A stretch of DNA of 63,825 nt, filler included, from Folioceros fuciformis (taxonomy: Eukaryota), in assembly GCA_049999805.1 (NCBI GenBank). It is 6 parts of 6 records of this genome, joined end to end, with 100 filler letters (N's around TTAATTAATTAA, not from the genome) between each part and the next. Parts side by side here need not be neighbours in the genome. Positions count along the whole stretch, not along the records: positions 28,713 to 49,581 come from JBNGIO010005388.1; 5 more parts are not named here. The stretch is one strand, 5' to 3'. Shown one piece after another: positions 1 through 63,825 of this stretch. The notes under the pieces are model-generated. The model saw nothing but the letters and a program-made list of their open reading frames with translations, made no database searches and was not told the DNA's origin. Both the position numbers and the translations under genes were made by a program. How positions within the stretch are numbered: position 1 is the stretch's first letter; each line of letters begins with the position of its first letter.

Positions 1-308
1 TTCATCCCTATTTTTCTTGATTTAATTCCAGAAATTCCAATTCAACTCCGTTTCACCTGCTTTCTTCTCCTCCTAGTTTGGGGCCTCCCCCAGCAGGAGC
101 GAGTAGGGAAGTGTAGAAGGTAGTGGTGTCATTGTTAGTTGCTGGTGTTGGCGCTGGAGTGAGAGAGTGAGTGAGGGAAGTCGCAGATCTAAGAGGTTAG
201 GGTCATTGTAGTGACTAGAGTGAGTTTGTGGGCACCGAGAGGTGCGGCTGACCGCAGGACAGCGAGGCCTGTCCTACGCCTGATCAGAGCTGGAGGGGAG
301 CCCTCGAA
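1..308 (-). mobile_element. Internal part of LTR family 'B' (family 5' end TGTGGAGG(C/A)AAAACCCCGGG)
   Basis: 95-308 aligns closely with ~28720-28950; 230-308 matches the reverse complement of ~49503-49581. Confidence 0.8.
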
Positions 309-1339
309 TGGCCAGCTACAGAGGTAGATCGGGACGTAGCAGGGTGGCTAGCTGATATGGTGGCAGAGCGCCTGGGGCTGGTTGGCTAGATGCAGCTGGA
401 GGCAGGGCGGCGCCGAGTTCAGCCAACTAGGACGGCACGGGCTGGTTAACAGGGGAGTCTATTTACAAGGAGATGATCACTTGAGATCGGGCTGGCTGAC
501 CCAGGCGCTGGTCGACCTGGCGAGCAGGCTGGAGGCTGATGGATCCGGGAGGCAGGAGGTCGGTTGAGCAGGCAAGGGGCCGGGTTGATCAGCTAGTAGG
601 GGTGGTTGCCGGTGGGATCCAGGTAGGCATAGGCGCTCGGGGACGGCCAGGTCCGAAGGCAGGCCCCAATGACACTGTGGAGGGGTGCTGAATTGGGCAG
701 TGCAAAGCGGGGGCTGGTGCCTAGGGAGGAATACGGGCCATGGTAGCGACGTGTGCAATCGAAGGGGGGAATCGTATGCATCGGAGAGGAGCGTCTTCAA
801 CCACGGCTCTAGGCAATGTGCAGTGCAGGGGTACTTTCTGGGTCTAGAGAATGAGCAGCGGTGGAAGTGTCTGGCCGAGCGGCCGGTGTGGAGTACCAGG
901 TGCCCTCGCAGAAAGGGGAAAGATGGTGGCGAGGGCGTGCTTCATCTACTACTAGACGATGGTTCCAGGCAAGAGTGTTGTCACTTTGATACACTCAAAA
1001 TCACCAAGTGGGCTGCCAGGAGAATGAGTGCAGACGAAGCTGGGGGACACCACCCCAACTAGAGGACATAGGTGGCATTCGGCTTGCCATCCGCAAGCAG
1101 CATGCCTGGTCGTTTGAAGGTAGAAAGCCCTTAGTACGGGCGTGCTCCTAGTGGGTGGGAAGCCCAGTGATGGTTATGTGGGCAGAGATGGTGGGTTGTT
1201 GCAGATGGTGGGTTGTCGCTTCCGATGCCAAGCCCACAAGGTGCTCATTCAGGGGCACTAGAGGGGTAGTTTTTCCGGGTCAGGGGTCCTTTTTCCGGGT
1301 CAGGGGTCTTGGCCAGCAGAGTGGAGGGAGGGACCTGAG

Positions 1340-2380
1340 GGCGAAGGGGGTTGATTGTTGGTAGGGGCAACTAGTGTCCAGGAGGTTAGCGTTAGGCTTG
1401 GTTTAGGTGGGGTTAGGATTAGGTCATAATTAGGGTTAGGTTAGAGTTAGGTCTAGGTCTAGGTCAAAGTTAAGGGCGGCTTAGGTTAGAATTAGGGATA
1501 GGCTTAGGTTGGAGAGAGAGACTATTGGCAACGGACTGAGGCTAACCCTAGTAGACAGAGATGGGGGTCCTGGGCCAGGGTAGTATAAGGGGCCAGACCT
1601 GCTATTGAGGAGGGGCGGTCTACGGTGTGATGTCCCCGGACCTTGTGTGCAGAACTCCTGGCTTAGGGCGCTGAGCCGGTTGAGATCGAACCGAGGTCCT
1701 GATTTCCCTTGCCACTAGGGGAACGTGGAGATCCCAAGACTGTCAAGATCCGTGTGGCCAGATCCGCAAGGGCTGCATGATTCGCAGGCTGGCTGAGTGA
1801 AGAAACAGGACCGTGAGCTGGAGGGCTATCCAGTCCTAGTATCCACACTATGCTTGAAGGCTGCAGGGAGTGAAGCCATTGTGTCCCAATTTCCAAGGGG
1901 CAGCTGAAGAAAAGAGAGGAAGAGTTGGGGTGAAATGCATAGAAGTGAAGAGTGAGCTGCTAAAGTGCAGGAGTGTGTGTTGAAGTGAAGGGTGGAGGAC
2001 TGAAGTGAAGAGNNNNNNNNNNTGCAGGAGTGTGTGTTGAAGTGAAGGGTGGAGGACTGAAGTGAAGAGGAAGGGACTGAAGTGGGAATCTTGAAGAGCT
2101 GAGGTGAAGGAGAAAGGACTGAAGTGGGAATCTTGAAGAGCTGAAGGACTGAAGAACAGGAGTGTGAGATGTGTGAGCTGACTTGGGGGATAGGCTAGGC
2201 TTCTAGCCTTTTTGTTGTGAGTGTATAGTCAGGCCTATAGACCGGCTGATAGGTAGAAGTGTGATAGGTAGCGTTCCTTGGCACTAGTTCACTCCCTTGG
2301 GAGCGAACCACAAGACTGCAACGACAATAAGGGGATGTGTGGCCCTTGGGTGGTTCTTGGGTGCAAGAAATCACTCCACA
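1340..2380 (-). mobile_element. 5' ~1 kb of LTR family 'A' (starts TGTGGAGTGATTTCTTGCACCCAAG), inverted half of a split solo LTR
   Basis: Homologous to 29504-~30600; flanked by CTTAC at 2381-2385 (reverse complement of TSD GTAAG). Left boundary approximate. Confidence 0.8.
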
Positions 2381-2385
2381 CTTAC

Positions 2386-3211
2386 CTTCAATTTTGTTGA
2401 GAGGCAAGCAAGATGCAAGTATGAACTTGCAAAGAATCTTGTACCTATAGTGAGGGCAGAGGGGGTAGGTTGTTTCTTCACAACCACGTGAGTCTCAGCA
2501 ACTGATGAACCCTCCTTGTGAGGAACACCAGATTGCTTCTTTCTACACTCATGTTCGAATAACTAGGTAACTTGCACCAGTTACAAGTTCTTGTTCTTTT
2601 GGGTTTTCTTTGGTTGGCTCCTTGTCCTTGTGAGCCACCACCTCTAGATGTACTTCCTCCACCTTTATTGTAGGGTTTTCCTCCCCCTCGACCCCTATTG
2701 GATGTGTAGAGGGCTTGCTGTTTTCCTGAACATTTACTGGAATCCTTTATTGCTTCTTCTTGGAGCAATGCTCCCATTAACTCTGCAAAAGTGGTTTCAA
2801 GAAGTGTAACATTTGCTGCCTTTGCCAGGTTTGAGGTTTGAAGATGTGAAGCATTAAAAGATGTCACGAAATGTGACCATGATTCTGGGAGAGATAGTAA
2901 GAAGTATAAGGTTAACATGTCTTCTTTGACACTCTCATTTGAGGCACTCTCCAGTTTCGAGACAAGTGTCCTGAAATGACCAAGGTGCTTCTCTACTGAT
3001 TCTCCATCTTTCATCTTGCAATTCTGTAAATTACGCAAGGCTGTCAACTTACTCGTTGTGTTGTTGCCTGAATACAGGTCCTGAAGTCGTGTCCAGATTT
3101 CTGCTGAGGTTTTACATTCGGATGTTTGCCTCAGCATATCTGAGGTTAAACCACTCCGGACGAGGAACATGGCAGCTTCATCCTTATCCACCCATTCGTC
3201 CTGTTTCATTT
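2386..3211 (-). pseudogene. gag: Ty1/copia gag fragment (UBN2-type gag, broken zinc knuckle), inverted relative to its pol
   Basis: KTSAEIWTRLQDLY...KMKDGESVEKHL...LLSLPESWSHFV...CNWCK. Confidence 0.9.
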
Positions 3212-4479
3212 TGTGGAGGAAAAACCCCGGGCACTGATTGCCAACGGGTTCCACCTTTAGTGGCCACGGCTGCCTGGATCCACCTGCAGGCTGCCCTTGC
3301 CGCTGGGGCGCCGGCCAGCTCCTCAGCAGCCGCTGCCAAGCTACCTGGCGACTGCCTGGATGCCTGGCCGAAATCGCCTACTTCTGGCCTGCCCGCTAGC
3401 TGGCTGGCGATCCGGCCAGCGCTTGTCTAGGCCCGCCGCGACGAGTCGTCATGACCCGGCCCCTGTCCAGCTCGCCTGTTGGTTGCTTGGTCTAGCTACA
3501 ACCAGCCCGGCTCCAGAATCGGGCAGGCAGCCATCATCTGCCGACGCTGGTTACATCTCTCCACAGCCAGCCACCCCACCGACCGGATTTCAGCCTACCC
3601 ACCTGCTTGGCTAGCAAATCAGCCCGACCTCCCGATCTAGCCAGGCAGCCTGCCTGCTTGGCCTGGCTTCCTGTTGGGCCGCCTAGCTCCTACAGCCAGG
3701 CACTTCACCCCCGAGTCCTCCCAATCAGCTCCCCGCGCTGCAGCCATCAACGGCCCGACTCAAGCCCACCCCGCCCAGCTCCTTGCAAGCCAGGCGCCTT
3801 CCTGCTATCAGCCCAACTTGACCAGCCGCCATGCCTGATCCACTCAGGCAGCCGGCTTGCTGACCTGCCTACCTTCGTCCCGGCCCACTCCTGTGGTCGG
3901 TCCGACTCCTAGTTCCCTGACCCTGTTGCCAACCCAACCGGCCCTGGCTGCGGCTTGCATGCAGCTGGCCGACCTGGCTGCTGGTCAGGTTCCTCAGCAG
4001 CCAGGGGGCCCCTGGCTTGCTTGTGCTACCCATTCAAATGGGCTGGGTTGGGCTGTTTAGCGTTCCGGCCAAACCCGCTTGGATCGCCTGCCGGGCGACT
4101 TGCCCCTCAGCACCCGCTGCCATCCATTACCGCTTGGATCAGCCCAAGGCCCGTCTGGCCTACATCCAGCACCACCTCGGGCTGCCTACCTGACCACCTC
4201 TAGCTGCAGCCAGCCAGCGGCCGCATGGCGATCCGACCAGGCCCACCTACCAGGATCTGCCCAACCAGCCGCCCGTTCTGCTCCCCCGTTACCTTACCCC
4301 GAGGAACCAGAGCCCGTGCCCTATCTACCACACAACCTACCTACTCTATCGACTCACCATAAATCTAGCTACTATTCTAGCCTAATCCCCCAACCTTTCC
4401 TCTACGACACTCACTCACGGATCCAAAAAAAAGAAAACCTATCCTTTCCCAGGGGTCTGTTCAGCATGTGGAGTCCACA
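3212..4479 (+). mobile_element. Chimeric LTR: family B 5' end (3212-3267), GC-rich filler, family A 3' end (~4330-4479, ends TGTGGAGTCCACA)
   Basis: 3212-3267 matches 49341-49396; ~4350-4479 matches ~30720-30851; followed by GTAAG at 4480-4484. Confidence 0.75.
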
Positions 4480-4484
4480 GTAAG

Positions 4485-6556
4485 CCAAGCTGTAGACTAG
4501 TACTTAGATACAGGTGCTACAGCACACATTTGCTTTGACAGAGGATCTTTTCAAACATATCAGTCAGTTAAGGATCAATACGTTTACCTAGGAGATGACA
4601 GATCCTTAGTGTCTCCTAGCCGTGGCACAATAGACTTATTAGTTCCGTCAGGTGCAGTACTAACACTGCATGATGTTTATTATGTGCCAGATATGACTAG
4701 AAATTTAATTTCAGTCAGAAAGTTGAATGCTGACAACAACTATCACATGCTATTCACAAGAACTGAGTGTCAACTGCTTGATGCATTTGACCATAGAAAA
4801 ATACTTCCCTACGGTTCTAAAGACCATGATTTATTTCGTCTTCATACAAGTAGTGGTGCTCCAACTTCTCACTTCACTCGAGATGTCACCATTGTATCTG
4901 CACAGCAAATAGACAAGTCTAAGTTATGGTATGCAAGACTAGGTCACCCTCACACAGCAAAACTACAGAGGTTAGCTATTAGTGACCTTTACCAAGATGG
5001 ACCAATTGGAACGTTGGCTCCACTCACACTTTGTGAATCCTGTGTTCTTTCTAAGAGACATCAACCTGCTTTTAAGAATAAAGCACCTCACACGGCTTCA
5101 GAGGTTTTAGAACTTGTGCACACATATTTGTGTGGCTCACTCTCATAGGAATCCATAGGTGGTGGGAGATACTTCCTTGCTTGTACAGATGACAAAACCA
5201 GGTTTGTCACCACCTACATTTTGAAGCAGAAAAGTGAGTGCTTTAGACATTTTAGAGATTATCTAAAGTATGCTGAAAGGTGGACTAGAATTAGCTAAAA
5301 ACCTTGAGATCAGATAATGGGGGAGAGTTTACCTCCAATGAATTTCAGGCTTTCTATGTTGTTGAAGGCATTGGTTGATAGCTAACAGTTGTCTATACCC
5401 CTCAACAGAATGGAGTTGTTGAGCGACTTAACCTAACTTTGCAGGAAATGACATCCTCGTTGTTACATTCTGCTCGGCTTTCCTTGTCATATTGGGCAGA
5501 AGCCATTATGACTTCAACATACCTTAGAAATAGGTTACCCACAACGTCAGTTGTAGGTAAAACCCCCTATGAGGCCTTTATAGGTCGCAAACCATCAGTT
5601 CAACACTTGCAAACTTTTGGTTGTGTGGCTTATGCCTTCATACCTAAGGAGAAGGGGAAAAGTTGTTAGATAAGCTAAAATGCATCTCATGTTAGGTTAT
5701 ACAGAAGGAATCAAAACCTATAAGATTTATGATGTCCGTAAGAACAAGATTGTATATGCCCAAAGTGTTACCTTTGATGAAAGTCACACCTGGGCATCCT
5801 TAGAGTCTAGTGAGGATCCTGTCCTCAACAATGATGAAGACTCCACAGGCTTTGTTGATTCCTATTTTGACCAAACTGATCATGGAACTCAACATGTTCG
5901 ACTTGAGGACATTGTTCCTGCAGGTGGGGAAGACATAGCAGATTTTGATTTTGCAGATACTAACGAGGCAGGTGTAGTTGACAATGAAACCATACCTGTG
6001 CTTGAAGATCCAAATCCGCTACCCTTGCATGAACAACATCCTCCCGTTCCTGAAGACGAACAGAACGCAACATTGGAGATGGATGATGATGATGCTGATC
6101 CTGTTTCTACTCAGCCTGTACGGGAAACTCAGCCTATAGACCCATCTCGACGATATCCATATCGTCAGAGGCAACCTCCAGATTATTATCGTGCGCCTGA
6201 TTTTAGAGTCACCTCTTCACATGTGGAAGTCAATACTACCATGTCCTTGGATCCTGTTGAACCATAGTCCTATCAAGAGGCGTTGAGCCGACTTGATCAC
6301 ATTGAATGGGAGAAAGCTATTCAGTCAGAATATGACTCTTTAATCGAAAATGGCACATGGGAGCTTGCAAAATTGCCACCATGCAGAAAGTTGGTTTCGT
6401 GCAAATGGGTTTTCAAATTAAAAGTAAAGATAGATGGTACCTTCAATAGGTACAAGGCTTGCTTGGTCGCAAGGGGATTCTCTCAGGTCCCAGGACTGGA
6501 CTATCTTGAAACTTGTGCTCCAGTTGTCAAGCTTGCCACCCTAAAAACAATCCTTG
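4485..6556 (+). pseudogene. pol: Ty1/copia pol (protease, GAG-pre-integrase, integrase, N-terminal RT), with stops and frameshifts
   Basis: YLDTGATAHIC; WYARLGH; RSDNGGEF; PQQNGV; YWAEA; CKWVFKLK...KACLVARGFSQ; truncated at 6556. Confidence 0.95.
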
Positions 6557-6910
6557 TGTGAGCTCTCAATCTTTGGGGACCGGGGTGGTCGATGGAGGCG
6601 GTTGTTGTGGAGACGGTGATGAAGGTTAGGAAAAGGCGAAATGAAGCGGGAGCGCGCTCGGAGACTGAGCTTGCATTTGTTCTTGGGAAATAAACAGAGG
6701 CAAGGGCGGAGGTAAAATTTGTTGACGTGCAGGGCGAGAGTTGGTGATTGCCGAAGAAGGTGGTGACGGATGGCAGCCCCTGACGTTGAGACGAGACTGG
6801 AGTCGGAGGGAAGCGCTCGACGCTCGTCTGCTATTTCTTCACATTGCCAGATCCTCGGTCCGCGGGACCCCGGGAAGAGTGTGGCGGCCGTGGAATCGGA
6901 CACGACTGCC

Positions 6911-7286
<376 letters not shown>

Positions 7287-7386
7287 NNNNNNNNNNNNNN
7301 NNNNNNNNNNNNNNNNNNNNNNNNNNNNNNTTAATTAATTAANNNNNNNNNNNNNNNNNNNNNNNNNNNNNNNNNNNNNNNNNNNN
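7287..7386. other. Artificial contig linker 44N-TTAATTAATTAA-44N (also 19422-19521, 28613-28712, 49582-49681, 60031-60130)
   Basis: Identical 100-bp structure five times; the 12-mer has stops in all six frames. Confidence 0.97.
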
Positions 7387-10300
7387 GCGCCGCTCCTTAC
7401 GCGCGGGCGCCATGCAGGCCGCGAGCGCTGCTCCTTACACGCGAGCGCCGCTCCTTACGCGCGGGCGCCGTGATGTGGCCAGGCCCAGGGGCACCATCGG
7501 ACGTGGGCCCTGGAGCACCGAGGCGCGTGCACGGCCGCCTCGGTCGCCGAGGTGCGACGAGGCAAGGATAAGTGTCAGAGGCGCAAGCCTCACAGACGTC
7601 GGGCGAGGGAGAGTGGACGCCAAAGCGACACTGACACCGAGAGCAAAGGCGCGTGCCAGCTGAGATCCCAACCGTGAGGCGACCAGATTTCAATCGGAAA
7701 ATTTAGGCCCGTCGAGTCGGCTTGTGGACAGCCGATTCAAAACGATACATTTCATTTTGACCGATTTCTAACTAGCCTTTTGGTTGACTTGCATTGATTT
7801 TGAAACATGACGTCCTCAGCAAACGTCATGTTCAATATCGAGAAGTTAGATAGCACTAACTTCCCGTTCTGGAAAGAACAAGTCTATAATGTTCTAGTGC
7901 AAAAGAAGCAGATCAAGTTAATAAAATTACTAGGAGTGAAACCTGTTAGCATGACTCAGGATGAGTGGCAGGATCTAGATGAGCTTGCTAGGTCTACCAT
8001 CATGCTAACATTGTCGAAGTCGGTTTACTTCAACGTGAAAGACAAGATCACAAGTTTCGAGCTATGGCAGAAGTTATGTGACTTGTATGAGAAGCAAAGT
8101 GCGGCTTCTCAAGTGTATTGGTTGAAACAGCTGGTGGACTTGAAGATGAAGGAAGGGACGAGGATGTCTGATCATCAGAATGAGTTCAATATCATTTTCA
8201 GCCAGCTCTCATCTCAAGGTATCTCGTTCCCAGATTCGGTGAGAGCTATGTTTCTGTTGGTCACATTACCAGAGAGCTGAGACACCTTCTGTACAACTCT
8301 GAGTAATTTCACTCCTGCCAGTGGTCTTACCGTTGTAAATGTAGAAGGTAGCCTATTAACAGAGGAGGTGAACAAGAAGAATATGGAACCTTTCGAAATT
8401 GAGTGTTACCATTGTCACAAGAAGGGTCACATCAGGAAGGACTGCAAGAAGTTCAAGAAGGACAAAGGAAAGGAGAAGAAGCAGAGCGACAACAAGGCAA
8501 GTCTGAGTAACAAGCATGATGAGGTGAACTCTGTTGACAATGGAGATGTTCTTATCTCTTCTTCCTTCGATTCTGCACAATTGACAGCCTTCGAGAGTCA
8601 CTTATTCTCTAATTGGATAGTTGACTATGGAGCATCTTTCCATGTTACTCCGCATAGGGAGTGGTTTACCACTTATGACACTACTAGGAAAGGATGTGTT
8701 CGGTTGGAAATAACTACACATGCAAGATTGCAGGCGTTGGTGATGTGCAGCTGAAGTTCGACAATGATCTTCATTCGTACTGAAGGATGTTAGGCATGTT
8801 CCGAAGTTGACCAAAAGCATGATTAGCGCAGGGCAGTTGGATGACGCTGGCTACCACTGTTGGTTTGGAGATCGTTCTTGGAATATCTCCAAAGGTTCTC
8901 TTGTGTTAGCTCGTGGATCGAAGTGTGGCACTTTGTACTCACTTCAGGTAACCACTGTCAAGGATCATCTGATTTGTGTAACGAAACAGCCAAGTGTTTC
9001 CTTGTGGCATAGTCGATTAGGACATATGTCTCAAAAAGGAATGAAGATCTTATCTCGTTTTGGTTAAGTCCCTGCTTTTGACTTCTTTGATTGCTCCGTG
9101 TGTGAGCACTGTTTGTATGGGAAACAGACGAAGTCACCACATCGAGCAAGAGACACAAAAGTAAACCTCTTGAGTTGGTTCACATTGACCTTTGTGGACC
9201 TAGCCCACAGTATCGTTAGGTGGTGCATCCTATTTTGTCACTTTCGTAGATGATTTCTTACACAAGGTGTGGGTTTATCCTTTGAGGAAAAAGGATGATG
9301 TTTTGTCAGTGTTTCAGAAGTTCGTCACCCTTATGGAGAATCAGTCTGGCCTGCGACTGAAGTGTCTAAGGACAGACAATGGGGGAGAATATGTTTCGAA
9401 GGCTTTCCAGTCATTCTGTGATTCCAAGGGAATCAAGAGAGAATTGACTGCGCCGTATACTCCTCCCCAGAATGGTGTGGCAAACGGATGAACAGGACCA
9501 TCCAGGAGAGGATGCGTAGTTTGTTGTCAAACTCTAGATTGCCTAACGGATTTTGGGCAGAAGCAGTGGTTACGGCATTGCATCTTATTAACAGATCTCT
9601 TAATAGGGCTGTGGATGAGCGGGTTCCAGAGGAGATGTGGTCTGGAAAGAAGCTGTCATACAAGCATCTACGAGTGTTTGGCTGCGAGGCATACTATCAT
9701 GTTCCGAAGGAGTTTCGGGACAACTTGACTCCTAAGTCAAGAAAATGTATTTTTCTTGGCTATGGTGAATTTGGTGAGATGGGATACCGTCTATGGGATC
9801 TAGAGGCCAAGAGGATGGTTCGTAGCAATGACGTGTTCTTCAATGAGACCAAGATGTACAAGAAGCCTACTCCAACTGTGGAGGTGCGACATGTGGTCTT
9901 CCAAGAAGATGGACTTGACCGTCCCGCGCAAGTTGAACGTCGTGATGTGTAGGAACAAGTTCCTCCACTTGTAGAAGAGGAGAGAGTGCAACCAGCTCTG
10001 GTCGAGGCGCCAATGCTTCGTAGGTCAGGAAGGATCTCACGTCCTCCTGACAGGTATGTTGCATCTCTTGATTATGTCATGCTGACGAATTGTGGGGAGC
10101 CCTCTTGTTATCAAGAGGCTATGCCAGTGACTGACAAGAACAAATGGGAGAAGGCGATGCAGTCGCAGATGGATTCCCTCGATAAGAACCAAACTTGGGA
10201 GTTGGTTCGGTTGCCTAGGGGCCATAAGGCGTTGCCATGCAAATGAGTGTATAAGATGAAGGACATACCCCATTATGGCAAACCCAAGTACAAGGCGCGA

Positions 10301-12036
10301 TTGGTTGCTAAGGGTTTTAAGCAGCAGCAAGGTATTGACTTTGATGAGATTTTCTCACCAGTTGTCAAAATGACCACCTTGCGATGTGTTCTTGGTTTGG
10401 TTGCAAGGCACGACATGGAACTTGTCCAGATGGATGTGAAGTCAACATTTTTGCAAAGTGATCTCCAGGAAGAGGTATGCATGGGTTACCAGAGGGTTTC
10501 ATTGAGAAGGGCAAAGAGAGTCTGGTGTGCAGGTTAAAGAAGAGCCTTTATGGTTTGAAGCAAGCACCCAAGGAGTGGTATTTCAAATTCCACTCATTTA
10601 TGCTTTCTCAAGGCTACAAACGTAGCGATGAGGATCATTGCCTCTATACGAAGCAAGCTAAGGCTAGAAGCTTGCTCATTCTGGTCCTCTATGTGGATGA
10701 TATGCTAATGCATGGGACTAACAGTGATGAGATTTCAGCGTTGAAGTCAAAGTTGAATGCTCGCTTTGACATGATAGACTTGGGAGAGGCAAACCATATT
10801 CTTGGCATGCGTATTGGTCGAGATAGACAGAAGCATTTGCTTTGCTTGTCTCGGACTGAATACATTAACAAGGTGCTTCAACGTTTCAATATGGAGAAGG
10901 GGAAGGTATTGAGTACTCCGTTGCCTCCCTATGTGAAACTGACGAGCAAGGATTGCCCAAGTTCTGCGGAGGACAAAGCTGAAATGGAGAAGGTTCCATA
11001 TTCATTAGCTGTAGGGAGTTTGATGTATGCAATGATTGCTACACGTTCTGACATTGCCTTTGCAGTAGGAGTGCTTAGTAGGTTTATGTCAAACCCTGGC
11101 AGGAAGCATTGGGAGGAACTGAAAGGAGTTATGAGGTACTTGAATGGTATGAAAGCTTTGTGCTTATGTTTTGGTAGTGAAGATGCATCTGTCGTGGGAT
11201 ATACGGATGCGAATTATGCAGGGGATATGGACAAAAGGAGGTCCACATCAGGTTATGTCTTCATGTGCACTAGAGGGGCAGTCTCATGGCGATCTCGTTT
11301 GCAATCGTGCATAATGCTATCTACCACAAAGGCTGAGTATGTTGCAGCGACTGAGGCGTGCAAGGAAGCCATGTGGCTTGCTCGTTTAGTGGGAGATTTG
11401 GGGATCAAGGTTGAGCTACCAGTGTTGCATTGTGATAGCCAAAGTGCTCTCCAGTTGGTGAAGAATCCAGTGTTTCATGCGAAGACCAAACATGTGGAAG
11501 TGAAGTATCACTTCATTCGAGAGGTGTTGGAAGACAAGAGGGTACAGCTAGACAAAGTTCACACCAATCAGAACCCTGCAGATGTTCTTACCAAGGGGCT
11601 CTCTACGGAGCAATTCGCACAAGCTTGGACACTCATGGGCATGAGGTAGAGCACTCTTCTATGAAGGTAAATTGGCCTTTAAGTGGGAGGTTGTAGGGTT
11701 ATTAAAGCCCAATGTGCTTAGACTAATGTGTTTAGTCTAAGATTAGTGTCTAGTTAAGTATCATTTGTTTAGATTAGCTTAAGCCAATATGTAGGAAGCT
11801 TCTTACGTAGCTTCCTGTGCGCTTCTTGTGAAGCTTCCTTAAGAGCTCTTCTAGAGGGTATACATATCCCCTTGAGCCCCCTTTGCAATTGAGAGACACA
11901 GAGAGTGTGAGACCTCTCTTTCTTCTCTCCTCCTTGCTTCCTCCTCTCCTCCTTCACCATGTGGCTCCTCTAGCGATCTTTCAGCGAGACAACTAGAGAA
12001 TCTGCCGAGTGGAACATATGTTTCTTCACCACAACA
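7387..12036 (+). mobile_element. Ty1/copia element, Tnt1/Tork-like; degenerate gag-pol 7807-11649, 5' LTR outside contig
   Basis: IEKLDSTNFPFWK; CYHCHKKGHIRKDC; WIVDYGASFH; RTDNGGEY; LYVDDML; RNase H DKRRSTSGY; PPT 11681-11691. Confidence 0.93.
11692..12036 (+). repeat. 3' LTR of the Tork-like copia (~345 bp, TGTAG...CAACA)
   Basis: Begins immediately after PPT AAGTGGGAGGT; 3' end inferred from CAACA. Confidence 0.75.
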
Positions 12037-13588
12037 CCATGCCTTATAGCTCGCGGAAGAAGGAATCCTTAATTTGTGTTATTCGAATCCCTAATAATGG
12101 AGCGTTTGTGTCTTGAGCTTCAGAGTGAACTACACTTCCAATAGTTAAAAACTCGATGATCTCTACTGCGCCTGCATTAGGAGGTATGTTAGTCTTCTCC
12201 CACACTAAGGTGTGAATGGTTCCCCTCTTGCACCATGGCCGAAGTGCTTCCCTAGCCTGTGTAATCAGATCCATGCTATGCATGAGAACCAACCTATACA
12301 CAATACTGCTGGTGCATTCTGAAAACCCTCGAATCATGTACTTAAGCTGTTCGCTTGTCAGCTGCCTGTCGTATTCATGTCGTTGCTATTCGCGAGGCAA
12401 ACCTGCGAATAAGAGAGTATACGGTCGTTTTACCAGAAATGTTTTTATCTCTAGAACGTTTTGATGGATAACTTGATACTTAGTCATATTGTTACCGTTT
12501 GGGACTCTGCACTCTGATAATCCTGCATCCATATCTGCATTTGCGAGTCTCTACTATTCTTCTTCCATGCGCTTTGAGTTTCTAGCAGAGTAAACATAAT
12601 CTTGAAAAGGCTTTGGCAATGCTTCAAGGTTTGTGATGTCCACTAGTTTCTGCCAAAAAACATTTCGTTAAGAAAAACCACACAAAAAGCAGAATCACAA
12701 ATCATGAACTACGTCACTTCAGCCTAAGTAAGTAAAAAATCACTTCTAATGACTAGAGTGCACCGGTAGACTAGCGCACACCCTCCCCAATCTACATAGA
12801 AGTCCTTCAAGTTGGTCGGAGTGCGCCAGTAAACCGGTGCACTCCGGCCATTTTCACGAAAAAGCGTCGAAAAACTGCCCATTCCGGACATGGTAGCTGG
12901 GCTGTGCCGGTCTACCGGCGCACCCCCTCCGTAATGTATAACACATTTTGGAAAAATGGCCCGAGTGCGGCGGTCTGCCGGGGCACTCCGGTCATTTTTC
13001 TGCAATGCGTTATTTAACAGTGCATTTTGAAGATTTGGCCAGAGTGCGCCGGTCTATCGACGCACTCCAGCCATTTTTCCGGAAAGCGCTGGAAGACGTC
13101 GCATTCCAAAGAAATCAGCTGGAGTGCGCCGGTCTTCCGGCGCACTCCACAAGACTAGGAGAAGTGCGCCGGTAGACCAACGCAATCCAACCAACATGCT
13201 CAAAAGCATCTAAAGGCTCTGAAAAAGCAAGAGTACCACTTTTGTGAAGGCAGTTGGGAACTTGAGCAGATGTGAGTCTTCCGTATGCTTGGATACAAGA
13301 CTTCCGCTTCCTCAAATGCTGCACACTTTAAAGCCATCTTGAAAGCAAGTTGTATCAAATGTATCTTTTTCTTCTTCCCTACCTCTGTGTCCATGTCTTT
13401 CAGGTGCAGCTTGCCCTGGATGACCTTTTGCGTCACAGCTACTAGCATTTCCTTGCCTTTAACCCCTGTTGGGACTCCTTGAAAAGCCCTCTAAGGCCTT
13501 TCCTGCATTGCTACAACCTTCTTTAATAACTCATCTGACATTTGCGCACTACTGGAAGAGAGTCCAGCTTCCCTTGGTTGTCAGGCCA
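12037..13588 (-). pseudogene. Decayed two-exon gene fragment (exons ~13588-13237 and 12649-12037): helical region plus putative beta-class N6/N4 DNA methyltransferase-like domain
   Basis: Manual translation YQVIHQNVLEI...YTLLFAGLP...RLVLMHS...TLVWEKTN...EIIEFL; strong acceptor (poly-T, CAG at 12650-12652); both ends cut by LTR insertions. Confidence 0.5.
12755..13188. repeat. Seven ~28-bp imperfect palindromes, consensus GGAGTGCGCCGGT(AGA/CTA)CCGGCGCACTCC
   Basis: Copies start at ~12755, 12817, 12899, 12962, 13041, 13121, 13161. Confidence 0.9.
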
Positions 13589-15892
13589 TGCTGATTAATT
13601 AGGGTATCTAATTAATCAAATATATGTAATTTGTCTGATCACATGTAATTAGTCTAATCATATAATTAGGTAGATCAGGGATAGCTAGGTAGGGAACGTG
13701 TGACGCATTTAGGGCTCAGAAGCATCATTGTGCGAAATGGTGGGGAGGTTACGAGCGTGGGCAGCATGGCACCGACGGAGAAGAGGACAACTACGGGCAA
13801 CGGCCAAGGGCAAGCGCGACATATAAGTGTCGGACTTTAAGGCTTAGTCACACAGTTGTTAGAAGTCCTCTCGTTGAGCCTAAGCCTGCGGTCGAGGTGG
13901 CTGGCCAAGGAACTGCTTGTGAATCCACTGCTCAAAAATCAAAGTGAAAGCGTTGATGAGTCGCATCACGGTATGAGTATGTGTGATTGACAATATGAGT
14001 GTGCCACACCAGGGCTAGGTGGAGGACTTACTACAACTCGCAAACACGGTTGCTGGGATTGCAGGATTGGGGTCTGGCTCACAAACCTCAGGATTTGGCC
14101 AGGCAAGTTCACAAGGGCCGTGGTGCTCCGTCACGGGCATCAGAACGGCATCAGTGAACGACAGCATTGGACGTTGAGCTGAGATTCTTAGCTCAAGCAC
14201 CAAGAGAGCTCACGCACGCTGTTGTGCCTTGTCACGGGCATCAAGGCAACACCAGCGCACGGCGGCGCTGAGCGTTGGGCTGGTAGACAACAACGAGCTG
14301 GCGCGTGTGTGAGCGCCAGGAGTCGGGTGGGAAAAACCCCATCGAGTGCGGCTTGAGGCCGTCCATGAATTCGAGCTGATTGTGTGGAAGACCCACTCAC
14401 GGAGCTACGAATGTGACTGCGCGGTATGTGATCTACAGGGGCATACAAGCGGATCTGAGCTTGTTTAGTCGTGAACTAGAGCCGGCACAAGCAAATTGTG
14501 TGTGGGTGTCGACGTCCGTGCGTACNNNNNNNNNNNNNNNNNNNNNNNNNNNNNNNNNNNNNNNNNNNNNNNNNNNNNNNNNNNNNNNNNNNNNNNNNNN
14601 NNNNNNNNNNNNNNNNNNNNNNNNNTTTTTAGGACTGAGGGGCTGGGGAGGTAGCGCTGTGCCTGGATCGTGGCGCTGGCCTGGCCTAGGCAGGCTGTGA
14701 GTAGAGTGGTCTTGAGTCGCGGACGAAGCTGTGGGGGCAGTGGCGAGCACCGTCAACGCTATTTGTGGAGATCACCATCAGGATCAGAATCAACGCCTTC
14801 AGGGCCTCCGTGGTGACACTGACATGTGCAGTATTTTGTGTTGCGCACGCTGGGTGTGAATGGATGGTTGAGAGTCAGCCAGTTGATGCAGACAATTGCT
14901 TTGGCTGGACATCACTTGAGGATGTTGTGAGGCTGAGACTGTGTGGTGACGCTTTTGTGTGATGCCACTTCTAACAATTGTCCTGAACTTTGTGGCCATC
15001 GATTTGGTGTGCTGTAGGTTTTTGTCCATAAACGTATGTGGTTCCGGCTATGTGCATAGAGAGACACTCGCCCTTCTTTGTTAGGATTAGGGTGTGGACT
15101 CACCGTGCTAAAGTTTTGGTGAGCTAAGAGAAGGACAGGATACTCACCTTGTTGGGTGTCTGGTGGAGAGTGGTACACCGGCTGCTAAGCTGTAAGTGCT
15201 GGTTTGGCCTAGACCCTGAGTGAGCAGAGCTTCAGACTAGTAGACACTTAGCTGTCGATAGCGTAGTCCTATTGATGGTCTAGCAGGGAGTCAGGATCAG
15301 TCAGTAGGCACAAGTTGTTGTGCATCTCACGTTCTCACTTTTCTTAACTCACTGCTAATTACCGATCTTGTTTGGTTTCTGCATGGACTATATATGCCAT
15401 CTGATGGGAGTGATGAGGAGCCAGCCTACCATCTGAGAAGTAGGACCGTTCCATGGCGACTTTGGGTGCCTTGGTTGAGGGCATGGCGTCAATGGACTAC
15501 TAGGCCTAGTTCACCGGAGCAGAGATCAGCTGAGGAGCCGATTGACCACCACCCTAGCCAGAGTGTCACAGACCAGGGTAGCATTGGGGAAGCGTTTGGA
15601 CATGCTAGGGCAGTAGGAGTAAGTTGGTCGCCTCTGTCGACCATTGTTCAGGCTGTAAGTGGAGACACCAGCTCGGAGGAGAAGGAGTCTGAGGAGTCTG
15701 ACACCATGGAGGGATCGGGAGCACTTGTTCACAAGTCTGAAAAGTTTTCTGGCAGGCCAGGGACGCAGACCCTTAGGGATTTCAAGTTTTTTTATGGTTT
15801 CTTAACCAGCCGCGTTAAGTTTAAGCATGGAACTACTTATACCCATAGGTACATGTTTGAACAACTACTTGGGTACCTAGCTGATGAATCTT
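13589..15892 (+). mobile_element. Probable Ty3/gypsy 5' portion (long LTR/leader plus gag N-terminus ~15706-15892), interrupted by copia insertion
   Basis: TG start at the break of the upstream ORF; gag-like KFSGRPGTQTLRDFK...YTHRYMFEQLLGYL cut exactly at the copia LTR. Confidence 0.55.
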
Positions 15893-18800
15893 TGTTAGGG
15901 TTAATCAATAATTAATCAGTTTAACCTGCTTTGGTTAAATATATCCAAGGGTCACACCCTTAGGGTTCCCCATACAAACAAAGTACTTTACACAATGTTT
16001 TTGAACACTTTTATTACAACAACACTTTTGTCTTTCTGTCAAAGCCTTCCGCTGATAAACATACATGGTATCAGAGCACAAGGCTCTTTTTCAACCCTAG
16101 AACTAATGTTACTTACCTTTTCGGTTTTGGGTTGGTGTCCCTTTATAGTCAAAGTCTTTGTTAATAGCTACTAGAGCATGTTATGTCTTCAGACAGTAAT
16201 AGTGACTCCGACATAGATCTCTTCTCTTGGCTGTATTTAAATCCACCACTACCCATCATCCCTGCTACTCCTGTTGTCACTATGGGCACTACAGGAGTAG
16301 GATCATCATACACCGGTGAATTTAAAGAGAAAGATCGTTTTGATGGGAAACAGTCCCGATTTGAGAGCTGGCGTGCTCGGATGAAGGCTAACCTGAATGC
16401 CTGAGACGTCTAGGAGTATGTTGATGGAACAACTCCTAATCCTGCTAACACAAATCCAGTAGGATCACCGGATGCAATTGAAAAATAGAAGAAAGGGAAT
16501 AAGATTGCCTTTGCCATCTTACTGTCATGACTTGATGAAGTCACTGTGACAGAAGTTGATTCCCTTGAAACAGCTGCTGAAGTGTGGACACAACTCACAC
16601 AAATATACCAAGTTAAGAATATACTTACCTTGGTTGCAACTAGGAACAACTTTTATGGTATGTTGTTGAAGGAAGGGGACTCAGTTGGAGCACATGTCAC
16701 TCGGATGCGCACCCTACAGGCCCAACTAGCCATGCTAGGATGCAAGATGACCTAGTTGGACGTTGTTGCTCAATTCCTGGCCAACTTGCCTCCAACTTAC
16801 CAGAACTTTTTTTCAAGTCAAAATGTAGTGCTTCGTGATTCCTATCAAGCACTTGCTCTTGGTCAGCCCTCAACTATCAACTTGAATGAAGTGATAGGGG
16901 CGCTCTTGCAAGAGGAGCAAAGTCAGAATCGCCACAAGACAAGCAATCGTCTCAGAGGTGACAAGGTCCTCTATGGCAAAGCTAAGGGACCCTGGAAGGG
17001 GAAGGACAAAGGAGGGAAGAAACAATCCAACGATTTTCATTCTTCCCAATAGTCCTCTTCGACTAAAAGACTTGGTACCTGTAATTGGTGCCAGAATCAA
17101 GGCCACTGGGAACGAGATTGTCGTAAAAAGAACGCTAATGAGCCTAAGAGGGAGTCCAAGCAGGAGGCACATATTAGTTCCAAGGAACAAAAACCATTTG
17201 CTGGATCTAACAGCTCTCAGAAAGGAAGCAGCAGTACAATATTTACTATTTGCCTGACTTCCACAAGAGAGAACTCAACTCACTGGTTTGTTGACTCGGG
17301 TGCAACTGCCCATGTCTGCAACAACCGCGACCTTTTCTCAACCTTTCACCTTCAAAACACACCACAGTTAGTCTTTGTTGGGGACTCTAGAGGTTTTCAG
17401 GTCAAAGGGTCTGGCACAGTTAACATACCTCTGTTAGATGGCTCATCTTTGATTCTAGATGATGTTCTCTTTATTCCTGACATGAGCAAAAATCTATTGT
17501 CAATACGAGTAGTAGCTCAAAGTAGAAAGTATGTCTTCATGTTTGAAGATGAAAAATGTTTCATTTACTTACTTGCAGAACCTGAAGGACACGTTGCTAA
17601 GGCTGTACTTGTTGATGATTTGTATCAGCTAGTTACGATTCCAAAGTCAAAGGTCAAAGCCTTGCTAGCTGCAGTTCTTGCACAGGCCAATCTCTAGCAT
17701 GCACGTCTTGGTCATATTAACCGTGCTAAGCTTGACTTGATGGCTAACTCCAGTTGTTACAGAGAGAAGCTTCCTTCCTGCTTCAAACATCTATCAGCAT
17801 GTACCTCATGCATACTGTCAAAGCAAAAGGAGCTTCCCTTCAAAAATAAAACTGCAAATTGGGCCAAGGCTAAGCTAGAATTGATACATGCAAATATTGC
17901 TGGGAAGCTACCAGTCAAATCCTTGGGAGGAGCAAAATACTACCTTACTTTGACTGACGACTTCTCCAGATACACATGGACCTTTCCTTTAAAACTTAAG
18001 AGTGAGGTTTTTGAGACCATCTCTAATTGGATTATGATGGTTCAAAGATAGACTGGCCATCTTGTCAAGTGCTTCTGAACAGATAATGGCGGAGAGTTCA
18101 CTGGACATCAATTTGATGACTTGTTCACACAATTTGGCATTGTCAGTTAGCTCTCTGTTCCATACACCCAACAGCAAAACGGTGTTGCAGAGAGGAAAAA
18201 CCAAACCCTAATGGGAATAGTTAGAAGCATGCTATCATGGTCAGCTCTACCTAAGTCGTATTGGGCAAAGGCTATCGTGAGTGCTACTTACATTCTTAAT
18301 AGGGTAGTCACTTCAGCTCTTCCTAGTAGAACACGTTACGAAGCCTTTTGGGGACAAAAGCCAAGTTTATTACACCTGAAGGTCTTCGGCTCACCTGCTT
18401 TTGCCTATATACCTGAACCCAAACGTAGAAAGTTAGATGATAGATCTAAGTCTCTCATCTTTCTTGGTTATTCAGATTAGTCAAAGGCATACAAGCTATT
18501 TGATCCAGTGACAACAAAGATAACATTGTCCAAAAGTGCCACTTTCAAGGAACTGCTGTCTCCTAGGTCAGATCTTACGGTTGATGATATGCTCTCAACT
18601 AAATTCTTTCAGGATAAAACTCTTGAACTTGAAGTTGAGTATGATCAGCAGTTCCTTGTGCACTATCCGGGTTCATATGGTGATCCACCAACACAAGCAA
18701 ACATCGATGATGTCGATACTCTCCCTGTTGACAATAGTGATCCTGTTAGTGACACATCTGACCTGGGTGGTGAGGACTGTGATGATGATGTTCAGTCTCT

Positions 18801-19421
18801 CATTTTAGTGAACAATGATGATGTCCTTGATGACCTTGCTGATGAAGAACTTGTAGCACCTGTGAATGTGGACCCAGATCCTCCTCCAGTTATTCCCTCT
18901 CGTTATCCCACTAGAGAGAGACGTCCGAGGGAAGAGTGGAGTGAGCCCCCATACAATTCAGTTGATTTCATGAAACATGCTGCAAACATCACTGACCTGC
19001 ATGTTCCAGAGATCAGACCTGATCCACAGAGTTACACTGAAGACCTGAATGGACCAAATGGTGAACACTGGCGGGTCTCCATAAATGACGAATATAATTT
19101 GCTGGTCAAAAACCACACTTGGGAGCTTGCAAATCTTCCTCCTAGAAGAAAGCCTATAACCTGTAAATGGGTTTTTAAAACCAAGTTGAAATGAGATGGC
19201 ACCATTGCTCGTTACAAGTCCAGACTTGTTGCAAGAGGGTTTTCACAAATACTTGGGATAGACTGTGGAGATACTTTCTCCCTTGTGGTCAAGCCTCCTT
19301 CAATCCGAATCTTACTTGCTATGGTAGCTGAGTTTGATTTAGAATTGCACCAGATGGACGTCTATACAGCGTTCCTTCATGGTGAGCTCGAAGAGGTGTT
19401 GTTCATGGAACAGCCTGAGGG
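15893..19421 (+). mobile_element. Ty1/copia element: 5' LTR 15893-16065, PBS 16066-16077, degenerate gag-PR-INT-RT, truncated by contig end; same family as 42795-49207
   Basis: TGTTAG..ACA abutting TGGTATCAGAGC (tRNA-iMet PBS); KDRFDGK..ESWRARMKANLNA; WFVDSGATAHVC; QMDVYTAFLHG. Confidence 0.93.
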
Positions 19422-20816
19422 NNNNNNNNNNNNNNNNNNNNNNNNNNNNNNNNNNNNNNNNNNNNTTAATTAATTAANNNNNNNNNNNNNNNNNNNNNNN
19501 NNNNNNNNNNNNNNNNNNNNNACCAATGGTGGATCACCAACGGTGAATCCATGGTCTGGAAGACTGCGGAATGGTAAACCGAAGACCACTGACCCGGATA
19601 TGTCAGTGAGGGGGAGAGTAGAAAGCAGCAAAACTGGAAATGAGGGATATGAATCCTCAAGTAGTGAGAGCATTGACAGTGAGTTTGGCATTCCGTCTGT
19701 AGAAACGCCATGTGCTAAGGAGCAACAATATGCAAGGCAAGTTCAAAATGAACTAAGACCAAGGAGATCTGAGAGGGTTAGGAAACCCATTGACAGGTAC
19801 ACCTATACAAGCTACAATGCGCAACATTATGCGTATATGACAAGGGTCACAGCTTGTAAGGAGCCAACCAAGTTTGCTGAGGCAATGACAGATGATAAGT
19901 GGTGTCAAGCCATGGATGAAGAATACTCATCATTAGTTGAGAACGGAACGTGGGATTTGGTTCAATAGCCTGATGGCAAAGTTCCTATTGGTTCTAAGTG
20001 GGTGTACAAGCTAAAGTTCAAGTCAGATGGAACTCTGGAGCGTTACAAGGCCAGGTTGGTTGCAAAGGGATATGCACAACAGTATGGTCTTGATTATGAG
20101 GAAACCTTTAGTCTAGTAGCCAAGATGACAACTGTAAGGACAGTCATAGCATTAGCAGTAGATAAAGGATGGAAGTTATGGCAAATGGATGTCAAGAATG
20201 CCTTCTTGAATGGTGAGTTGCAGGAGGAAGTGTACGTGGAACAGCCTGAAGGCTATGTTCATCCTAAGTTTCCAACATACGTCTACAAACTAAAGAAGGC
20301 ATTGTATGGACTCAAACAGGCACCTAGAGCATGGAATGCTCGTATCACAAGCTATTTGAAGGAGCGAGCGTTTGTGATTGGAGACGCAGATCACAGTATG
20401 AGCTGAGATTATGAACAATACCAAAGAAGCAAGAGCAGAAAGGCAATAGCAATCATTATGTGTAAGAAGACCTACAAATATGTCAAGGGGCATAAGTGGT
20501 TATAACTGCTAGTCTATCCCTAACTACCTAAGATGTAACCCTAAGTACATACTAACAATGTATATAATAAGTAATTATTATTTTTCCTAACACTCCCACT
20601 CATTGTGTACGTATGTCTTAGCGATACGCCCACCGAACCTGTCCAGAATAGAATAGCCCAAAATCGTCCACTCAAGTGTACCAGCAGAACGGGTTCTCTG
20701 CACGCGTACAGCAGTGATAGTCCTGTGTGACATGAAATTCACAGCGCCCAGCCGCAATTCGCATCCCTAATCTCGGCATCGGCTGGACAGAGTTGGAGCA
20801 TCCACAGCTGGTGAAG

Positions 20817-21839
20817 ATGGCGAACGATGGCGCGTCCAGGACTTCTACTCGTCAACAAGACACCACAGTCTTCAAAGAGGAGATCACAGAGAAACGCCAA
20901 CTGCCACACACCGCTACGTCGACTCCAGCACCACCTCGAAACACAGTCCAGGGGTTTGCATCAGCTGCAGAGGAGAGACTGCCCGCTCGAGTGGTAGAGT
21001 TCCTTGCACCACGTCCAGTTCAGCCAAAAGCTCCAGAGTGCATCTGTGAGGCCAAAGCTCTCTTGTGCCCTCGACACGGCAAAATTCCAAAATGGCTGCG
21101 ACAGTCAGGCTTCGAAGGCAACTCAGCGCTGCTGGTGGCCAGTCTGCAGAATTCCANNNNNNNNNNNNNNNNNNNNNNNNNNNNNNNNNNNNNNNNNNNN
21201 NNNNNNNNNNNNNNNNNNNNNNNNNNNNNNNNNNNNNNNNNNNNNNNNNNNNNNNNCCCACTTTTGCTCACAAGCGCTTCTCACCGCATGGTCCTTTGAA
21301 TGCAGTGAAAGCTCCACCATAGGAGGAGGACGAATACATCATGCTGCCTACGCCTCACAACCCAAGACCCTTCACACTGCCTAGAGGAAACCGGACCAGG
21401 ACTGTGAGGTTGATAACAGACGGCAACGGGATCAATGACCCTCTCACTCCTGAGACATACACCTGTACTGTGACTGGAATTACAATGATCAGAGAGGACT
21501 GGTTCAAGTGGGGTGGAGAGCACGGAAACTTCATATCATTTTACAGTAAGTCACTCACTCACCTCTGAATTGGTTTGCACACTATTGCTGTGCCTTGAGC
21601 ATAAGCTGTGAACTTACAACCTAACTACAGTGTCTGAACAAAGAATGCATGAGGAGGCTGGAGTGGAATATCCTATGGAAGACGAGGACACAGATGAAGA
21701 ACCAACAGACCACAATTTTGACTCCAACTTTCAGGAACTCCTTAGAAGGAATCAAAATGAGGACAGACCTAATCTGTTCTTTGGTGAGCCAGATAACAGT
21801 GGCTCAAACTCCGATGACAATTCTGTGTCTGATTTCTAA
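20817..21839 (+). CDS. Antisense accessory gene inside the 3' region of copia Y; predicted intron 21546-21630; N-gap 21157-21256; one in-frame TAG at 21320
   Basis: GTAAGT donor and CTAAC..TACAG acceptor join ORF 21341 in frame to acidic ORF 21630-21839; homologous to ORF 33431-34000. Confidence 0.7.
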
Positions 21840-21914
21840 GTTATGAAATGCCAACATCTGTGTGTGACTCTGTGACACTTGCTGCAGTCAGGTGCTGCAG
21901 AGCACTCTATCTTA

Positions 21915-24900
21915 CAAGGAAAGAGGAGTTAAGGACTCCTATGGCTTCTTTGAATTGCACATGTTTCCCCTTAGGTAGAGCTTTCGTTAAAACATCTGCA
22001 GCATTCGAATCTGTAGGGATATATTCGAGATGCACCTGTCCAAAAGATACTGCTTCACGAATGAAATGATGGTGCATTTCAATATGTTTGTCCTCGCATG
22101 GAAGACTGGATTTTCAACCAAAGCCAAGGCACCTGTGCTATCACAGTGAATTGTAGTAGGCTGCACCTGCTCTTGACCCAAATTTTTTAGTAGCCTCCGG
22201 AGCCATATGGCTTCCTTCGCTGCTTGTGTAAGAGCATAATACTCTGATTCAGTCGAGGACAACGAAACTGTGGTTTGCTTTTTCGAAGACCAGGTTATGG
22301 CATCGCCTGCCAGAAGAAAAACATAAGCCGACACTGACTTCCTGGAGTCAGAATTTGCTGCCCAGTCAGCATCATAGTACCCTATCAAAGTAAGTGGCTC
22401 TCCTTCATGATGTTGCTTTGTATAATGAATGCCGTGACTACTTGTACCCTTCAGGTACCGTAGGATCCTTTTAACGGCAGACCAATGTGTTCTGCCAGGT
22501 TGCTTAAGGAACTGTGAAGTAGTACTAACTGGCAACGCTATGTCTGGTCTCGTGTTATTGGAGCAGAAAATCAGCGAGCCAACGGCCTGTGCATAAGGTA
22601 CGTCCTGCATTTCCTGTTTTTCTGAATCAGTCACTGGTGAATGCTCCAGTGTGAGTTTACTAGCTGCTTCCATAGGAGTTGCAGCAGGTTTAGCCTCCGT
22701 GAGCTTATACTTATGTAGCATATCAAAGATGTATTTTTCTTGATGGATAACCAGCGTGCCACTGGACTTATCTCGCGGGAGTTGAGTACCCAAACAGTAA
22801 GAGAGTTCCCCAACATCCACCATATCAAATCTGCCAGATAAGAGACCTTTAACTCGGTTGATACCTTCAAGATCAGTACCAAGTAGAATACAGTCGTCTA
22901 CGTACAAAGCTAACACCACATAGCCTGTCTCCTGTTGCAGGAAGTACACATTAGAATCTGCATCACTCTTCTTGAAGCCGAGGTCACGTAGAAACTCATC
23001 AATGCACTGGTACCAAGCCCTTGGTGACTGTTTTAGACCGTAGATAGTTTTCAATAGTCTGCAGACCCAGTCCTCACGTCCCTTAGCTTCATAACCTTCT
23101 GGCTGCTGCATATAGATCTCTTCTTCCAGCTTACCATGCAAAAACGCAGTCGTCACATCCATTTGATGGATGAACAAGCTGAAAAATGCAGACATAGCAA
23201 ACAGGGCACGCAGGGACTGTGCCTTAACAACGGGGGAGAAAGTGTCATTATAGTCGAGCCCTGGGACTTGAGAGAAACCCCTAGCCACAAGGCGAGCTTT
23301 GTACCTCGCTATAGTTCCGTCAGCCTTATACTTGAGTTTAAACACCCATTTGCTGCTGACAATCTTCCTCCCCTTAGGCGGGGGACAAAGCTCCCAAGTC
23401 TGATTGTGGATAAGAGAGTCATACTCGGAGGTAATAGCTGCAATCCAATGACGAGAGTCGGGACCTGTGACTGCGTCTTGGTAGGATTGAGGTTCATAGC
23501 CAGGTTGGACAGTGACATGGACAAATTCTCCCACTATCTCATTCGGGTTCACTCCCACTGCCCGAGGCACTCTCCTAGTACGCCAGTCCTCAGCCTCATA
23601 GGGTTGTTCAAGCCACTGGTCTCGTCCACGATGCACCCTTGCAGACCTTCTAGGCTGAGGAGGCATCACATACTCTACAGGGTCATCAACAACAAGTTCA
23701 GAATCATCAGCTGGAGGGAATTCAGGCACACCATCGAAGGGATCATCTTCTTCAGCTGAATCTGAAGCAGCAGCAGGTGATGCAGGAGGATCCAGTGGAG
23801 GAACAGGGAGAGAATCTGGTGGGAGAGCAGGAGGAGGGTCTGGTGGGAGAGCACCTAAATCTGGAGGATCTGTGACATCAGAAGCATCAAAAACAGGAAA
23901 GTCTACAATATCTGTAGGCTTTGACTCATCTGACTCAGTGTAAATAGGATGTTTAGGAGTGGGATAAGTATCTGCATCTGACAAATCAACAGGGAGATCA
24001 GCAGGAGGTGTAAGGACAGAGCGCTCATCAAACGCCACAGTGCGAGCATGAGACACTTTACGAGAAACTGGATCAAACAGTTTATAACCATGAACTCCAG
24101 GTGTGTAGCCGATAAACACATGTCTTTTTGACTTGAAAGAAAATTTCTTCCAAAGCTTGTCTGGTATATGTGCATAGGCTATACTACCAAAGACACGAAG
24201 GTGGGAAATATCAGGCTTTACTCCTGTCCACGCTTCAAAAGGAGTTACATGTGATAAGGAAGAAACAGCTGTTCTGTTCTGCAAGTAAGTAGCAACTTGA
24301 ACAGCCTCTGCCCAGAAACATATAGGTAGCCTCCCCTGAAAAAGTAGAGCCCTGGCAGCATCCTGTATTGTTCGATGTCTACGTTCTGCTCTTCCATTCA
24401 TATCAGAATGATAAGGAATAGTTAGCTGCCTTGTGATGCCACGTTCCTGACAGAAATCTTGAAAAGCTGAGGATAAGTATTCCTTCGCATTATCAGATCT
24501 TAAACTCTTCAGCTTACGCCCTGTCTGACGTTCAGCATATGCCAGGTATCTTTTAAAACTGTCAAACACATCCCTTCTATGCTTCAGCGACTCAGTGACT
24601 GTAAAGTGAGTTTTATCATCTTCAAAGACAACAAAATACTTGGCACCTCCCCAACTTGGTGTGGACATAGGGCCACAAATGTCCGAATGAACCAAGTCTA
24701 ACACTTCTGTCTGTCTCCGTGGTTTGCCAGATCCAAAGTGAGATTTAAACTGTTTCCCATGAACACATGCAACACACAACTCCAAATCTGGTAAGTTAGA
24801 ATCTGTAAAACCTGTAACCATCTTGTCCTTCAACAAACGTCTCATGGCTTTAACGTTTGGATGTCCAAGCCTGCAGTGCCATCTGAAGGCAGCGTATGAT

Positions 24901-26297
24901 TTACTAGATGCAGACTCCACTACATGGGCTGATGATGGTTGGACATCTGAGACAAAATCTAGGATATACAAGTCATACAGGGGAGTACCACGAGCTATGA
25001 CATCTGAAGGTGAATTCAGCCTAGTGATAACGCACTCTAAACCTTCAAACAAAATGCTGTACATACCTGTTTTTCCTAAGGCCATAGTACTAACAAGATT
25101 TTTCTTGAGTGCAGGGACATGGAGTACATTCTCTAACTCCCATGTCTTCCCGTTCTTCAGAGTAACTATCACTGTACCTATACCTCTAATAGGTATATGA
25201 GAATTATCTCCTAGAACAACAGCATGTTGACAAGGTAACTATCTATAACTTACAAATGACTTCTTAGAAGAGCACATATGATTAGATGCACCACTGTCTA
25301 AGAACCAATGATTTTTGTCCTTTGACACTGAGGACAGACAAGCCACAAGCAAACCAGGTGTTGTAGCTCTTGCCACATTTGATTCATGCTGCTTTCCTTT
25401 TCCAGCATCATCTCTTTGCTTAGCCCTGCAATCTCTAACCCAGTGACCTGGCTTGTGGCAGTAATTGCACACACCAGGCTTCTTCCCGGGCTGCTGTGAG
25501 CTGGAGCTGGAATCAGGTCGGGACGCTTGTCCCCTGCCCCTTCCAAATCCTCCACGCCCACGCCCCCTTCCTCTGCCGCGACCTCTGCCGCGGCCAGACC
25601 AAAGTGCAGTATCACTTTGCTTATGGGATGAGCTCGACGAACCCTTGCCAGTCATATGCTTCCTGTTGGCTTCTGCTTGAAGCAGGGCTCCAACTAGCTT
25701 TTGTACAGTCAAGGATGTCGTTGCTGGGGTTGTTGCAGTTGCTGGAGTAACAGTTGCTGTTGCTTGAATACTTGTGCTCCAAGTTTCATAGCTTGGAGGA
25801 AGGGCCAACAAGAACTGTACAGCTGCTCTACTCTCATCAATGATGACTCCGCATGCTGCAAGTCGTGCTGTTGCTGCCCTGAACTTTGCAACAAAGCTTT
25901 CAACTGACTCATTTTCTTTCATGCGCAAATTTTGCCAGTGGTTGGTGGCGGCTCCCACTGAAATCAAATCCTTTGCTTCATGTGCATGCTTGGCCATCTT
26001 GATATGAGGAATCATTTCTTGTGAAACTGAACCAACAAGAATTGTCTTTGCTTTTCTATCCTTATGACTCCATTCTAACGCATCCTTCGGCGTCCACAGT
26101 ACAGGGTTCGTCCCCCCTGGTGTCATCATACCAGAGGGCTGCCCAGCCACCCTTTTTGGAATGGTGCCGTCAGTGACTTCCATCAGAAGTCTTTCTTCAA
26201 GAATTGTACGAACCCTAAATGACCAAGCATCAAAATTGTGTGGAGTAAGGCGATCCTTCTCCTGTAGGCAATCAGAGGTCTGGTCTGCTGTCGCCAT
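21915..26297 (-). pseudogene. gag-pol: gag-pol of element Y, nearly intact (stop at 25239, frameshift near 22085)
   Basis: CNYCHKPGHWVRDC; WFLDSGASNHMC; WHCRLGH; RSDNAKEY; LYVDDCIL; DADWAANSDSRKS. Confidence 0.95.
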
Positions 26298-28712
26298 TTT
26301 ACTCAGCTTCCTTATGAAGGGAAGGACCTCAGATCAGCAAGCTGCTGTCTGAGATTAGTAATATCTGATGCATGGTTCTTCACTTCCAATTCCAGACCTA
26401 CTGCTGAAACTGACTCAGATTCCCGCTGTTTCTCCTGACGATCTAAACGAGATGTTAGAAGGTCCACACGTCTGGAAGTCCCCAAGACAGCGGACTTAAC
26501 ATTCAGCAGTGAATTAAGAAGTACATCAAATTGCTTTAAATCAAAGTGCTTCGAATTATCTTGTACAGGAAAAGGAAGTTGACAACATCTACAAGTAGCA
26601 AGTAACTGGGGTAATCGGCAAGATGAATCTGATGCAAACTGCCTGCCTGGAACTGCAGATTGATGCGCTCCCACTTGACTGGAATTATAGGTTTCAAGAA
26701 ACGTCTACGGAAACCGTACTCGCTCCTCTTGCTGTGCTTGTGAAAGCACGTTCTTGAAATAAAGGTTCTCAAATTGAACTCCGAAATCTTGTATTTCTGA
26801 TGTTGGCGTCGCAAGACATCGACCCTGCCTACTTGCTGATGTCCAATGATTCCTGCAAACGCCTTTCCTCGGCATCGTGCCGGTTTCGCATTAGCGAATG
26901 CCTATTCTGCTCTTTTCTCTAATGAGAATTATCCATAATCCAAGAAACACCATTATCAAGTCCTCCCCACATTAAATCTAAGAGGAAGTAAAGAGCAGAA
27001 AGGCATGGATCAGCATGGCTCTGATACCAAGCTGAGATTATAAACAATACCAAAGAAGCAAGAGCAGAAAGGCTACTAGCAATCATTATGTGTAAGAAGA
27101 CCTACAAATATGTCAAGGGGCATAAGTAGTTATAACTGCTAGTCTATCCCTAACTACCTAAGATGTAACCCTAAGTACATACTAACAATGTATATAATAA
27201 GTAATTATTGTTTTTCCTAACAGTCTGTTCGTAAAACAGACCAAGGTAGGACAAGTGTGTCTTGTCGTTTATGTTGACGACCTGATCATCACAGGAGATG
27301 ATGCAGATGGTATTGCAGATGTCAAGGCGAATCTGCAAAAAGAGTTCAAGGTGAAGGATCTTAGTGAACTCAGATACTTCTTAGGAATTGAGGTTGTGTC
27401 TACACCTCAAGGAATCTGGCTATTCCAAAAACAATATGCTAAGGATATGTTGCAGAAGTATGGCATGGCAGATTGCAAAGCGATGGATACACCATTGGAG
27501 CAGAACGTCAAGCTGCAAATGGATGTAGGAGCTGAGCTGGAAAATGTGACTATGTATCGACAGATGGTCGGAAGTTTGATCTACTTGACTATCACACGTC
27601 CTGACTTAAGTTATGCAGTGGGACTGATAAATCAATTCATGCAGAACCCAAGGAAACCGCACTTGGATGCAGTTAGAAGAATCATGAGATATGTGAAAGG
27701 AACTACTGAGTTTGGATTGCTCTATGAGCATAGGAAGCATCTTGAACTGACAGGATATACAGATGCTGATTGGGCTGGTTGTGTGTATGACAGAAGATCA
27801 ACCAGTGGATATGCATTCAGTCTGGGAAGTAGTATGATCAGCTGGCAAAGCAAGAAACCACCGACAGTTGCTTTGTCAAGCACAAAAGCAGAGTATCGAG
27901 GAGCTGCAATGGCAGGCTGTGAAGCAGCTTGGTTGCAGAAGTTGCTACATGATCTTGGAAATATAGTGAACAACAAGGTTACAATCTACTGTGACAACAT
28001 GAGTAGCATGAGGTTGGCTACTAATCCTGTGTTTCATGCTCGTTCGAAGCACATAGAAGTACATTATCATTTCATCAGGGAAGCGGTATTATCTGAGAAG
28101 ATAAATCTTCGGCACGTGAAGACCGAAGACCAGGTAGCAGATATCTTTACTAAGTCGCTAGGTAGAGATAAGTTCTTACACTTTCGTGAACTACTTGGAG
28201 TGTTACAAATAGTCTGAGCTTGAGGGGGAGTGTTAGAAATCAAGCTCTAACTGAATTGTTATTAAGAGCATACAACACTTAGGATAGTGTAGATTATCCC
28301 ATATTGAACTCGTAGTTATCTATCACCTAAGTGTTATCAGGATATATCAGGATATACTAGGATATTGCACCCTCGAGACTAAGGCTTACCTTATCGAGGG
28401 TTGCCTCGCCTGAAGGCTATATATGTAGCATCCTGTGCACCATAAGTAAGGAACTGTGGAGTCCTTCCAGGCTTGTGGTGCTATTTCAACAAGTAGACCA
28501 CCCTGCCCCCCTAGAGTCCGAGGTCATTATGGTTGCTGGCATCCCCCCAGAGGCAGCCACACCCCACCCCTCCCCCTCTTGAGCTCTGCTCCCATAGTTT
28601 GAGGCCGCGCCCNNNNNNNNNNNNNNNNNNNNNNNNNNNNNNNNNNNNNNNNNNNNTTAATTAATTAANNNNNNNNNNNNNNNNNNNNNNNNNNNNNNNN
28701 NNNNNNNNNNNN

Positions 28713-29113
28713 TGCCGGGTAGGAGGAGTCAGTAGGGAAGTGTAGAAGGTAGTGGTGTCGTTGCTGGTAGTTGCTGGTGTTGGTGTTGGAGTGAGAGAGT
28801 GAGTGAAGTGTGTGAGGGAAGTCGCAGATCTGAGAGGTTAGAGTCATTGTAGTGACTGGAGTGAGTTTGTGGGCACCGAGAGAGGTGCAGCTGACCGCTG
28901 GACAGCGAGGCCTATCCTACGCCTGATTGGAGCTGGAGGGGAGCCCTCGAATCCATCATCGAGTCGATCAAGTCCGACCCTCCATCCAAAGTAGCAAGGA
29001 ACCCCATCGCTCCTTCGTGGGAACGAAACCCAATGTCTCAACGACAGTGGGATAAGTGTGGCCACTAAAGGTGGAACCCGTTGGCAATCAGTGCCCGGGG
29101 TTTTGCCTGCATA
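28713..29113 (-). mobile_element. 5' part of LTR family B (terminus mutated to TATGCAGG), inserted in element C
   Basis: Near-identical to 49341-49581 and 95-308. Confidence 0.85.
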
Positions 29114-31369
29114 AGCGGGATCGGGATGGCGAAGGAGGAGCGGGGGCCTAGGGGCTAGATCAGCCCGTGGCGAGGGGAGATGGCAGCGGGATTGGGGAAA
29201 ATGGGCAGGAGAGCAAGGCAAATCTAGCAACGGGGCTGTAGATTGGGGAGGAAATCGAGACAGGGCAGGAGGGGAATGGGGCAAGAAATCAGCGGGAAGG
29301 AGAAGGCAGGCTTGGCCCTGCATCGGGCGAATCCTGCAGCTCGTCTCAGCCTCCTCTTCTGCACACATTCGATCCCATCACCTGTCGATCCCTCCTCCTG
29401 CCTGCAATCTGGATCCAAAGAAGAAGAGGTGCAAAAGATGGGAAGGGAGATGAGAGGGAAGGGGAAGAAGAAGAAGAGGGGGGGCAAGAAGGGAATGGAG
29501 GAGTGGGGAGTGAAACTTGCACCCAAGAACCACCAAGGGGCCACACTTCCCCTTATTATCGTTGCAGTCTTATGATTCGCTCCCAAGGGAGTGAACTAAT
29601 TTCAAGGTTACCTACATCTCCCTAATCTCACCCTATCTATCAGCATATACCAAGTGCTACAGCAATAGGTCAGAAGTCTCGGTCCTGTCTTCGGCTCCTA
29701 CCACAACACCAACCCCAGCCTCAACAAAATGAAAACTCCAGCATTGTCTTCAGCCTTCATTTCCAGCTCCAAGTATCAATCACTTCAGTGCTAAGAGGAG
29801 GCTCCAGCCCCAAGTCTGGCCTCCAACTCTCAGCACCTAGTGCTAGCTACCTCCGCAGCTGAACGAGAACCTCAACTTCAGCTAGCTCCTCACTCCAGCT
29901 CCAACACTTCATTCCACCACTTCAGCACTTCACTTGAGCACTTCAGCACTTCACTTGAGCACTTCAGTTCTTCACTTCAGCACTTCAGTCCTTCACTTCA
30001 GCACTTCACTTCACCCTCCAGCCCCTCACTTCAGCTCAACTCCTCACTTCAACACTTCCACTTCCAAAATCTACAACTCAACCCTTCTCTCCTGCAATTT
30101 GGAACACAATAGCCTTCCCTCTTGCAGCCTTCAAGGCAAAGGCGAGGCCTAGGGCTGGGTAGCCTCCTTTGCTCACGGCCCTGCAACCTCACCTCAGCCA
30201 GCATGCAAGATGGTCAGCCATTGCGGATTCGGCCACACGAATCTTGGCAGTCTTGGGATCCCCCACGTTCCCCTAGTGGCAAGGGAAATCAAGACCTTGG
30301 TTTAGTCTCAACCAGCTCAGCGCCCTAAGCCAGGAGTTCTGCACCCAAGGTCCAGGGAAATCGCACCGTAGACAGCCCCCTCCTCAATGGCAGGTCTAGC
30401 CTTTTATACTACCTTGGCCCAAACCTCCATCTCCATCTATTAGGGTTAGCCTCAGTCAACTACCCAGCAATCTCTCTCTGACCTAAGCCGGCCCTAATTC
30501 TGACCTAAACCTAACTCTGACCTAACCCTAACTTTGACCCAAACCTAGTTCTGACCTGAAAGGGGTTGTGTCCCATGGACACCACTGGGTGCCCTTACCA
30601 AAATTGACCAACCTCTCAAGACTACCAAACTGGTCAGTGCCTCTCAACCCTCTCCCTTCTCTCTCAAATCATTCCATCCCTTCTCTTAGATCATTCCAGC
30701 AACCCTTCAAAGACACATCTCACCTCACCATTAATCTAGCTACTAATCTTTCCTAATCTTTTAACTTTTTCACCACAGGGTTCACTTAACGATTCCCAAA
30801 AAGAGAAATCCTACCATTTTCTAAGGACCTATTCAGGATGTGGAGTCCACAAGGAGGAAGGGAGAAAGGGGGAAAAGGGATGGGGACGGCCGTAACCCCT
30901 GCCTCTAGCTCTAGCTAGGGCATGGCCTCCATGGCCGTTCATGCCAGCCAAGCAATCAGCTAGCCTATCTTCAGACCCTGACCCCTGACACTGACATACC
31001 CAGATACCCGTTCCTATGTTCAAACCATTATTTTATTATTTTATTATTATTATATTTAATTATTTAATATTATATATCTTTAATTAATATTAAACTAATC
31101 ACCAGACCTAGACTCAAACTTTCCCAACCCTATGGCCTGGTACCAAACCTAAACCTTCCCAGGTCTGGGACCAAACCTATACCCACTCTTATAACCAAAC
31201 CAACTATTTCCTAGTCAATTAACCTAATTAGCACAAAGAAAAATAGGAAAAATGACCAGAAAATCAAGGAAAATTAGGAAAAATAAGTAGAAAAAGAAAA
31301 CCAAACCATACCACTATTAACCCTTTTTCAACCAAAACAAACTACTACCCCAAACTTTGGAGGTTCACA
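29114..31369 (-). mobile_element. LTR-like element 'C' (starts TGTGAACCTCCAAAGTTTGGGG), inserted into a copia RT and hosting A and B insertions
   Basis: Copia RT resumes exactly at 31370; start resembles TGTGAGCTCTCAATCTTTGGGG at 6557. Confidence 0.6.
29504..30851 (+). mobile_element. Solo LTR, family A (1348 bp), TSD AGGAG
   Basis: TG...TCCACA termini; AGGAG at 29499-29503 and 30852-30856. Confidence 0.88.
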
Positions 31370-33428
31370 GTTTAGTACATAACAATGTACTTATACCTGC
31401 TCAGCATTAACTTTGTCAAGAATGCAACCGACAATAATGTGTACAAGCTCACACAAGGAGCATCCATCGTCATCTTGGCGCTTTACGTGGATGATGTAAT
31501 ATTTGCCACAAACGACCAAGGTCTATTAGCATCTATAAAAGACAAACTCAGCAGTAGATTCGACATGAAAGACATAGGGGAGCTTAAATTCTACTTAGGA
31601 ATCCAACTCCTCCGTGTAAGGGCAAAAGGCCTATTATTCATTCACCAGTACAAGTATATCGACGAAATTCTTATGAAGTTTAACCTAGATGAAGCTAGGC
31701 TAGCTACTACACCCTACGCTAAAGGGACAAAGCTGACTAAATACCTGTGGCCTCAGTCGCAAGCAGAAAAACTGGACATGCAAGATATACTTTATAGGCA
31801 TGCTATTGGGTCTTTGATATTTGTCGCCAATTGGACACGACCTGACATACTGTACGCTGTGAGTACAGTTTTGCAGTTTTTAGAGAACCTTGCCAGGGTG
31901 CACTGGGTTGCTTTTAAGAGAATATTCCACTATTCAAAGGTACACACAAATACGGGCTTATGTACAAGAGCACAAGGCAGAAGCAACTTATCTTGAGGGG
32001 CTTTACAAACGCCGATTGGGCTTCAAACTCCGATGCGCGAAGGAGCCTCTCCACATATTGCTACTTGCTTGGCACAACAGCCGTTACTTGGAGCGGCAAA
32101 AAGCAGGCATTTGGTGCCCTTAGCTCATCCGAGGCTGAATACAAGTCCCTAACTGAGGCAGCAAAAGAGACTGAATGGGAACGCAGTTTCCTCAAGGACT
32201 TGGGCCAGCCGTAAGAGAAGCCCACTCTTGTACTCTGCGATAACACTACAGCCCTAGAATTAGCTGAAAGTTCCAAGTTTCATGCCCGCACTAACCATAT
32301 TAAAGTGCAGCATCATTACATCCGAGATGTGGTCCACAGAGGTGTTCTCAAATTGGAATATGTACAGACAGACGAAAACATGGCTGACATCCTTACGAAA
32401 GGATTGCCTAAATACAAACACTACTACCACATGGAAGGCATGGATTAAGGGACTATTCTGCCTATTTTGAGTGATAGTTGCTAATCTGGGTGGTGGGGGG
32501 GTGGAAGCCTATGCTTCCTAACATGAAAGTTTAATCTGCACCTCCCAGATGACTTGTGCTGCATGAGCAACGACCCGATTAGCCTTCTGCAGCCAATGCA
32601 TAATTGAATGACACAGGATCAAATGGATGAAGCGTAAGGGACATCCTAATCATCTGTATGCCTATCTCGACAACCCTACTCCTACCCATACTTCTCTTTC
32701 AGTTGCCCAGGAGCTCTGTAGCTTTCTACAGTTGATTGAAGAGCCCTTGCTTCCCTTCCTCTCCCATAGAGTGTGACGGCAGGGTGACTGTCTCCCTCTC
32801 ACAAACTCTGCTCCAAGCTAAGGTAACATTGAGTGCTACATGGTAACCACTTGCGCAAATATACTGGTCGGCGTCGTACCGCCCCTCCCATTCCAGCTCC
32901 AGCTCCTTCCAGCTCCTATCGCCATCCATCTGGGATGCTGGCTGGGTGACGGTGCTGAGTTGGGAGTCCTCTGAACGAGTGTGCTTGCGACGACCTATGC
33001 GCCTGTGAGAGCTATAATCTGTCCCATTCCTCTTGCTCATGATCAGTCGAAGCAGGAAACACCCTAGACGCGTGAGTATGGAGAGCAGAAGTTGCAGCTG
33101 GGCGGTGATCACAGCAAGGTGGACCACCATGGATCTTAAGCTAACAGCTTTAATGCGGAGCGGGAGATGGATTGCTGGCTCAACCACTGCATTATGTTGG
33201 AGCGTGCGTAAACGAGAGACTATTCCTCGTGAAGGCCAGCCCGCCTGGTTCTTGTGGGGCATATGTTTATCATAATTTGCATTTAATTAACCGTGGTTAG
33301 TTTAGGAGGGAGTGTTAGAGTAAGTAGGGGTAAACCTAACGCAGGTTAATTAAGTTAGGGCTATTTAGTCAAGAGTCACGTACATCAGTATTTAAACATT
33401 TTTGTATTACGATTACGATCATTCCAAC
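31370..33428 (+). mobile_element. 3' part of copia 'W': RT/RNase H (31370-~32448), ~850-bp 3' region with antisense ORF 32726-33262, PPT 33304-33312, short LTR from 33313
   Basis: LYVDDVIF; ADWASNSDARRS; ENMADILTKGL; AGGAGGGAG|TGTTAG. LTR 3' end approximate. Confidence 0.85.
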
Positions 33429-33430
33429 TA

Positions 33431-34000
33431 TCAGAGTTTCTCTACGCTCTCGCCTTCGCTCATTTTACACAAGGTGCATATAGAGTCTTCAGGTGTGAGA
33501 GGGTCGTTAGCTTCATTCCCGTGAGAGATCAAGCGTCTTCTCTTCTTCAAGTCACCTATTGGGAGTGCGAGCTTTCTAGGGATGAAGTCGGCAGAAACCA
33601 TAACCTTGTTGCTCTCCATCTCGTCAGCGCTCGTCATCACCTTCAGTCTTCCCTCCATGTCGTCTGGGTAGGAGAGCTTCTTCTTGGTCGCCCTCAACTT
33701 CTGCTTCAGAAGTCTGATTTCATGAGCTAGTTTGGCCTTTTCCTCCTCCAGACCTATTGTGACTTCCCTCCAGTGCTGTGTCATTTGATAGAACTCCTCT
33801 CCTTCCACGGCACGCCATTTTTGTTTTGTGTCAGGATGGACATGACAGCAAGGAGGAAAGGAAGCTCTGCAATTGCACAGGTCGATGACGGTTGAAGCCC
33901 TCGTCATATAGCTTGATGCTGTGTCGCCTCCTTCCTTGGCACTAAGAAGATCATCAGTATCAGATAAAGTGATCAGGGCAGCGGCTGTTCTCCCAGCCAT
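33431..34000 (-). CDS. Antisense accessory ORF of copia 'V' (Cys/His motif, coiled coil, NDPLTPE block), C-terminus probably cut by element W
   Basis: Open ~190 codons from ATG 34000; lies just upstream of a PPT/LTR on the opposite strand; homologous to 20817-21839. Confidence 0.7.
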   Translation of the reverse strand: MAGRTAAALITLSDTDDLLSAKEGGDTASSYMTRASTVIDLCNCRASFPPCCHVHPDTKQKWRAVEGEEFYQMTQHWREVTIGLEEEKAKLAHEIRLLKQKLRATKKKLSYPDDMEGRLKVMTSADEMESNKVMVSADFIPRKLALPIGDLKKRRRLISHGNEANDPLTPEDSICTLCKMSEGESVEKL

Positions 34001-34193
34001 GTTAGTTGCGACGATGCTGAGGCTATAGACATGAGAGCTAGTGAAATGGACGCATGAAGTTTTCAACTATGAAGATGTAAGCAGCTCAGTTGAAGACTTC
34101 TGCTGCGGGAGTACTTTCAATTCGTCGGTTTTATGGGCGAACATGTGGTAGTTGATAATATTTAATGTCATTTGTGCTAGTAGGTATACCCAA

Positions 34194-34392
34194 TGAGTGG
34201 AAGTGTTAAGAATACCATTAGTTAGGTATTCGGTTAATTGGGTTACCTATTCATACTTTAGTTTATTATTTTAGGTTTAATAAGCAGTTATAACTACCAC
34301 CCAAGACTCATGCTATATGTAATCGCGTTTAGGTATTGTGTTGTAACGTTTTCATGTTTTTGCTGCTGCCCTCTACAAATTTGAGCCTAGCA
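34194..34392 (+). repeat. PPT (34194-34203) and probable short 3' LTR (34204-34392, TGTTAAG...CTAGCA) of copia 'V'
   Basis: TGAGTGGAAG resembles the Y PPT TGAGTGGGAG; AT-rich ~190-bp TG..CA block of similar size to the Y and Z LTRs. Confidence 0.65.
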
Positions 34393-36129
34393 ATCACATC
34401 CGTCACACCTATTGACTCCCCCACTTGGCAAGAGTCATTAGATTAACCCCAAAGAAGAGCATGCTGCCACCCATGATCTATCAGACACCATGCAAGCATG
34501 GTCGGCACTCACTCCAGTACTGCGAGGAAACAAGAATGACAAATCATGGGGCACGACATGGAGAGCACGATCAAGAATTAAAGGGACCCAGCCCTTAACC
34601 CTAGCCACTACTTCTCAAAGCTTTATCGGTCGTTGCACAACATGCATAGCCGGCACACACTGCTGCATCCAAGCAAGGACAGCCCGAGATAGATGGTTAA
34701 GTGACAAGCGGGTTCTAAAGGCTCACAACCTCTTCTAGAAGACTTCTAGCTCTAGTCCCCTTCCTCTCTCTACAGGTTGACCACTAGGACACGATAACCA
34801 AAACAATAGTTTATAGCACACTATTATTCTAGACTAGTTCATCAACTAGTCATCAACTTGACAAGCTGCCAGCCCCCTTGCTAGCCCTACCAACAGCTCT
34901 TGTTGATCCTTGGCTGTCGAATACTCTTCTAAGATTTGGTGGGCGCCGCCTTCTTATTATTGATTGGCTGTCTGCAAATGCTTCTCCTGCCACTGTTTCC
35001 ATGGCGGTTGAGGTCGCCTCAGGGCCAATCACCTTCACTCCTGTAGCATCTCCCCTAACGGTTCTTGAGTAGCGGGGCCTGCCCTTACATGCCAAACAAT
35101 CAAGCATCCTTCCAGCCTAAATTCCATTGCCAGGAGTCACGAAGGCCGATTGTCCTGCACCACTGATCATATGTTGGGTGCACTCCTCCTGTTTGTGCCA
35201 ATTTGGCAGCGGACTACAAGATCCCATCCTGCACATAATTGCTTGCACATACGTGTTGAGGATTTGTTGCCTCCCCTCTCCAAATGATCAGCCACAAAGA
35301 TGTGATTTAGGATTGATCGGATCATCATGGCTTTCCGACCACTCAGTGTAATTTAGTGATCTTCTACAAAGATTCGAGGAAGCCGCACGTTTGAGAGACC
35401 TAAGCCAATCATGGCGTCCTAAAGAAGAAGCCCTTTGTGTGGAATTGGGCTAGGAATTATGTTGAGCTTGAGAGAGAGAAGCAGACCTACTCCACCTAAC
35501 TTATTTGCTATGTAGTTGTGAGCTCAATCTCACTCTTGAGTGTTCTAATGTGGTTTAGGGTTTAGGGTTTAGGGTAATAATTATTCATCTTATTTATAAT
35601 TCATCTTAAATACCAGTTTTTCAAATCCCTTCAAATCCCATTAATAAAAGGATAGGAAAGATGACAAGGAAAATAAATAAAAATAGTGTGTTTATTAAAT
35701 AATTTTCTTCCCTTTTCTATCAATACTATATGAGAATAATAGAGCAGTAATTTATTTAATGAAATTAACCTTTAATTTCATGGTGCAAAAAAACTTTGCT
35801 ATATTCCCATAATAGTAAAGACGAGTTACATACCATGACAACGATCTAGGATATGCTTTAGATGATTTGACATAGGGTCCATGGTAAGATCCTTGTAGCT
35901 CGGATACCAAGTTAGAAAATTACATCCGGAAGCATATTTTGTATACATGTTAGTAATAACAAAAGCCACTTAAGATAATACAAAAGGTTGACTTTTATAG
36001 ACAATGACCCAAGAGGTGGGACCTTTCACTAGCCTTGTTAACTAACTGAAATGATCTCCTAACCCTAGCTACCTAACTTGGCTAGTACAGAACCAACATG
36101 GTTTGTTAATACATTCTAATTAATTAGAA

Positions 36130-36600
36130 TTTGAGAGGGAAATGAGTATAAGATGGCATTTCGTACTTGACATGGGCACTTTGAGTTCGCAATGATGCCC
36201 TTTGACCTCGCGTACGCACCACCCACCTTCCAATGTATGATGTGGGAGATTATTTGACCCCTCTTGGGTCACAAGATGAAGGTTTTCTTTGATGATAAAT
36301 TGATTTAATTTGCAAAGACAAAATGGCATTTTAAGCTCATGAGAAGAAGTTCAAGGCATTGCACCAACAAAAATTATTGGCAAAATAGAGTAAGTGTGTA
36401 TTTATGAAAGAAAAGTGTGAGTACTTAGAACACTTATCAACCTTGCAGGGATCAAGGTGGACATTTGGAAAATCAAAGCCATCAAGGAGTGGGAACTATT
36501 GCAAGATGTAACTCAGGTGAGTGGCTTCCTCAACATGATAGGCTTTTACAAATCCTTTATAAAGGACTTTAGCCGTATCACTATTCCTCTCACCAACACC
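36130..36600 (+). pseudogene. Ty3/gypsy reverse transcriptase remnant
   Basis: AFRT*HGHFEFAMMPFDLAYAPPTFQ...VFFDD...KCVF...EYL. Confidence 0.85.
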
Positions 36601-37204
36601 CTAAGCCAACTTGCGAGCAAGTAGCTTTAGTTCGAACCTAAAGCAAATCAACGAGCTTAAGGTCGACCCTAAAGCAAATCAAGCGTTCCTAAGCCCGAAG
36701 CAAGGAGTCAACACAGCCTCAGCATTGGCAGTGACAAACCCTAATCAACAATCATCAAAATTGGGCATTTGTGTGATTGAAGGCATGGGTCAGCTTTTCC
36801 CCTCATTACTTGCATTAACAAACACCTCCAAAGTATATAGGTCACCATATTTTTTTTATCTTTTTCTAATCTCAAGCCTTAAGAATTTAGGAGCTATTGG
36901 AAATCCTCTTCAATTATCTTTTCCTTAGAAAGCGGCTTTGTGTATAGTAACCTCTTTTTAAAATTATGGTGTTTTGGATGAAATGATGAGGTTCGCTAGA
37001 TGAATGGACGAGATACTTAATTTGAATTGACCACGTCCTCGACCAAATCCTCTATTGAAATTGACCATGTCCTCGATCAAGGCCTCTATTTGAATTGACC
37101 AGGTCCCCAACAAAGTCCAAAGTCCTCTCTTTGAATTTAGCTGTCTTCTCTTGAAGTGGTGAACCAGTTGAAATAAACTGTTAAGGTCCGTTGCATGAAT
37201 TAAC

Positions 37205-37365
37205 AAGGTTGCGGAGTGAAGGATTGAGATCCACCGCGTAACAAGGTTGTCGACTGAAGGATTGAGATCCAAGGTTGTCGACTGAAGGNNNNNNNNNNAT
37301 TGAGATCCAAGGTTGTCGACTGAAGGATTGAGATCCAAGGTTGTCTACTGAAGGATTGAGATCCA
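37205..37365. repeat. 28-bp tandem repeat AAGGTTGTCGACTGAAGGATTGAGATCC (5 or more copies, contains a gap)
   Basis: Direct reading. Confidence 0.9.
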
Positions 37366-37852
37366 CCGCGAATTGACTACGTTGAAGGAGGAGTTAATCC
37401 AGCAATGAGAATACTGTTTTCACTGCGGGAATATCAAGATCCACATCATCATTCAAACAACGAATTGGATTAACCCAGGACATAATTAAAACAATGAAAG
37501 TAAATTCCAGTAATTTATCTCCAAGTATTCTTTTTGTCCAGGGGTGCTCTTCGTTTTGCGGTTAACCGGGGAGGGCGACCCTCCGCAGTGTAGTGAAGGC
37601 CAAACCCTTCACCACAACCCCGAATGGTCCGCAATATAACAAAAATATGATGCTCCTTGCTCGTTCCACGAGTCAGAACACTCCCAAAACATTCAAACTC
37701 AGAGAGTCATGCACATCATTAAGACCTAACAGATTTATTTCATTGCACTAGAATAAAGGCAGAAGAAAATACCACTAGAATACATCTTCACAAATTCCTG
37801 CCGCATTTTGCAGCAGCCACAACGCTGGAACCTGGGTGAAGCAAAGCCATTA

Positions 37853-40800
37853 TTACCGTCGGCGTTCTTGCTGAATAGACAAGAGAATCCCAGCAGCTGA
37901 TTCAGGTGTCGCTACCACTGCTCGAGGGGCTACTTTAACCACACCTCCTTGGAGCTCACCAGAAACCAGACATGGCCGATCTTGATATTTGTCCACGACC
38001 GGGACAACAGGAAACAAAGGAAGTGGATTTCTCATACTAGCACTGCTCTGCAAGGCCTCAACATCTGCATCCTCATCCCTGGCACGCAAGTCCGTTTCTT
38101 TGGAGACGCATAGATCTCTCGGCCTCTTTTGAGACCGCTCATGATTCTGTTGTCCAGATATGCCATGCAAACCAGAAGCTGCATCTGTAGAGGCCTCTGC
38201 CTCAAAACTATCCATTTCTGATTGACATCTGTTCCAGCCTCCCTCTCTGTGTACCCTACTCGGTTCAGGCTTATCTCCTGCACTCAAGTTCTGTTGCAAG
38301 GATCTGTGGGCAGTACTTGGTCCCTGCGAGTTTACCCTGTCCACATCTGTCGTCGAGTTCCCCTTGGGCGTAGAGCCCATGGATGGTATTTGATACGTCC
38401 CACACAGCTCGAAATTGGGCCGTGGAACCAACGGTCTCCCCATTGCAGACGATGGAAACATATCTGCATACTCCAACGACTTGGTTACAGAGCATTTTGC
38501 ATGGTGACTTTGCACAGGCCCTTGAGACATACTGTACCATAAAGACATTGGATCACCTGCAGGTGCAGGTGCTGATGAGCCATAACATTGAGGATGTCTC
38601 GAGGCCCAAGAATAATACCTTGAGCAAGACTCCGAAAACAACTCAGACCATTTCTCATAGCCAGACAGGCCAAATGACATCATGGACAGATGACCTGGTA
38701 CACTGACCAGTGGGCGATATGGCCCATATGCACCAACAAGAGGACCTGCAGAGGGGGCAAAGGAAGGAGGATAATGGCACATATATGTTCCTGTCCTGGC
38801 AGACATGGCTCCCAGCCATGGATTTACGGGATATGGGGGGTAACCCCAAGCATTCGGTACCTGGGGATACAAAGCGGATACCTGTGAGACAGATGCTTGA
38901 CCAATCCGACCCTGGGTTTCTGTGCTCGTAGATGTAGGACCTTCCTTACAGGAAGATCCCTTTGCAGTCACAGCCTCTGTTTGCATAACACTGCTTGGGG
39001 CTGCCTTTCTACTTCCACGCGATTTATGATGCATTCCGGCATCATGAATTTTTGTTTTCTCACAAGCTTTCTCTATCAAGTTTGCAGCCACAAAATCACT
39101 ACATCCTTCAGATACAGTGTAGTCCACACTTGGAGACATGGCCATAAGCTGCTGAACCTGTTCACAATCAGCACGTCCACTACTGAGCCATTTGCAGGGC
39201 TGAAAGACTCTCGGGCAATAACAAGGAATAGCAAAGATATAGATTGCCAGGGTGAGAACCTTAACCAACCGGTGAAGCTCAAAAACCTGGACAGAAAAGA
39301 TTCTTTGCTGCCTGTGAACAGAGAGAGAAGCAGGGTATCACATACAATAAGCACAAGATTCAACAGAATCTACAAACGAGATCATCTAGGCTCTGACTCA
39401 ATGTGTCTTGCCTCCATGTCTTAGCTCAAGCTGGCAATCGAAGAGTGAAGCTAATCATAGCTCCACAGATTGCCAGGGCTAGAGAATCTAATACTTGTGG
39501 TACAAACGAACAAGATAAAACGCGAGATTCAAACCATGAAAACAAAATTTACCTTAAGATAGCTTTCCGGGTTCTCCAGAACTCTTGTTGACCAATGGCT
39601 CCAATGACATGTCTCGGAGAGATCCTGTGAATGGTTATCGAGTCGACCATGGAGGAGTCTGAATCATCGCCTGTGCAACCAGCAACATATGAAGGTTCGG
39701 GAGCTTGTAGCCCATTACCAGCTCCCTGGTGTTCAGAATCTCCACTGCTTTCAATACTGTCAGTTTTGTATCCTTGTGGATGATGGTGCTTTTCAAGATT
39801 AGGAGAAACCTTGCGGATGGACGAGATATTGTTGAAATGATTGTCCTCTGTATCAGTGACACCATCCTTCGGCAAAACAAGGCCGCTAGACATACCACAA
39901 TCATGATCTTGACCCCTGTCTCTAAACCCATGGGGAACTATGGGGCCATGCATTGCACATTCGTCATGCATAGCACATCCTACTGCAGTCTGTGCAGAAG
40001 CTTTAACGGACTTGTTCCTCGGGTCTTGAAATGAGCCTGGTTCCAGAAAATTGCCAGCAGATACAAGAGGTTCATCAGGCCAACTGTCTCGCCGAGGGGA
40101 CAGCACGTTCCCAAACAAATCAGGCACCACCGTTTTGCACAAGCCTGAGTTACAGGCAGTAGAACCTTTCAATTCAGATATTGCCTTACTTCGCCTTGCT
40201 GCTCGAGTACCAGTCTTCCCACTGCAGCTTCCAGTAGCGTCTAATAGATCCTGACACACCAGTCCAGTTGCATCCTCAACTTGTCCGTCTCCAGCACTTT
40301 GCCCAGTCATGCCACTTGCAGCATTCAAGGACCCTTCGTGCATACTCTTCACACCAGTATCCGGAAAAAGAGATGACCCTACTTTGTTCTTGTGGGGCAC
40401 GGAATATATTGGCACAGTGAAATCGTCTTCATTTCTATGCTTCTTAGCGCATGCCAACTTCGGCTGATCAATAGAGTGAGCACCTGATACAACATTCAAA
40501 GGCCCAGGTCCCGGGCTAGGTGCAGAACTATCCACCTGCGAAACACCAGGAACTCTTTGTAACTCTCCATCACCGTCAACAATGGTACTAGTACTGCTCC
40601 CAAGAGATGCGTGGCCTCCCAACTGTCGTCCCATGCTGGTACCGGTATATGCCAAAGGGGGCGGGACACAGTTCTGAGGATACATGTACCTCCTGTCATA
40701 GACCGAGTACTGCACATGTGGAGTCCACGGTTACAAAGACAACAACAGTGATCAATAACAACTGCATGTCGTGACTGCTCATTTGGCTAGCGCACAAAGA

Positions 40801-41215
40801 TAAAGGTCCTCAAACTCGTCACATTAGTATGGCAGAAATATCAGACCCTACAATCCAACAACATTTTCAGGTCGAGACCTTGCTCGTTAACACGCTGGGA
40901 AAGTTGTGCTGCCTACAACCGCTCAAGCTACAATAATAACACAACAAATGATCTATGAAAAATGGGCAGGTTAATGACCTGAGGAACAAGCGGCACGGAG
41001 CCCGCCTTCCGTGCGGAACTGGGAAGAGGGAGGGACGACGACATGAACCTGTGTGAAGGTATCGTGAACTGCTCATACAAAGCCATCTTATTCCGTGGAG
41101 GGGCACGAGGCCCCACCTTGTTGGTCTCCTTCACGTGCAAACGAGGAAATAAAACTCCAGCCTCAAGCCCCCCGCCCTTCAAGCCATCCCCCGACCCGTC
41201 ATCCGCCCCTTTCAT
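37853..41215 (-). CDS. ELF3: EARLY FLOWERING 3-like clock protein; exons 41215-40979, 40709-39553, 39311-39260, 39157-37853 (~916 aa; in-frame upstream ATG at 41296)
   Basis: Block [28 protein letters not shown]; block [50 protein letters not shown]-terminal [26 protein letters not shown] junctions in phase, 52-nt exon 3. Confidence 0.96.
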
Positions 41216-41496
41216 CCCACCAGCGGAAAGGGATTTGCTCAACACTTCATCATACATGTTGCTGTGGTCCTTTCTCTGCCAACCACCTTCCCACATCCAC
41301 AGGGCCCAACGGGAGTGCTCAACGACACTTCCATGGACCTACAAGCTCAAACACCCCCAGGCAACGCCGACGGGTTGCACATTTGCAAAAATTTCGTGTC
41401 TCGGAATGTTTGTAAATCTCCCGCGGTCGACCTACAAGCTCAGACACTCGACGCTCAAACACCGTACCGTGCAGTGCCACCGCGTCCCCCAATTGC

Positions 41497-41505
41497 AGAT
41501 ATTTT
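41497..41505 (-). promoter_or_regulatory. Evening element AAAATATCT upstream of ELF3
   Basis: Exact match ~280 bp upstream of ATG 41215. Confidence 0.6.
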
Positions 41506-42324
41506 CAATAACTTGATAGACATCAGTCAGTTCATCCCTTCCATTGTCCCAATACTTCACCGAAGACACACATTTATAGAAACTTTGTTCAACTTTGTTT
41601 AAATAGTTTATATATATATATAATTTGAGATTAAGCATTTGGCTTGGGAAGTCTAGGGCTACACCATGAGGTAGGTAGGCCATTTGTTATTCCACATTGT
41701 CATCCCCAAAAATACCGACGGAGCTTTACTTCGATGGTCCATCGGAGACATTTTCCGAAATCTGACAAAATGGAGCGGACTTGAAAAAACGAGTATTTAC
41801 AGCAGACCCAAGTTCTTCAGAGTGCATGGCACGCCATACTCCACTCCGCCAGACGGCCACCAGATAGACAGATTGGACAATCCGTCTAAGAAGCAGTATC
41901 CTGCCATTATGAAGAAAGTGGGACGTAACCAACACGGACGGTAGCAGGCGTACTAGCACTAGCAAGCGTAAGTGCTTGCTCTTGCCTACGTCGGCCAATA
42001 CTCCCCATCCCTTCTCTCTCTCTCCCTCTTACCCTTTGCTCTAGTCTCATTCCGCCAATTCTTCCTTGCTCTGGTCCACCCTAAACCCTAAATCCACCTC
42101 TGCTCTCTCCCGCTCTCGAGCATCTCCTTCTTTGTCTCATGTGGTGCCACGACGCGTCCTTGCCCAACGTTCATCCTCGTGCCCAACGACTGCAAGCGTC
42201 GTTCATCATGTCGCCCGGCCAGTTTCTGGAGATCGGCAATGCTTGGAAGCTCAACACCAAACAGATTTAGACACGCTCCTATCCAAACCTGGCTCCCTGG
42301 ATTACGGCGGCCGGCAACTTGATA

Positions 42325-42794
42325 GAGCAATGGGAACTAGGGATCTTTTAGTTCCTCTGGGACATCAATTCCTCTGTGACGGTGCGGGAATTTGCTAAGA
42401 CCATGTTGCTGTGTGCCCGTGGGAAGGCGCCCTCCGCCAAAGTCCAAGATAACCCCACCCTTTGGATAGTGCAAATGATGCGCGAAGTATATTAGAGACT
42501 AGTTGAGGAGCTCGGTGGTCTCTACCTTAACTTGTAGCGCAACAAGGACTTGGTCAAGGAGGCGGTGGCGGCGTTCTTGCAGGAAGACTCCATGAAAACC
42601 ACCAATGGGTGGTTGATTCATGACATCTTGGACCCACGGATTAGGGGAGTGGCCAGGATTATCTTCAACTAGCTTCTTGTGACCAAGACGAGCCACGTTG
42701 CGGATGGGGTCCTTCTCCTTTATGGGCTAACGCAAGGTACCCCATTTGATTGGGGAAAGGTGGTCGCACATCGGATACAGTCCAATGTTAGGAA
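42325..42794 (+). pseudogene. Decayed retrotransposon-associated accessory ORF, continuing at 49213-49340 after element Z
   Basis: Frame reads ...LTQGTPFDWGKVVAHRIQSNVR|KLKQEKPPTSELSPFLFHIW across TSD AGGAA. Confidence 0.55.
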
Positions 42795-43256
42795 TGCTAC
42801 TAATTGCGGAAGCGAAAACATTGTAATAATAAATAAAAGGAAAAATATCCTTAAATACAAAAATTGTATGTGTGTCTTTTGGGTTAACTGAGTAACCTCT
42901 GGTTAGACTAAGTCATAAGTTATGTTAGGGTTTTATATCCAACACTCCCACTAAACCTTACATGGATTAAGTAACTACAGGTTTGAATACAACATCATTA
43001 CAAGCCATTACTCTCAGCTACCCTGCTCAGCCAAGTACTCACGCATGGAACCCCTGATTCTTAGTCCTCTTAAACCTCGCATGCAGCTTGCTAAGGGAAG
43101 CAGTCGCAAAACAACTGATTGTGGATCTGCTTAGACTCGACAATCAGCAAGCCACCAGCCATATCTTCCAGGCACGCCGGCAAGAGGAGCGCAAGCAATA
43201 GTGTTGGTGGAGATCAGGAGCGTGGGCGTTCCACAGCCAGAAAGGGAGTTCCAGCT

Positions 43257-43748
43257 ATGGCGCCGACACCGCCGCCCAACACGCCAGCACCTGTCAGCCT
43301 GCCTCGCCATCTTGCAGACATCCCAACGATGGAGCTGGATTCCGACGACTCCTCCAGAGCCTCGAACCCAGTCATCACAAACCTCTCTCCTGTGCCCAAC
43401 TCAACTGACAAAGACGAAGAGGTAGAGAGCATCCCTCGCCGCAGAGGCTGTGCTCTCGGAGGACTTCCCACTGCTTCTATGTTAGTTGATCAGGTGGACG
43501 CAGTGTTTGCCATGCTTGACGAGATGGAGAAACTCCTGGACACTAAGAGAGCTAAGGTGGCTAGGCAGCAAGCGGAGCTGACACAAGAAAATGTGGAAAG
43601 AGCTGTTGTTGTTGTTGACAGGACGTTCGCCGAAGTGGAAGGGAACAGAGCCAGGCGTCGTGACAGCAGAGACTGTGGTGTGTGTGCCTTCAGTAGAAAG
43701 TTGTGCCATCTATGTGGAAAGAGACAGCGTGTGACGAGTAGAAACTAG
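43257..43748 (+). CDS. Antisense accessory ORF in 3' region of copia Z (Pro/Ser-rich, coiled coil, CxxC-x6-CxxC tail)
   Basis: ORF 43119-43748, first ATG 43257; lies between RNase H and PPT. Confidence 0.5.
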   Translation: MAPTPPPNTPAPVSLPRHLADIPTMELDSDDSSRASNPVITNLSPVPNSTDKDEEVESIPRRRGCALGGLPTASMLVDQVDAVFAMLDEMEKLLDTKRAKVARQQAELTQENVERAVVVVDRTFAEVEGNRARRRDSRDCGVCAFSRKLCHLCGKRQRVTSRN

Positions 43749-46700
43749 CCATGTATTGCTTACGCTTGGAGTTAGCATTGAGCTTCATCCACTAAGCAGA
43801 CATGAGCCTAACTTCTCGTTGTTCTGTGCAGGAAGGGTACGAGCCAAGGGTGCCCCTGGTGGAAACTGAAGTTTGCCAGTGAATTGTGACAGAAGCCACT
43901 AAGGTGCAAACCTCCTTGTGTGGTATGCATGAGATCCAGAGACAGTTAGTGTTAGTCCTGCACAGTGTTGCAGTTAGATCTTGCATACTAGGGATAGCTG
44001 AACTCTTTGAGACCCATTGCAGCCATGTGCTGAAAATGTTTGACTTTGGGAAGGCCCTTAGTAAAAATGTTTGCAGTATTCAAGTGTGTACTAACATACT
44101 CAACTTTTACAATGCCACATTCTGCTGTGTCCCGAATATAGTGGTGGTAGAGTTCTATGTGCTTAGTCCTGGCATGAAACCTTGGATTAGCAACAAGAGC
44201 GATTGCACTCATGTTATCACAGAGTAGTAGAGTAGGTCCATGCTGTGACTAATTCACTGATTCCAGGAACTGCCTTTGCCACTCAGCTTCCTTGCAGGCA
44301 TCTATGAGAGCTTTGTACTCAGCCTCTGTGGATGAAAGGGCAAGGGAAGTCTACTTCTTGCTGCTCCAATTAACAGTGCCAGATGCCAACAGAAACCAGT
44401 AAGCGGAGAGGCTCTTCCTAGTGTCAGCATCGGATGCCCAATCGGCATCAGCAAAAGAGATAAGTTCCAGTCTATTGCTCCCACTACTCGTGTATTGAAG
44501 TCCATATGATGTTGTGCCCTTCAAATAGCGATTGATCCGCTTAACAGCTGCCCAATGTTGCTTACCATGAGACTTCAAGAACTGGGACACAATAGACACA
44601 GCATAGCTAATATCTGGTCTAGTTCAATTCGAGAGGTAGATTAAATAGCCAACTGCCTCTGAATAAACCCTATACTCAGCTGCCATTGCCAGCAGTATGC
44701 AAACTGAAGGAGGTTTGACAACTAGTGAAAAGGTATCACCATAATCGATTCCAATAATCTGGCTGAATCCTCTAGCCACCAATCGTGACTTATAACGGGC
44801 AATAGTTCCGTCTGCCTTGAGCTTGGTCTTAAATACCCATTTACAGCTAATGGGCTTCCTTCCTTCAGGTAAGTCGACCAACTCCCAAGTTTTGCTCTTA
44901 ATGAGTGAGGCATACTCATCATCAATGGATTTGCGCCAATGAAGGCCATCAGGGCCATTGATGACTTCATCATATGTCTCAGGGTCGGGCCAAACTTCAG
45001 GTACAGAAAAATCTGCTACATGTGCTTGTGATCCCCTTCTAAAGTCTGTAGACTGATATGGGGGCTCAGACCATTGCTCACGAGGTCGTCTATCCCTCGT
45101 GGGGTAACGAGATTCAGCAGCAACGTCTAATTCAGTTGCTCCCACTTGTGAGATAGGGAGCCTCCCACTTGTGAGATAGGGAGCACATCCGCATCATCCT
45201 CTAGCACTGAACCAGTGGAATCAGATTGTGCCTCCTGAACATCCAGGAAACCAACATGTAAGTCTGCCGCATTATCATCACTTGCAACATCATTGTCCAG
45301 TCCTTGTGACAGTCCTTCTCCATCAGAATCTGGATAGTCGGCTGGTTGTTGATTAGCAAGTTGTGGTGGAATTGCTGCAGGTACTACATGTTCTACAGCT
45401 TCAGCAGAGGGGTCTAGATCTGTACTTTCATCCTTATCATACACATGTGGGTCAGAATCGTCCATGACAGATGCACAAGTTCCGGAATAAGTCTTTAGAC
45501 TCTTCCGTGGTGACAAAAGCTTGTCAAAGGTAACGCTATGAGCTAACACCACTTTCCTGGCTGCTGGCTCGTATAGCTTATACACCGTAGACACCTCAGA
45601 GTAACCAAGAAACAATAAGGGCCTCGCACTATCATCAAGCTTACGTCGTTTCTTTTTAGGTATGTACGCATAGGCTATGGATCCAAATACTCGCAAGTGA
45701 AGAAGACTTGGTTTCTTCTTCCAAAAGGCTTCGTAAGGAGTTTTACCAAGTACGCTAGTTGTCAACACTCTATTCAGTATATAAGCAGCTGTTGTAAGGG
45801 CCTCTGCCCAATAGTGTTTAGGCAGTCCTGCCCATCCTAGCATACTTCTTGTCATGCCCATTAGTGTCTGGTTCTTACGCTCGGCTACCCCGTTCTGTTG
45901 TTGTGTATAAGGAATCGAGAGCTATCTCATAATTCCATGTGTTTCAAATAGCTCATCATACTGGAGTCCACCAAACTCACCTCCGTTGTCAGTGCGAAAG
46001 CACTTCACCAGGTTTCCAGTCTGTCTTTGTACCATAGCAATCCAGTTCTCGACACATTCAAAGGCATCACTCTTGAGGCGAGGTGTGTATACCCAAGCGT
46101 AATGTGAATACTCTGCCCCTCCTAGTGACTTAACTTGCAGTTTGCCTGCAATATCAGCATGGACAAGTTAAGTTCTAACACTGCATTTGCCCTCTGTGCC
46201 TGTTTATTTTTGAAGGGAAGTTCCTTCTGCTTCGACATAACACAAGACTGACAAATAGGGAGATGCTTAAAACAGGAGGGAAGTTTTTCCCTATAGCAAT
46301 CTAAGGAAGCCATCAGATTCAGCTTCTCTCTGTTAACATGTCCAAGCCTTGCATGCCACAAGTTTGCTTCAAATACGGTGGAGGTAACATATGCTTCTGG
46401 TTCAGCAGAATTATGTAGCTGGAACAACTCGTTAACTAGTTGTCCTCTAGCTATGCACCTACCAGGTCTGGAGAGATCATAGAGACAACAATGTCATTAC
46501 CTTGCTCAAACGTAAAGCCATATTTACCAGACTGGGTGGCTGCACAGAATGACATCAAGTTCTTTGACATCTTGGGCACGTACAGAACATTATCCAGAAG
46601 GATGTCTGACTCATCGGCTAAGGTAATCACGACTGACCCTACTCCACAAACCTCTATGCCTCTAGAATCCCCCACATAAACTGACTATGGTGGGACTTCT

Positions 46701-48210
46701 GTTGTAAGTGTGACAAATAGGTCCTTGTTATTGCACACATGAGACGTGGCCCCAGAGTCTATGAAGCAGAGAGCTGAGTTTGCAGAAGAAGACAGACAAA
46801 CTGATGTTACAATCAACACTATCGAGCTGCTCTTGTGTGGAGTAGACCCTCTGTCCTTTACAGCAACATGTGCCTCCGGACGAGGATCCTCCTTAGGTTC
46901 ACCAGCCTTTTTCTTGTGATAATCCCGCTCCCAATGGCCAGGTATTTGACACCAATTGCAGGTGCCTTGTCGTCTGATGGAGGGAGTTGAAGAAGTCGAG
47001 CCACCAAAGGTATGCCCTGTTTGGTGAGTTTTCTTGTCCTTCCCCTTCCCCTTCACAAACGACTTTCCTTTGCTGCAAACAGGACTTTTTCAATTCGAGT
47101 GCGAACTCCCTGACTAGGTCTGTGTCTGCTAGCCTCCTCTTGCAGGAGAGCTCCGACCATAGTGTTCAGGTTGAGGGAGTAAGCTTGATTAGCAACAGCA
47201 GCAGCATATGCTGCAATGATTGCCGAATTTTGTCCAGAAATGAAGGTATGGTAAGATGAGGGAAGCGCAGTAAACAGTTGGGCAACCATCTCAACCTCGC
47301 TAATCTTGACCCCTAGCGACGCAAGTTGTGCTCGCAGTAGTCTCAGCTTGGTGATGCTAGGGCCAACTGGTTCCCCTTCTCCCATCTTGACAGAGTGAAA
47401 ATCACTCCTGACATGCATAAGGGTGCAAACATTCTGCACGTAATAAGTATCCTTGAGCTGAGTCCATATATCAACTGCTGTTTCAAGGAACTCGACCTCA
47501 GTAACTGTTGTTGCATCTAGTCCTGACAACAGTATCGCAAATGCCACTTTGTTTCCTTTGTCCCACTTGAGAATCTCATCTGCTGTGGGTTGAATTGCTG
47601 CTGTGGCAGGTCTCTTATGAGGATTGACCACTGAGCCATCAACATACTTCCACACATCTCTAGCATTCAGGTTTGCCTTCATTCGAGCCCTCCAACTTTC
47701 ATAATTTACCGGCTTGCCGTCAAACCGGTCTTTATACTTGAACTCACCAGAGTATGACCCTGTATTAGTGGACGCAGCCATGTCGAGTACAGGGACAACT
47801 CCCGAAGTAACAAGGTATGATGGGAGGATGAAGGAAGGGAACTGAGCCTACAAGGATTGAAGGAAAGAGAACTCTGTGGAAAAGTCCTCGTCGATTTCAC
47901 TATCTGAATCTTCAAACAGCCAATTTAAACCAAAAGACATGGACTTAATGCGAAACGACGTTTACAAAAGGTATGTCCAGTTTCTAAGTTAACTGTTTTA
48001 GGTTTAGATATGAAACATCATAAAATAACATGAAACGATGCAGGTGAACATGAACACGCAACAGGTGTCAAGACTTCTCAATCGTCGACCCATACGAAGA
48101 CGGTGGTTGAGATCTCACTGAACACCTCTGGCGTTGTGCCTGCTTCACCCACCCTGGCGATCCCCCTCCAAGGATGAAGAAGAGATCCCGAGTCAAGGCG
48201 CGTGGCACCC

Positions 48211-48855
48211 CTACAGATCTGATCGCCCACAAGGTGACGCCATTGCAGGCTCTTCACGTGTAGGTACCAGATTTGGCAAGTAGGTCGCGACCTGGGGAGA
48301 TCTCACAGAGACAAGTCCCACTTTAGCACGCTCCAATTTCAAGGTGAGGGCTGAGAGGGAATTTTGTACACTCTGAAGCAGATCATGCATCATTGTCAAT
48401 CGTTCTCCCTGTTGCAGCAGCAATAAATGTCCTCTGCAGAATTGCGAGAAAAGAGTCTCATATGAACTGGTAACTCTGTTGCGTCGCGCTTCAAGTCTTA
48501 GCTCAGCCAACTCATTGCAGTTAGTGGATATCCTCTCAAACTCTGCCAAAGGATCTAATAGCCTGTTTGAATAACTTCTGCAGGTATTGCAAGGACGCGG
48601 AGAAAAAGTTTGTTGGGATCCACGCTCAGGAAGTTGAGAGGGAGCCCTTTCTCCCAAGTTGAGTTGATGAGATCTTCTCTCTAGAAGAGGAGATATCCAG
48701 CCTGGAGAAGGATTTGTCCAACTATGACGTTGATCTTGTGAAGTCGCACAACACCGGCTGACTCGATGCTCAACTTGTTGTGGTCGATTCCTGTTATGTA
48801 CACTCACAAATTGTGGGAGAACATCATCAGGGCGTCGCCCACGTCTCTGCATCAT
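48211..48855 (-). CDS. Extra sense ORF (214 aa, helical) in the leader of copia Z, upstream of gag
   Basis: ATG-initiated ORF between PBS and gag. Confidence 0.45.
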   Translation of the reverse strand: MMQRRGRRPDDVLPQFVSVHNRNRPQQVEHRVSRCCATSQDQRHSWTNPSPGWISPLLERRSHQLNLGERAPSQLPERGSQQTFSPRPCNTCRSYSNRLLDPLAEFERISTNCNELAELRLEARRNRVTSSYETLFSQFCRGHLLLLQQGERLTMMHDLLQSVQNSLSALTLKLERAKVGLVSVRSPQVATYLPNLVPTREEPAMASPCGRSDL

Positions 48856-49340
48856 ATTGTAGAATCAACAGACTCATTCACAATCCCATTAAGATTTAGA
48901 TTAAACTAGCGAAATATATAGTGCAAGCAGAGATAAATTTCTGGTCACACAATCGCACATTTTCCAAGGAGGAAATTTTTGCATTATATGAGCAGCTAAA
49001 ATTATCTATATTAGCACAATTTTAGAGTGAAAACATATATAGCTGGTGCTCTGATACCATGCTACTAATTACGGAAGCGAAAACATTGTAATAATAAATA
49101 AAAGGAAAAATATCCTTAAATACAAAAAATGTATGTGTCTTTTGGGTTAACTGAGTAACCTCTGGTTAGACTAAGCCATAAGTCATGTTAGGGTTTTATA
49201 TCCAACAAGGAAGCTCAAGCAGGAGAAACCTCCTACTTCCGAACTATCCCCTTTCCTTTTCCATATTTGGGACTATTACGGAGTCCTGACTACTTCGGAA
49301 AAGACAGCCATAGCCTAGCTCCCTCCTACACCTACTCCGA

Positions 49341-49581
49341 TGTGGAGGCAAAACCCCGGGCACTGATTGCCAACGGGTTCCACCTTTAGTGGCCACACTT
49401 ATCCCACTGTCGTTGAGACATTGGGTTTCGTTCCCACGAAGGAGCGATGGGGTTCCTTGCTGCTGTGGATGGAAGGTCGGACTTGATCGACTCGATGATG
49501 GATTCGAGGGCTCCCCTCCAGCTCCGATCAGGCGTAGGACAGGCCTCGCTGTCCGGCGGTCAGCTGCACCTCTCTCGGTGC
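49341..49581 (+). mobile_element. 5' end of LTR family B, truncated by contig end
   Basis: TGTGGAGGCAAAACCCCGGG...; matches 3212-3267 and the reverse complement of ~28875-29113. Confidence 0.85.
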
Positions 49582-50112
49582 NNNNNNNNNNNNNNNNNNN
49601 NNNNNNNNNNNNNNNNNNNNNNNNNTTAATTAATTAANNNNNNNNNNNNNNNNNNNNNNNNNNNNNNNNNNNNNNNNNNNNAATTGTCGAATGGTGCAAC
49701 TCTTGAAATCCTGTCAATAGTGGTTGGCGCCTTGAGAGATGGATAGTAGCACACGCAAGAATCCACAACGAATATTTAAAATAAGAAGGATCGCTGCTCG
49801 AGCATATTGCTCTTTTGATCGCATCTCACAATAAGTTACATGAATAGCTTATAAGAGGTTGTAACTTATCCTAGCAACCTTTTTTAGAGTTTCCTCCGTA
49901 TGCCCAAAGTAGGTGAGAGATAAATCCAACCTCTAGTCCGCAGATATTGGGGGTCCGCTTCGATTCACTTGACTTCATAATTGGGAACAATTTGTTGGAG
50001 CAAGTTATTGTTGAGGCTTGAGACGTGTCCCCTATCGAGGACCTCCCTTTGTTGGAGGATGCTTATATGGCATGTGCCATTCTTTCGTCTTGTTTCGTGT
50101 GCTTGGTATCCT

Positions 50113-50250
50113 AAAACATTGGACCCTAGCCCCTTCTCGGGTTTTGATGTCCGAAGACATTGGACCCTATCTTCTTCCCGAGTTTGGATATCCTAACACA
50201 TTGGACCCTAGCTCCTTTCCGGGTTTTGATGTTTAAAACATTGGACCCTA
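50113..50250. repeat. Four degenerate ~40-bp repeats with core ACATTGGACCCTA
   Basis: Direct reading. Confidence 0.8.
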
Positions 50251-50308
50251 GTAGCTTTGAAAGGGTTTATAAATTAGATTTGAAGAATTTACAAAATTCA
50301 CCTTTGGA

Positions 50309-50683
50309 TAGAGGCTTACAATAATCAGATGAGGTTGGGCATTTTAAAGTACAAGACTAGAATGAAACCACACACGTCTTATCTTTCCCAATATGAGTAG
50401 GTAGAGGCTTACAATAATCAGATGAGGTTGGGCATTTTAAAGTACAAGACTAGAATGAAACCACACACGTCTTATCTTTCCCAATATGAGTAGGTAGAGG
50501 CTTACAATAATCAGATGAGGTTGGGCATTTTAAAGTACAAGACTAGAATGAAACCACACACGTCTTATCTTTCCCAATATGAGTAGGTAGAGGCTTACAA
50601 TAATCAGATGAGGTTGGGCATTTTAAAGTACAAGACTAGAATGAAACCACACACGTCTTATCTTTCCCAATATGAGTAGGTAG
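50309..50683. repeat. Four apparently identical 93-bp tandem units
   Basis: Unit starts at 50309, 50402, 50495, 50588. Confidence 0.95.
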
Positions 50684-52146
50684 CTCTAGGTCAGTCAACT
50701 CTGCCTAGTTTGGCAACCATCAGGAATGTCTCTTATTTATAGCCCTTTCATTTGTACAAATAATTGGAGCAAATGGTATTTTGTGCTCATAAACCCATGT
50801 AAAATGAAACCCCTATGCTTTCCATGTCCTTCATCTACTAGGATTGCCCAAGATAAAAGTTTTGAGCAAGTCTTCAAATTCTAAAAACATAGATAATTTT
50901 ATGAAGTGCATATGGTTCAACCAGTCTTAGCGAAGATCTAATGTTCGGAATTGCCTCAAACTTGTCGAAACCTGCACATCTTGTTTATAGTGTTCTCAAA
51001 GAACAAAGACATTGAAGATGATCTAAAAACCTGCATCTCGGCCATACCAGACTTGGCAGCTACTCTTCATAACCTTTCTGGTTTATCTTCAAACTTGCAA
51101 TACCGGCCTTTCTGGGTCATCTTCAAACCTGCAAGGTCATGTAAAGTGGAGCATGAAGTGCTCTAGAGAGCAATTGCAACTCGAAGACAACCTAAGGATT
51201 CTGTAAAGTTTGGCTACATGCATCCTTGTTACATGTATATAGCAAGATCTAAGACATTAAGTCTCTACTCCATGCTTCTCCTAAGTGGCTTTATGTGATG
51301 AGCATTCTCTCTGGACTGCTGACTTTACTAATGCTAGGTGAAGTTGAGAGAAGAGCCCTTATCCGCTTTGTTGTCTTATGTTGTTTTTATTGCACTTTAA
51401 CAAATCCACACGAGTGAAGACATTGAGGAAAACCACATGGGAGTCTGCCCAAGAGGCGCCATAGTATTGATCTTCAAGATGGAGGATTGTCAAAGCAATG
51501 CAAGTGGTCCTTCAACATTTGTGAGCTCCAGCCCACAATTGATCTCCTCCGCATTTGTTATGAAACACTTGGATGCTACATCCCAGCTCCATATCATGGA
51601 ATACTGGATGGTGCATCCAAATTCCAATTTATGATGAAGTGTCATATGGGGGATCGAAGCTCTTGAAATGGGAAGCGCTAGTCGGAAAGAAATCATGGGT
51701 CTTGGGATGGCTCCAGTCTATTTAAGGGCATTAGCCAAGTAGGCAGGAACACACTAGTGACCAGAGAAATACATTGAGTGGACACAAACGCAATGGAGGA
51801 AAGTAATTATTTGAGAAAAACAAGATAGGAAACCATCTACCCCGCTAGACGTGACCAGGCCGCCGGGGGCTAACCCCTGACGCCGCTGGAGTTGTAGTTC
51901 TGCATCATTCATGTGCTGGGAGGGTGCTCTGCTCTCCATCTGTTTGTCAAGGTCGATCCACCTTTGAGAGAGAAAGATGTTAGACAGTTAACCAGCTTGT
52001 GGAACGTTAACAATATGCTAACCATTTCCATCGCCTGAAGATCCCGGGGGGTGGAACAAGTGTATAGTACACGGATTCAAGGAGTGCTTGGGCAGTCGCC
52101 GGTCTCCTGATGTTACCCTCCCCTGATCGATACTGTCGTGTGAACG

Positions 52147-53546
52147 ATGTCAGAGAGGGACTCTATAACTGCCCAATTGCAGGATGCTCTGATGCAGGCT
52201 TTGAGCGGGAGTGCTCTGCACGTCCCTTGCTCTGATGAAGCTCCAGGAACGTCATCGGGGCCACAAGCGGTATTGCCCTACGGTGAGTCATCGGTAGGCA
52301 GCGAGAAAGTAGGAAGCGGCACTCCGCTTGTCGATTCCGCAATATCTGAGCAGCAAAGCCAAGTTTTGAGTTTGGCAGACTTGGAATTCATGTTGTTGGA
52401 TGAAAGTGACCAGGATGAGTCGCATCTTTCGGACATGATTGCCTGCCACGAACTGCATACTGAGCTAGCATGTATTACTGACGAGGAGGTAGGTCATTCT
52501 GACATACCCGAGACCTGGCAGGAGGTGCTCAAAGACAATGAACGGGATGCAAGGGTGATAGAGCTGAAAGACCTGCTGCAGGAGTGTGCAAAGGCAGTCC
52601 TTGAGGATGATTTTCACACATCCACCATGCTGGTGAGCAACAGCAGGAGATACTCCACTCCTTACGGTTCTGATCTACAACGTCTGACCCACTATCTTGT
52701 GGTGGCATTGGTTGCTTCTCGACGCATCTGAAGGAGCAAAACGAGTGCGCATCATTAGCTATGGCATTCAGAATGGACGGCAATGGCCCAACTTCACGAG
52801 GGTTCTTGCTTGCCGTGTAGGAGGTGCTCCACGGCTGAGAATGACTGGCATTGAACTGCCTGGGCTTGGTCTTGACCAGGATGAAATGCTCATGGCAACT
52901 GGGACCAGGCTGAAAAGTTTTGCAACAAGTTTCCGGATTCCGTTTGAGTATAAAGGCATCTCAAACAACTGGGAAGATGTGCAGGTTTTTGAAATAGGTC
53001 TACGGGATGATGAAGTGCTTGCTGTGTGCTCTGTATACCGGCTCCGACATCTGCTGGACGACAATGTGATGCCGACCAACCCAAGCAAGATTGCTTCACT
53101 GGATTTGCAGTATGAACCCTACAGTGTTTGTCACAGTGGTGGTGTCCACGGCAGTAAATATGCACTCTTTGCTGGCTAGGATTCCTAACCTTGTGGATTA
53201 CATGAGTCATCTATTTGATTTGCATGAATACACACTGGCTGACTATCCAGAAGAGAGAATATATTTGGAACAGGAAATTCCTGGCCGTGCTATCCTGAAC
53301 ATTCTTGCTTGTGAGGGGTTGGATAGGTGGGAACGAGCTATGACCCATGGTGAGTGGGAACATCTGCTTGTGAATGCTGGGTTCCAGCAGGTCGCATTGC
53401 AGAAGAATTGGTTCAAAGGTGTAGTGGAAATGCTGGAAGGCTATCACAAAGAGTTCAGTGTTCGACAGGAGCGTGGATGGTTTTTCCAGTGCTGGAAGCA
53501 AAAAGCTCTTCATGCAATGGCAGCATGGAGATGTGCACGGTGGTAG
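52147..53546 (+). pseudogene. GRAS transcription factor (LISCL/SCL14-like), with deletion and frameshifts
   Basis: LKDLLQECAKAV..TPYGSDLQRLTHY; VRIISYGIQNGRQWP (VHIID); PRLRMTGIELP; ILNILACEGLDRWER; AMAAW (SAW). Confidence 0.9.
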
Positions 53547-54069
53547 GAACACGCGGACAGGGAATTGTTGGACAACCCTGATGATATGGACCAGGTGGCG
53601 GCCTCTCGTTCATACTCCTGTGATGCAGATCCGCACAGGCAGGTCAGTCTCCGTCTGCTAGGCCCTGAGAGGACTAAAACGAATGTCCCAAGCAAGCTTA
53701 GTACAGACAGAGACGCTGGATACTCCAGCATAAAATTTTCCACACGCTGCTCAACAGCTTGGACGTTCAGGTGAGGAGACGATGACGCTGCTGAATTGTG
53801 CTAGGGGAGTGGTTGCAGGTGGTATTCCCAATGGCACATGGGAAGAGTCTGTGGAGGATCAAGATGCCGAGTTTGCGGCTTTCTCACGTAATTGCCCACC
53901 AGGCACAGCGTAGTGAGCTTGCATGTCTAATTCAAAAGGTAGCCGTTCGCTTGAATGTTTCTGGATGTGGTTCGAGGACACCCCTAATCAGCCGAGTGCT
54001 GGTGCCAGAGTATGCTACAGAACATGTCGTCCTTAACCTGCAGTTGGATGCTTCAACGTTGCCTGCTGG

Positions 54070-55049
54070 TACTCCTCGGAAGCAGCTCTGTGTGAGTGAT
54101 ATTACAGACATGCTGGTGGAATGTGCATTGGCTGTTCTTGCAACTGATGTTTCCAATGCCACCATGCTTGTGAACAAAATCAGGTTACTTGCCACTCCCA
54201 ATGGCTCTGCCTTTCAAAGGATGACACACTACTGTTTGGAGGGATTCGAGGCCAAGCTCCATGGCATAGGTGCCGATTTGTACTCTGGAGGGATTTGCGG
54301 CCAAGCTCCATGGCACAGGTGCCGATTTGTACACTGCATCTTTTAAAAATCGTCCTGATGGATACTACACCCAGAGAGCCCAGACAGTTGTTTCGGTTGT
54401 ACATAATGGCATGTCAGTTCACCAACGCAGCGCTGCTGGATGTATTTGAAGGAGCAGACCGGGTGCACGTCATCAGGTTTGGTATCCTGAATGGACGACA
54501 AGGGTTTAGCTTCATGGAGGCCCTTGCGAACTGGTCCGGAGGTCCTCTGCAGTTAAGACTAACTGGCATTGAGTACCCTCAGCCTGGTCTGGTGCAAGTC
54601 GGGCGCAAGCTCGAGGTGTTCGCAGAATGCCTAGGAATTCGCTTTGGTTTCCAAAGCATCTGAGGCAAGTGGGAAGATGTCCAAGTGCATACAATGGGGC
54701 TGAGGAAAGATGAATAGCTTGCCGTGTGCACCTTGTACCGTCTGCGCCGTCTGATGGATGACAGTGTGCTTCCTTCCAATCCAAGGAGGATTGTGCTGGA
54801 AAAATTTTGCAGCATGAACCCCGTAGTTTTCGTGACAGTGTTCATGAATGCGGCTTTAAACTCCCCTTTCTTGGTGAAGAGGATTCCTGCCCTTGTTGGA
54901 TGGATGAGTTGTGTGTATGAAATTTATGAATCCACATTGCCTGACCATCGAGAGGAGAGACAATACCTGCAGTCCGAGGTATCGGGCCGCAGCATTCTCA
55001 ATATCCTGGCGTGTGAGGGACTGGACAGGAGGGAAAGATGTACCAGTTA
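54070..55049 (+). pseudogene. Second tandem GRAS (LISCL-like) pseudogene, 3'-truncated
   Basis: MLVECALAV..TPNGSAFQRMTHY; VHVIRFGILNG; LRLTGIEYPQPG; ILNILACEGLDRRER; stops at 54661 and 54715; internal ~33-bp duplication at 54250/54300. Confidence 0.9.
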
Positions 55050-56345
55050 ACTCTGCAGCTTGGTATTCCTCAACAACCAATGTCCGTGAGCCTCTTGTAC
55101 CGGTAGATATGATTTCGTACTGGTTACATTTGTTGATACTCTTGAAGTGTGGCCTTCAATGCTGCAGTGACGATGCCCATAGCATGGTCTGGTACTGTCA
55201 GCGGCAGTGCAGTGACTGGGCCGACTCTTCCAACTCTTTCTGCAGTGAGTTAGGACTGCCACCCCCACAGCTTGTATGATTCCAATCCCCATATTTCTGG
55301 TGAAGGTCTTGAAGGAATGTAACCAGGTGCTGGCGGGCTTCAGTCTTCTTGAGTTTATATAAGAGGTTCGTTCGTTGTAGCAACCCTTCCATGTCTGGTT
55401 GGTGAGTGTCAGTCAACATGTTGCCCTTGCATTCCAAGATCTAGAAAGCGTCAAATTTCATGTGCTCGTTAACTTTGAATCTCCACAGACAGGTCTACTG
55501 TCTGCTTGTATCTCCTCCATTTTCCTTGACTCATATGCAATTCCTTGCTGTCCAGGGACAGTTGAGTAATTCGAGGTCTCGACTCTTGATCCGGACCTGA
55601 TTACAAACCAAACCTTGTCTGTCTTCAGACAATCTCCAATCTTCACCAGGAACGGCGGTGACCGAAGGCCCGGCGGGAACCACCGGCCAGATTCTTGATG
55701 GGTGAGCATCACGATATGGGCGTGATGCGTTGCAGGGTCGCACTGCAACGTGGACCCTTTTCTCGAGACAGACCAACCTAGAAGCCGTGAACTGGTTACC
55801 TCCTGTATCTGGCACAGGCAGATCCACAGATGTGCATGCTCACCCGTGGTGCTACATGCTCATCCGGGGTGCTACAGCAGCCTCACACAGAAATTTCAAA
55901 TGCGTGTTGTTGGTACTGAAGGGAGCTCGAGCAAGCCTCCCCCGGGGTATCTTCGAGCCAAATTCCTTTGAAGAGAAGAAAAGGCCAAAATGCCCTAGCA
56001 GAGGGAATTTTACCCACCCAGGTAAAACAAGCGCTACCAGAGAAGAAAACAAGAGAGGAGATTTCCTTATGAAAAAGGAGATAGAAACCAATGTACCCCT
56101 AAACGAAACCGAAAACGTACTAACAAATAAGCCCCTCAGCTGAAGGCCCTTAAGTTGTCTTTCAGGTTGATCAAAAAACCCAAAAGTCATCAAAGACAAG
56201 CCCAAGTGCTTAAATCTGACGAGCAAACTTCGAGTCATCAAGGCAAGCCACCCAAGTTCTTAAAGTTGACAAACGAACTTAGAGTCATGAAGACAAGCCT
56301 GGGTGCGGGTTGGAAACCCAGGTTCTTAAACAAAGTCCTGAGTTA

Positions 56346-56445
56346 GAAATACAAGCACAAGATAGAGGTATTAGAAACACAGCATAAGAGAGAGGCATTA
56401 GAAACACAAGCGCAAGAGGGAGGCATTAGAAACCCAAGCAGAGGT
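56346..56445. repeat. ~28-bp degenerate tandem repeat (AGAAACACAAGC..GAGGCATT), about 3.5 copies
   Basis: Direct reading. Confidence 0.75.
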
Positions 56446-58782
56446 AGAGACAACCCACACATAGTATCCAAATAGTATACATGGTTTCAACAACTTGCAA
56501 TCTTGAAAACCACAAAACTTAAAAGATAACTTATTAGCCCATAGTGTTTATAAACTAATGATCATTTCATCCATTAAATTGTATAAGTTAATCCATTAAA
56601 ATATTAATTATTAATATAAATAAATTAGAAATCCCCATGTGTTTTGTATGTTATGAAAGACAAACTTGATAAAGGGACAATATGCCAAAGAATAGCATAT
56701 TTCAAAAATAAAAAAGATGAGATTCTTATGCATATTCTGAAGAAGTAAATAGGTTCAATAGTATATAAGTCAATGAGTCATGAAGTCAAAGAAAATATAG
56801 AATCGATGTTATTGAAAAAGAGGTTTTTTTTTTATCATTTGAATGCATACGAATATATGTCTTAAAGTTTTATGACTTAAGTGGTATAAAAACCCACAAA
56901 GTAGTGGTATGAGAAGTAAAATGGGAGATGACAATGAACATGGAACACTATGATGTAGTGCATCTGCACAATTTATTTCCATTGCTCCTCTTGCTCTTCA
57001 TTACAATGGTAGAGAGTGAGAGAACTGTTCAGCCACGGCTTGTTCCAGTTCGATCTAATTGTGGGTCTTCGTTTTGGCCACTTGGAATCATGGACGCTTT
57101 CATCCAACCTCATCTTAGCATTCTTATCAATGGTGCATATCCAAAATTTCCACAAGGCCTTCCGCATGTTTATACAGCTAGAGTAGTAGAGGACCAACTT
57201 TGGAGCATGGCTAATTGCTTCTTGGGGTATTCTATGAAGAGCNNNNNNNNNNNNNNNNNNNNNNNNNNNNNNNNNNNNNNNNNNNNNNNNNNNNNNNNNN
57301 NNNNNNNNNNNNNNNNNNNNNNNNNNNNNNNNNNNNNNNNNNTTTCTCACATGGATTTAAATAGTAATAAGATATCTATAATAGGCTATAATTATATATT
57401 TAATATATTATTATATATAATAGAGTAAATAAATTATCATAAATATATAATAAATTGTTAACATATATATATATAACCATAAGGTGGACCAATAACTAGA
57501 ACGAACAAAGAAACAGCGCGGTCTCCTTGTAGCATGCTATAGACGTCTCGGTGGATAGGCTAACTACGTATTTGGGGCTGGTCCCCCTGACTATATCCGG
57601 TTTTACCGCAGCAGCGACGCCTTACATCCAGGGGCTCGGATTCTAAGAGCAACAACCTGTAGGTGGCACCTGTAGCCATGGGGCATACCGAGATCGAAAA
57701 TTAGTCCTCACTTGGCAGTTAGATTCAGACATCGTCGAGAATTACTCCAACTGAAATCAGGGTCTAGGAGCATAACCGCCTCTGGACTAGACTATCCTTG
57801 CCTGTACAACCGAAATTGACGTGACGGGAGTCCACCAGGTCCAGACATTTGGATCAGAGGGATGTGACGCACAACTTACAAGCCTAGGTGCGTGTAGTGA
57901 ACCACTCACAACTCACAACATTGGCCCGTGAAAATTCAGACATTACCAAAAATGTGTGACTAATTTTGTTATACCAAAGAGCATTTGATCCAAATTGGGT
58001 CTCCTCCGCATGCCGACACCATGATTCCTTCTCCATCACCAACAGCGAACATTTGCACTTCCATCCGATCAGTAGCATGAGGTCCTTGATTTCCAGCTCC
58101 AGAGACCTCACAATTTGACTATCAATCTCCTGCATGATCCAAAAGTCACATTCCCGCGCCCTGCAAGGCAGACAGGGCGCGCTGGTTGCCCGTCTCCCAG
58201 GGAGCAGAATAATCAAACTGACATCTGAACCGCAACGACTGCCCATTGAGTGCTGATTTGATGCTCGATACCCATGCTTTAAAGCAGCCAGAGTTCAGCT
58301 CTGAAAAAAAAAAAAAAAAAAACTGCCACACTGACACTCTTTCCCGAGAGCTGGGAAATCTTCACCATATGGAGGAAAGCCTGCATGGCACCTCGATATC
58401 GGAAAGTACTTGCCGTCAGAAGAGGAGAGCCCGAATCTCAGCCTCAGGCATACAGCCATCATCAGTCTCAATCAGATACCATTTCCATTGCTGCAGTGAC
58501 GGGATAGCATACGTCAGCCAAAGGCTGCACCTTAGACGAAGAATCGGCTGACCTCGTCGCTCGCAGGGAGAGTGAATTTTACTTTTGCATGGCTGCCAGA
58601 AAGCCTACATGGTGGCGCATCCCCTTCCTGCGCAAATATACGAGGAAGAAATCCGGAGCAACCTGATTAGTCATTGTCTGCGTGATTGCACACAAGAAAA
58701 CATCAAGGGGAACGCCCTGCCTGGGACTCTCGAGGGAGAGAAACTGTCTCTATCCACACAACGGCTCCGAACCTCCCCGAAC

Positions 58783-59526
58783 TCATCCCTTCTTCACAGG
58801 CCGTTGCACATACGACTTGTTAGGATCCTCCGTCTTAAGCTTAGGCGGCCGTAGCTCCCTCGTCTTCACCTTCTTGCCTCCCTTCATGAAATCCCGCCAA
58901 CTCGTGACTCTGTTTTCCCTAGTCTCCTCCCACTTTTCTTGATCCTCCCGCTTCCTCTTCCACATCTCCCTCGTCTCCTCCTCCTCCTTCTTCAACCTCC
59001 CTTCCTCCTCCGATATCCGCATCTGCATCTTCCGCCGCCGCCACTCCTGCTCCGTCAGTATATCCCTCACCCGCTGTTTCAACCTCTGCTTCCACTCCTC
59101 CGACTCCTCGTACTGCGCCTCCGACTTGCCCTCGTCCACCATGGACCTGATCTTGGACGCCGTGTCCCGCTTCAGCTGCTTCTTCCTCTCCGCTCTCAGC
59201 TCGTCCCTGGCCAGGCAAATCTGCGCAACCACGTATTCCCGCTCCTGCGGATCCAGCAGCAGCTGTTGCGCCTTGGCCAGCGCTCCAAACGCCTCCTTCG
59301 CCTGCGGATGCTTGCATTTGTCCGGGTGGATCAGCAGCGACAGCTTCCGGTACTGCCTTCTCACTTCCTCCGGCGTCGCCTCATACTGCAGATTGAGATG
59401 CTCGAATGGATTGAGCTTGAAACACGAAAGCACCCGCACGACCTCGTTGTCCCGCTCAACCTCGCTCACCTCCGCAAAAAACTCCTTCAGCAGCAAATCC
59501 TCCGACACGGCCACCGGATCCACCAT
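58783..59526 (-). CDS. DNAJC8: J-domain protein, DNAJC8/spf31-like, 247 aa, single coding exon
   Basis: FFAEVSEVERDNEV..CFKLNPFEHL..YRKLSLLIHPDKC..WEETRENRVTSWRDF..RPPKLKTED; intact ATG to stop. Confidence 0.93.
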   Translation of the reverse strand: MVDPVAVSEDLLLKEFFAEVSEVERDNEVVRVLSCFKLNPFEHLNLQYEATPEEVRRQYRKLSLLIHPDKCKHPQAKEAFGALAKAQQLLLDPQEREYVVAQICLARDELRAERKKQLKRDTASKIRSMVDEGKSEAQYEESEEWKQRLKQRVRDILTEQEWRRRKMQMRISEEEGRLKKEEEETREMWKRKREDQEKWEETRENRVTSWRDFMKGGKKVKTRELRPPKLKTEDPNKSYVQRPVKKG

Positions 59527-59930
59527 GTCGCCTGCCTGCTTCCAGCCTCCCGTGCCCCGCTCCCTCGTCTCTCCCCTTCCTTCCTCCTTCGCATCTGCAG
59601 TTAGCAGCAGGCCAGGCTCTCACAATCCCAGCCCTAGAAAATACCGTCTTCCTGGTTCGCTCAACAAAAGCCTCAACCCCAGGTTTATCCCACTATCTCT
59701 CACCATTACCTCCCTGCAACACCTACATAGAAAAACAACACGCAAATACATACGCCAAGGAAATTTCTTCCCTTTTAAATTATCCTACCTCAATATAAGA
59801 AGAAGGTTCGTATGAAATATCGATATGGACAAGGTTTTTCACATAAATTTTAGGGTGGCGGTATATGGTGTAATTTTAGGGCAGGGGTATACGGTGCAAA
59901 ACGTTTGTGCCCGTTTCGGTCATAGGGCAT

Positions 59931-59962
59931 AAAGTAGGTGTCCCGATCGGGACACCTACTTT
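59931..59962. repeat. Perfect 32-bp palindrome AAAGTAGGTGTCCCGA|TCGGGACACCTACTTT
   Basis: Second half is the exact reverse complement of the first. Confidence 0.95.
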
Positions 59963-60149
59963 GTTTTATCCCTCGCGTCCCGGTCCTTCTCCTCCACTCA
60001 CACTCATTCCTTTTTTTAGTTAGTTAGGGTNNNNNNNNNNNNNNNNNNNNNNNNNNNNNNNNNNNNNNNNNNNNTTAATTAATTAANNNNNNNNNNNNNN
60101 NNNNNNNNNNNNNNNNNNNNNNNNNNNNNNTGAAACCCTAAACCCTCAA

Positions 60150-61638
60150 TTTTGCAAGATTGACAGTCGATGTTGTGGAGAGACAGCACCTGCCAGACGC
60201 GAGTGATCTACATCATTCTGTGGACTCTTCTACACTCGCGTCAATCTGTGCACTCTTCTGCACTCGCGTCAATCTGTGCACTCTTCTGCACTCGNNNNNN
60301 NNNNGCATCTGGCAGGTGCGTGATGGAATTCGATTTTCAAATTTATGCGTGTGGCGCAGGGTCTTATGACTTGCTGCCCGTGGCTAGTACCAAGCCCGAC
60401 GTCAAAAAAAGTCGGGCGGGTGAGGGCGAGTTGGGGCGTCGGGAGCTTGCTGGGTGGAGAATGGGGATAGGCACGGGGGTGCCAACCCTTGCCCTTGCCT
60501 CAGCCCCTGGTGCGCCATGGGCTAAGGACCCTGAGTGCAGCCAGCTGGACAGAGGAGGAGGAAGCCCAGGCATGGCCGGGCAGTGGTCGGGAGACGGCCT
60601 GGCGGCATCATGGGGGGTGGGCAGGATGAAGGCAGGCAAGCAGTGTGCTGGCGGATTTTGGAGCACTTAACGAGGGCAATTGAAGGTCGTCCGTGAGCCA
60701 TGCCTTGCAACCCTGCTGTGGATTGGAGCTAGGAGGATTGCACTCCTTCGGCTGTCATCCATTGTCGCCATAATTAGCGTTCGGCTTTCCACCCACGAGT
60801 AGCGGGTCGGGACCCTCGCAGGCGAGAAGCTTAACGTTAATTACGACGACAACGGCTGACGGATGTCACTCCGAAGACGCCATGCTCACTCGTCTGCGGC
60901 CTTCAGCCAAAGACACCTGGACGGACTCTGAATCATGCTTTTCCTTGCGCAGCATCGTCTTTGAGATTAAGTACGGGCGGGCAATATTTGATCCCGAGGT
61001 AGGAGAGAAGTCTTTGGCAAAGCTCAGGTAAGGTGACTATTTCGGAATGTCTTGTCTGCTGGTTGTTCCTACATCGCCATGTCGTGGGGCCGTGTTATGC
61101 GACTATGTTGGGAGGTGAGCTGCGTATGCTGCAAGGCTGGACAAGGGGGGAGGAACATTGTGCTGACCAGTGGTGCTGCAAATGGGATGGAGCTAAGGGC
61201 ACCCAACGATGCTGCAAATTTGTCCACGGGCCGAGGTCTGACTCCGGAATGTGCAAAGGCTTCTATTTCCTACAATGGCAGGTAGTAGCTTACCTCAGTA
61301 TTGTGCCCATTGTTCTCGTATGGTATGCAGTGCGTGTCAATCAGGTTTGTTGTCGACCGCAGCCCTTTTGGTCTCTACCCGAAGGGACATGTTTTTTCCT
61401 TAGGTCAGCTCTTCTACGTGAAGTCAAACGCAGGAATACATGTAAAGGCAGCATTTATGTGGAGCGTTGTGAGGCAGATGGCACTCTGGTGTGTGATGAA
61501 CTCCTCTTCCATGTCCCCACACTGTGGGATCCGCTTGTGAGTGTACATGCCGGAGAGCCAAGAAAGGCTGCTTGTGTGACCGCTGCACCGAAGGTTGTCA
61601 AGGGCTTGGATGAAAGTGATGACTTCATGAAACCCTGA
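60150..61638 (+). pseudogene. RPP30: RNase P/MRP subunit p30 (RPP30/GAF1)-like, intron-containing, diverged and frameshifted
   Basis: FARLTVDV; SYDLLPV; IVFEIKYG; WTRG(fs)RNIVLTSGAANGMELRAPNDAANL..AKASISYNGR|SALLREVKRR; donors after 61027 and 61281, acceptor at 61403. Confidence 0.75.
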
Positions 61639-62824
61639 ACATCACTGCACTGTTGGCGCAAGCTGTGGAAGGAGATGAATCTGCAGGTGACGTACATGTG
61701 GCCTCTGCAGCTGAGGCGGATGTGGCTGGTGCAGCTGACTTGGATCCGGCTGATGCACCCTGAGGAAGATACAACTATTGGAGTTGAGCATGAGGTAGAG
61801 CATGGCTATGAAGAGACTGTGGTCGAACAGTCTGCTGCGCCAGTAGAGTCGCTCGAAGGCATCTGCCCATCACAAGAGCACACTGCGAGTCGTGTATAGG
61901 GTTTAGCAGTGCGGAAGCAATGGCACAACAGAAATTGCACACCGCTTGATACACTCTTCCACTGTGATGGCTATTAGAGCTTGCTCCTACAAGCGCCTAC
62001 GCTTGTCGCTCCTGCAGAGCGTATCCATTACGGCCAATCTAAGTTCATATGAGGAGACCAGCAAGAGCGGCTTCAAAATCTGGATCTAGCATGATTTCCA
62101 TGCTCGAGAACCCCCAAGCAAGAGCTCATCCGCTCAGCCCCCCCTCCCTTCTTGCCAACGAGCCCGTGACTATGAGAGCTCGCGAAAAACGGGTGACGAA
62201 GAATATTCTGGGAAGACCCTAAACCCTAAAGGAATATTCTGTGCATATTCCATCCCAAAATGAGAATATTCCCTGCAGATCTAACCCTAAGAAACTAAAA
62301 ACCTGGGTGACAAATTTACGTAGCGTGAACCCGAAAACGAGAAAATGTGGTGTTTTTTCTGTGTCCGGTTTCGTGCGTCGTCCGCTTTGGGAGAGTTACC
62401 AAAAGGGACATGAAAAATATGGGCATCAAAAGCGAATATTCTGAAAGATACCCCATGAAAAACCCTTAAAAAATGGTTAGTAAGAGAGTGTCCGCTTTGG
62501 TATGCCATACCTCAGACTGCTCCACTGACCTTTGCGGTGATGAACCACTTTCGCCTGGGACAGGATATGATCAACCCACAGCTCGATGAAAGCAGATTGC
62601 TGAGCTATGAAAAGAAAATGGGGCCAGGAACACTTGCTCATTGATGTTCGGCGGAGTTCCACACCAAGTCCACTTTGAAGGATTCTTGGAAAACCGATTC
62701 CACCGCCGCTAACAAAGTTCCAACGTTTCGAGAGGAAAGTAAGAGAATACGAGGATTCTACCCTTCCCTCAATGAACCTATAAAGCCCCATAGGTGCTTG
62801 TGGAATACCGTAGGTGCCTGTCAA

Positions 62825-62902
62825 CGCAAGGTCTCCAACAAGCCCAACCCCGAAACTGAAGACATCCCTCTTGTTGGTGAGCATGCCAGTTGTGTAGTAC
62901 CC
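62825..62902 (-). pseudogene. Short duplicated kinase fragment (YYTTGMLTNKRDVFSFGV)
   Basis: Similar to 63760-63825 at nucleotide level; frameshifted. Confidence 0.7.
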
Positions 62903-63260
62903 GCCATCACTAGCGCGTCACCATCAGCAAGTGTGAGAGCCTTTGCAAATTTCCCCCCCTTGTTAAGAGATTTATGAAGGGCCCTATAGAAGTAAAGCTC
63001 CCATGCAGGATGAACCGTGCTCAAACCGTGTGAAACCGAAATCCGTATTCCTTCCCAAAGACTGCAGTGCAGCTTCATGTCGGACTTAAAAGTTCGCGAG
63101 CGGGCAGACGACTGAGTGAAAGGTACACCATGGTGGCTGGCATCCTACAAAATATGGTGGCATCCTCAACACTGTGCCCGCCAGTTAGAACGAGCGAGTT
63201 GCCTGAACAGTTGAGCATGGTGAAAGATTAAGACTAATGGAGAACAAAGGCTCAAGAGCC

Positions 63261-63825
63261 TCAGTATGCACGAGGCCCGTCATCAGCATACAAAATTAGG
63301 GAAGGCTGCTCTGCGCTGTAGCCGGAATAGCTGGAGGTGCTAGGGGGGCCGGGGTTGTCCGAGGTATTTAGGGTAATGCTGTCGCTGTTTTTCCCGCCGC
63401 TGGACTGGACCCATTGTGCTTGTTGCCCTCCGAACTCCAGTTCCAGAGTCTGGGTGAGTTCGGCCACCACCTTGCTCATGCCCGGTCTGACAGAGGAAGA
63501 AATTTGCACGCAGCTCATGGCGATTTCTGCGAATCTCCACAACGACTCCTGCTTGTAGTCCCCTTTGAGAGCGGGATCCACCACGGATGCAAGGCTTCCA
63601 GTGTTCATGGCGGCCTTCACCTGTGACTCAAATCGGCACACACAACGATGAGTTTTGTGCTGTGAATGTTGGAATGGCAGGTTAAGAGAGGATGAGGACT
63701 CTCACCCTCTCCACGATGAACCTTTGAGGACCCTCCTGTAGAATGGGTGGGTGCCCACACAGGATCTCCAACAACACCACTCCGAAACTGTAGACATCAC
63801 TCTTGTCGGTGAGCATGCCTGTTGT
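63261..63825 (-). CDS. Receptor-like kinase, last two exons (63825-63706 partial; 63620-63261)
   Basis: [17 protein letters not shown]...|VKAAM...[23 protein letters not shown]...RPGMSKVV; phase-0 GT-AG intron. Confidence 0.92.

Follow-up and report, generated by a model that had tools for sequence, protein, structure and literature searches.

A dead remnant of a cut-and-paste transposon with a beta-class amino-methyltransferase gene in Folioceros fuciformis

Several described systems come close to the locus presented here. Prokaryotic DNA methyltransferases of the beta class (M.RsrI, CcrM, M.MboIIA, M.BceJIV and the phage family phrog_67) share with it the placing of motif IV before motifs X-I, the Pfam family PF01555 and matches in both sequence and fold. 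They differ in that the gene described here has introns, a fused ParB-like/helical part, a DLPR motif (DxPY in its relatives) and a place on a eukaryotic transposon with terminal inverted repeats (TIRs). Further DNA-modifying enzymes borne by transposons are those of DNMT retrotransposons and KDZ-TET/JBP.

Eukaryotic beta-class enzymes of bacterial type are represented by bdelloid N4CMT and Marchantia DN4MT1 (PMC8885841, PMC10406627, bioRxiv 2021.02.12.428880). According to the available parts of these accounts, both are host genes with SPPY/TSPPY motifs, whereas ours is borne by a transposon and combines a D-type motif with a ParB-like arm. N4CMT carries a chromodomain and silences transposons, whereas the present enzyme is carried by one. 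The accessible text on the bdelloid enzyme states that it is without eukaryotic homologs (PMC8885841), an excerpt of a further paper cites bacterial-type beta-class amino-methyltransferases in a couple of eukaryotes only, as host genes (PMC12344493), and few N6A enzymes are said to exist in land plants (excerpt of PMC4738411).

Dam-like domains of DIRS elements and the ParB-HTH Dam proteins of chlorophytes and chytrids also join a mobile element, or a ParB fusion, with a DNA-modifying enzyme. In the portion of the source available, however, the DIRS and chlorophyte Dam are group-2 enzymes (M.TaqI/EcoKI-type) and not of the permuted beta class, DIRS elements are retroelements, and the chlorophyte Dam is not described as transposon cargo (PMC4738411). 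VANC of VANDAL elements and TnpA of Spm are, as excerpted, accessory proteins whose family-specific target motifs recur in non-coding stretches of the transposon; they cause loss of 5mC (TnpA via host demethylases), whereas the present element has its own methyltransferase fold and long palindromes (PMC5735166; bioRxiv 10.64898/2026.08.24.746577). Finally, Sola transposons have 4-bp target site duplications (TSDs), TIRs and a length of 2-9 kb, and occur in moss but rarely in flowering plants; our element is like them in these TSDs, TIRs and size range, a likeness by description, while the part of the description available mentions a transposase only (PMC10741241).

A full-text literature search, with Repbase and subscription journals outside its scope, turned up no TIR transposon described as carrying an amino-methyltransferase gene; an earlier mention is possible. 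The locus described below is dead, yet it marks a real, apparently undescribed kind of plant DNA transposon.

The remnant and its setting

The window, that is, the whole stretch of 63,825 nucleotides analysed (filler included), consists of separate contigs in a row, and several of the N-run joins carry a TTAATTAATTAA linker. The contig of the locus covers positions 7387-14525 only; genes beyond the N gaps at 7287-7386 and 14526-14625 were rejected as linked neighbours. Elsewhere the window holds a multi-exon gene at 37853-41338 (minus strand) that presumably resembles plant ELF3, judging by motif (two of its ORFs have no Pfam match), frameshifted and apparently tandem GRAS-domain genes at 52144-55279 (plus strand) and a DnaJ gene without introns at 58783-59619 (minus strand).

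At 13578-11984 on the minus strand lies a dead 1.6-kb remnant of a cut-and-paste transposon of about 9 kb (Table 1). Alignment with the paralogs C2463, C5931 and C6337 places homology to other copies of the element between about 13578 and 11984. An ATG at 13588 was considered as start codon and rejected, since it sits in unrelated DNA outside this homology. The unrelated sequence upstream is probably another LTR element. On the other side the gene is truncated by a copia element, with an RVT_2 match in its ORF at 10462-11649. A preliminary description of the locus had placed this insertion at 12036; homology extends to 11984 and the LTR ends at 11983, so that the boundary was 52 nt off. A related situation is found in another contig of the genome (C2705, locus L003), where a member of the same copia LTR family (107-414, 79% identical) lies just past another truncated methyltransferase exon. 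That exon breaks at a different point from the one in the window.

Table 1. Features of the remnant and the sequences bordering it
Feature	Position	Strand	Basis
3' part of ParB-like/helical cargo exon, 5'-truncated	13237..13578	-	Paralog alignment
GT-AG intron, phase 0, housing the palindrome array	12650..13236	-	Splice sites kept in C2463, C5931, C6337
Seven copies of the 22-bp palindrome GTGCGCCGGTNNACCGGCGCAC, putative sites, parS-like or for the transposase	12758..13185	.	Motif count
Beta-class amino-methyltransferase exon, N-terminal two thirds	11984..12649	-	Paralog alignment
Position of catalytic motif IV, GLPR in the window, DLPR in the family	12392..12403	-	Paralogs, hhalign
copia 3' LTR cutting the gene, TG...CA, preceded by polypurine tract	11692..11983	+	Terminal CA at 11982-11983
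Unrelated sequence beginning TG, found in place of the element's 5' part and reaching the contig end	13579..14525	+	Without homology to element copies

The gene structure proposed in the preliminary description largely stands. Translation confirms the minus frame from 12649 with its three TAG stops (12556, 12553 and 12388, that is, codons 32, 33 and 88). Donor (GT, 13236-13235) and acceptor (AG, 12651-12650) both line up with the splice sites of the paralogs, and the exons join in phase as predicted. The upstream helical exon does exist, and the single frameshift it was thought to need is a 1-nt deletion near 13293. Two corrections must be made. There are two stops more than the three counted, a premature TAG at 13493 in the upstream exon and a TAA at 12071. 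Moreover, the methyltransferase exon is thrown out of frame by 14 nt inserted near 12092-12079, and the last 15 or so residues of the earlier reading were off-frame; past the insertion the true frame reads GFLLPRAIRHG and ends just short of the PYQK motif.

The window copy does not include the ParB-like N-terminal part present in fuller copies. Its helical block can be aligned with homologs from Chara, Adiantum, Riccia and metagenomes, and its methyltransferase exon is 61-82% identical to paralogs (longer intact matches) and matches a DIPY-type homolog, P0014, with a BLASTP E-value of 2e-11. A Pfam search with the window fragment alone returned no family, even at E up to 10, and the locus is identified as a methyltransferase because its paralogs match.

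The parent transposon and its relatives

A DNA search of the 87-Mb genome of F. fuciformis gave 84 matches and a protein search at least 149, which are 24-87% identical apart from the query itself (150 of 182 candidates scored). A further 57 genomic stretches were retrieved for inspection. One copy, C2463, measures about 9.0 kb between its inverted repeats; TIRs are about 30 bp long in the fuller copies, and the five copies with both ends are flanked by 4-bp TSDs (ATAG, ATAA, CTTG and ACTT are exact; ATGC/ATGT differs at one position). The element encodes a DDE transposase (DUF7869, E 4e-50) that is rich in cysteine at its N-terminal end and in which three acidic motifs are conserved; a search of PDB sequences with an intact transposase gave nothing below E 0.7. 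On the opposite strand is an intron-containing gene comprising N-terminal exons, a ParB-like domain with a GGNH motif, a helical domain and the methyltransferase.

When the 149 methyltransferase and 118 transposase matches were merged by hand into 120 and 85 loci, respectively, 23 of the 120 methyltransferase loci had a transposase match within 10.5 kb, and 22 of 24 pairs were head-to-head (many contigs are too short to contain both genes). The pairs include subfamilies just 31-43% identical, and one subfamily 39% identical has the same gene layout and the same intron position. The earlier suggestion that the gene may be cargo of a large transposon is thus borne out, since the paralogs lie inside elements with TIRs and TSDs and head-to-head with a neighbouring transposase. 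The remnant, no longer functional, derives from an autonomous, Sola-like TIR DNA transposon in which two genes lie head-to-head. Attribution to the Sola superfamily and to a subgroup is provisional and rests on TSD length, TIRs and size; we also assume that the DUF7869 transposase is a link to Sola.

Many copies are non-autonomous and retain the methyltransferase exon only. Four copies (C6283, C7223, C4715 and C6337) have internal deletions in which both ends and the methyltransferase exon are kept and the ParB-like part or the transposase is mostly lost. Between C2463 (L035) and C5982 (L023) the transposase has a dS of 0.51 while that of the methyltransferase is saturated, which hints at a swap of cargo modules between subfamilies. 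The search for intact paralogs in this genome found none: every copy examined has stops or frameshifts. At least 13 of the 21 stops scored are CAG>TAG, CGA>TGA or TGG>TAG changes, the types expected if host-methylated DNA had decayed.

Between subfamilies, the methyltransferase exon shows a dS from 0.7 to saturated compared with a dN of 0.10-0.27 (Nei-Gojobori counting), and the ParB exon a pS of 0.76-0.83 compared with a pN of 0.15-0.16. Within subfamilies, omega for the methyltransferase is 0.13-0.27 between separated lineages, compared with 0.42-1.0 in the closest pairs; with its two nearest relatives, the window copy gives 0.69 and 1.01. From this pattern, the cargo protein was preserved as long as the elements remained active, and decay of the window copy has been neutral from then on.

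Relatives are not confined to F. fuciformis. A profile search of 1.84 billion proteins yielded 65 matches at E<=1e-10 and, among the 30 looked up, there are proteins of Ginkgo, Chara braunii (3), Adiantum nelumboides (3), Riccia sorocarpa and Cymbomonas, several of which share the ParB-like and helical parts. One Chara protein (P0015, GBG86584.1) has two ParB-like plus methyltransferase units in a single prediction, perhaps adjacent elements merged by annotation. A scan of metagenomes gave 78 loci, which stem from few sample series and are not 78 independent cases; the ParB-like part is present in 48 of them, and 11 carry the same transposase (seven head-to-head, three tail-to-tail and one in tandem). 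The transposases of linked relatives elsewhere are 43-47% identical. One metagenome element, L085, is complete: it is 7.6 kb long, with perfect 33-bp TIRs, an open transposase frame of 897 codons, cargo exons free of stops (as read manually) and a DIPY motif. Both L085 and a second metagenome element, L114, have TIRs, and flanking duplications are absent from both; collapsed assembly of many copies could explain this. Scanning metagenomes with Chara-type patterns confirmed 0 of 140 candidates. On viral contigs there were four loci, matching the generic motif X-I region only, and this search gave no pointer to a viral origin or context.

The anatomy of the element, its methyltransferase fold, long purifying selection and, in other organisms, association with the same transposase are, in our view, established with very little doubt.

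Methyltransferase, ParB-like arm and palindromes

The C-terminal half of the methyltransferase, absent from the window, is supplied by the paralogs (SPYQKP...GDWVVDACAGSGS...GRH). Five of their exons were translated with X at stops and searched against Pfam. All five match N6_N4_Mtase (PF01555), four of them with scores (34.5, 41, 31 and 30.3 bits) above the gathering cut-off of 26.7; the profile check proposed in the preliminary description therefore succeeds for paralogs and not for the window fragment. The beta-type order suggested there, with the catalytic motif leading, is also seen: paralogs have DLPR at residues 83-86 (context LLFADLPRG) and DACAGSGS near 242. In a search of PDB sequences, M.RsrI and other beta-class enzymes were the best matches, weak and confined to motifs X-I. 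The AlphaFold model is poor (pLDDT 45), and the top 13 listed Foldseek entries are nevertheless all beta-class DNA methyltransferases, headed by M.BceJIV, CcrM, TTHA0409, MboIIA and RsrI (best E 2.8e-6, about 260 aligned columns); N4CMT matches the model weakly (E 7e-3). Profile and structural similarity to amino-methyltransferases is thus present in the paralogs, in agreement with the beta-class identity first proposed. Copies in this genome also have a conserved acidic extension after the methyltransferase (about residues 295-401 of P0002) with no Pfam match.

Motif IV was initially read as GLPR. It does depart from DPPY, but as a family motif GLPR must be rejected: paralogs read DLPR, and the G is decay of the window copy. 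Copies in this genome have DLPR, DMPR, DVPR or DLHR, and the canonical (D/N/S)PP(Y/F), with an aromatic fourth residue, was not found among them. D83 is invariant in 12 of 12 paralogs and DACAGSGS is retained in most copies, while in some divergent ones the glycines of motif I are eroded. In relatives, motif IV is mainly DLPY, DIPY, DVPY, DAPY or DFPY, with DLPR in 6 of 150, and hhalign superposes DLPR on DIPY with a probability of 100. A quick tree, built from the 75 of 162 rows kept by a motif filter (the automatic motif labels of P0060, P0066 and P0061 are wrong), groups our copies and three further DLPR proteins in one clade (SH-aLRT 97) nested among plant DxPY proteins. On these alignments, the non-canonical motif IV is ancestral to the clade and not a product of decay alone. 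The aromatic residue of motif IV stacks on the flipped base, and the DLPR clade, which does not have it, may therefore not methylate. Against this, m5U RNA methyltransferases use DPPR. The motif is DPPY in N6A enzymes and SPPY in most N4C enzymes, as far as the available text goes (PMC8885841), and the D that opens it here points weakly, by analogy, to adenine as predicted target.

Assignment of the N-terminal arm to ParB is suggestive only, being based on sequence matches that pass no threshold. One of the four relatives scanned for the ParB exon, L060, has an exon that matches the helical exon of the window and gives HTH_ParB at E 8.6e-4, below the cut-off. Atlas leads for the ParB-like region include ParB_N (0.93 and 0.90), with DUF3723 ranked higher. 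ParB proteins have an N-terminal motif of the GxxR type, and GGNH stands where it would be expected. The ParB-like pieces of this genome gave no Pfam or PHROG match. With a model of the ParB/helical exon (pLDDT 61.5), fold searches returned no match at E<=0.001, none with Z>=5 and no PDB match; KorB and SopB appear at Z 2.7-3.4 amid unrelated helical matches to this low-confidence model. By its features, the region is nearest to fungal DUF3723 proteins and to sponge and mollusc clusters, which may be accessory genes of other transposons.

The intron between the two exons contains all seven matches to the palindrome in the whole window (at <=3 mismatches; 0.00 expected, with a maximum of 0 in 100 shuffles). 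In five delimited elements there are 47 palindromes within 27.8 kb, compared with 0 in 55 kb of flank. Candidate palindromic sites in cis are thus present and restricted to elements. They are 16-22 bp long and specific to a family, related families having different ones (for example, TCGATGC-N3-GCATCGA at a spacing of about 51 bp, GCGAGAC-N2-GTCTCGC and CCCGAT-N6-ATCGGG). Most are internal, between the genes or in the intron of the cargo gene, and some are subterminal. At least three exact family-specific copies occur in 17 of 39 related contigs of at least 3 kb, compared with 0 of 117 resampled controls. The 17 include L132 (1110-3376), a weak and probably unrelated match with a short-palindrome array of its own. 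No exact array was found in the other 22, which include L085, or in the old subfamilies C6281, C6316, C6298 and C5918.

Possible roles of the cargo and their significance

The helical domain may bind the palindromes of its own element family, which group between the two promoters, inside the intron and close to the ends. At these sites the ParB-like domain would load, or it would spread outwards in the way that ParB spreads from parS, and the methyltransferase would then put 6mA (or 4mC) on the DNA of the element. Such a mark could maintain the activity of the divergent promoters or protect them against 5mC silencing by the host, much as in VANC/VANDAL but by enzymatic means. That a ParB/parS-like module aims the methyltransferase at its own element to counter silencing is, we infer, about evenly poised between right and wrong. 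A wider version is possible but rather doubtful: a group of green-plant transposons, possibly so ancient that it reaches from algae to gymnosperms, would have repurposed ParB/parS loading to lay down a private 6mA/4mC mark that co-evolves with the palindromes and counters 5mC silencing, with DLPR as a new active-site chemistry.

Other explanations must be weighed against this. In the DLPR clade, including this genome, the methyltransferase fold might be catalytically dead or weak and the protein a factor that binds, flips bases in or shields the palindromes. This is unlikely, though to be taken seriously. The Tyr-to-Arg change marks a single well-supported clade, the eroded motif I glycines point the same way, and the methyltransferase domains of DIRS elements are called likely inactive in the available part of Iyer et al. 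(PMC4738411). The invariant D83, DACAGSGS in most copies and purifying selection on the whole domain argue for a working enzyme, as does DLPR itself, which is kept across subfamilies 36-39% identical, so that the Arg looks selected. A further explanation, which we consider distinctly improbable, separates the two components: the palindromes would be transposase-binding sites (for end pairing or activation), and an active enzyme, not aimed by them, would modify excised DNA or new insertions, host DNA or RNA. Transposases can themselves attach to clusters of motifs and switch on the elements that encode them, and the available text gives Spm and AtMu1 transposase/TnpA proteins as examples of such binding (bioRxiv 10.64898/2026.08.24.746577). 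This would suit the subterminal palindromes but not the majority, which are internal. Similarly, eukaryotic amino-methyltransferases have often shifted to RNA, according to the excerpt consulted (PMC4738411), but fusion to HTH-like and ParB-like parts points here to a protein bound to double-stranded DNA.

That the gene is a host gene captured passively (Pack-type cargo) and useless to the element is largely refuted, and we give it scarcely any credence. It would account for the many copies reduced to the methyltransferase exon. It is at odds with a layout that is constant across subfamilies and in organisms with transposases 43-47% identical, and with a dN/dS of 0.04-0.27 wherever pairs from distinct lineages could be measured.

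The family places beta-class amino-methyltransferases on transposons at least in F. fuciformis and in the hosts of the metagenome contigs, and annotated relatives are known from Chara and Ginkgo as well as from a green alga, a liverwort and a fern. Both a source of enzymatic 6mA/4mC in plant DNA and the self-defence of a transposon by a mark that it writes itself can now be tested, with the apparently intact element L085 and the predicted target palindromes of the family as reagents ready to hand. Epigenome engineering, too, could gain a tool in a methyltransferase that is targeted by sequence and spreads. If the proposed targeting is true, such elements may give rise to amino-methylation signals in seed-free plants, and plant amino-methyltransferases that became domesticated may also stem from them.

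Follow-up and report, generated by a model that had tools for sequence, protein, structure and literature searches.

An antisense, putatively protein-coding block between RNase H and the polypurine tract of two related copia-type elements

The window, i.e., the whole stretch of DNA analyzed (63,825 nucleotides of Folioceros fuciformis, filler included), consists of six scaffolds joined by N44-TTAATTAATTAA-N44 linkers. The antisense coding stretch described here is situated on the scaffold at 19522-28612, inside a Ty1/copia element referred to as copia Y. In Y and in the spacer between its pol and its polypurine tract (PPT) the following features were identified.

20401-27225, minus strand: copia Y, full-length Ty1/copia element, LTR to LTR
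27030-27225, minus strand: 5' LTR of Y, 98% identical to 20401-20595
27029-27018, minus strand: PBS of Y, TGGTATCAGAGC, for tRNA-Met, directly after the 5' LTR
21907-26333, minus strand: gag and pol of Y (Pfam: Retrotran_gag_2, gag_pre-integrs, rve, RVT_2)
about 20593-20607, minus strand: PPT of Y, sense reading ..AATGAGTGGGAG, adjoining the LTR start
20401-20595, minus strand: 3' LTR of Y, direct repeat with 27030-27225 (98% identity), starting with TGTTAGG on the minus strand
20817-21299, plus strand: ORF in frame 0 from ATG 20817 to TGA 21299, crossing the assembly gap, with a Cys/His-KW motif at 21039-21095
21092-21568, plus strand: ORF in frame 2 with the conserved block, first ATG at 21092, unspliced stop at 21566-21568
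21157-21256, no strand: assembly gap of plain 100 N, within the spacer and within the proposed gene
21323-21472, plus strand: conserved 50-aa block (..RLI..GN..NDPLTPE...CT.)
21546-21630, plus strand: candidate intron, phase 1, GTAAGT ... CTAAC TACAG, 85 nt
21612-21839, plus strand: acidic ORF in frame 0, the third plus-strand ORF of the Y spacer
21631-21839, plus strand: candidate terminal exon encoding an acidic tail (69 codons), its stop 67 nt from the pol stop

Copia Y has the structure of a Ty1/copia element, with two LTRs, a PBS, a PPT, and a target site duplication (the flanking 5-mers are identical at four of five positions), and the corresponding domain order gag - protease - integrase - RT - RNase H. 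Pfam recognized Retrotran_gag_2 and zf-CCHC in gag and, in this order, Pol_BBD, gag_pre-integrs, rve, SH3_retrovirus, and RVT_2 in pol. The PPT motif is also found before the LTR starts of three further elements of the window, termed F2, F, and G. A preliminary description of this DNA had presented Y as a full-length copia element. This is correct with respect to its length, but the element is not intact: a TAG at 25239-25241 interrupts the frame between gag and pol, and near 22086, close to the RNase H end, there is a frameshift. Y is itself inserted within the RT of another copia, with pol matches at 19756-20400 and 27219-28205. The window is rich in copia elements, and clear DnaJ and sub-threshold GRAS matches were observed elsewhere in it; taken together, these features indicate a plant genome.

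The pol gene of Y ends at the stop at 21907, and the spacer from there to the PPT comprises about 1.3 kb, the 100-N gap counted in. As already described, this stretch contains ORFs on the strand opposite to pol. In position and orientation the coding stretch of Y at 20817-21839 (plus strand, with pol on the minus strand) corresponds to an aORF-3R (also eORF-3'R, an antisense additional ORF located from pol to the 3' LTR), and so does the coding stretch of F2 at 34000-33470 (minus strand), which lies upstream of a plus-strand PPT and LTR. The frame-0 ORF starting at ATG 20817, which contains CICEAKALLCPRHGKIPKW and the Cys/His motif, is in a different frame from the block ORF. The frame of the block is in turn broken by a TAG at 21320-21322 immediately before the block, and its open part is 21323-21568. 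Since the motif ORF, ending with TGA 21299, is out of the block frame and since this TAG intervenes, 20817-21839 is not one open spliced frame. The gene model that had been proposed from 20817, which also has the 100-N gap inside it, is wrong in this detail. One in-frame pair of splice sites linking the ATG-20817 frame to the block frame was found by eye (GT 21135/AG 21322); its donor is poor and this intron was rejected.

The block of Y aligns without gaps to 33619-33470 (minus strand), and our recount confirmed the 21 identical residues out of 50 that had been counted by hand. The Smith-Waterman score of this alignment is 100 as compared to 24.7 +/- 4.1 (maximum 43) in 2000 shuffles (z ~18), and a tblastn search inside the window recovered the block with E = 1.6e-8. 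With 42% identity over 50 aa (tblastn: 40% over 53 aa) the block can be set beside pol, which is 45-51% identical between Y and F. At the DNA level the spacers of Y and F2 have only one 20-nt stretch (90% identical) and the PPT in common.

Different codons encode 13 of the 21 identical residues, and in the core of 24 codons the differences are distributed over the three codon positions as 7, 7, and 17. When the six frame pairs over the block were compared, the antisense frame scored 100 and the others 68, 42, 42, 25, and 21; the antisense frame is open in F2, and in Y it contains a single TAG. When the NDPLTPE core was masked, the 37 aa to its left still aligned in register with a score of 52, which none of 5000 shuffles reached. 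The codon turnover, the best score in the antisense frame, and the match with the masked core together indicate selection on a protein read antisense to pol. This comparison, comprising two elements (Y and F2) and one 30-nt fragment of a third variant, supports an antisense protein-coding block between RNase H and the PPT common to two related copia-type elements. It also shows that the block has been kept at the protein level between elements whose spacers are otherwise, the PPT aside, unlike in DNA.

The second copy of the block is located in the following surroundings.

34189-34203, plus strand: PPT of F2, resembling the PPT of Y
from 34204 (34189-34400 together with the PPT), plus strand: start of the 3' LTR of F2, the first ~130 nt of which align with the LTR of Y
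33470-34000, minus strand: antisense ORF of F2, 177 codons from ATG 34000, cut at 33470, with the block at 33619-33470
33877-33815, minus strand: Cys/His-KW motif of F2, same pattern as in Y
33313-33469, plus strand: 3' LTR of copia F, from TGTTAGAG at 33313 to ...TTTTACA at 33469, 157 nt
33305-33312, plus strand: PPT of copia F, GGAGGGAG, just before the 3' LTR of F

From ATG 34000 the ORF of F2 is continuous through the motif, a helix (residues 68-108), and the block. The similarity of this copy to Y ceases at 33470, exactly at the end of a copia LTR. This LTR piece of 157 nt aligns with the LTRs of G and Y and is located downstream of the pol of F, which ends at 32442. As the last 12 codons and the stop of the ORF 33431-34066 are sequence of the 3' LTR of F, this ORF has been cut short, and its carrier is an element other than F. 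The homolog had been assigned to a second copia family; it does belong to another, related element, but its carrier is F2 and not the adjoining copia. In the window F2 consists of spacer, PPT, and Y-like LTR only, and on account of the likeness of its PPT and LTR to those of Y it is a relative of Y. Judged from the junction at 33470, F is inserted into the spacer of F2 and cuts the putative antisense gene of F2 just after the block.

A Cys/His motif followed by KW had been reported upstream of the block in both copies. The motif itself was found again: the pattern C.C.{6,7}C.{1,3}H.{3,8}KW, defined post hoc, occurs at exactly two sites in the six-frame translation of the window, one in Y and one in F2, and in none of 20000 shuffles of either N-terminal part, the pattern having been set after both sequences had been seen. 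The N-terminal halves as a whole show no similarity by alignment, with a score of 25 that 1180 of 2000 shuffles reached. Y and F2 share the layout PPT, ~190-210 nt, ATG, Cys/His-KW motif, and block. The distance from KW to the block is 158 nt in Y versus 201 in F2 and the frames differ; we read this difference as a probable rearrangement in the Y lineage rather than as a second intron.

Downstream of the block, GTAAGT begins at 21546 and CTAACTACAG ends at 21630, spanning 85 nt. Joining 21545 to 21631 yields an open 143-aa product with a tail containing 31% Asp+Glu. The intron given in the preliminary description, with these signals, an in-frame join, and an acidic tail, could thus be retraced in the sequence. 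Open joins also result from 49 GT/AG pairs in the scanned ranges, so that the case for the intron rests on the quality of its signals. The donor is a perfect GTAAGT seven codons ahead of the stop of the unspliced frame. The acceptor is the first AG within the downstream ORF and is preceded by CTAAC. This branch-like sequence is only ~6 nt away from the AG, and a CTAAC-AG spacing of this size is short for plant introns. F2 is cut before the point at which a counterpart of the acidic tail would lie. The argument that an intron in antisense orientation is not removable from the genomic RNA is logically sound.

A DNA contig present in two runs (X1 and X2) of one sample spans 20537-22120 with 17 substitutions relative to the window. 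The contig links 21156 to 21257 with 31 letters, and since this bridge keeps the phase of the 100 N, the frames listed for Y hold. Of the 17 substitutions, 14 have A or T in the window and G or C in the contig, a bias that is consistent with deamination decay of the window copy. At position 21320 the contig has C and the window T, which creates the TAG; this stop ahead of the block is thus specific to the window copy. In the contig, frame 2 runs through 21320 without interruption and stays open as far back as 21050 (first ATG at 21092). At 22086, the site of the pol frame break in the window, the contig has one additional letter. Both the window copy and the contig have the Cys/His ORF in frame 0 and the block in frame 2, and hence the same frame conflict. 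The differences, in numbers too small to bear weight, are unevenly distributed. The 221 nt upstream of the ATG contain 5 of them, the 340 nt of the frame-0 ORF 3, the 66 nt after the gap 2, the block exon (223 nt) none, the candidate intron 1, the tail exon (209 nt) 1, which is synonymous, and the 214 nt of pol 5 as well as the indel. A second contig aligns to 21473-21535 with 8 mismatches in 63 positions. In its loose end before 21473, a 30-nt fragment inspected by eye, the frame is open and L-T-x-E-x3-C-T is retained. More distant members of the family are thus present in the sampled organism.

The spacers of two further copia elements of the window also contain antisense ORFs.

32726-33286, minus strand: antisense ORF of copia F, 186 aa, in the pol-PPT spacer
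42794-42944 and 49059-49207: LTRs of copia G; pol ends at 43988, the spacer comprises 1043 nt
43119-43748, plus strand: antisense ORF of copia G, 209 aa, first ATG at 43257, in the spacer

The spacer of F comprises 870 nt from the end of pol at 32442 to the start of the LTR at 33313. The antisense ORFs of F and G are unlike the block, Y, F2, and each other and belong to no Pfam family; the block is consequently not a constant of the lineage. The sole marginal resemblance of G or F to Y or F2, a Pro-rich 13-mer whose score was reached by 4 of 1000 shuffles, was discarded. Y and F form a sister pair in an RT-RH tree (84 sequences), in which G could not be placed owing to its incompleteness. In the window antisense ORFs of 186-209 aa are present in all four spacers, that of Y (187 aa) crossing the 100-N gap, and the longest sense ORFs of these spacers comprise 85-117 aa. 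From 80 metagenome copia loci retrieved with the RT-RH of Y we used as a control the 35 that have at least 1200 nt after pol. Three of these 35 have an antisense ORF of at least 150 aa in the 1.5 kb after pol, two of the three being the integrase of another copia, and the median of the longest antisense ORF in this region is 97 aa. Long antisense ORFs thus seem to be a trait of this element group, with heterogeneous products. Neither the block nor any antisense ORF of the window was detected in the 80 loci; the best match (E = 0.038), a coiled-coil stretch in sense orientation, was dismissed.

We searched for relatives of the antisense products in sequence and structure collections. Word-indexed searches gave no match for the Y block (74 aa) among longer predicted proteins, no candidate for Y (81 aa) among predicted proteins of near length, and no match for the antisense ORF of G among predicted proteins. 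A phmmer search with the 211-aa ORF against 1.8 billion representatives returned nothing at E <= 0.001, at a sensitivity blind to relatives as distant as Y (~44 bits), and nothing above the Pfam cut-off was obtained for the products of Y, F2, F, and G. A match to an already described family, which had been named beforehand as a ground against the proposal, was thus not encountered in Pfam or, within the reach just given, by phmmer. Pfam also gave sub-threshold matches to Pyr_redox_dim (20-21 bits), SWIRM-assoc_1, and Cript, all located in helical or Cys-rich stretches; these were regarded as chance. Transposase_28 (PF04195, TRP28) did not match the Y, F2, F, and G products at E <= 1, and the products with the Cys/His-KW motif matched none of the zinc-finger families of Pfam. 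The AlphaFold2 models have a mean pLDDT of 49.0 (F2 model, in which only the helix 68-108 is confident and the values at the pattern C-x-C-x6-7-C-x1-3-H-..KW are below 50) and 39.5. In the ESM Atlas the best score was 0.81, below the useful range, and matches to PHD and RING clusters scored 0.77-0.80, under the evidence level of the tool. A profile search against PDB sequences gave a single match, an antibody chain with E = 1.8. Finally, 123 pattern matches to the block in metagenome contigs and 107 in viral contigs were inspected and none was confirmed.

As far as the alignments reach, the block is a protein-coding relic or gene, antisense to pol in two related copia-type elements; it would represent a new protein of the known aORF class in a less usual superfamily. 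Our preferred reading, to which we give about even credence, is that it belongs to a lineage-specific accessory gene of a Ty1/copia group, located antisense in a pol-PPT spacer of ~1-1.8 kb. The least damaged form would be that of F2, with one ORF starting ~190 nt inside the PPT and comprising the Cys/His-KW motif, a long helix, and the block (RLI..GN..NDPLTPE...CT). Transcription would start from an antisense promoter of its own at the PPT/3' LTR end, and in the Y family one splicing event (21546-21630) may add the acidic tail. The protein would act in trans as a small nucleic-acid- or protein-binding regulator of the cycle of the element, a role like the one suggested for Grande gene23 and the antisense ORFs of Retand. 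In the window each of the two copies is disabled, Y by the stop before the block and the differing frames of motif and block, F2 by the nested insertion.

A broader version of the accessory gene, which we regard as tentative and rather unlikely, assumes a yet undescribed family of copia antisense proteins, expressed from an LTR-proximal antisense promoter via a spliced mRNA and acting as a trans-acting regulator, e.g., as a silencing antagonist or targeting factor, corresponding in copia to HBZ and other antisense genes of retroviruses. The predicted protein would then consist of a Cys/His knuckle, a helix, the conserved C-terminal block, and the acidic tail, and the intron, being antisense to the genomic RNA, could be passed on in retrotransposition.

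We considered four alternatives to an accessory gene. The first is a dead relic: the block would be inherited from an ancestral extra ORF, the gene now being inactive, its ORFs decaying, and the intron signals due to chance. Such decay would fit the TAG before the block in Y, the frame conflict of motif and block, which recurs in the X1/X2 contig, the truncated F2, the 49 GT/AG pairs that also give an in-frame join, and the lack of the block in the sister element F. However, the stop at 21320 is found in the window copy alone, and the truncation of F2 results from a later insertion, not from decay. Moreover, synonymous turnover with the residues retained (13/21) means that Y and F2 were under selection for the greater part of their divergence. 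We judge a mere relic to be unlikely.

Second, a fragment of a cellular gene could have been transduced in antisense orientation into the spacer of the common ancestor of Y and F2 and be carried along as a passive passenger. Gene transduction is among the origins discussed for antisense extra ORFs in the available text of a review (PMC7264820), and Neumann et al. (PMC6317226) conclude, in the sections accessible, that extra ORFs go back to independent acquisitions from multiple sources and have heterogeneous products. The phmmer and Pfam searches described above found no cellular relative, although relatives as distant as Y would escape phmmer, and we consider captured host sequence improbable.

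Third, the 20-mer, in sense reading GGAGTGAGAGGG, could be an internal polypurine tract or a packaging signal, with the protein similarity as a by-product. It is the only DNA match of the spacers besides the PPT and is purine-rich on the sense strand like a 3' PPT. Despite this, the pattern of protein selection speaks against a cis-acting element: similarity continues for 37 aa past the 20-mer and is significant without it, the differences gather at the third codon positions of the antisense frame, and in F2 the tract is interrupted by two T. We consider a sense-strand signal very improbable. Fourth, that the block is part of an env-like extra ORF on the sense strand, as in SIRE, is hardly credible, since the one sense frame that is stop-free over the 210 nt compared in both elements scores 42 as against 100 for the antisense frame, has its first codon position as the most variable one, and lies in spacers whose sense ORFs do not exceed the lengths given above.

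Extra genes of plant LTR retrotransposons are common and almost wholly uncharacterized. If the accessory gene reading is true, a conserved and possibly spliced antisense gene in copia would extend the class to another superfamily, and with a spacer of ~1.2 kb and a protein of ~200 aa it would offer a compact case in which the function of such genes can be asked. Its intron would be a natural example of an intron that survives reverse transcription by virtue of its orientation.

Among known systems HBZ of HTLV-1 is a retroviral antisense gene that is transcribed from the 3' LTR, spliced, and codes for a coiled-coil bZIP protein. The likeness to the copia gene is one of analogy only and concerns the antisense orientation, the promoter at the 3' LTR end, the spliced form, and a helical dimerizing segment, the latter three of which are predicted for the copia gene. 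There is no sequence relation, the carrier here is a plant retrotransposon and not a retrovirus, and transcription and splicing are only inferred here. Antisense transcription in Ty1/copia elements, as proposed here, is on record, and yeast Ty1 is known for its antisense RNAs. Antisense promoters are known in the copia-type elements Mdoryco1-1 (apple) and AtRE1 (Arabidopsis) (PMC7264820); the available text of this review, which also cites antisense retroviral genes, names the two elements for their antisense promoters only, whereas the feature considered here is an ORF conserved at the protein level.

In the REXdb survey (Neumann et al. 2019), 582 copia elements were counted with extra ORFs of at least 250 codons, in 45 similarity groups, and extra ORFs were classed by position and orientation; in the accessible part of this survey the only copia case singled out is the sense eORF-3'F of SIRE (PMC6317226). 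The latter is located downstream of pol in sense orientation, whereas the conserved frame here is antisense and the sense ORFs of the spacers reach only 85-117 aa. The ORFs described here are shorter than the threshold of 250 codons; for annotation this means that such ORFs stay under survey thresholds, and they had no match in the predicted-protein collections searched (phmmer, word-indexed). A conserved, spliced antisense gene in a copia lineage was not found described in the open-access literature searched.

Antisense extra ORFs as a class have already been described (PMC7264820, PMC6317226, PMC11963269, as far as their text was available). That they are best known from gypsy elements, as had been stated, is true insofar as the well-described cases are Ty3/gypsy (Tat, Retand, and Grande groups), but the class as such is not new. 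The available text of the review lists Grande, RIRE2, Retand, PvRetro13, and Boty as carriers of antisense ORFs in the region from pol to the 3' LTR; the function of these ORFs is unknown, and they have few relatives in databases (PMC7264820). PvRetro13 and 14 sister families are given as Ty3/gypsy in the accessible part of the original report (PMC4093653), and Transposase_28 is listed for 97% of the Retand clusters in that of another (PMC11963269). In the same accessible texts the Retand spacer measures 2.9-6.6 kb, whereas the Ty1/copia carrier described here has short LTRs of ~150-195 bp and only 1-1.8 kb of spacer. Unlike the Retand/Grande-type proteins as described there, the antisense products here match neither Transposase_28 nor SMC, and the protein is small (~180-200 aa). 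Y furthermore has a candidate intron, and none is mentioned in these passages for the antisense ORFs of Grande, RIRE2, Retand, and PvRetro13. Grande gene23, RIRE2, Retand, and PvRetro13 ORF2 nevertheless resemble Y and F2 in place, from pol to the 3' LTR, and in opposite orientation. The parts consulted of these sources (PMC7264820, PMC4093653, PMC11963269) describe the gypsy antisense ORFs, like the putative gene of Y and F2, as lineage-restricted, of unknown function, and without clear database relatives. The gypsy ORFs are moreover given there as about as well conserved as the proteins of the elements themselves.

Rather than a single continuous sequence, the window is made up of six scaffolds whose joints are linkers of the form N44-TTAATTAATTAA-N44, and adjacency across these points is therefore meaningless:

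7287-7386, 19422-19521, 28613-28712, 49582-49681 and 60031-60130, linkers between scaffolds

The minus-strand element copia Y is a nested insertion. A plus-strand copia (19756-20400 and 27219-28205) carries it inside its RT, and the pol of this host copia picks up again beyond the 5' LTR of copia Y. The 5-mers flanking copia Y match at four of five positions.

Copia Y shares its PPT/LTR junction with three further copia elements: F, which is nested in F2, F2 itself, and G (42794-49207). In all four, (A/G)GTGG(G/A)AG or GGAGGGAG is followed by the LTR start TGTT(A/G), and the LTRs are short, about 150-195 bp. The junctions are situated as follows:

20593-20607, copia Y
33305-33320, F
34189-34210, F2
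42938-42956, G

Long antisense ORFs were also found in the pol-PPT spacers of G and F:

43119-43748, plus strand, antisense ORF of G, 209 aa
32726-33286, minus strand, antisense ORF of F, 186 aa

Neither shows kinship with the 50-aa block encoded antisense in copia Y and F2, nor are the two related to one another. The ORF of G ends in a helix followed by C-x2-C-x6-C-x2-C. An acceptor-like CTAAC...CAG site lies about 85 nt 3' of its stop codon. Upstream (5') of F, which is truncated, a CACTTCA-type repeat array is present at 29884-30032, with a spacing alternating between 13 and 8 nt.

The metagenome locus L005 is among the metagenome relatives closest to the pair of copia Y and F in the tree. 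In the 343 nt past its pol stop (4949-5291) an antisense frame is open over 80 aa and a PPT-like motif is absent, on a contig too short for a judgement.

Two ORFs appear host-like:

58786-59619, minus strand, DnaJ domain, 56 bits
52144-52728, plus strand, start of a GRAS domain, sub-threshold (21 bits, cut-off 27)

The long minus-strand ORFs 37856-39337 and 39552-40730 had no match in Pfam.

Comparison of the window with the near-identical DNA contig of runs X1 and X2 (20537-22120) revealed 17 differences, at 14 of which the window has A or T and the contig G or C. Judged from this base bias, the copy of copia Y in the window looks like a silenced copy that has undergone cytosine deamination. 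Between the window (20652-22089) and the contigs of a third run from the same sample, X3, nearly all differences are C>T (41 places) or G>A (51 places), the pattern expected of a converted library, bisulfite or enzymatic. If X3 is such a library, the methylation state of copia Y could be read from it.

Follow-up and report, generated by a model that had tools for sequence, protein, structure and literature searches.

A putative orphan antisense gene marks a clade of Ty1/copia retrotransposons in Folioceros fuciformis

Open reading frames (ORFs) that run antisense and sit between pol and the 3' LTR form a described class, named aORF-3R or eORF-3'R in the available text of three sources (PMC7264820, PMC11963269, PMC6317226), with examples including gene23 of maize Grande, rice RIRE2, the TRP28 ORFs of Retand, the PMD ORFs of Ogre, ORF2 of PvRetro13 and Botrytis Boty. 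Grande GENE23 is a nuclear protein expressed from an antisense promoter of its own (PMC7264820). In the accessible lineage tables of the REXdb survey, an eORF-3'R is recorded for 86% of Retand, 60% of Ogre and other gypsy lineages, and among copia elements only for SIRE (1%) (PMC6317226); the placing of the two figures in the Bianca and Ikeros rows is uncertain, single copia cases may exist, and the survey used a cut-off of 250 codons, above most of the ORFs considered here. Beyond the sense env-like ORFs of SIRE, plant copia elements are regarded as carrying gag-pol alone, and a literature search with subscription journals outside its scope returned no report of antisense 3' ORFs in plant copia elements.

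The ORF family described here resembles the aORF-3R class in place, orientation, presence in most copies of its lineage, conservation at the protein level and helical content, and would belong to it in that most family copies carry an antisense ORF between pol and the PPT. It differs in that the host element is Ty1/copia, and from Retand in that the region between pol and LTR measures ~1.1-1.7 kb, compared with 2.9-6.6 kb in the available description of that lineage. SIRE, itself a copia lineage, likewise has an additional ORF in the interval from RNase H to the PPT; however, in the portion of the survey available, those ORFs are in sense orientation (eORF-3'F in 74%, PMC6317226) in elements of ~10 kb, whereas the family here is antisense in elements of ~6.2-6.8 kb with LTRs near 200 bp. 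Two further systems offer more distant parallels. VANC21 of VANDAL21, a coiled-coil anti-silencing factor according to the accessible parts of two reports (PMC8616336, PMC13547354), is also a transposon-encoded coiled-coil accessory protein acting on its own family, but comes from a DNA transposon, and no sequence similarity to it was found. HTLV-1 HBZ and HTLV-2 APH-2, which the available text presents as small nuclear regulators expressed antisense from the 3' LTR (PMC11963269, PMC7264820), are alike in layout only, being retroviral bZIP proteins to which no similarity was found.

A truncated antisense ORF in a nest of retrotransposons

The window analysed is a stretch of 63,825 nucleotides, filler included, joined from six parts of six records of assembly GCA_049999805.1; positions 28713-49581 are contig C5388 (JBNGIO010005388.1). 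The features at the locus and in the related element Y are as follows, where L-numbers denote loci of the same genome.

31376-32446, plus strand: broken RT/RNase H of element A
33304-33312, plus strand: PPT of element A
33313-33471, plus strand: 3' LTR of the nested copia element A (LTR-A), cutting the ORF; L035 92%, L050 73%
33431-33472, minus strand: foreign ORF tail made of LTR-A DNA (chimeric codon 177, residues 178-189 and stop)
33473-34000, minus strand: residues 1-176, the genuine part of element B's antisense accessory ORF; identity with the full copy L002/L032 73%
34192-34203, plus strand: PPT of element B, the same tract standing before TG in 41 of 58 loci
34204-34407, plus strand: 3' LTR of element B (LTR-B), 204 bp, TG...CA; L034 has this LTR followed by a PBS
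34286-34295, no strand assigned: palindromic TATA-like box in LTR-B, a candidate promoter in both directions
20817-21568, plus strand: homologous antisense ORF of element Y, with a frameshift and a stop and with an assembly gap inside

A first-pass annotation had described an uninterrupted minus-strand ORF of ~190 codons beside a PPT and LTR. The frame is indeed stop-free from the ATG at 34000 to the TGA at 33431 (189 aa) and contains the Cys/His motif, heptad stretch and NDPLTPE block named there; however, its last residues and its stop derive from LTR-A. A DNA search with 33250-34450 recovered three repeat families, covering the bases up to 33471 (A), 33472-34407 (B) and from 34408 onwards (a third repeat), and relatives of B matched only from 33472 while those of A stopped matching at 33471, indicating that element A inserted into the ORF of element B. 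The closest full copy, L032 (206 aa), has 30 further residues that include the best-conserved block of the family, and the insertion at 33471/33472 removed these ~30 conserved residues. The window copy is a dead, truncated remnant cut by a nested insertion.

The PPT and the TG...CA LTR proposed on the plus strand were recovered as such, but the LTR ends at 34407 rather than 34392, as defined by three relatives and by the 5' copy in L034, which is followed by a tRNA-Met-type PBS. The ORF was confirmed as a second copy of that of element Y (tblastn E=7e-8 within the window) in the same geometry, the ATG lying 204 nt from the LTR in B and 225 nt in Y. The remark that the two LTRs do not obviously align has to be corrected: they are homologous by global alignment (score -35, against -107 +/- 15 for shuffles), with none of 300 shuffles scoring as high and 128 identities in 219 columns. 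The PPTs of B and Y differ at one base, and the two LTRs are distant relatives.

The gag-pol of the window element B is absent from contig C5388. The pol of element A was considered as that of B and rejected, the RT/RNase H tree placing 31376-32446 with A. Among the loci examined, no B-subfamily element with both LTRs was recovered; the B relatives L031, L032 and L033 have copia pol upstream of the ORF on the other strand (INT-RT-RH in L032). Neither outcome that the first-pass annotation named as refuting its reading was obtained, 34204-34407 being an LTR and relatives with copia pol carrying the ORF. Element Y spans 20401-27222 on the minus strand; its domains run gag - protease - integrase - RT - RNase H, as in copia, with PF14223, PF22936, PF13976, PF00665 and PF07727 following one another.

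Some neighbouring sequences were noted in passing. The repeat beyond 34408 resembles a broken element that we take to be of the gypsy family, with RT-like peptides at ~36100-36500. Bases 28713-31369 are the end of a further repeat nested in the RT of element A, giving the nest order B > A > repeat; relatives of this repeat lie at 92-2370 and 49343-49581. A short sense stretch of element Y (26312-26704, minus strand), situated after the 5' LTR and before gag, is conserved at the protein level within the clade of ORF-bearing elements (L038, L039, L040, L042, L045 and L047; 30-48% over 30-110 aa), is coiled-coil-like and may be either a 5' extra ORF or a Gag extension.

Distribution, inheritance and selection of the antisense gene

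Homologues were sought in the 87-Mb assembly with three protein searches, which gave at least 40, at least 73 and at least 62 matches, some loci being found twice; the family thus extends well beyond the two window copies. Most, but not all, of the matched places were examined as 59 rows, reduced to 58 loci after removal of a duplicate of Y. In 44 of the 58 loci an RNase H on the opposite strand stops 41-627 bp short of the ORF. Two further loci have RNase H at 928 and 1271 bp, the latter from a nested element, and a script found none in 11, five of which lie near a contig end; L033 and L084 have pol in the same antisense arrangement despite being missed by the script. The only RNase H near the window copy is that of element A. 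No sense-oriented ORF was seen in the 58 loci, and a PPT follows the ORF in 41. Both LTRs were present in ten loci (96.3-99.6% alike), nine of which have a tRNA-Met-type PBS directly behind the 5' LTR; the target duplication was an exact 5-bp repeat in three two-LTR loci and near-exact or one base off in two. These features identify the carriers as Ty1/copia LTR retrotransposons, and a PBS for whole tRNA-Met argues against the Bryco, Osser, Bianca and TAR lineages as characterised in the available part of the source.

A quick, midpoint-rooted RT/RNase H tree was calculated from 61 rows, omitting those shorter than 110 aa (e.g. L031 and L032). All 33 ORF carriers in the tree fell on one branch of 42 rows (SH-aLRT 97), with B and Y on different main branches of the clade. 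Flanking sequence sufficed in 27 of the 30 RNase H sequences closest to that of Y, and 23 of these 27 have the ORF; the four that lack it nest inside the carrier clade. For the 30 loci with both genes, ORF and RT/RNase H distances were correlated (Spearman 0.73; 0 of 2000 permutations as high), which reflects co-inheritance rather than a functional link, as kin share both genes, and the ORF was estimated to evolve ~3.2 times faster than RT/RNase H. Judged by its distribution and tree congruence, the antisense gene was inherited vertically in one Ty1/copia clade, whose ancestor gained a protein gene, antisense, between RNase H and the PPT.

Selection was assessed for the C-terminal domain in 240 of 1127 pairs, picked for a dS of 0.3-1.5 and not independent of one another, giving a median omega of 0.34 in the ORF frame; the mirror frame gave 0.46 and the remaining four 1.03, 1.11, 0.98 and 1.60. 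The Cys motif and helix gave an omega of 0.36 (12 of 179 pairs), and in matched pairs with unsaturated RT (19 of 504) the values were 0.16 for the C-terminal domain and 0.115 for RT/RNase H. Stops occurred at 0.88 per 100 codons in the ORF frame versus 2.8-6.4 in the other five (3.5 in the mirror frame), a comparison that somewhat favours the ORF frame because segments were picked by an ORF-frame profile, and 58 of 60 ORF-frame stops were TGA or TAG, the pattern expected from C-to-T decay. The window copy itself has an omega of 0.42 against L032 and 0.94 against L031, a high value being expected where changes after insertion dominate. The ORF is thus under purifying selection and is almost certainly a real selected gene. 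The long-term selection on an antisense protein that the first-pass annotation had proposed from two copies is supported by omega, stop density and tree congruence across far more copies, while the description itself needs correction, since B is truncated, Y is frameshifted, the LTRs are related and many young copies are broken.

Only 8 of 58 loci have a frame without stops between the Cys motif and the C-terminal block, many loci being cut by contig ends, and several of the eight have no ATG where it usually stands. Across 39 loci the ORF was denser in stops than pol: its stop density was 0.86 per 100 codons (48 in 5612 codons) compared with 0.46 for pol (123 in 26856). Siblings with different flanks share lesions: the Y-type frameshift occurs in four of five copies, and breaks or deletions are common to L060/L075, L045/L047 and L065/L066/L078. 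Several of these subfamilies have pol without stops and LTRs 97-99% alike, and the ORF is broken in several of the youngest elements, whose LTRs are 98-99.6% alike; the gene could thus be in decay at present. Shared lesions between different flanks indicate that these subfamilies, Y included, multiplied after the ORF broke, and the protein was therefore either supplied in trans or helpful yet unneeded; the ORF is probably dispensable in cis, to judge from these copies. In L006, L011 and L033 the codon at the usual start is ACG, and in L031 ATA; L038, L040 and L049, one subfamily with otherwise open frames, have no ATG near the usual place. Such starts may represent either decay or use of a near-cognate codon. 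Short forms of the ORF, in which the helix is joined to the second half of the C-terminal domain, were also observed (L079 ~960-1420, L065, L066 and L078), that of L079 being open over 152 codons.

The predicted product and its possible roles

The family shares a common build of about 205-275 aa: an N-terminal hydrophobic stretch followed by Ser/Asp/Glu, a linker, a Cys/His motif, a 45-residue helix, a second linker and a C-terminal domain of ~75 residues with many conserved positions that are Pro, Gly, Trp, Cys or aromatic, both linkers being variable. In the window copy these parts are located as follows.

33950-33976, minus strand: N-terminal hydrophobic-plus-acidic motif, residues 9-17, with a loose likeness to a SUMO-interacting motif (SIM); 23 of 41 loci, sense-strand control 0 of 41
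33836-33877, minus strand: Cys/His motif CxC-x(4-7)-C-xx-H, residues 42-55, a putative zinc knot; 15 of 17 covering rows
33677-33811, minus strand: long helix, probable coiled coil, residues 64-108; pLDDT 80-90 for residues 71-100 of the L032 model
33473-33607, minus strand: residues 132-176, the initial portion of the conserved orphan C-terminal domain, whose remainder is lost

The pattern for the N-terminal motif was drawn from the same sequences in which it was counted, and the Y subfamily lacks the motif. With strict patterns taken from the available text of PMC3395311, which fit few copies, SIMa matched 4 of 41 loci (control 3 of 41) and SIMb 3 of 41 (control 0), the window copy not among them; with Ser allowed for Thr, SIMb matched 11 of 41 (control 0), and a loose SIM pattern 25 (control 17). 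A KKRRR basic patch was considered as a family-wide nuclear signal and rejected, as it is confined to the B subfamily. AlphaFold2 gave a mean pLDDT of 54 for the whole of L032 and 44 for a C-terminal domain, only the helix being confident; fold searches with the first of these poor models returned generic coiled coils (Z about 5) or nothing at E≤0.001, and a homodimer-with-zinc model (score 0.02) weighs neither way. The motifs themselves are present in the sequences, and from them we infer a non-enzymatic adaptor.

Most copies have their first in-frame ATG at a distance of ~165-275 nt from the LTR. The 8-bp core of the palindromic box recurs at LTR positions 55-105 in 15 of 39 LTRs, on both main branches, and 20 of 39 have another TATA-like word immediately inside the PPT, both counts being given without a shuffle control. 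Either element could drive an antisense transcript, which would probably come from a promoter within the 3' LTR or immediately interior to it. A small unstranded RNA run from this species gave no cover at 31702-36966; as only the dead window copy was compared with RNA, nothing follows for open copies.

We tentatively favour, by analogy, an accessory protein that acts in trans in the nucleus and counters the silencing of its family by the host. The shared lesions suggest a product that acts in trans and is unneeded by the moving copy, and its most likely job would be to relax the silencing that host chromatin imposes on its family, the part that VANC plays for VANDAL. This reading is preferred on account of the adaptor-like build, the faster evolution than pol, the dispensability in cis and the precedent of GENE23 and VANC21; accessory proteins of transposable elements evolve faster than core proteins according to the accessible part of one report (PMC13547354). 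No homologue or fold linking the protein to chromatin was found in Pfam, protein-collection or ESM Atlas searches, and two other roles, each rather unlikely taken singly, fit the observations nearly as well.

In the first, the antisense protein or RNA dampens replication of its own element, in the manner of HTLV-1 HBZ, so that loss leads to a temporary burst. Ty1 copy-number control provides a parallel. The inactivating lesions shared within young multi-copy subfamilies and the four close RNase H relatives lacking the ORF would suit such a self-limiting regulator, and antisense regulators are discussed in PMC7264820; however, long purifying selection nearly as strong as that on RT is harder to maintain for a brake, and young copies with open frames also exist (L038, L040 and L049). 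The second, of comparable and equally limited probability, is a replication-cycle cofactor in trans, serving nuclear import of the integration complex, RNA export or target-site choice. Its basic patch and putative zinc knot could bind nucleic acid, it is strictly co-inherited with pol, and such a role has been proposed for plant antisense ORFs (PMC7264820), but other copia clades of the same genome have unrelated ORFs or none, and elements have moved with a broken ORF. An env-like or cell-to-cell movement protein is very unlikely: the position matches that of env-like ORFs and a coiled coil is present, yet known env-like ORFs are sense while these are antisense (PMC7264820), and alignments read by eye show no long hydrophobic stretch. 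Less probable still is the absence of any protein, with constraint acting on RNA or DNA or the frame being a shadow of a sense-strand frame; the low mirror-frame omega and the broken state of most copies point that way, but third positions are common to the ORF and the mirror frame, in which stops are fourfold denser, third positions vary most in 9 of the 10 listed pairs, and Cys, His, Trp and Gly columns are kept at protein identities near 30%.

Homologue searches and two further antisense families

The search for homologues beyond this genome was negative at each level: 0 of 118 candidates from a single-protein search, 0 of 7997 longer proteins with the C-terminal-domain profile, no match among 1.84 billion representative proteins with a 15-row profile in HMMER, and 0 of 81 stretches in a metagenome scan. 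The ESM Atlas gave no usable match (best 0.84, unnamed), and Pfam only sub-threshold coiled-coil matches. PF04195 (TRP28), PF10536 (PMD) and PF03078 (Athila ORF1) gave no match in three family proteins (E≤1), 46 segments (E≤0.1) or L069. Accessory ORFs of transposable elements are rarely annotated, so these results do not show that other plants are without the gene.

A captured piece of host Ies6 (INO80 subunit C), mimicking a chromatin-remodeller subunit, can scarcely be credited as the origin of the ORF: yeast Ies6 was the best PDB sequence match of the C-terminal-domain profile (E=0.024 over 42 positions) and plant Ies6 was returned in the same register, but HHalign probabilities were only 0.16% against the host's Ies6 and 0.26% against a 30-sequence Ies6 profile, and PF08265 matched the genome in just two places, both host genes. 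An Ies6/YL1_C (PF08265) identity was rejected since both HHalign and the PF08265 profile failed. The host Ies6 gene, at L136:1153-1656, is intron-free, and its product has its nearest relatives (69-77%) among proteins of moss, liverwort, fern and lycophyte.

Two other antisense ORFs were found in further copia elements of the window. That of element A (32726-33040, minus strand; also in L035 and L117-L135) gave 22 matches and lies behind RNase H in 16 of 19 loci examined; it encodes ~105-130 aa with an M-(R/K)-T-R-S-G-like start, a basic patch in several copies and a Trp-rich core, and its N-terminus recalls, to our eye, the nucleosome-binding motif of KSHV LANA and IL-33. Elements of this type form a clade of their own (SH-aLRT 99). 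That of element Z (element 42794-49207, minus strand; ORF 43257-43748, plus strand) gave 36 matches, lies behind RNase H in 14 of 15 loci (L138-L152) and combines an acidic hydrophobic motif, a helix and a C-terminal four-Cys cluster. For A and Z in turn, uncorrected pN/pS reached 0.58 and 0.47 when read in the ORF frame and 0.65 and 0.54 in the mirror frame, the four others giving 0.9-1.3, and stops occurred at 0.4-0.5 per 100 codons in the ORF frame versus 1.8-7.3. Sequence comparison detected no homology of the B family to either ORF; the ORFs of B and Z, though unrelated, both join a hydrophobic acidic motif to a helix and a cluster of Cys.

On this sequence evidence a copia clade is marked by a real orphan antisense gene under selection, and a clade-wide antisense gene under purifying selection near that on RT means that the class is not confined to gypsy. 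The two further unrelated families suggest that the length cut-off and thin sampling outside seed plants had hidden it. A wider conjecture, which we consider doubtful, is that in non-seed plants small antisense genes for counter-defence, below the 250-codon limit of earlier surveys, are a routine part of copia elements, three copia groups here having three unrelated ones, at least two of which would have converged on a SUMO-binding motif, coiled coil and zinc module that disarms SUMO-dependent chromatin silencing in trans. If this held, VANC would have a counterpart among retrotransposons, built on a new protein domain. The function of antisense ORFs should be easier to test here owing to the short proteins, clear motifs and coexistence of open and broken subfamilies.

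Further observations concern neighbouring genes. Upstream of gag in element Z there is a 217-codon sense frame (48211-48864, minus strand), with a 38% relative at L031:9338-9898. A host gene with three introns lies under spliced RNA contigs at 37478-41479 (minus strand) and is presumably ELF3-like from its N-terminal motif, a tandem cluster of broken genes at 52144-55050 (plus strand) is taken from its motifs to be GRAS-like, and an intron-free gene at 58783-59619 (minus strand) is assumed to be of DnaJ type.
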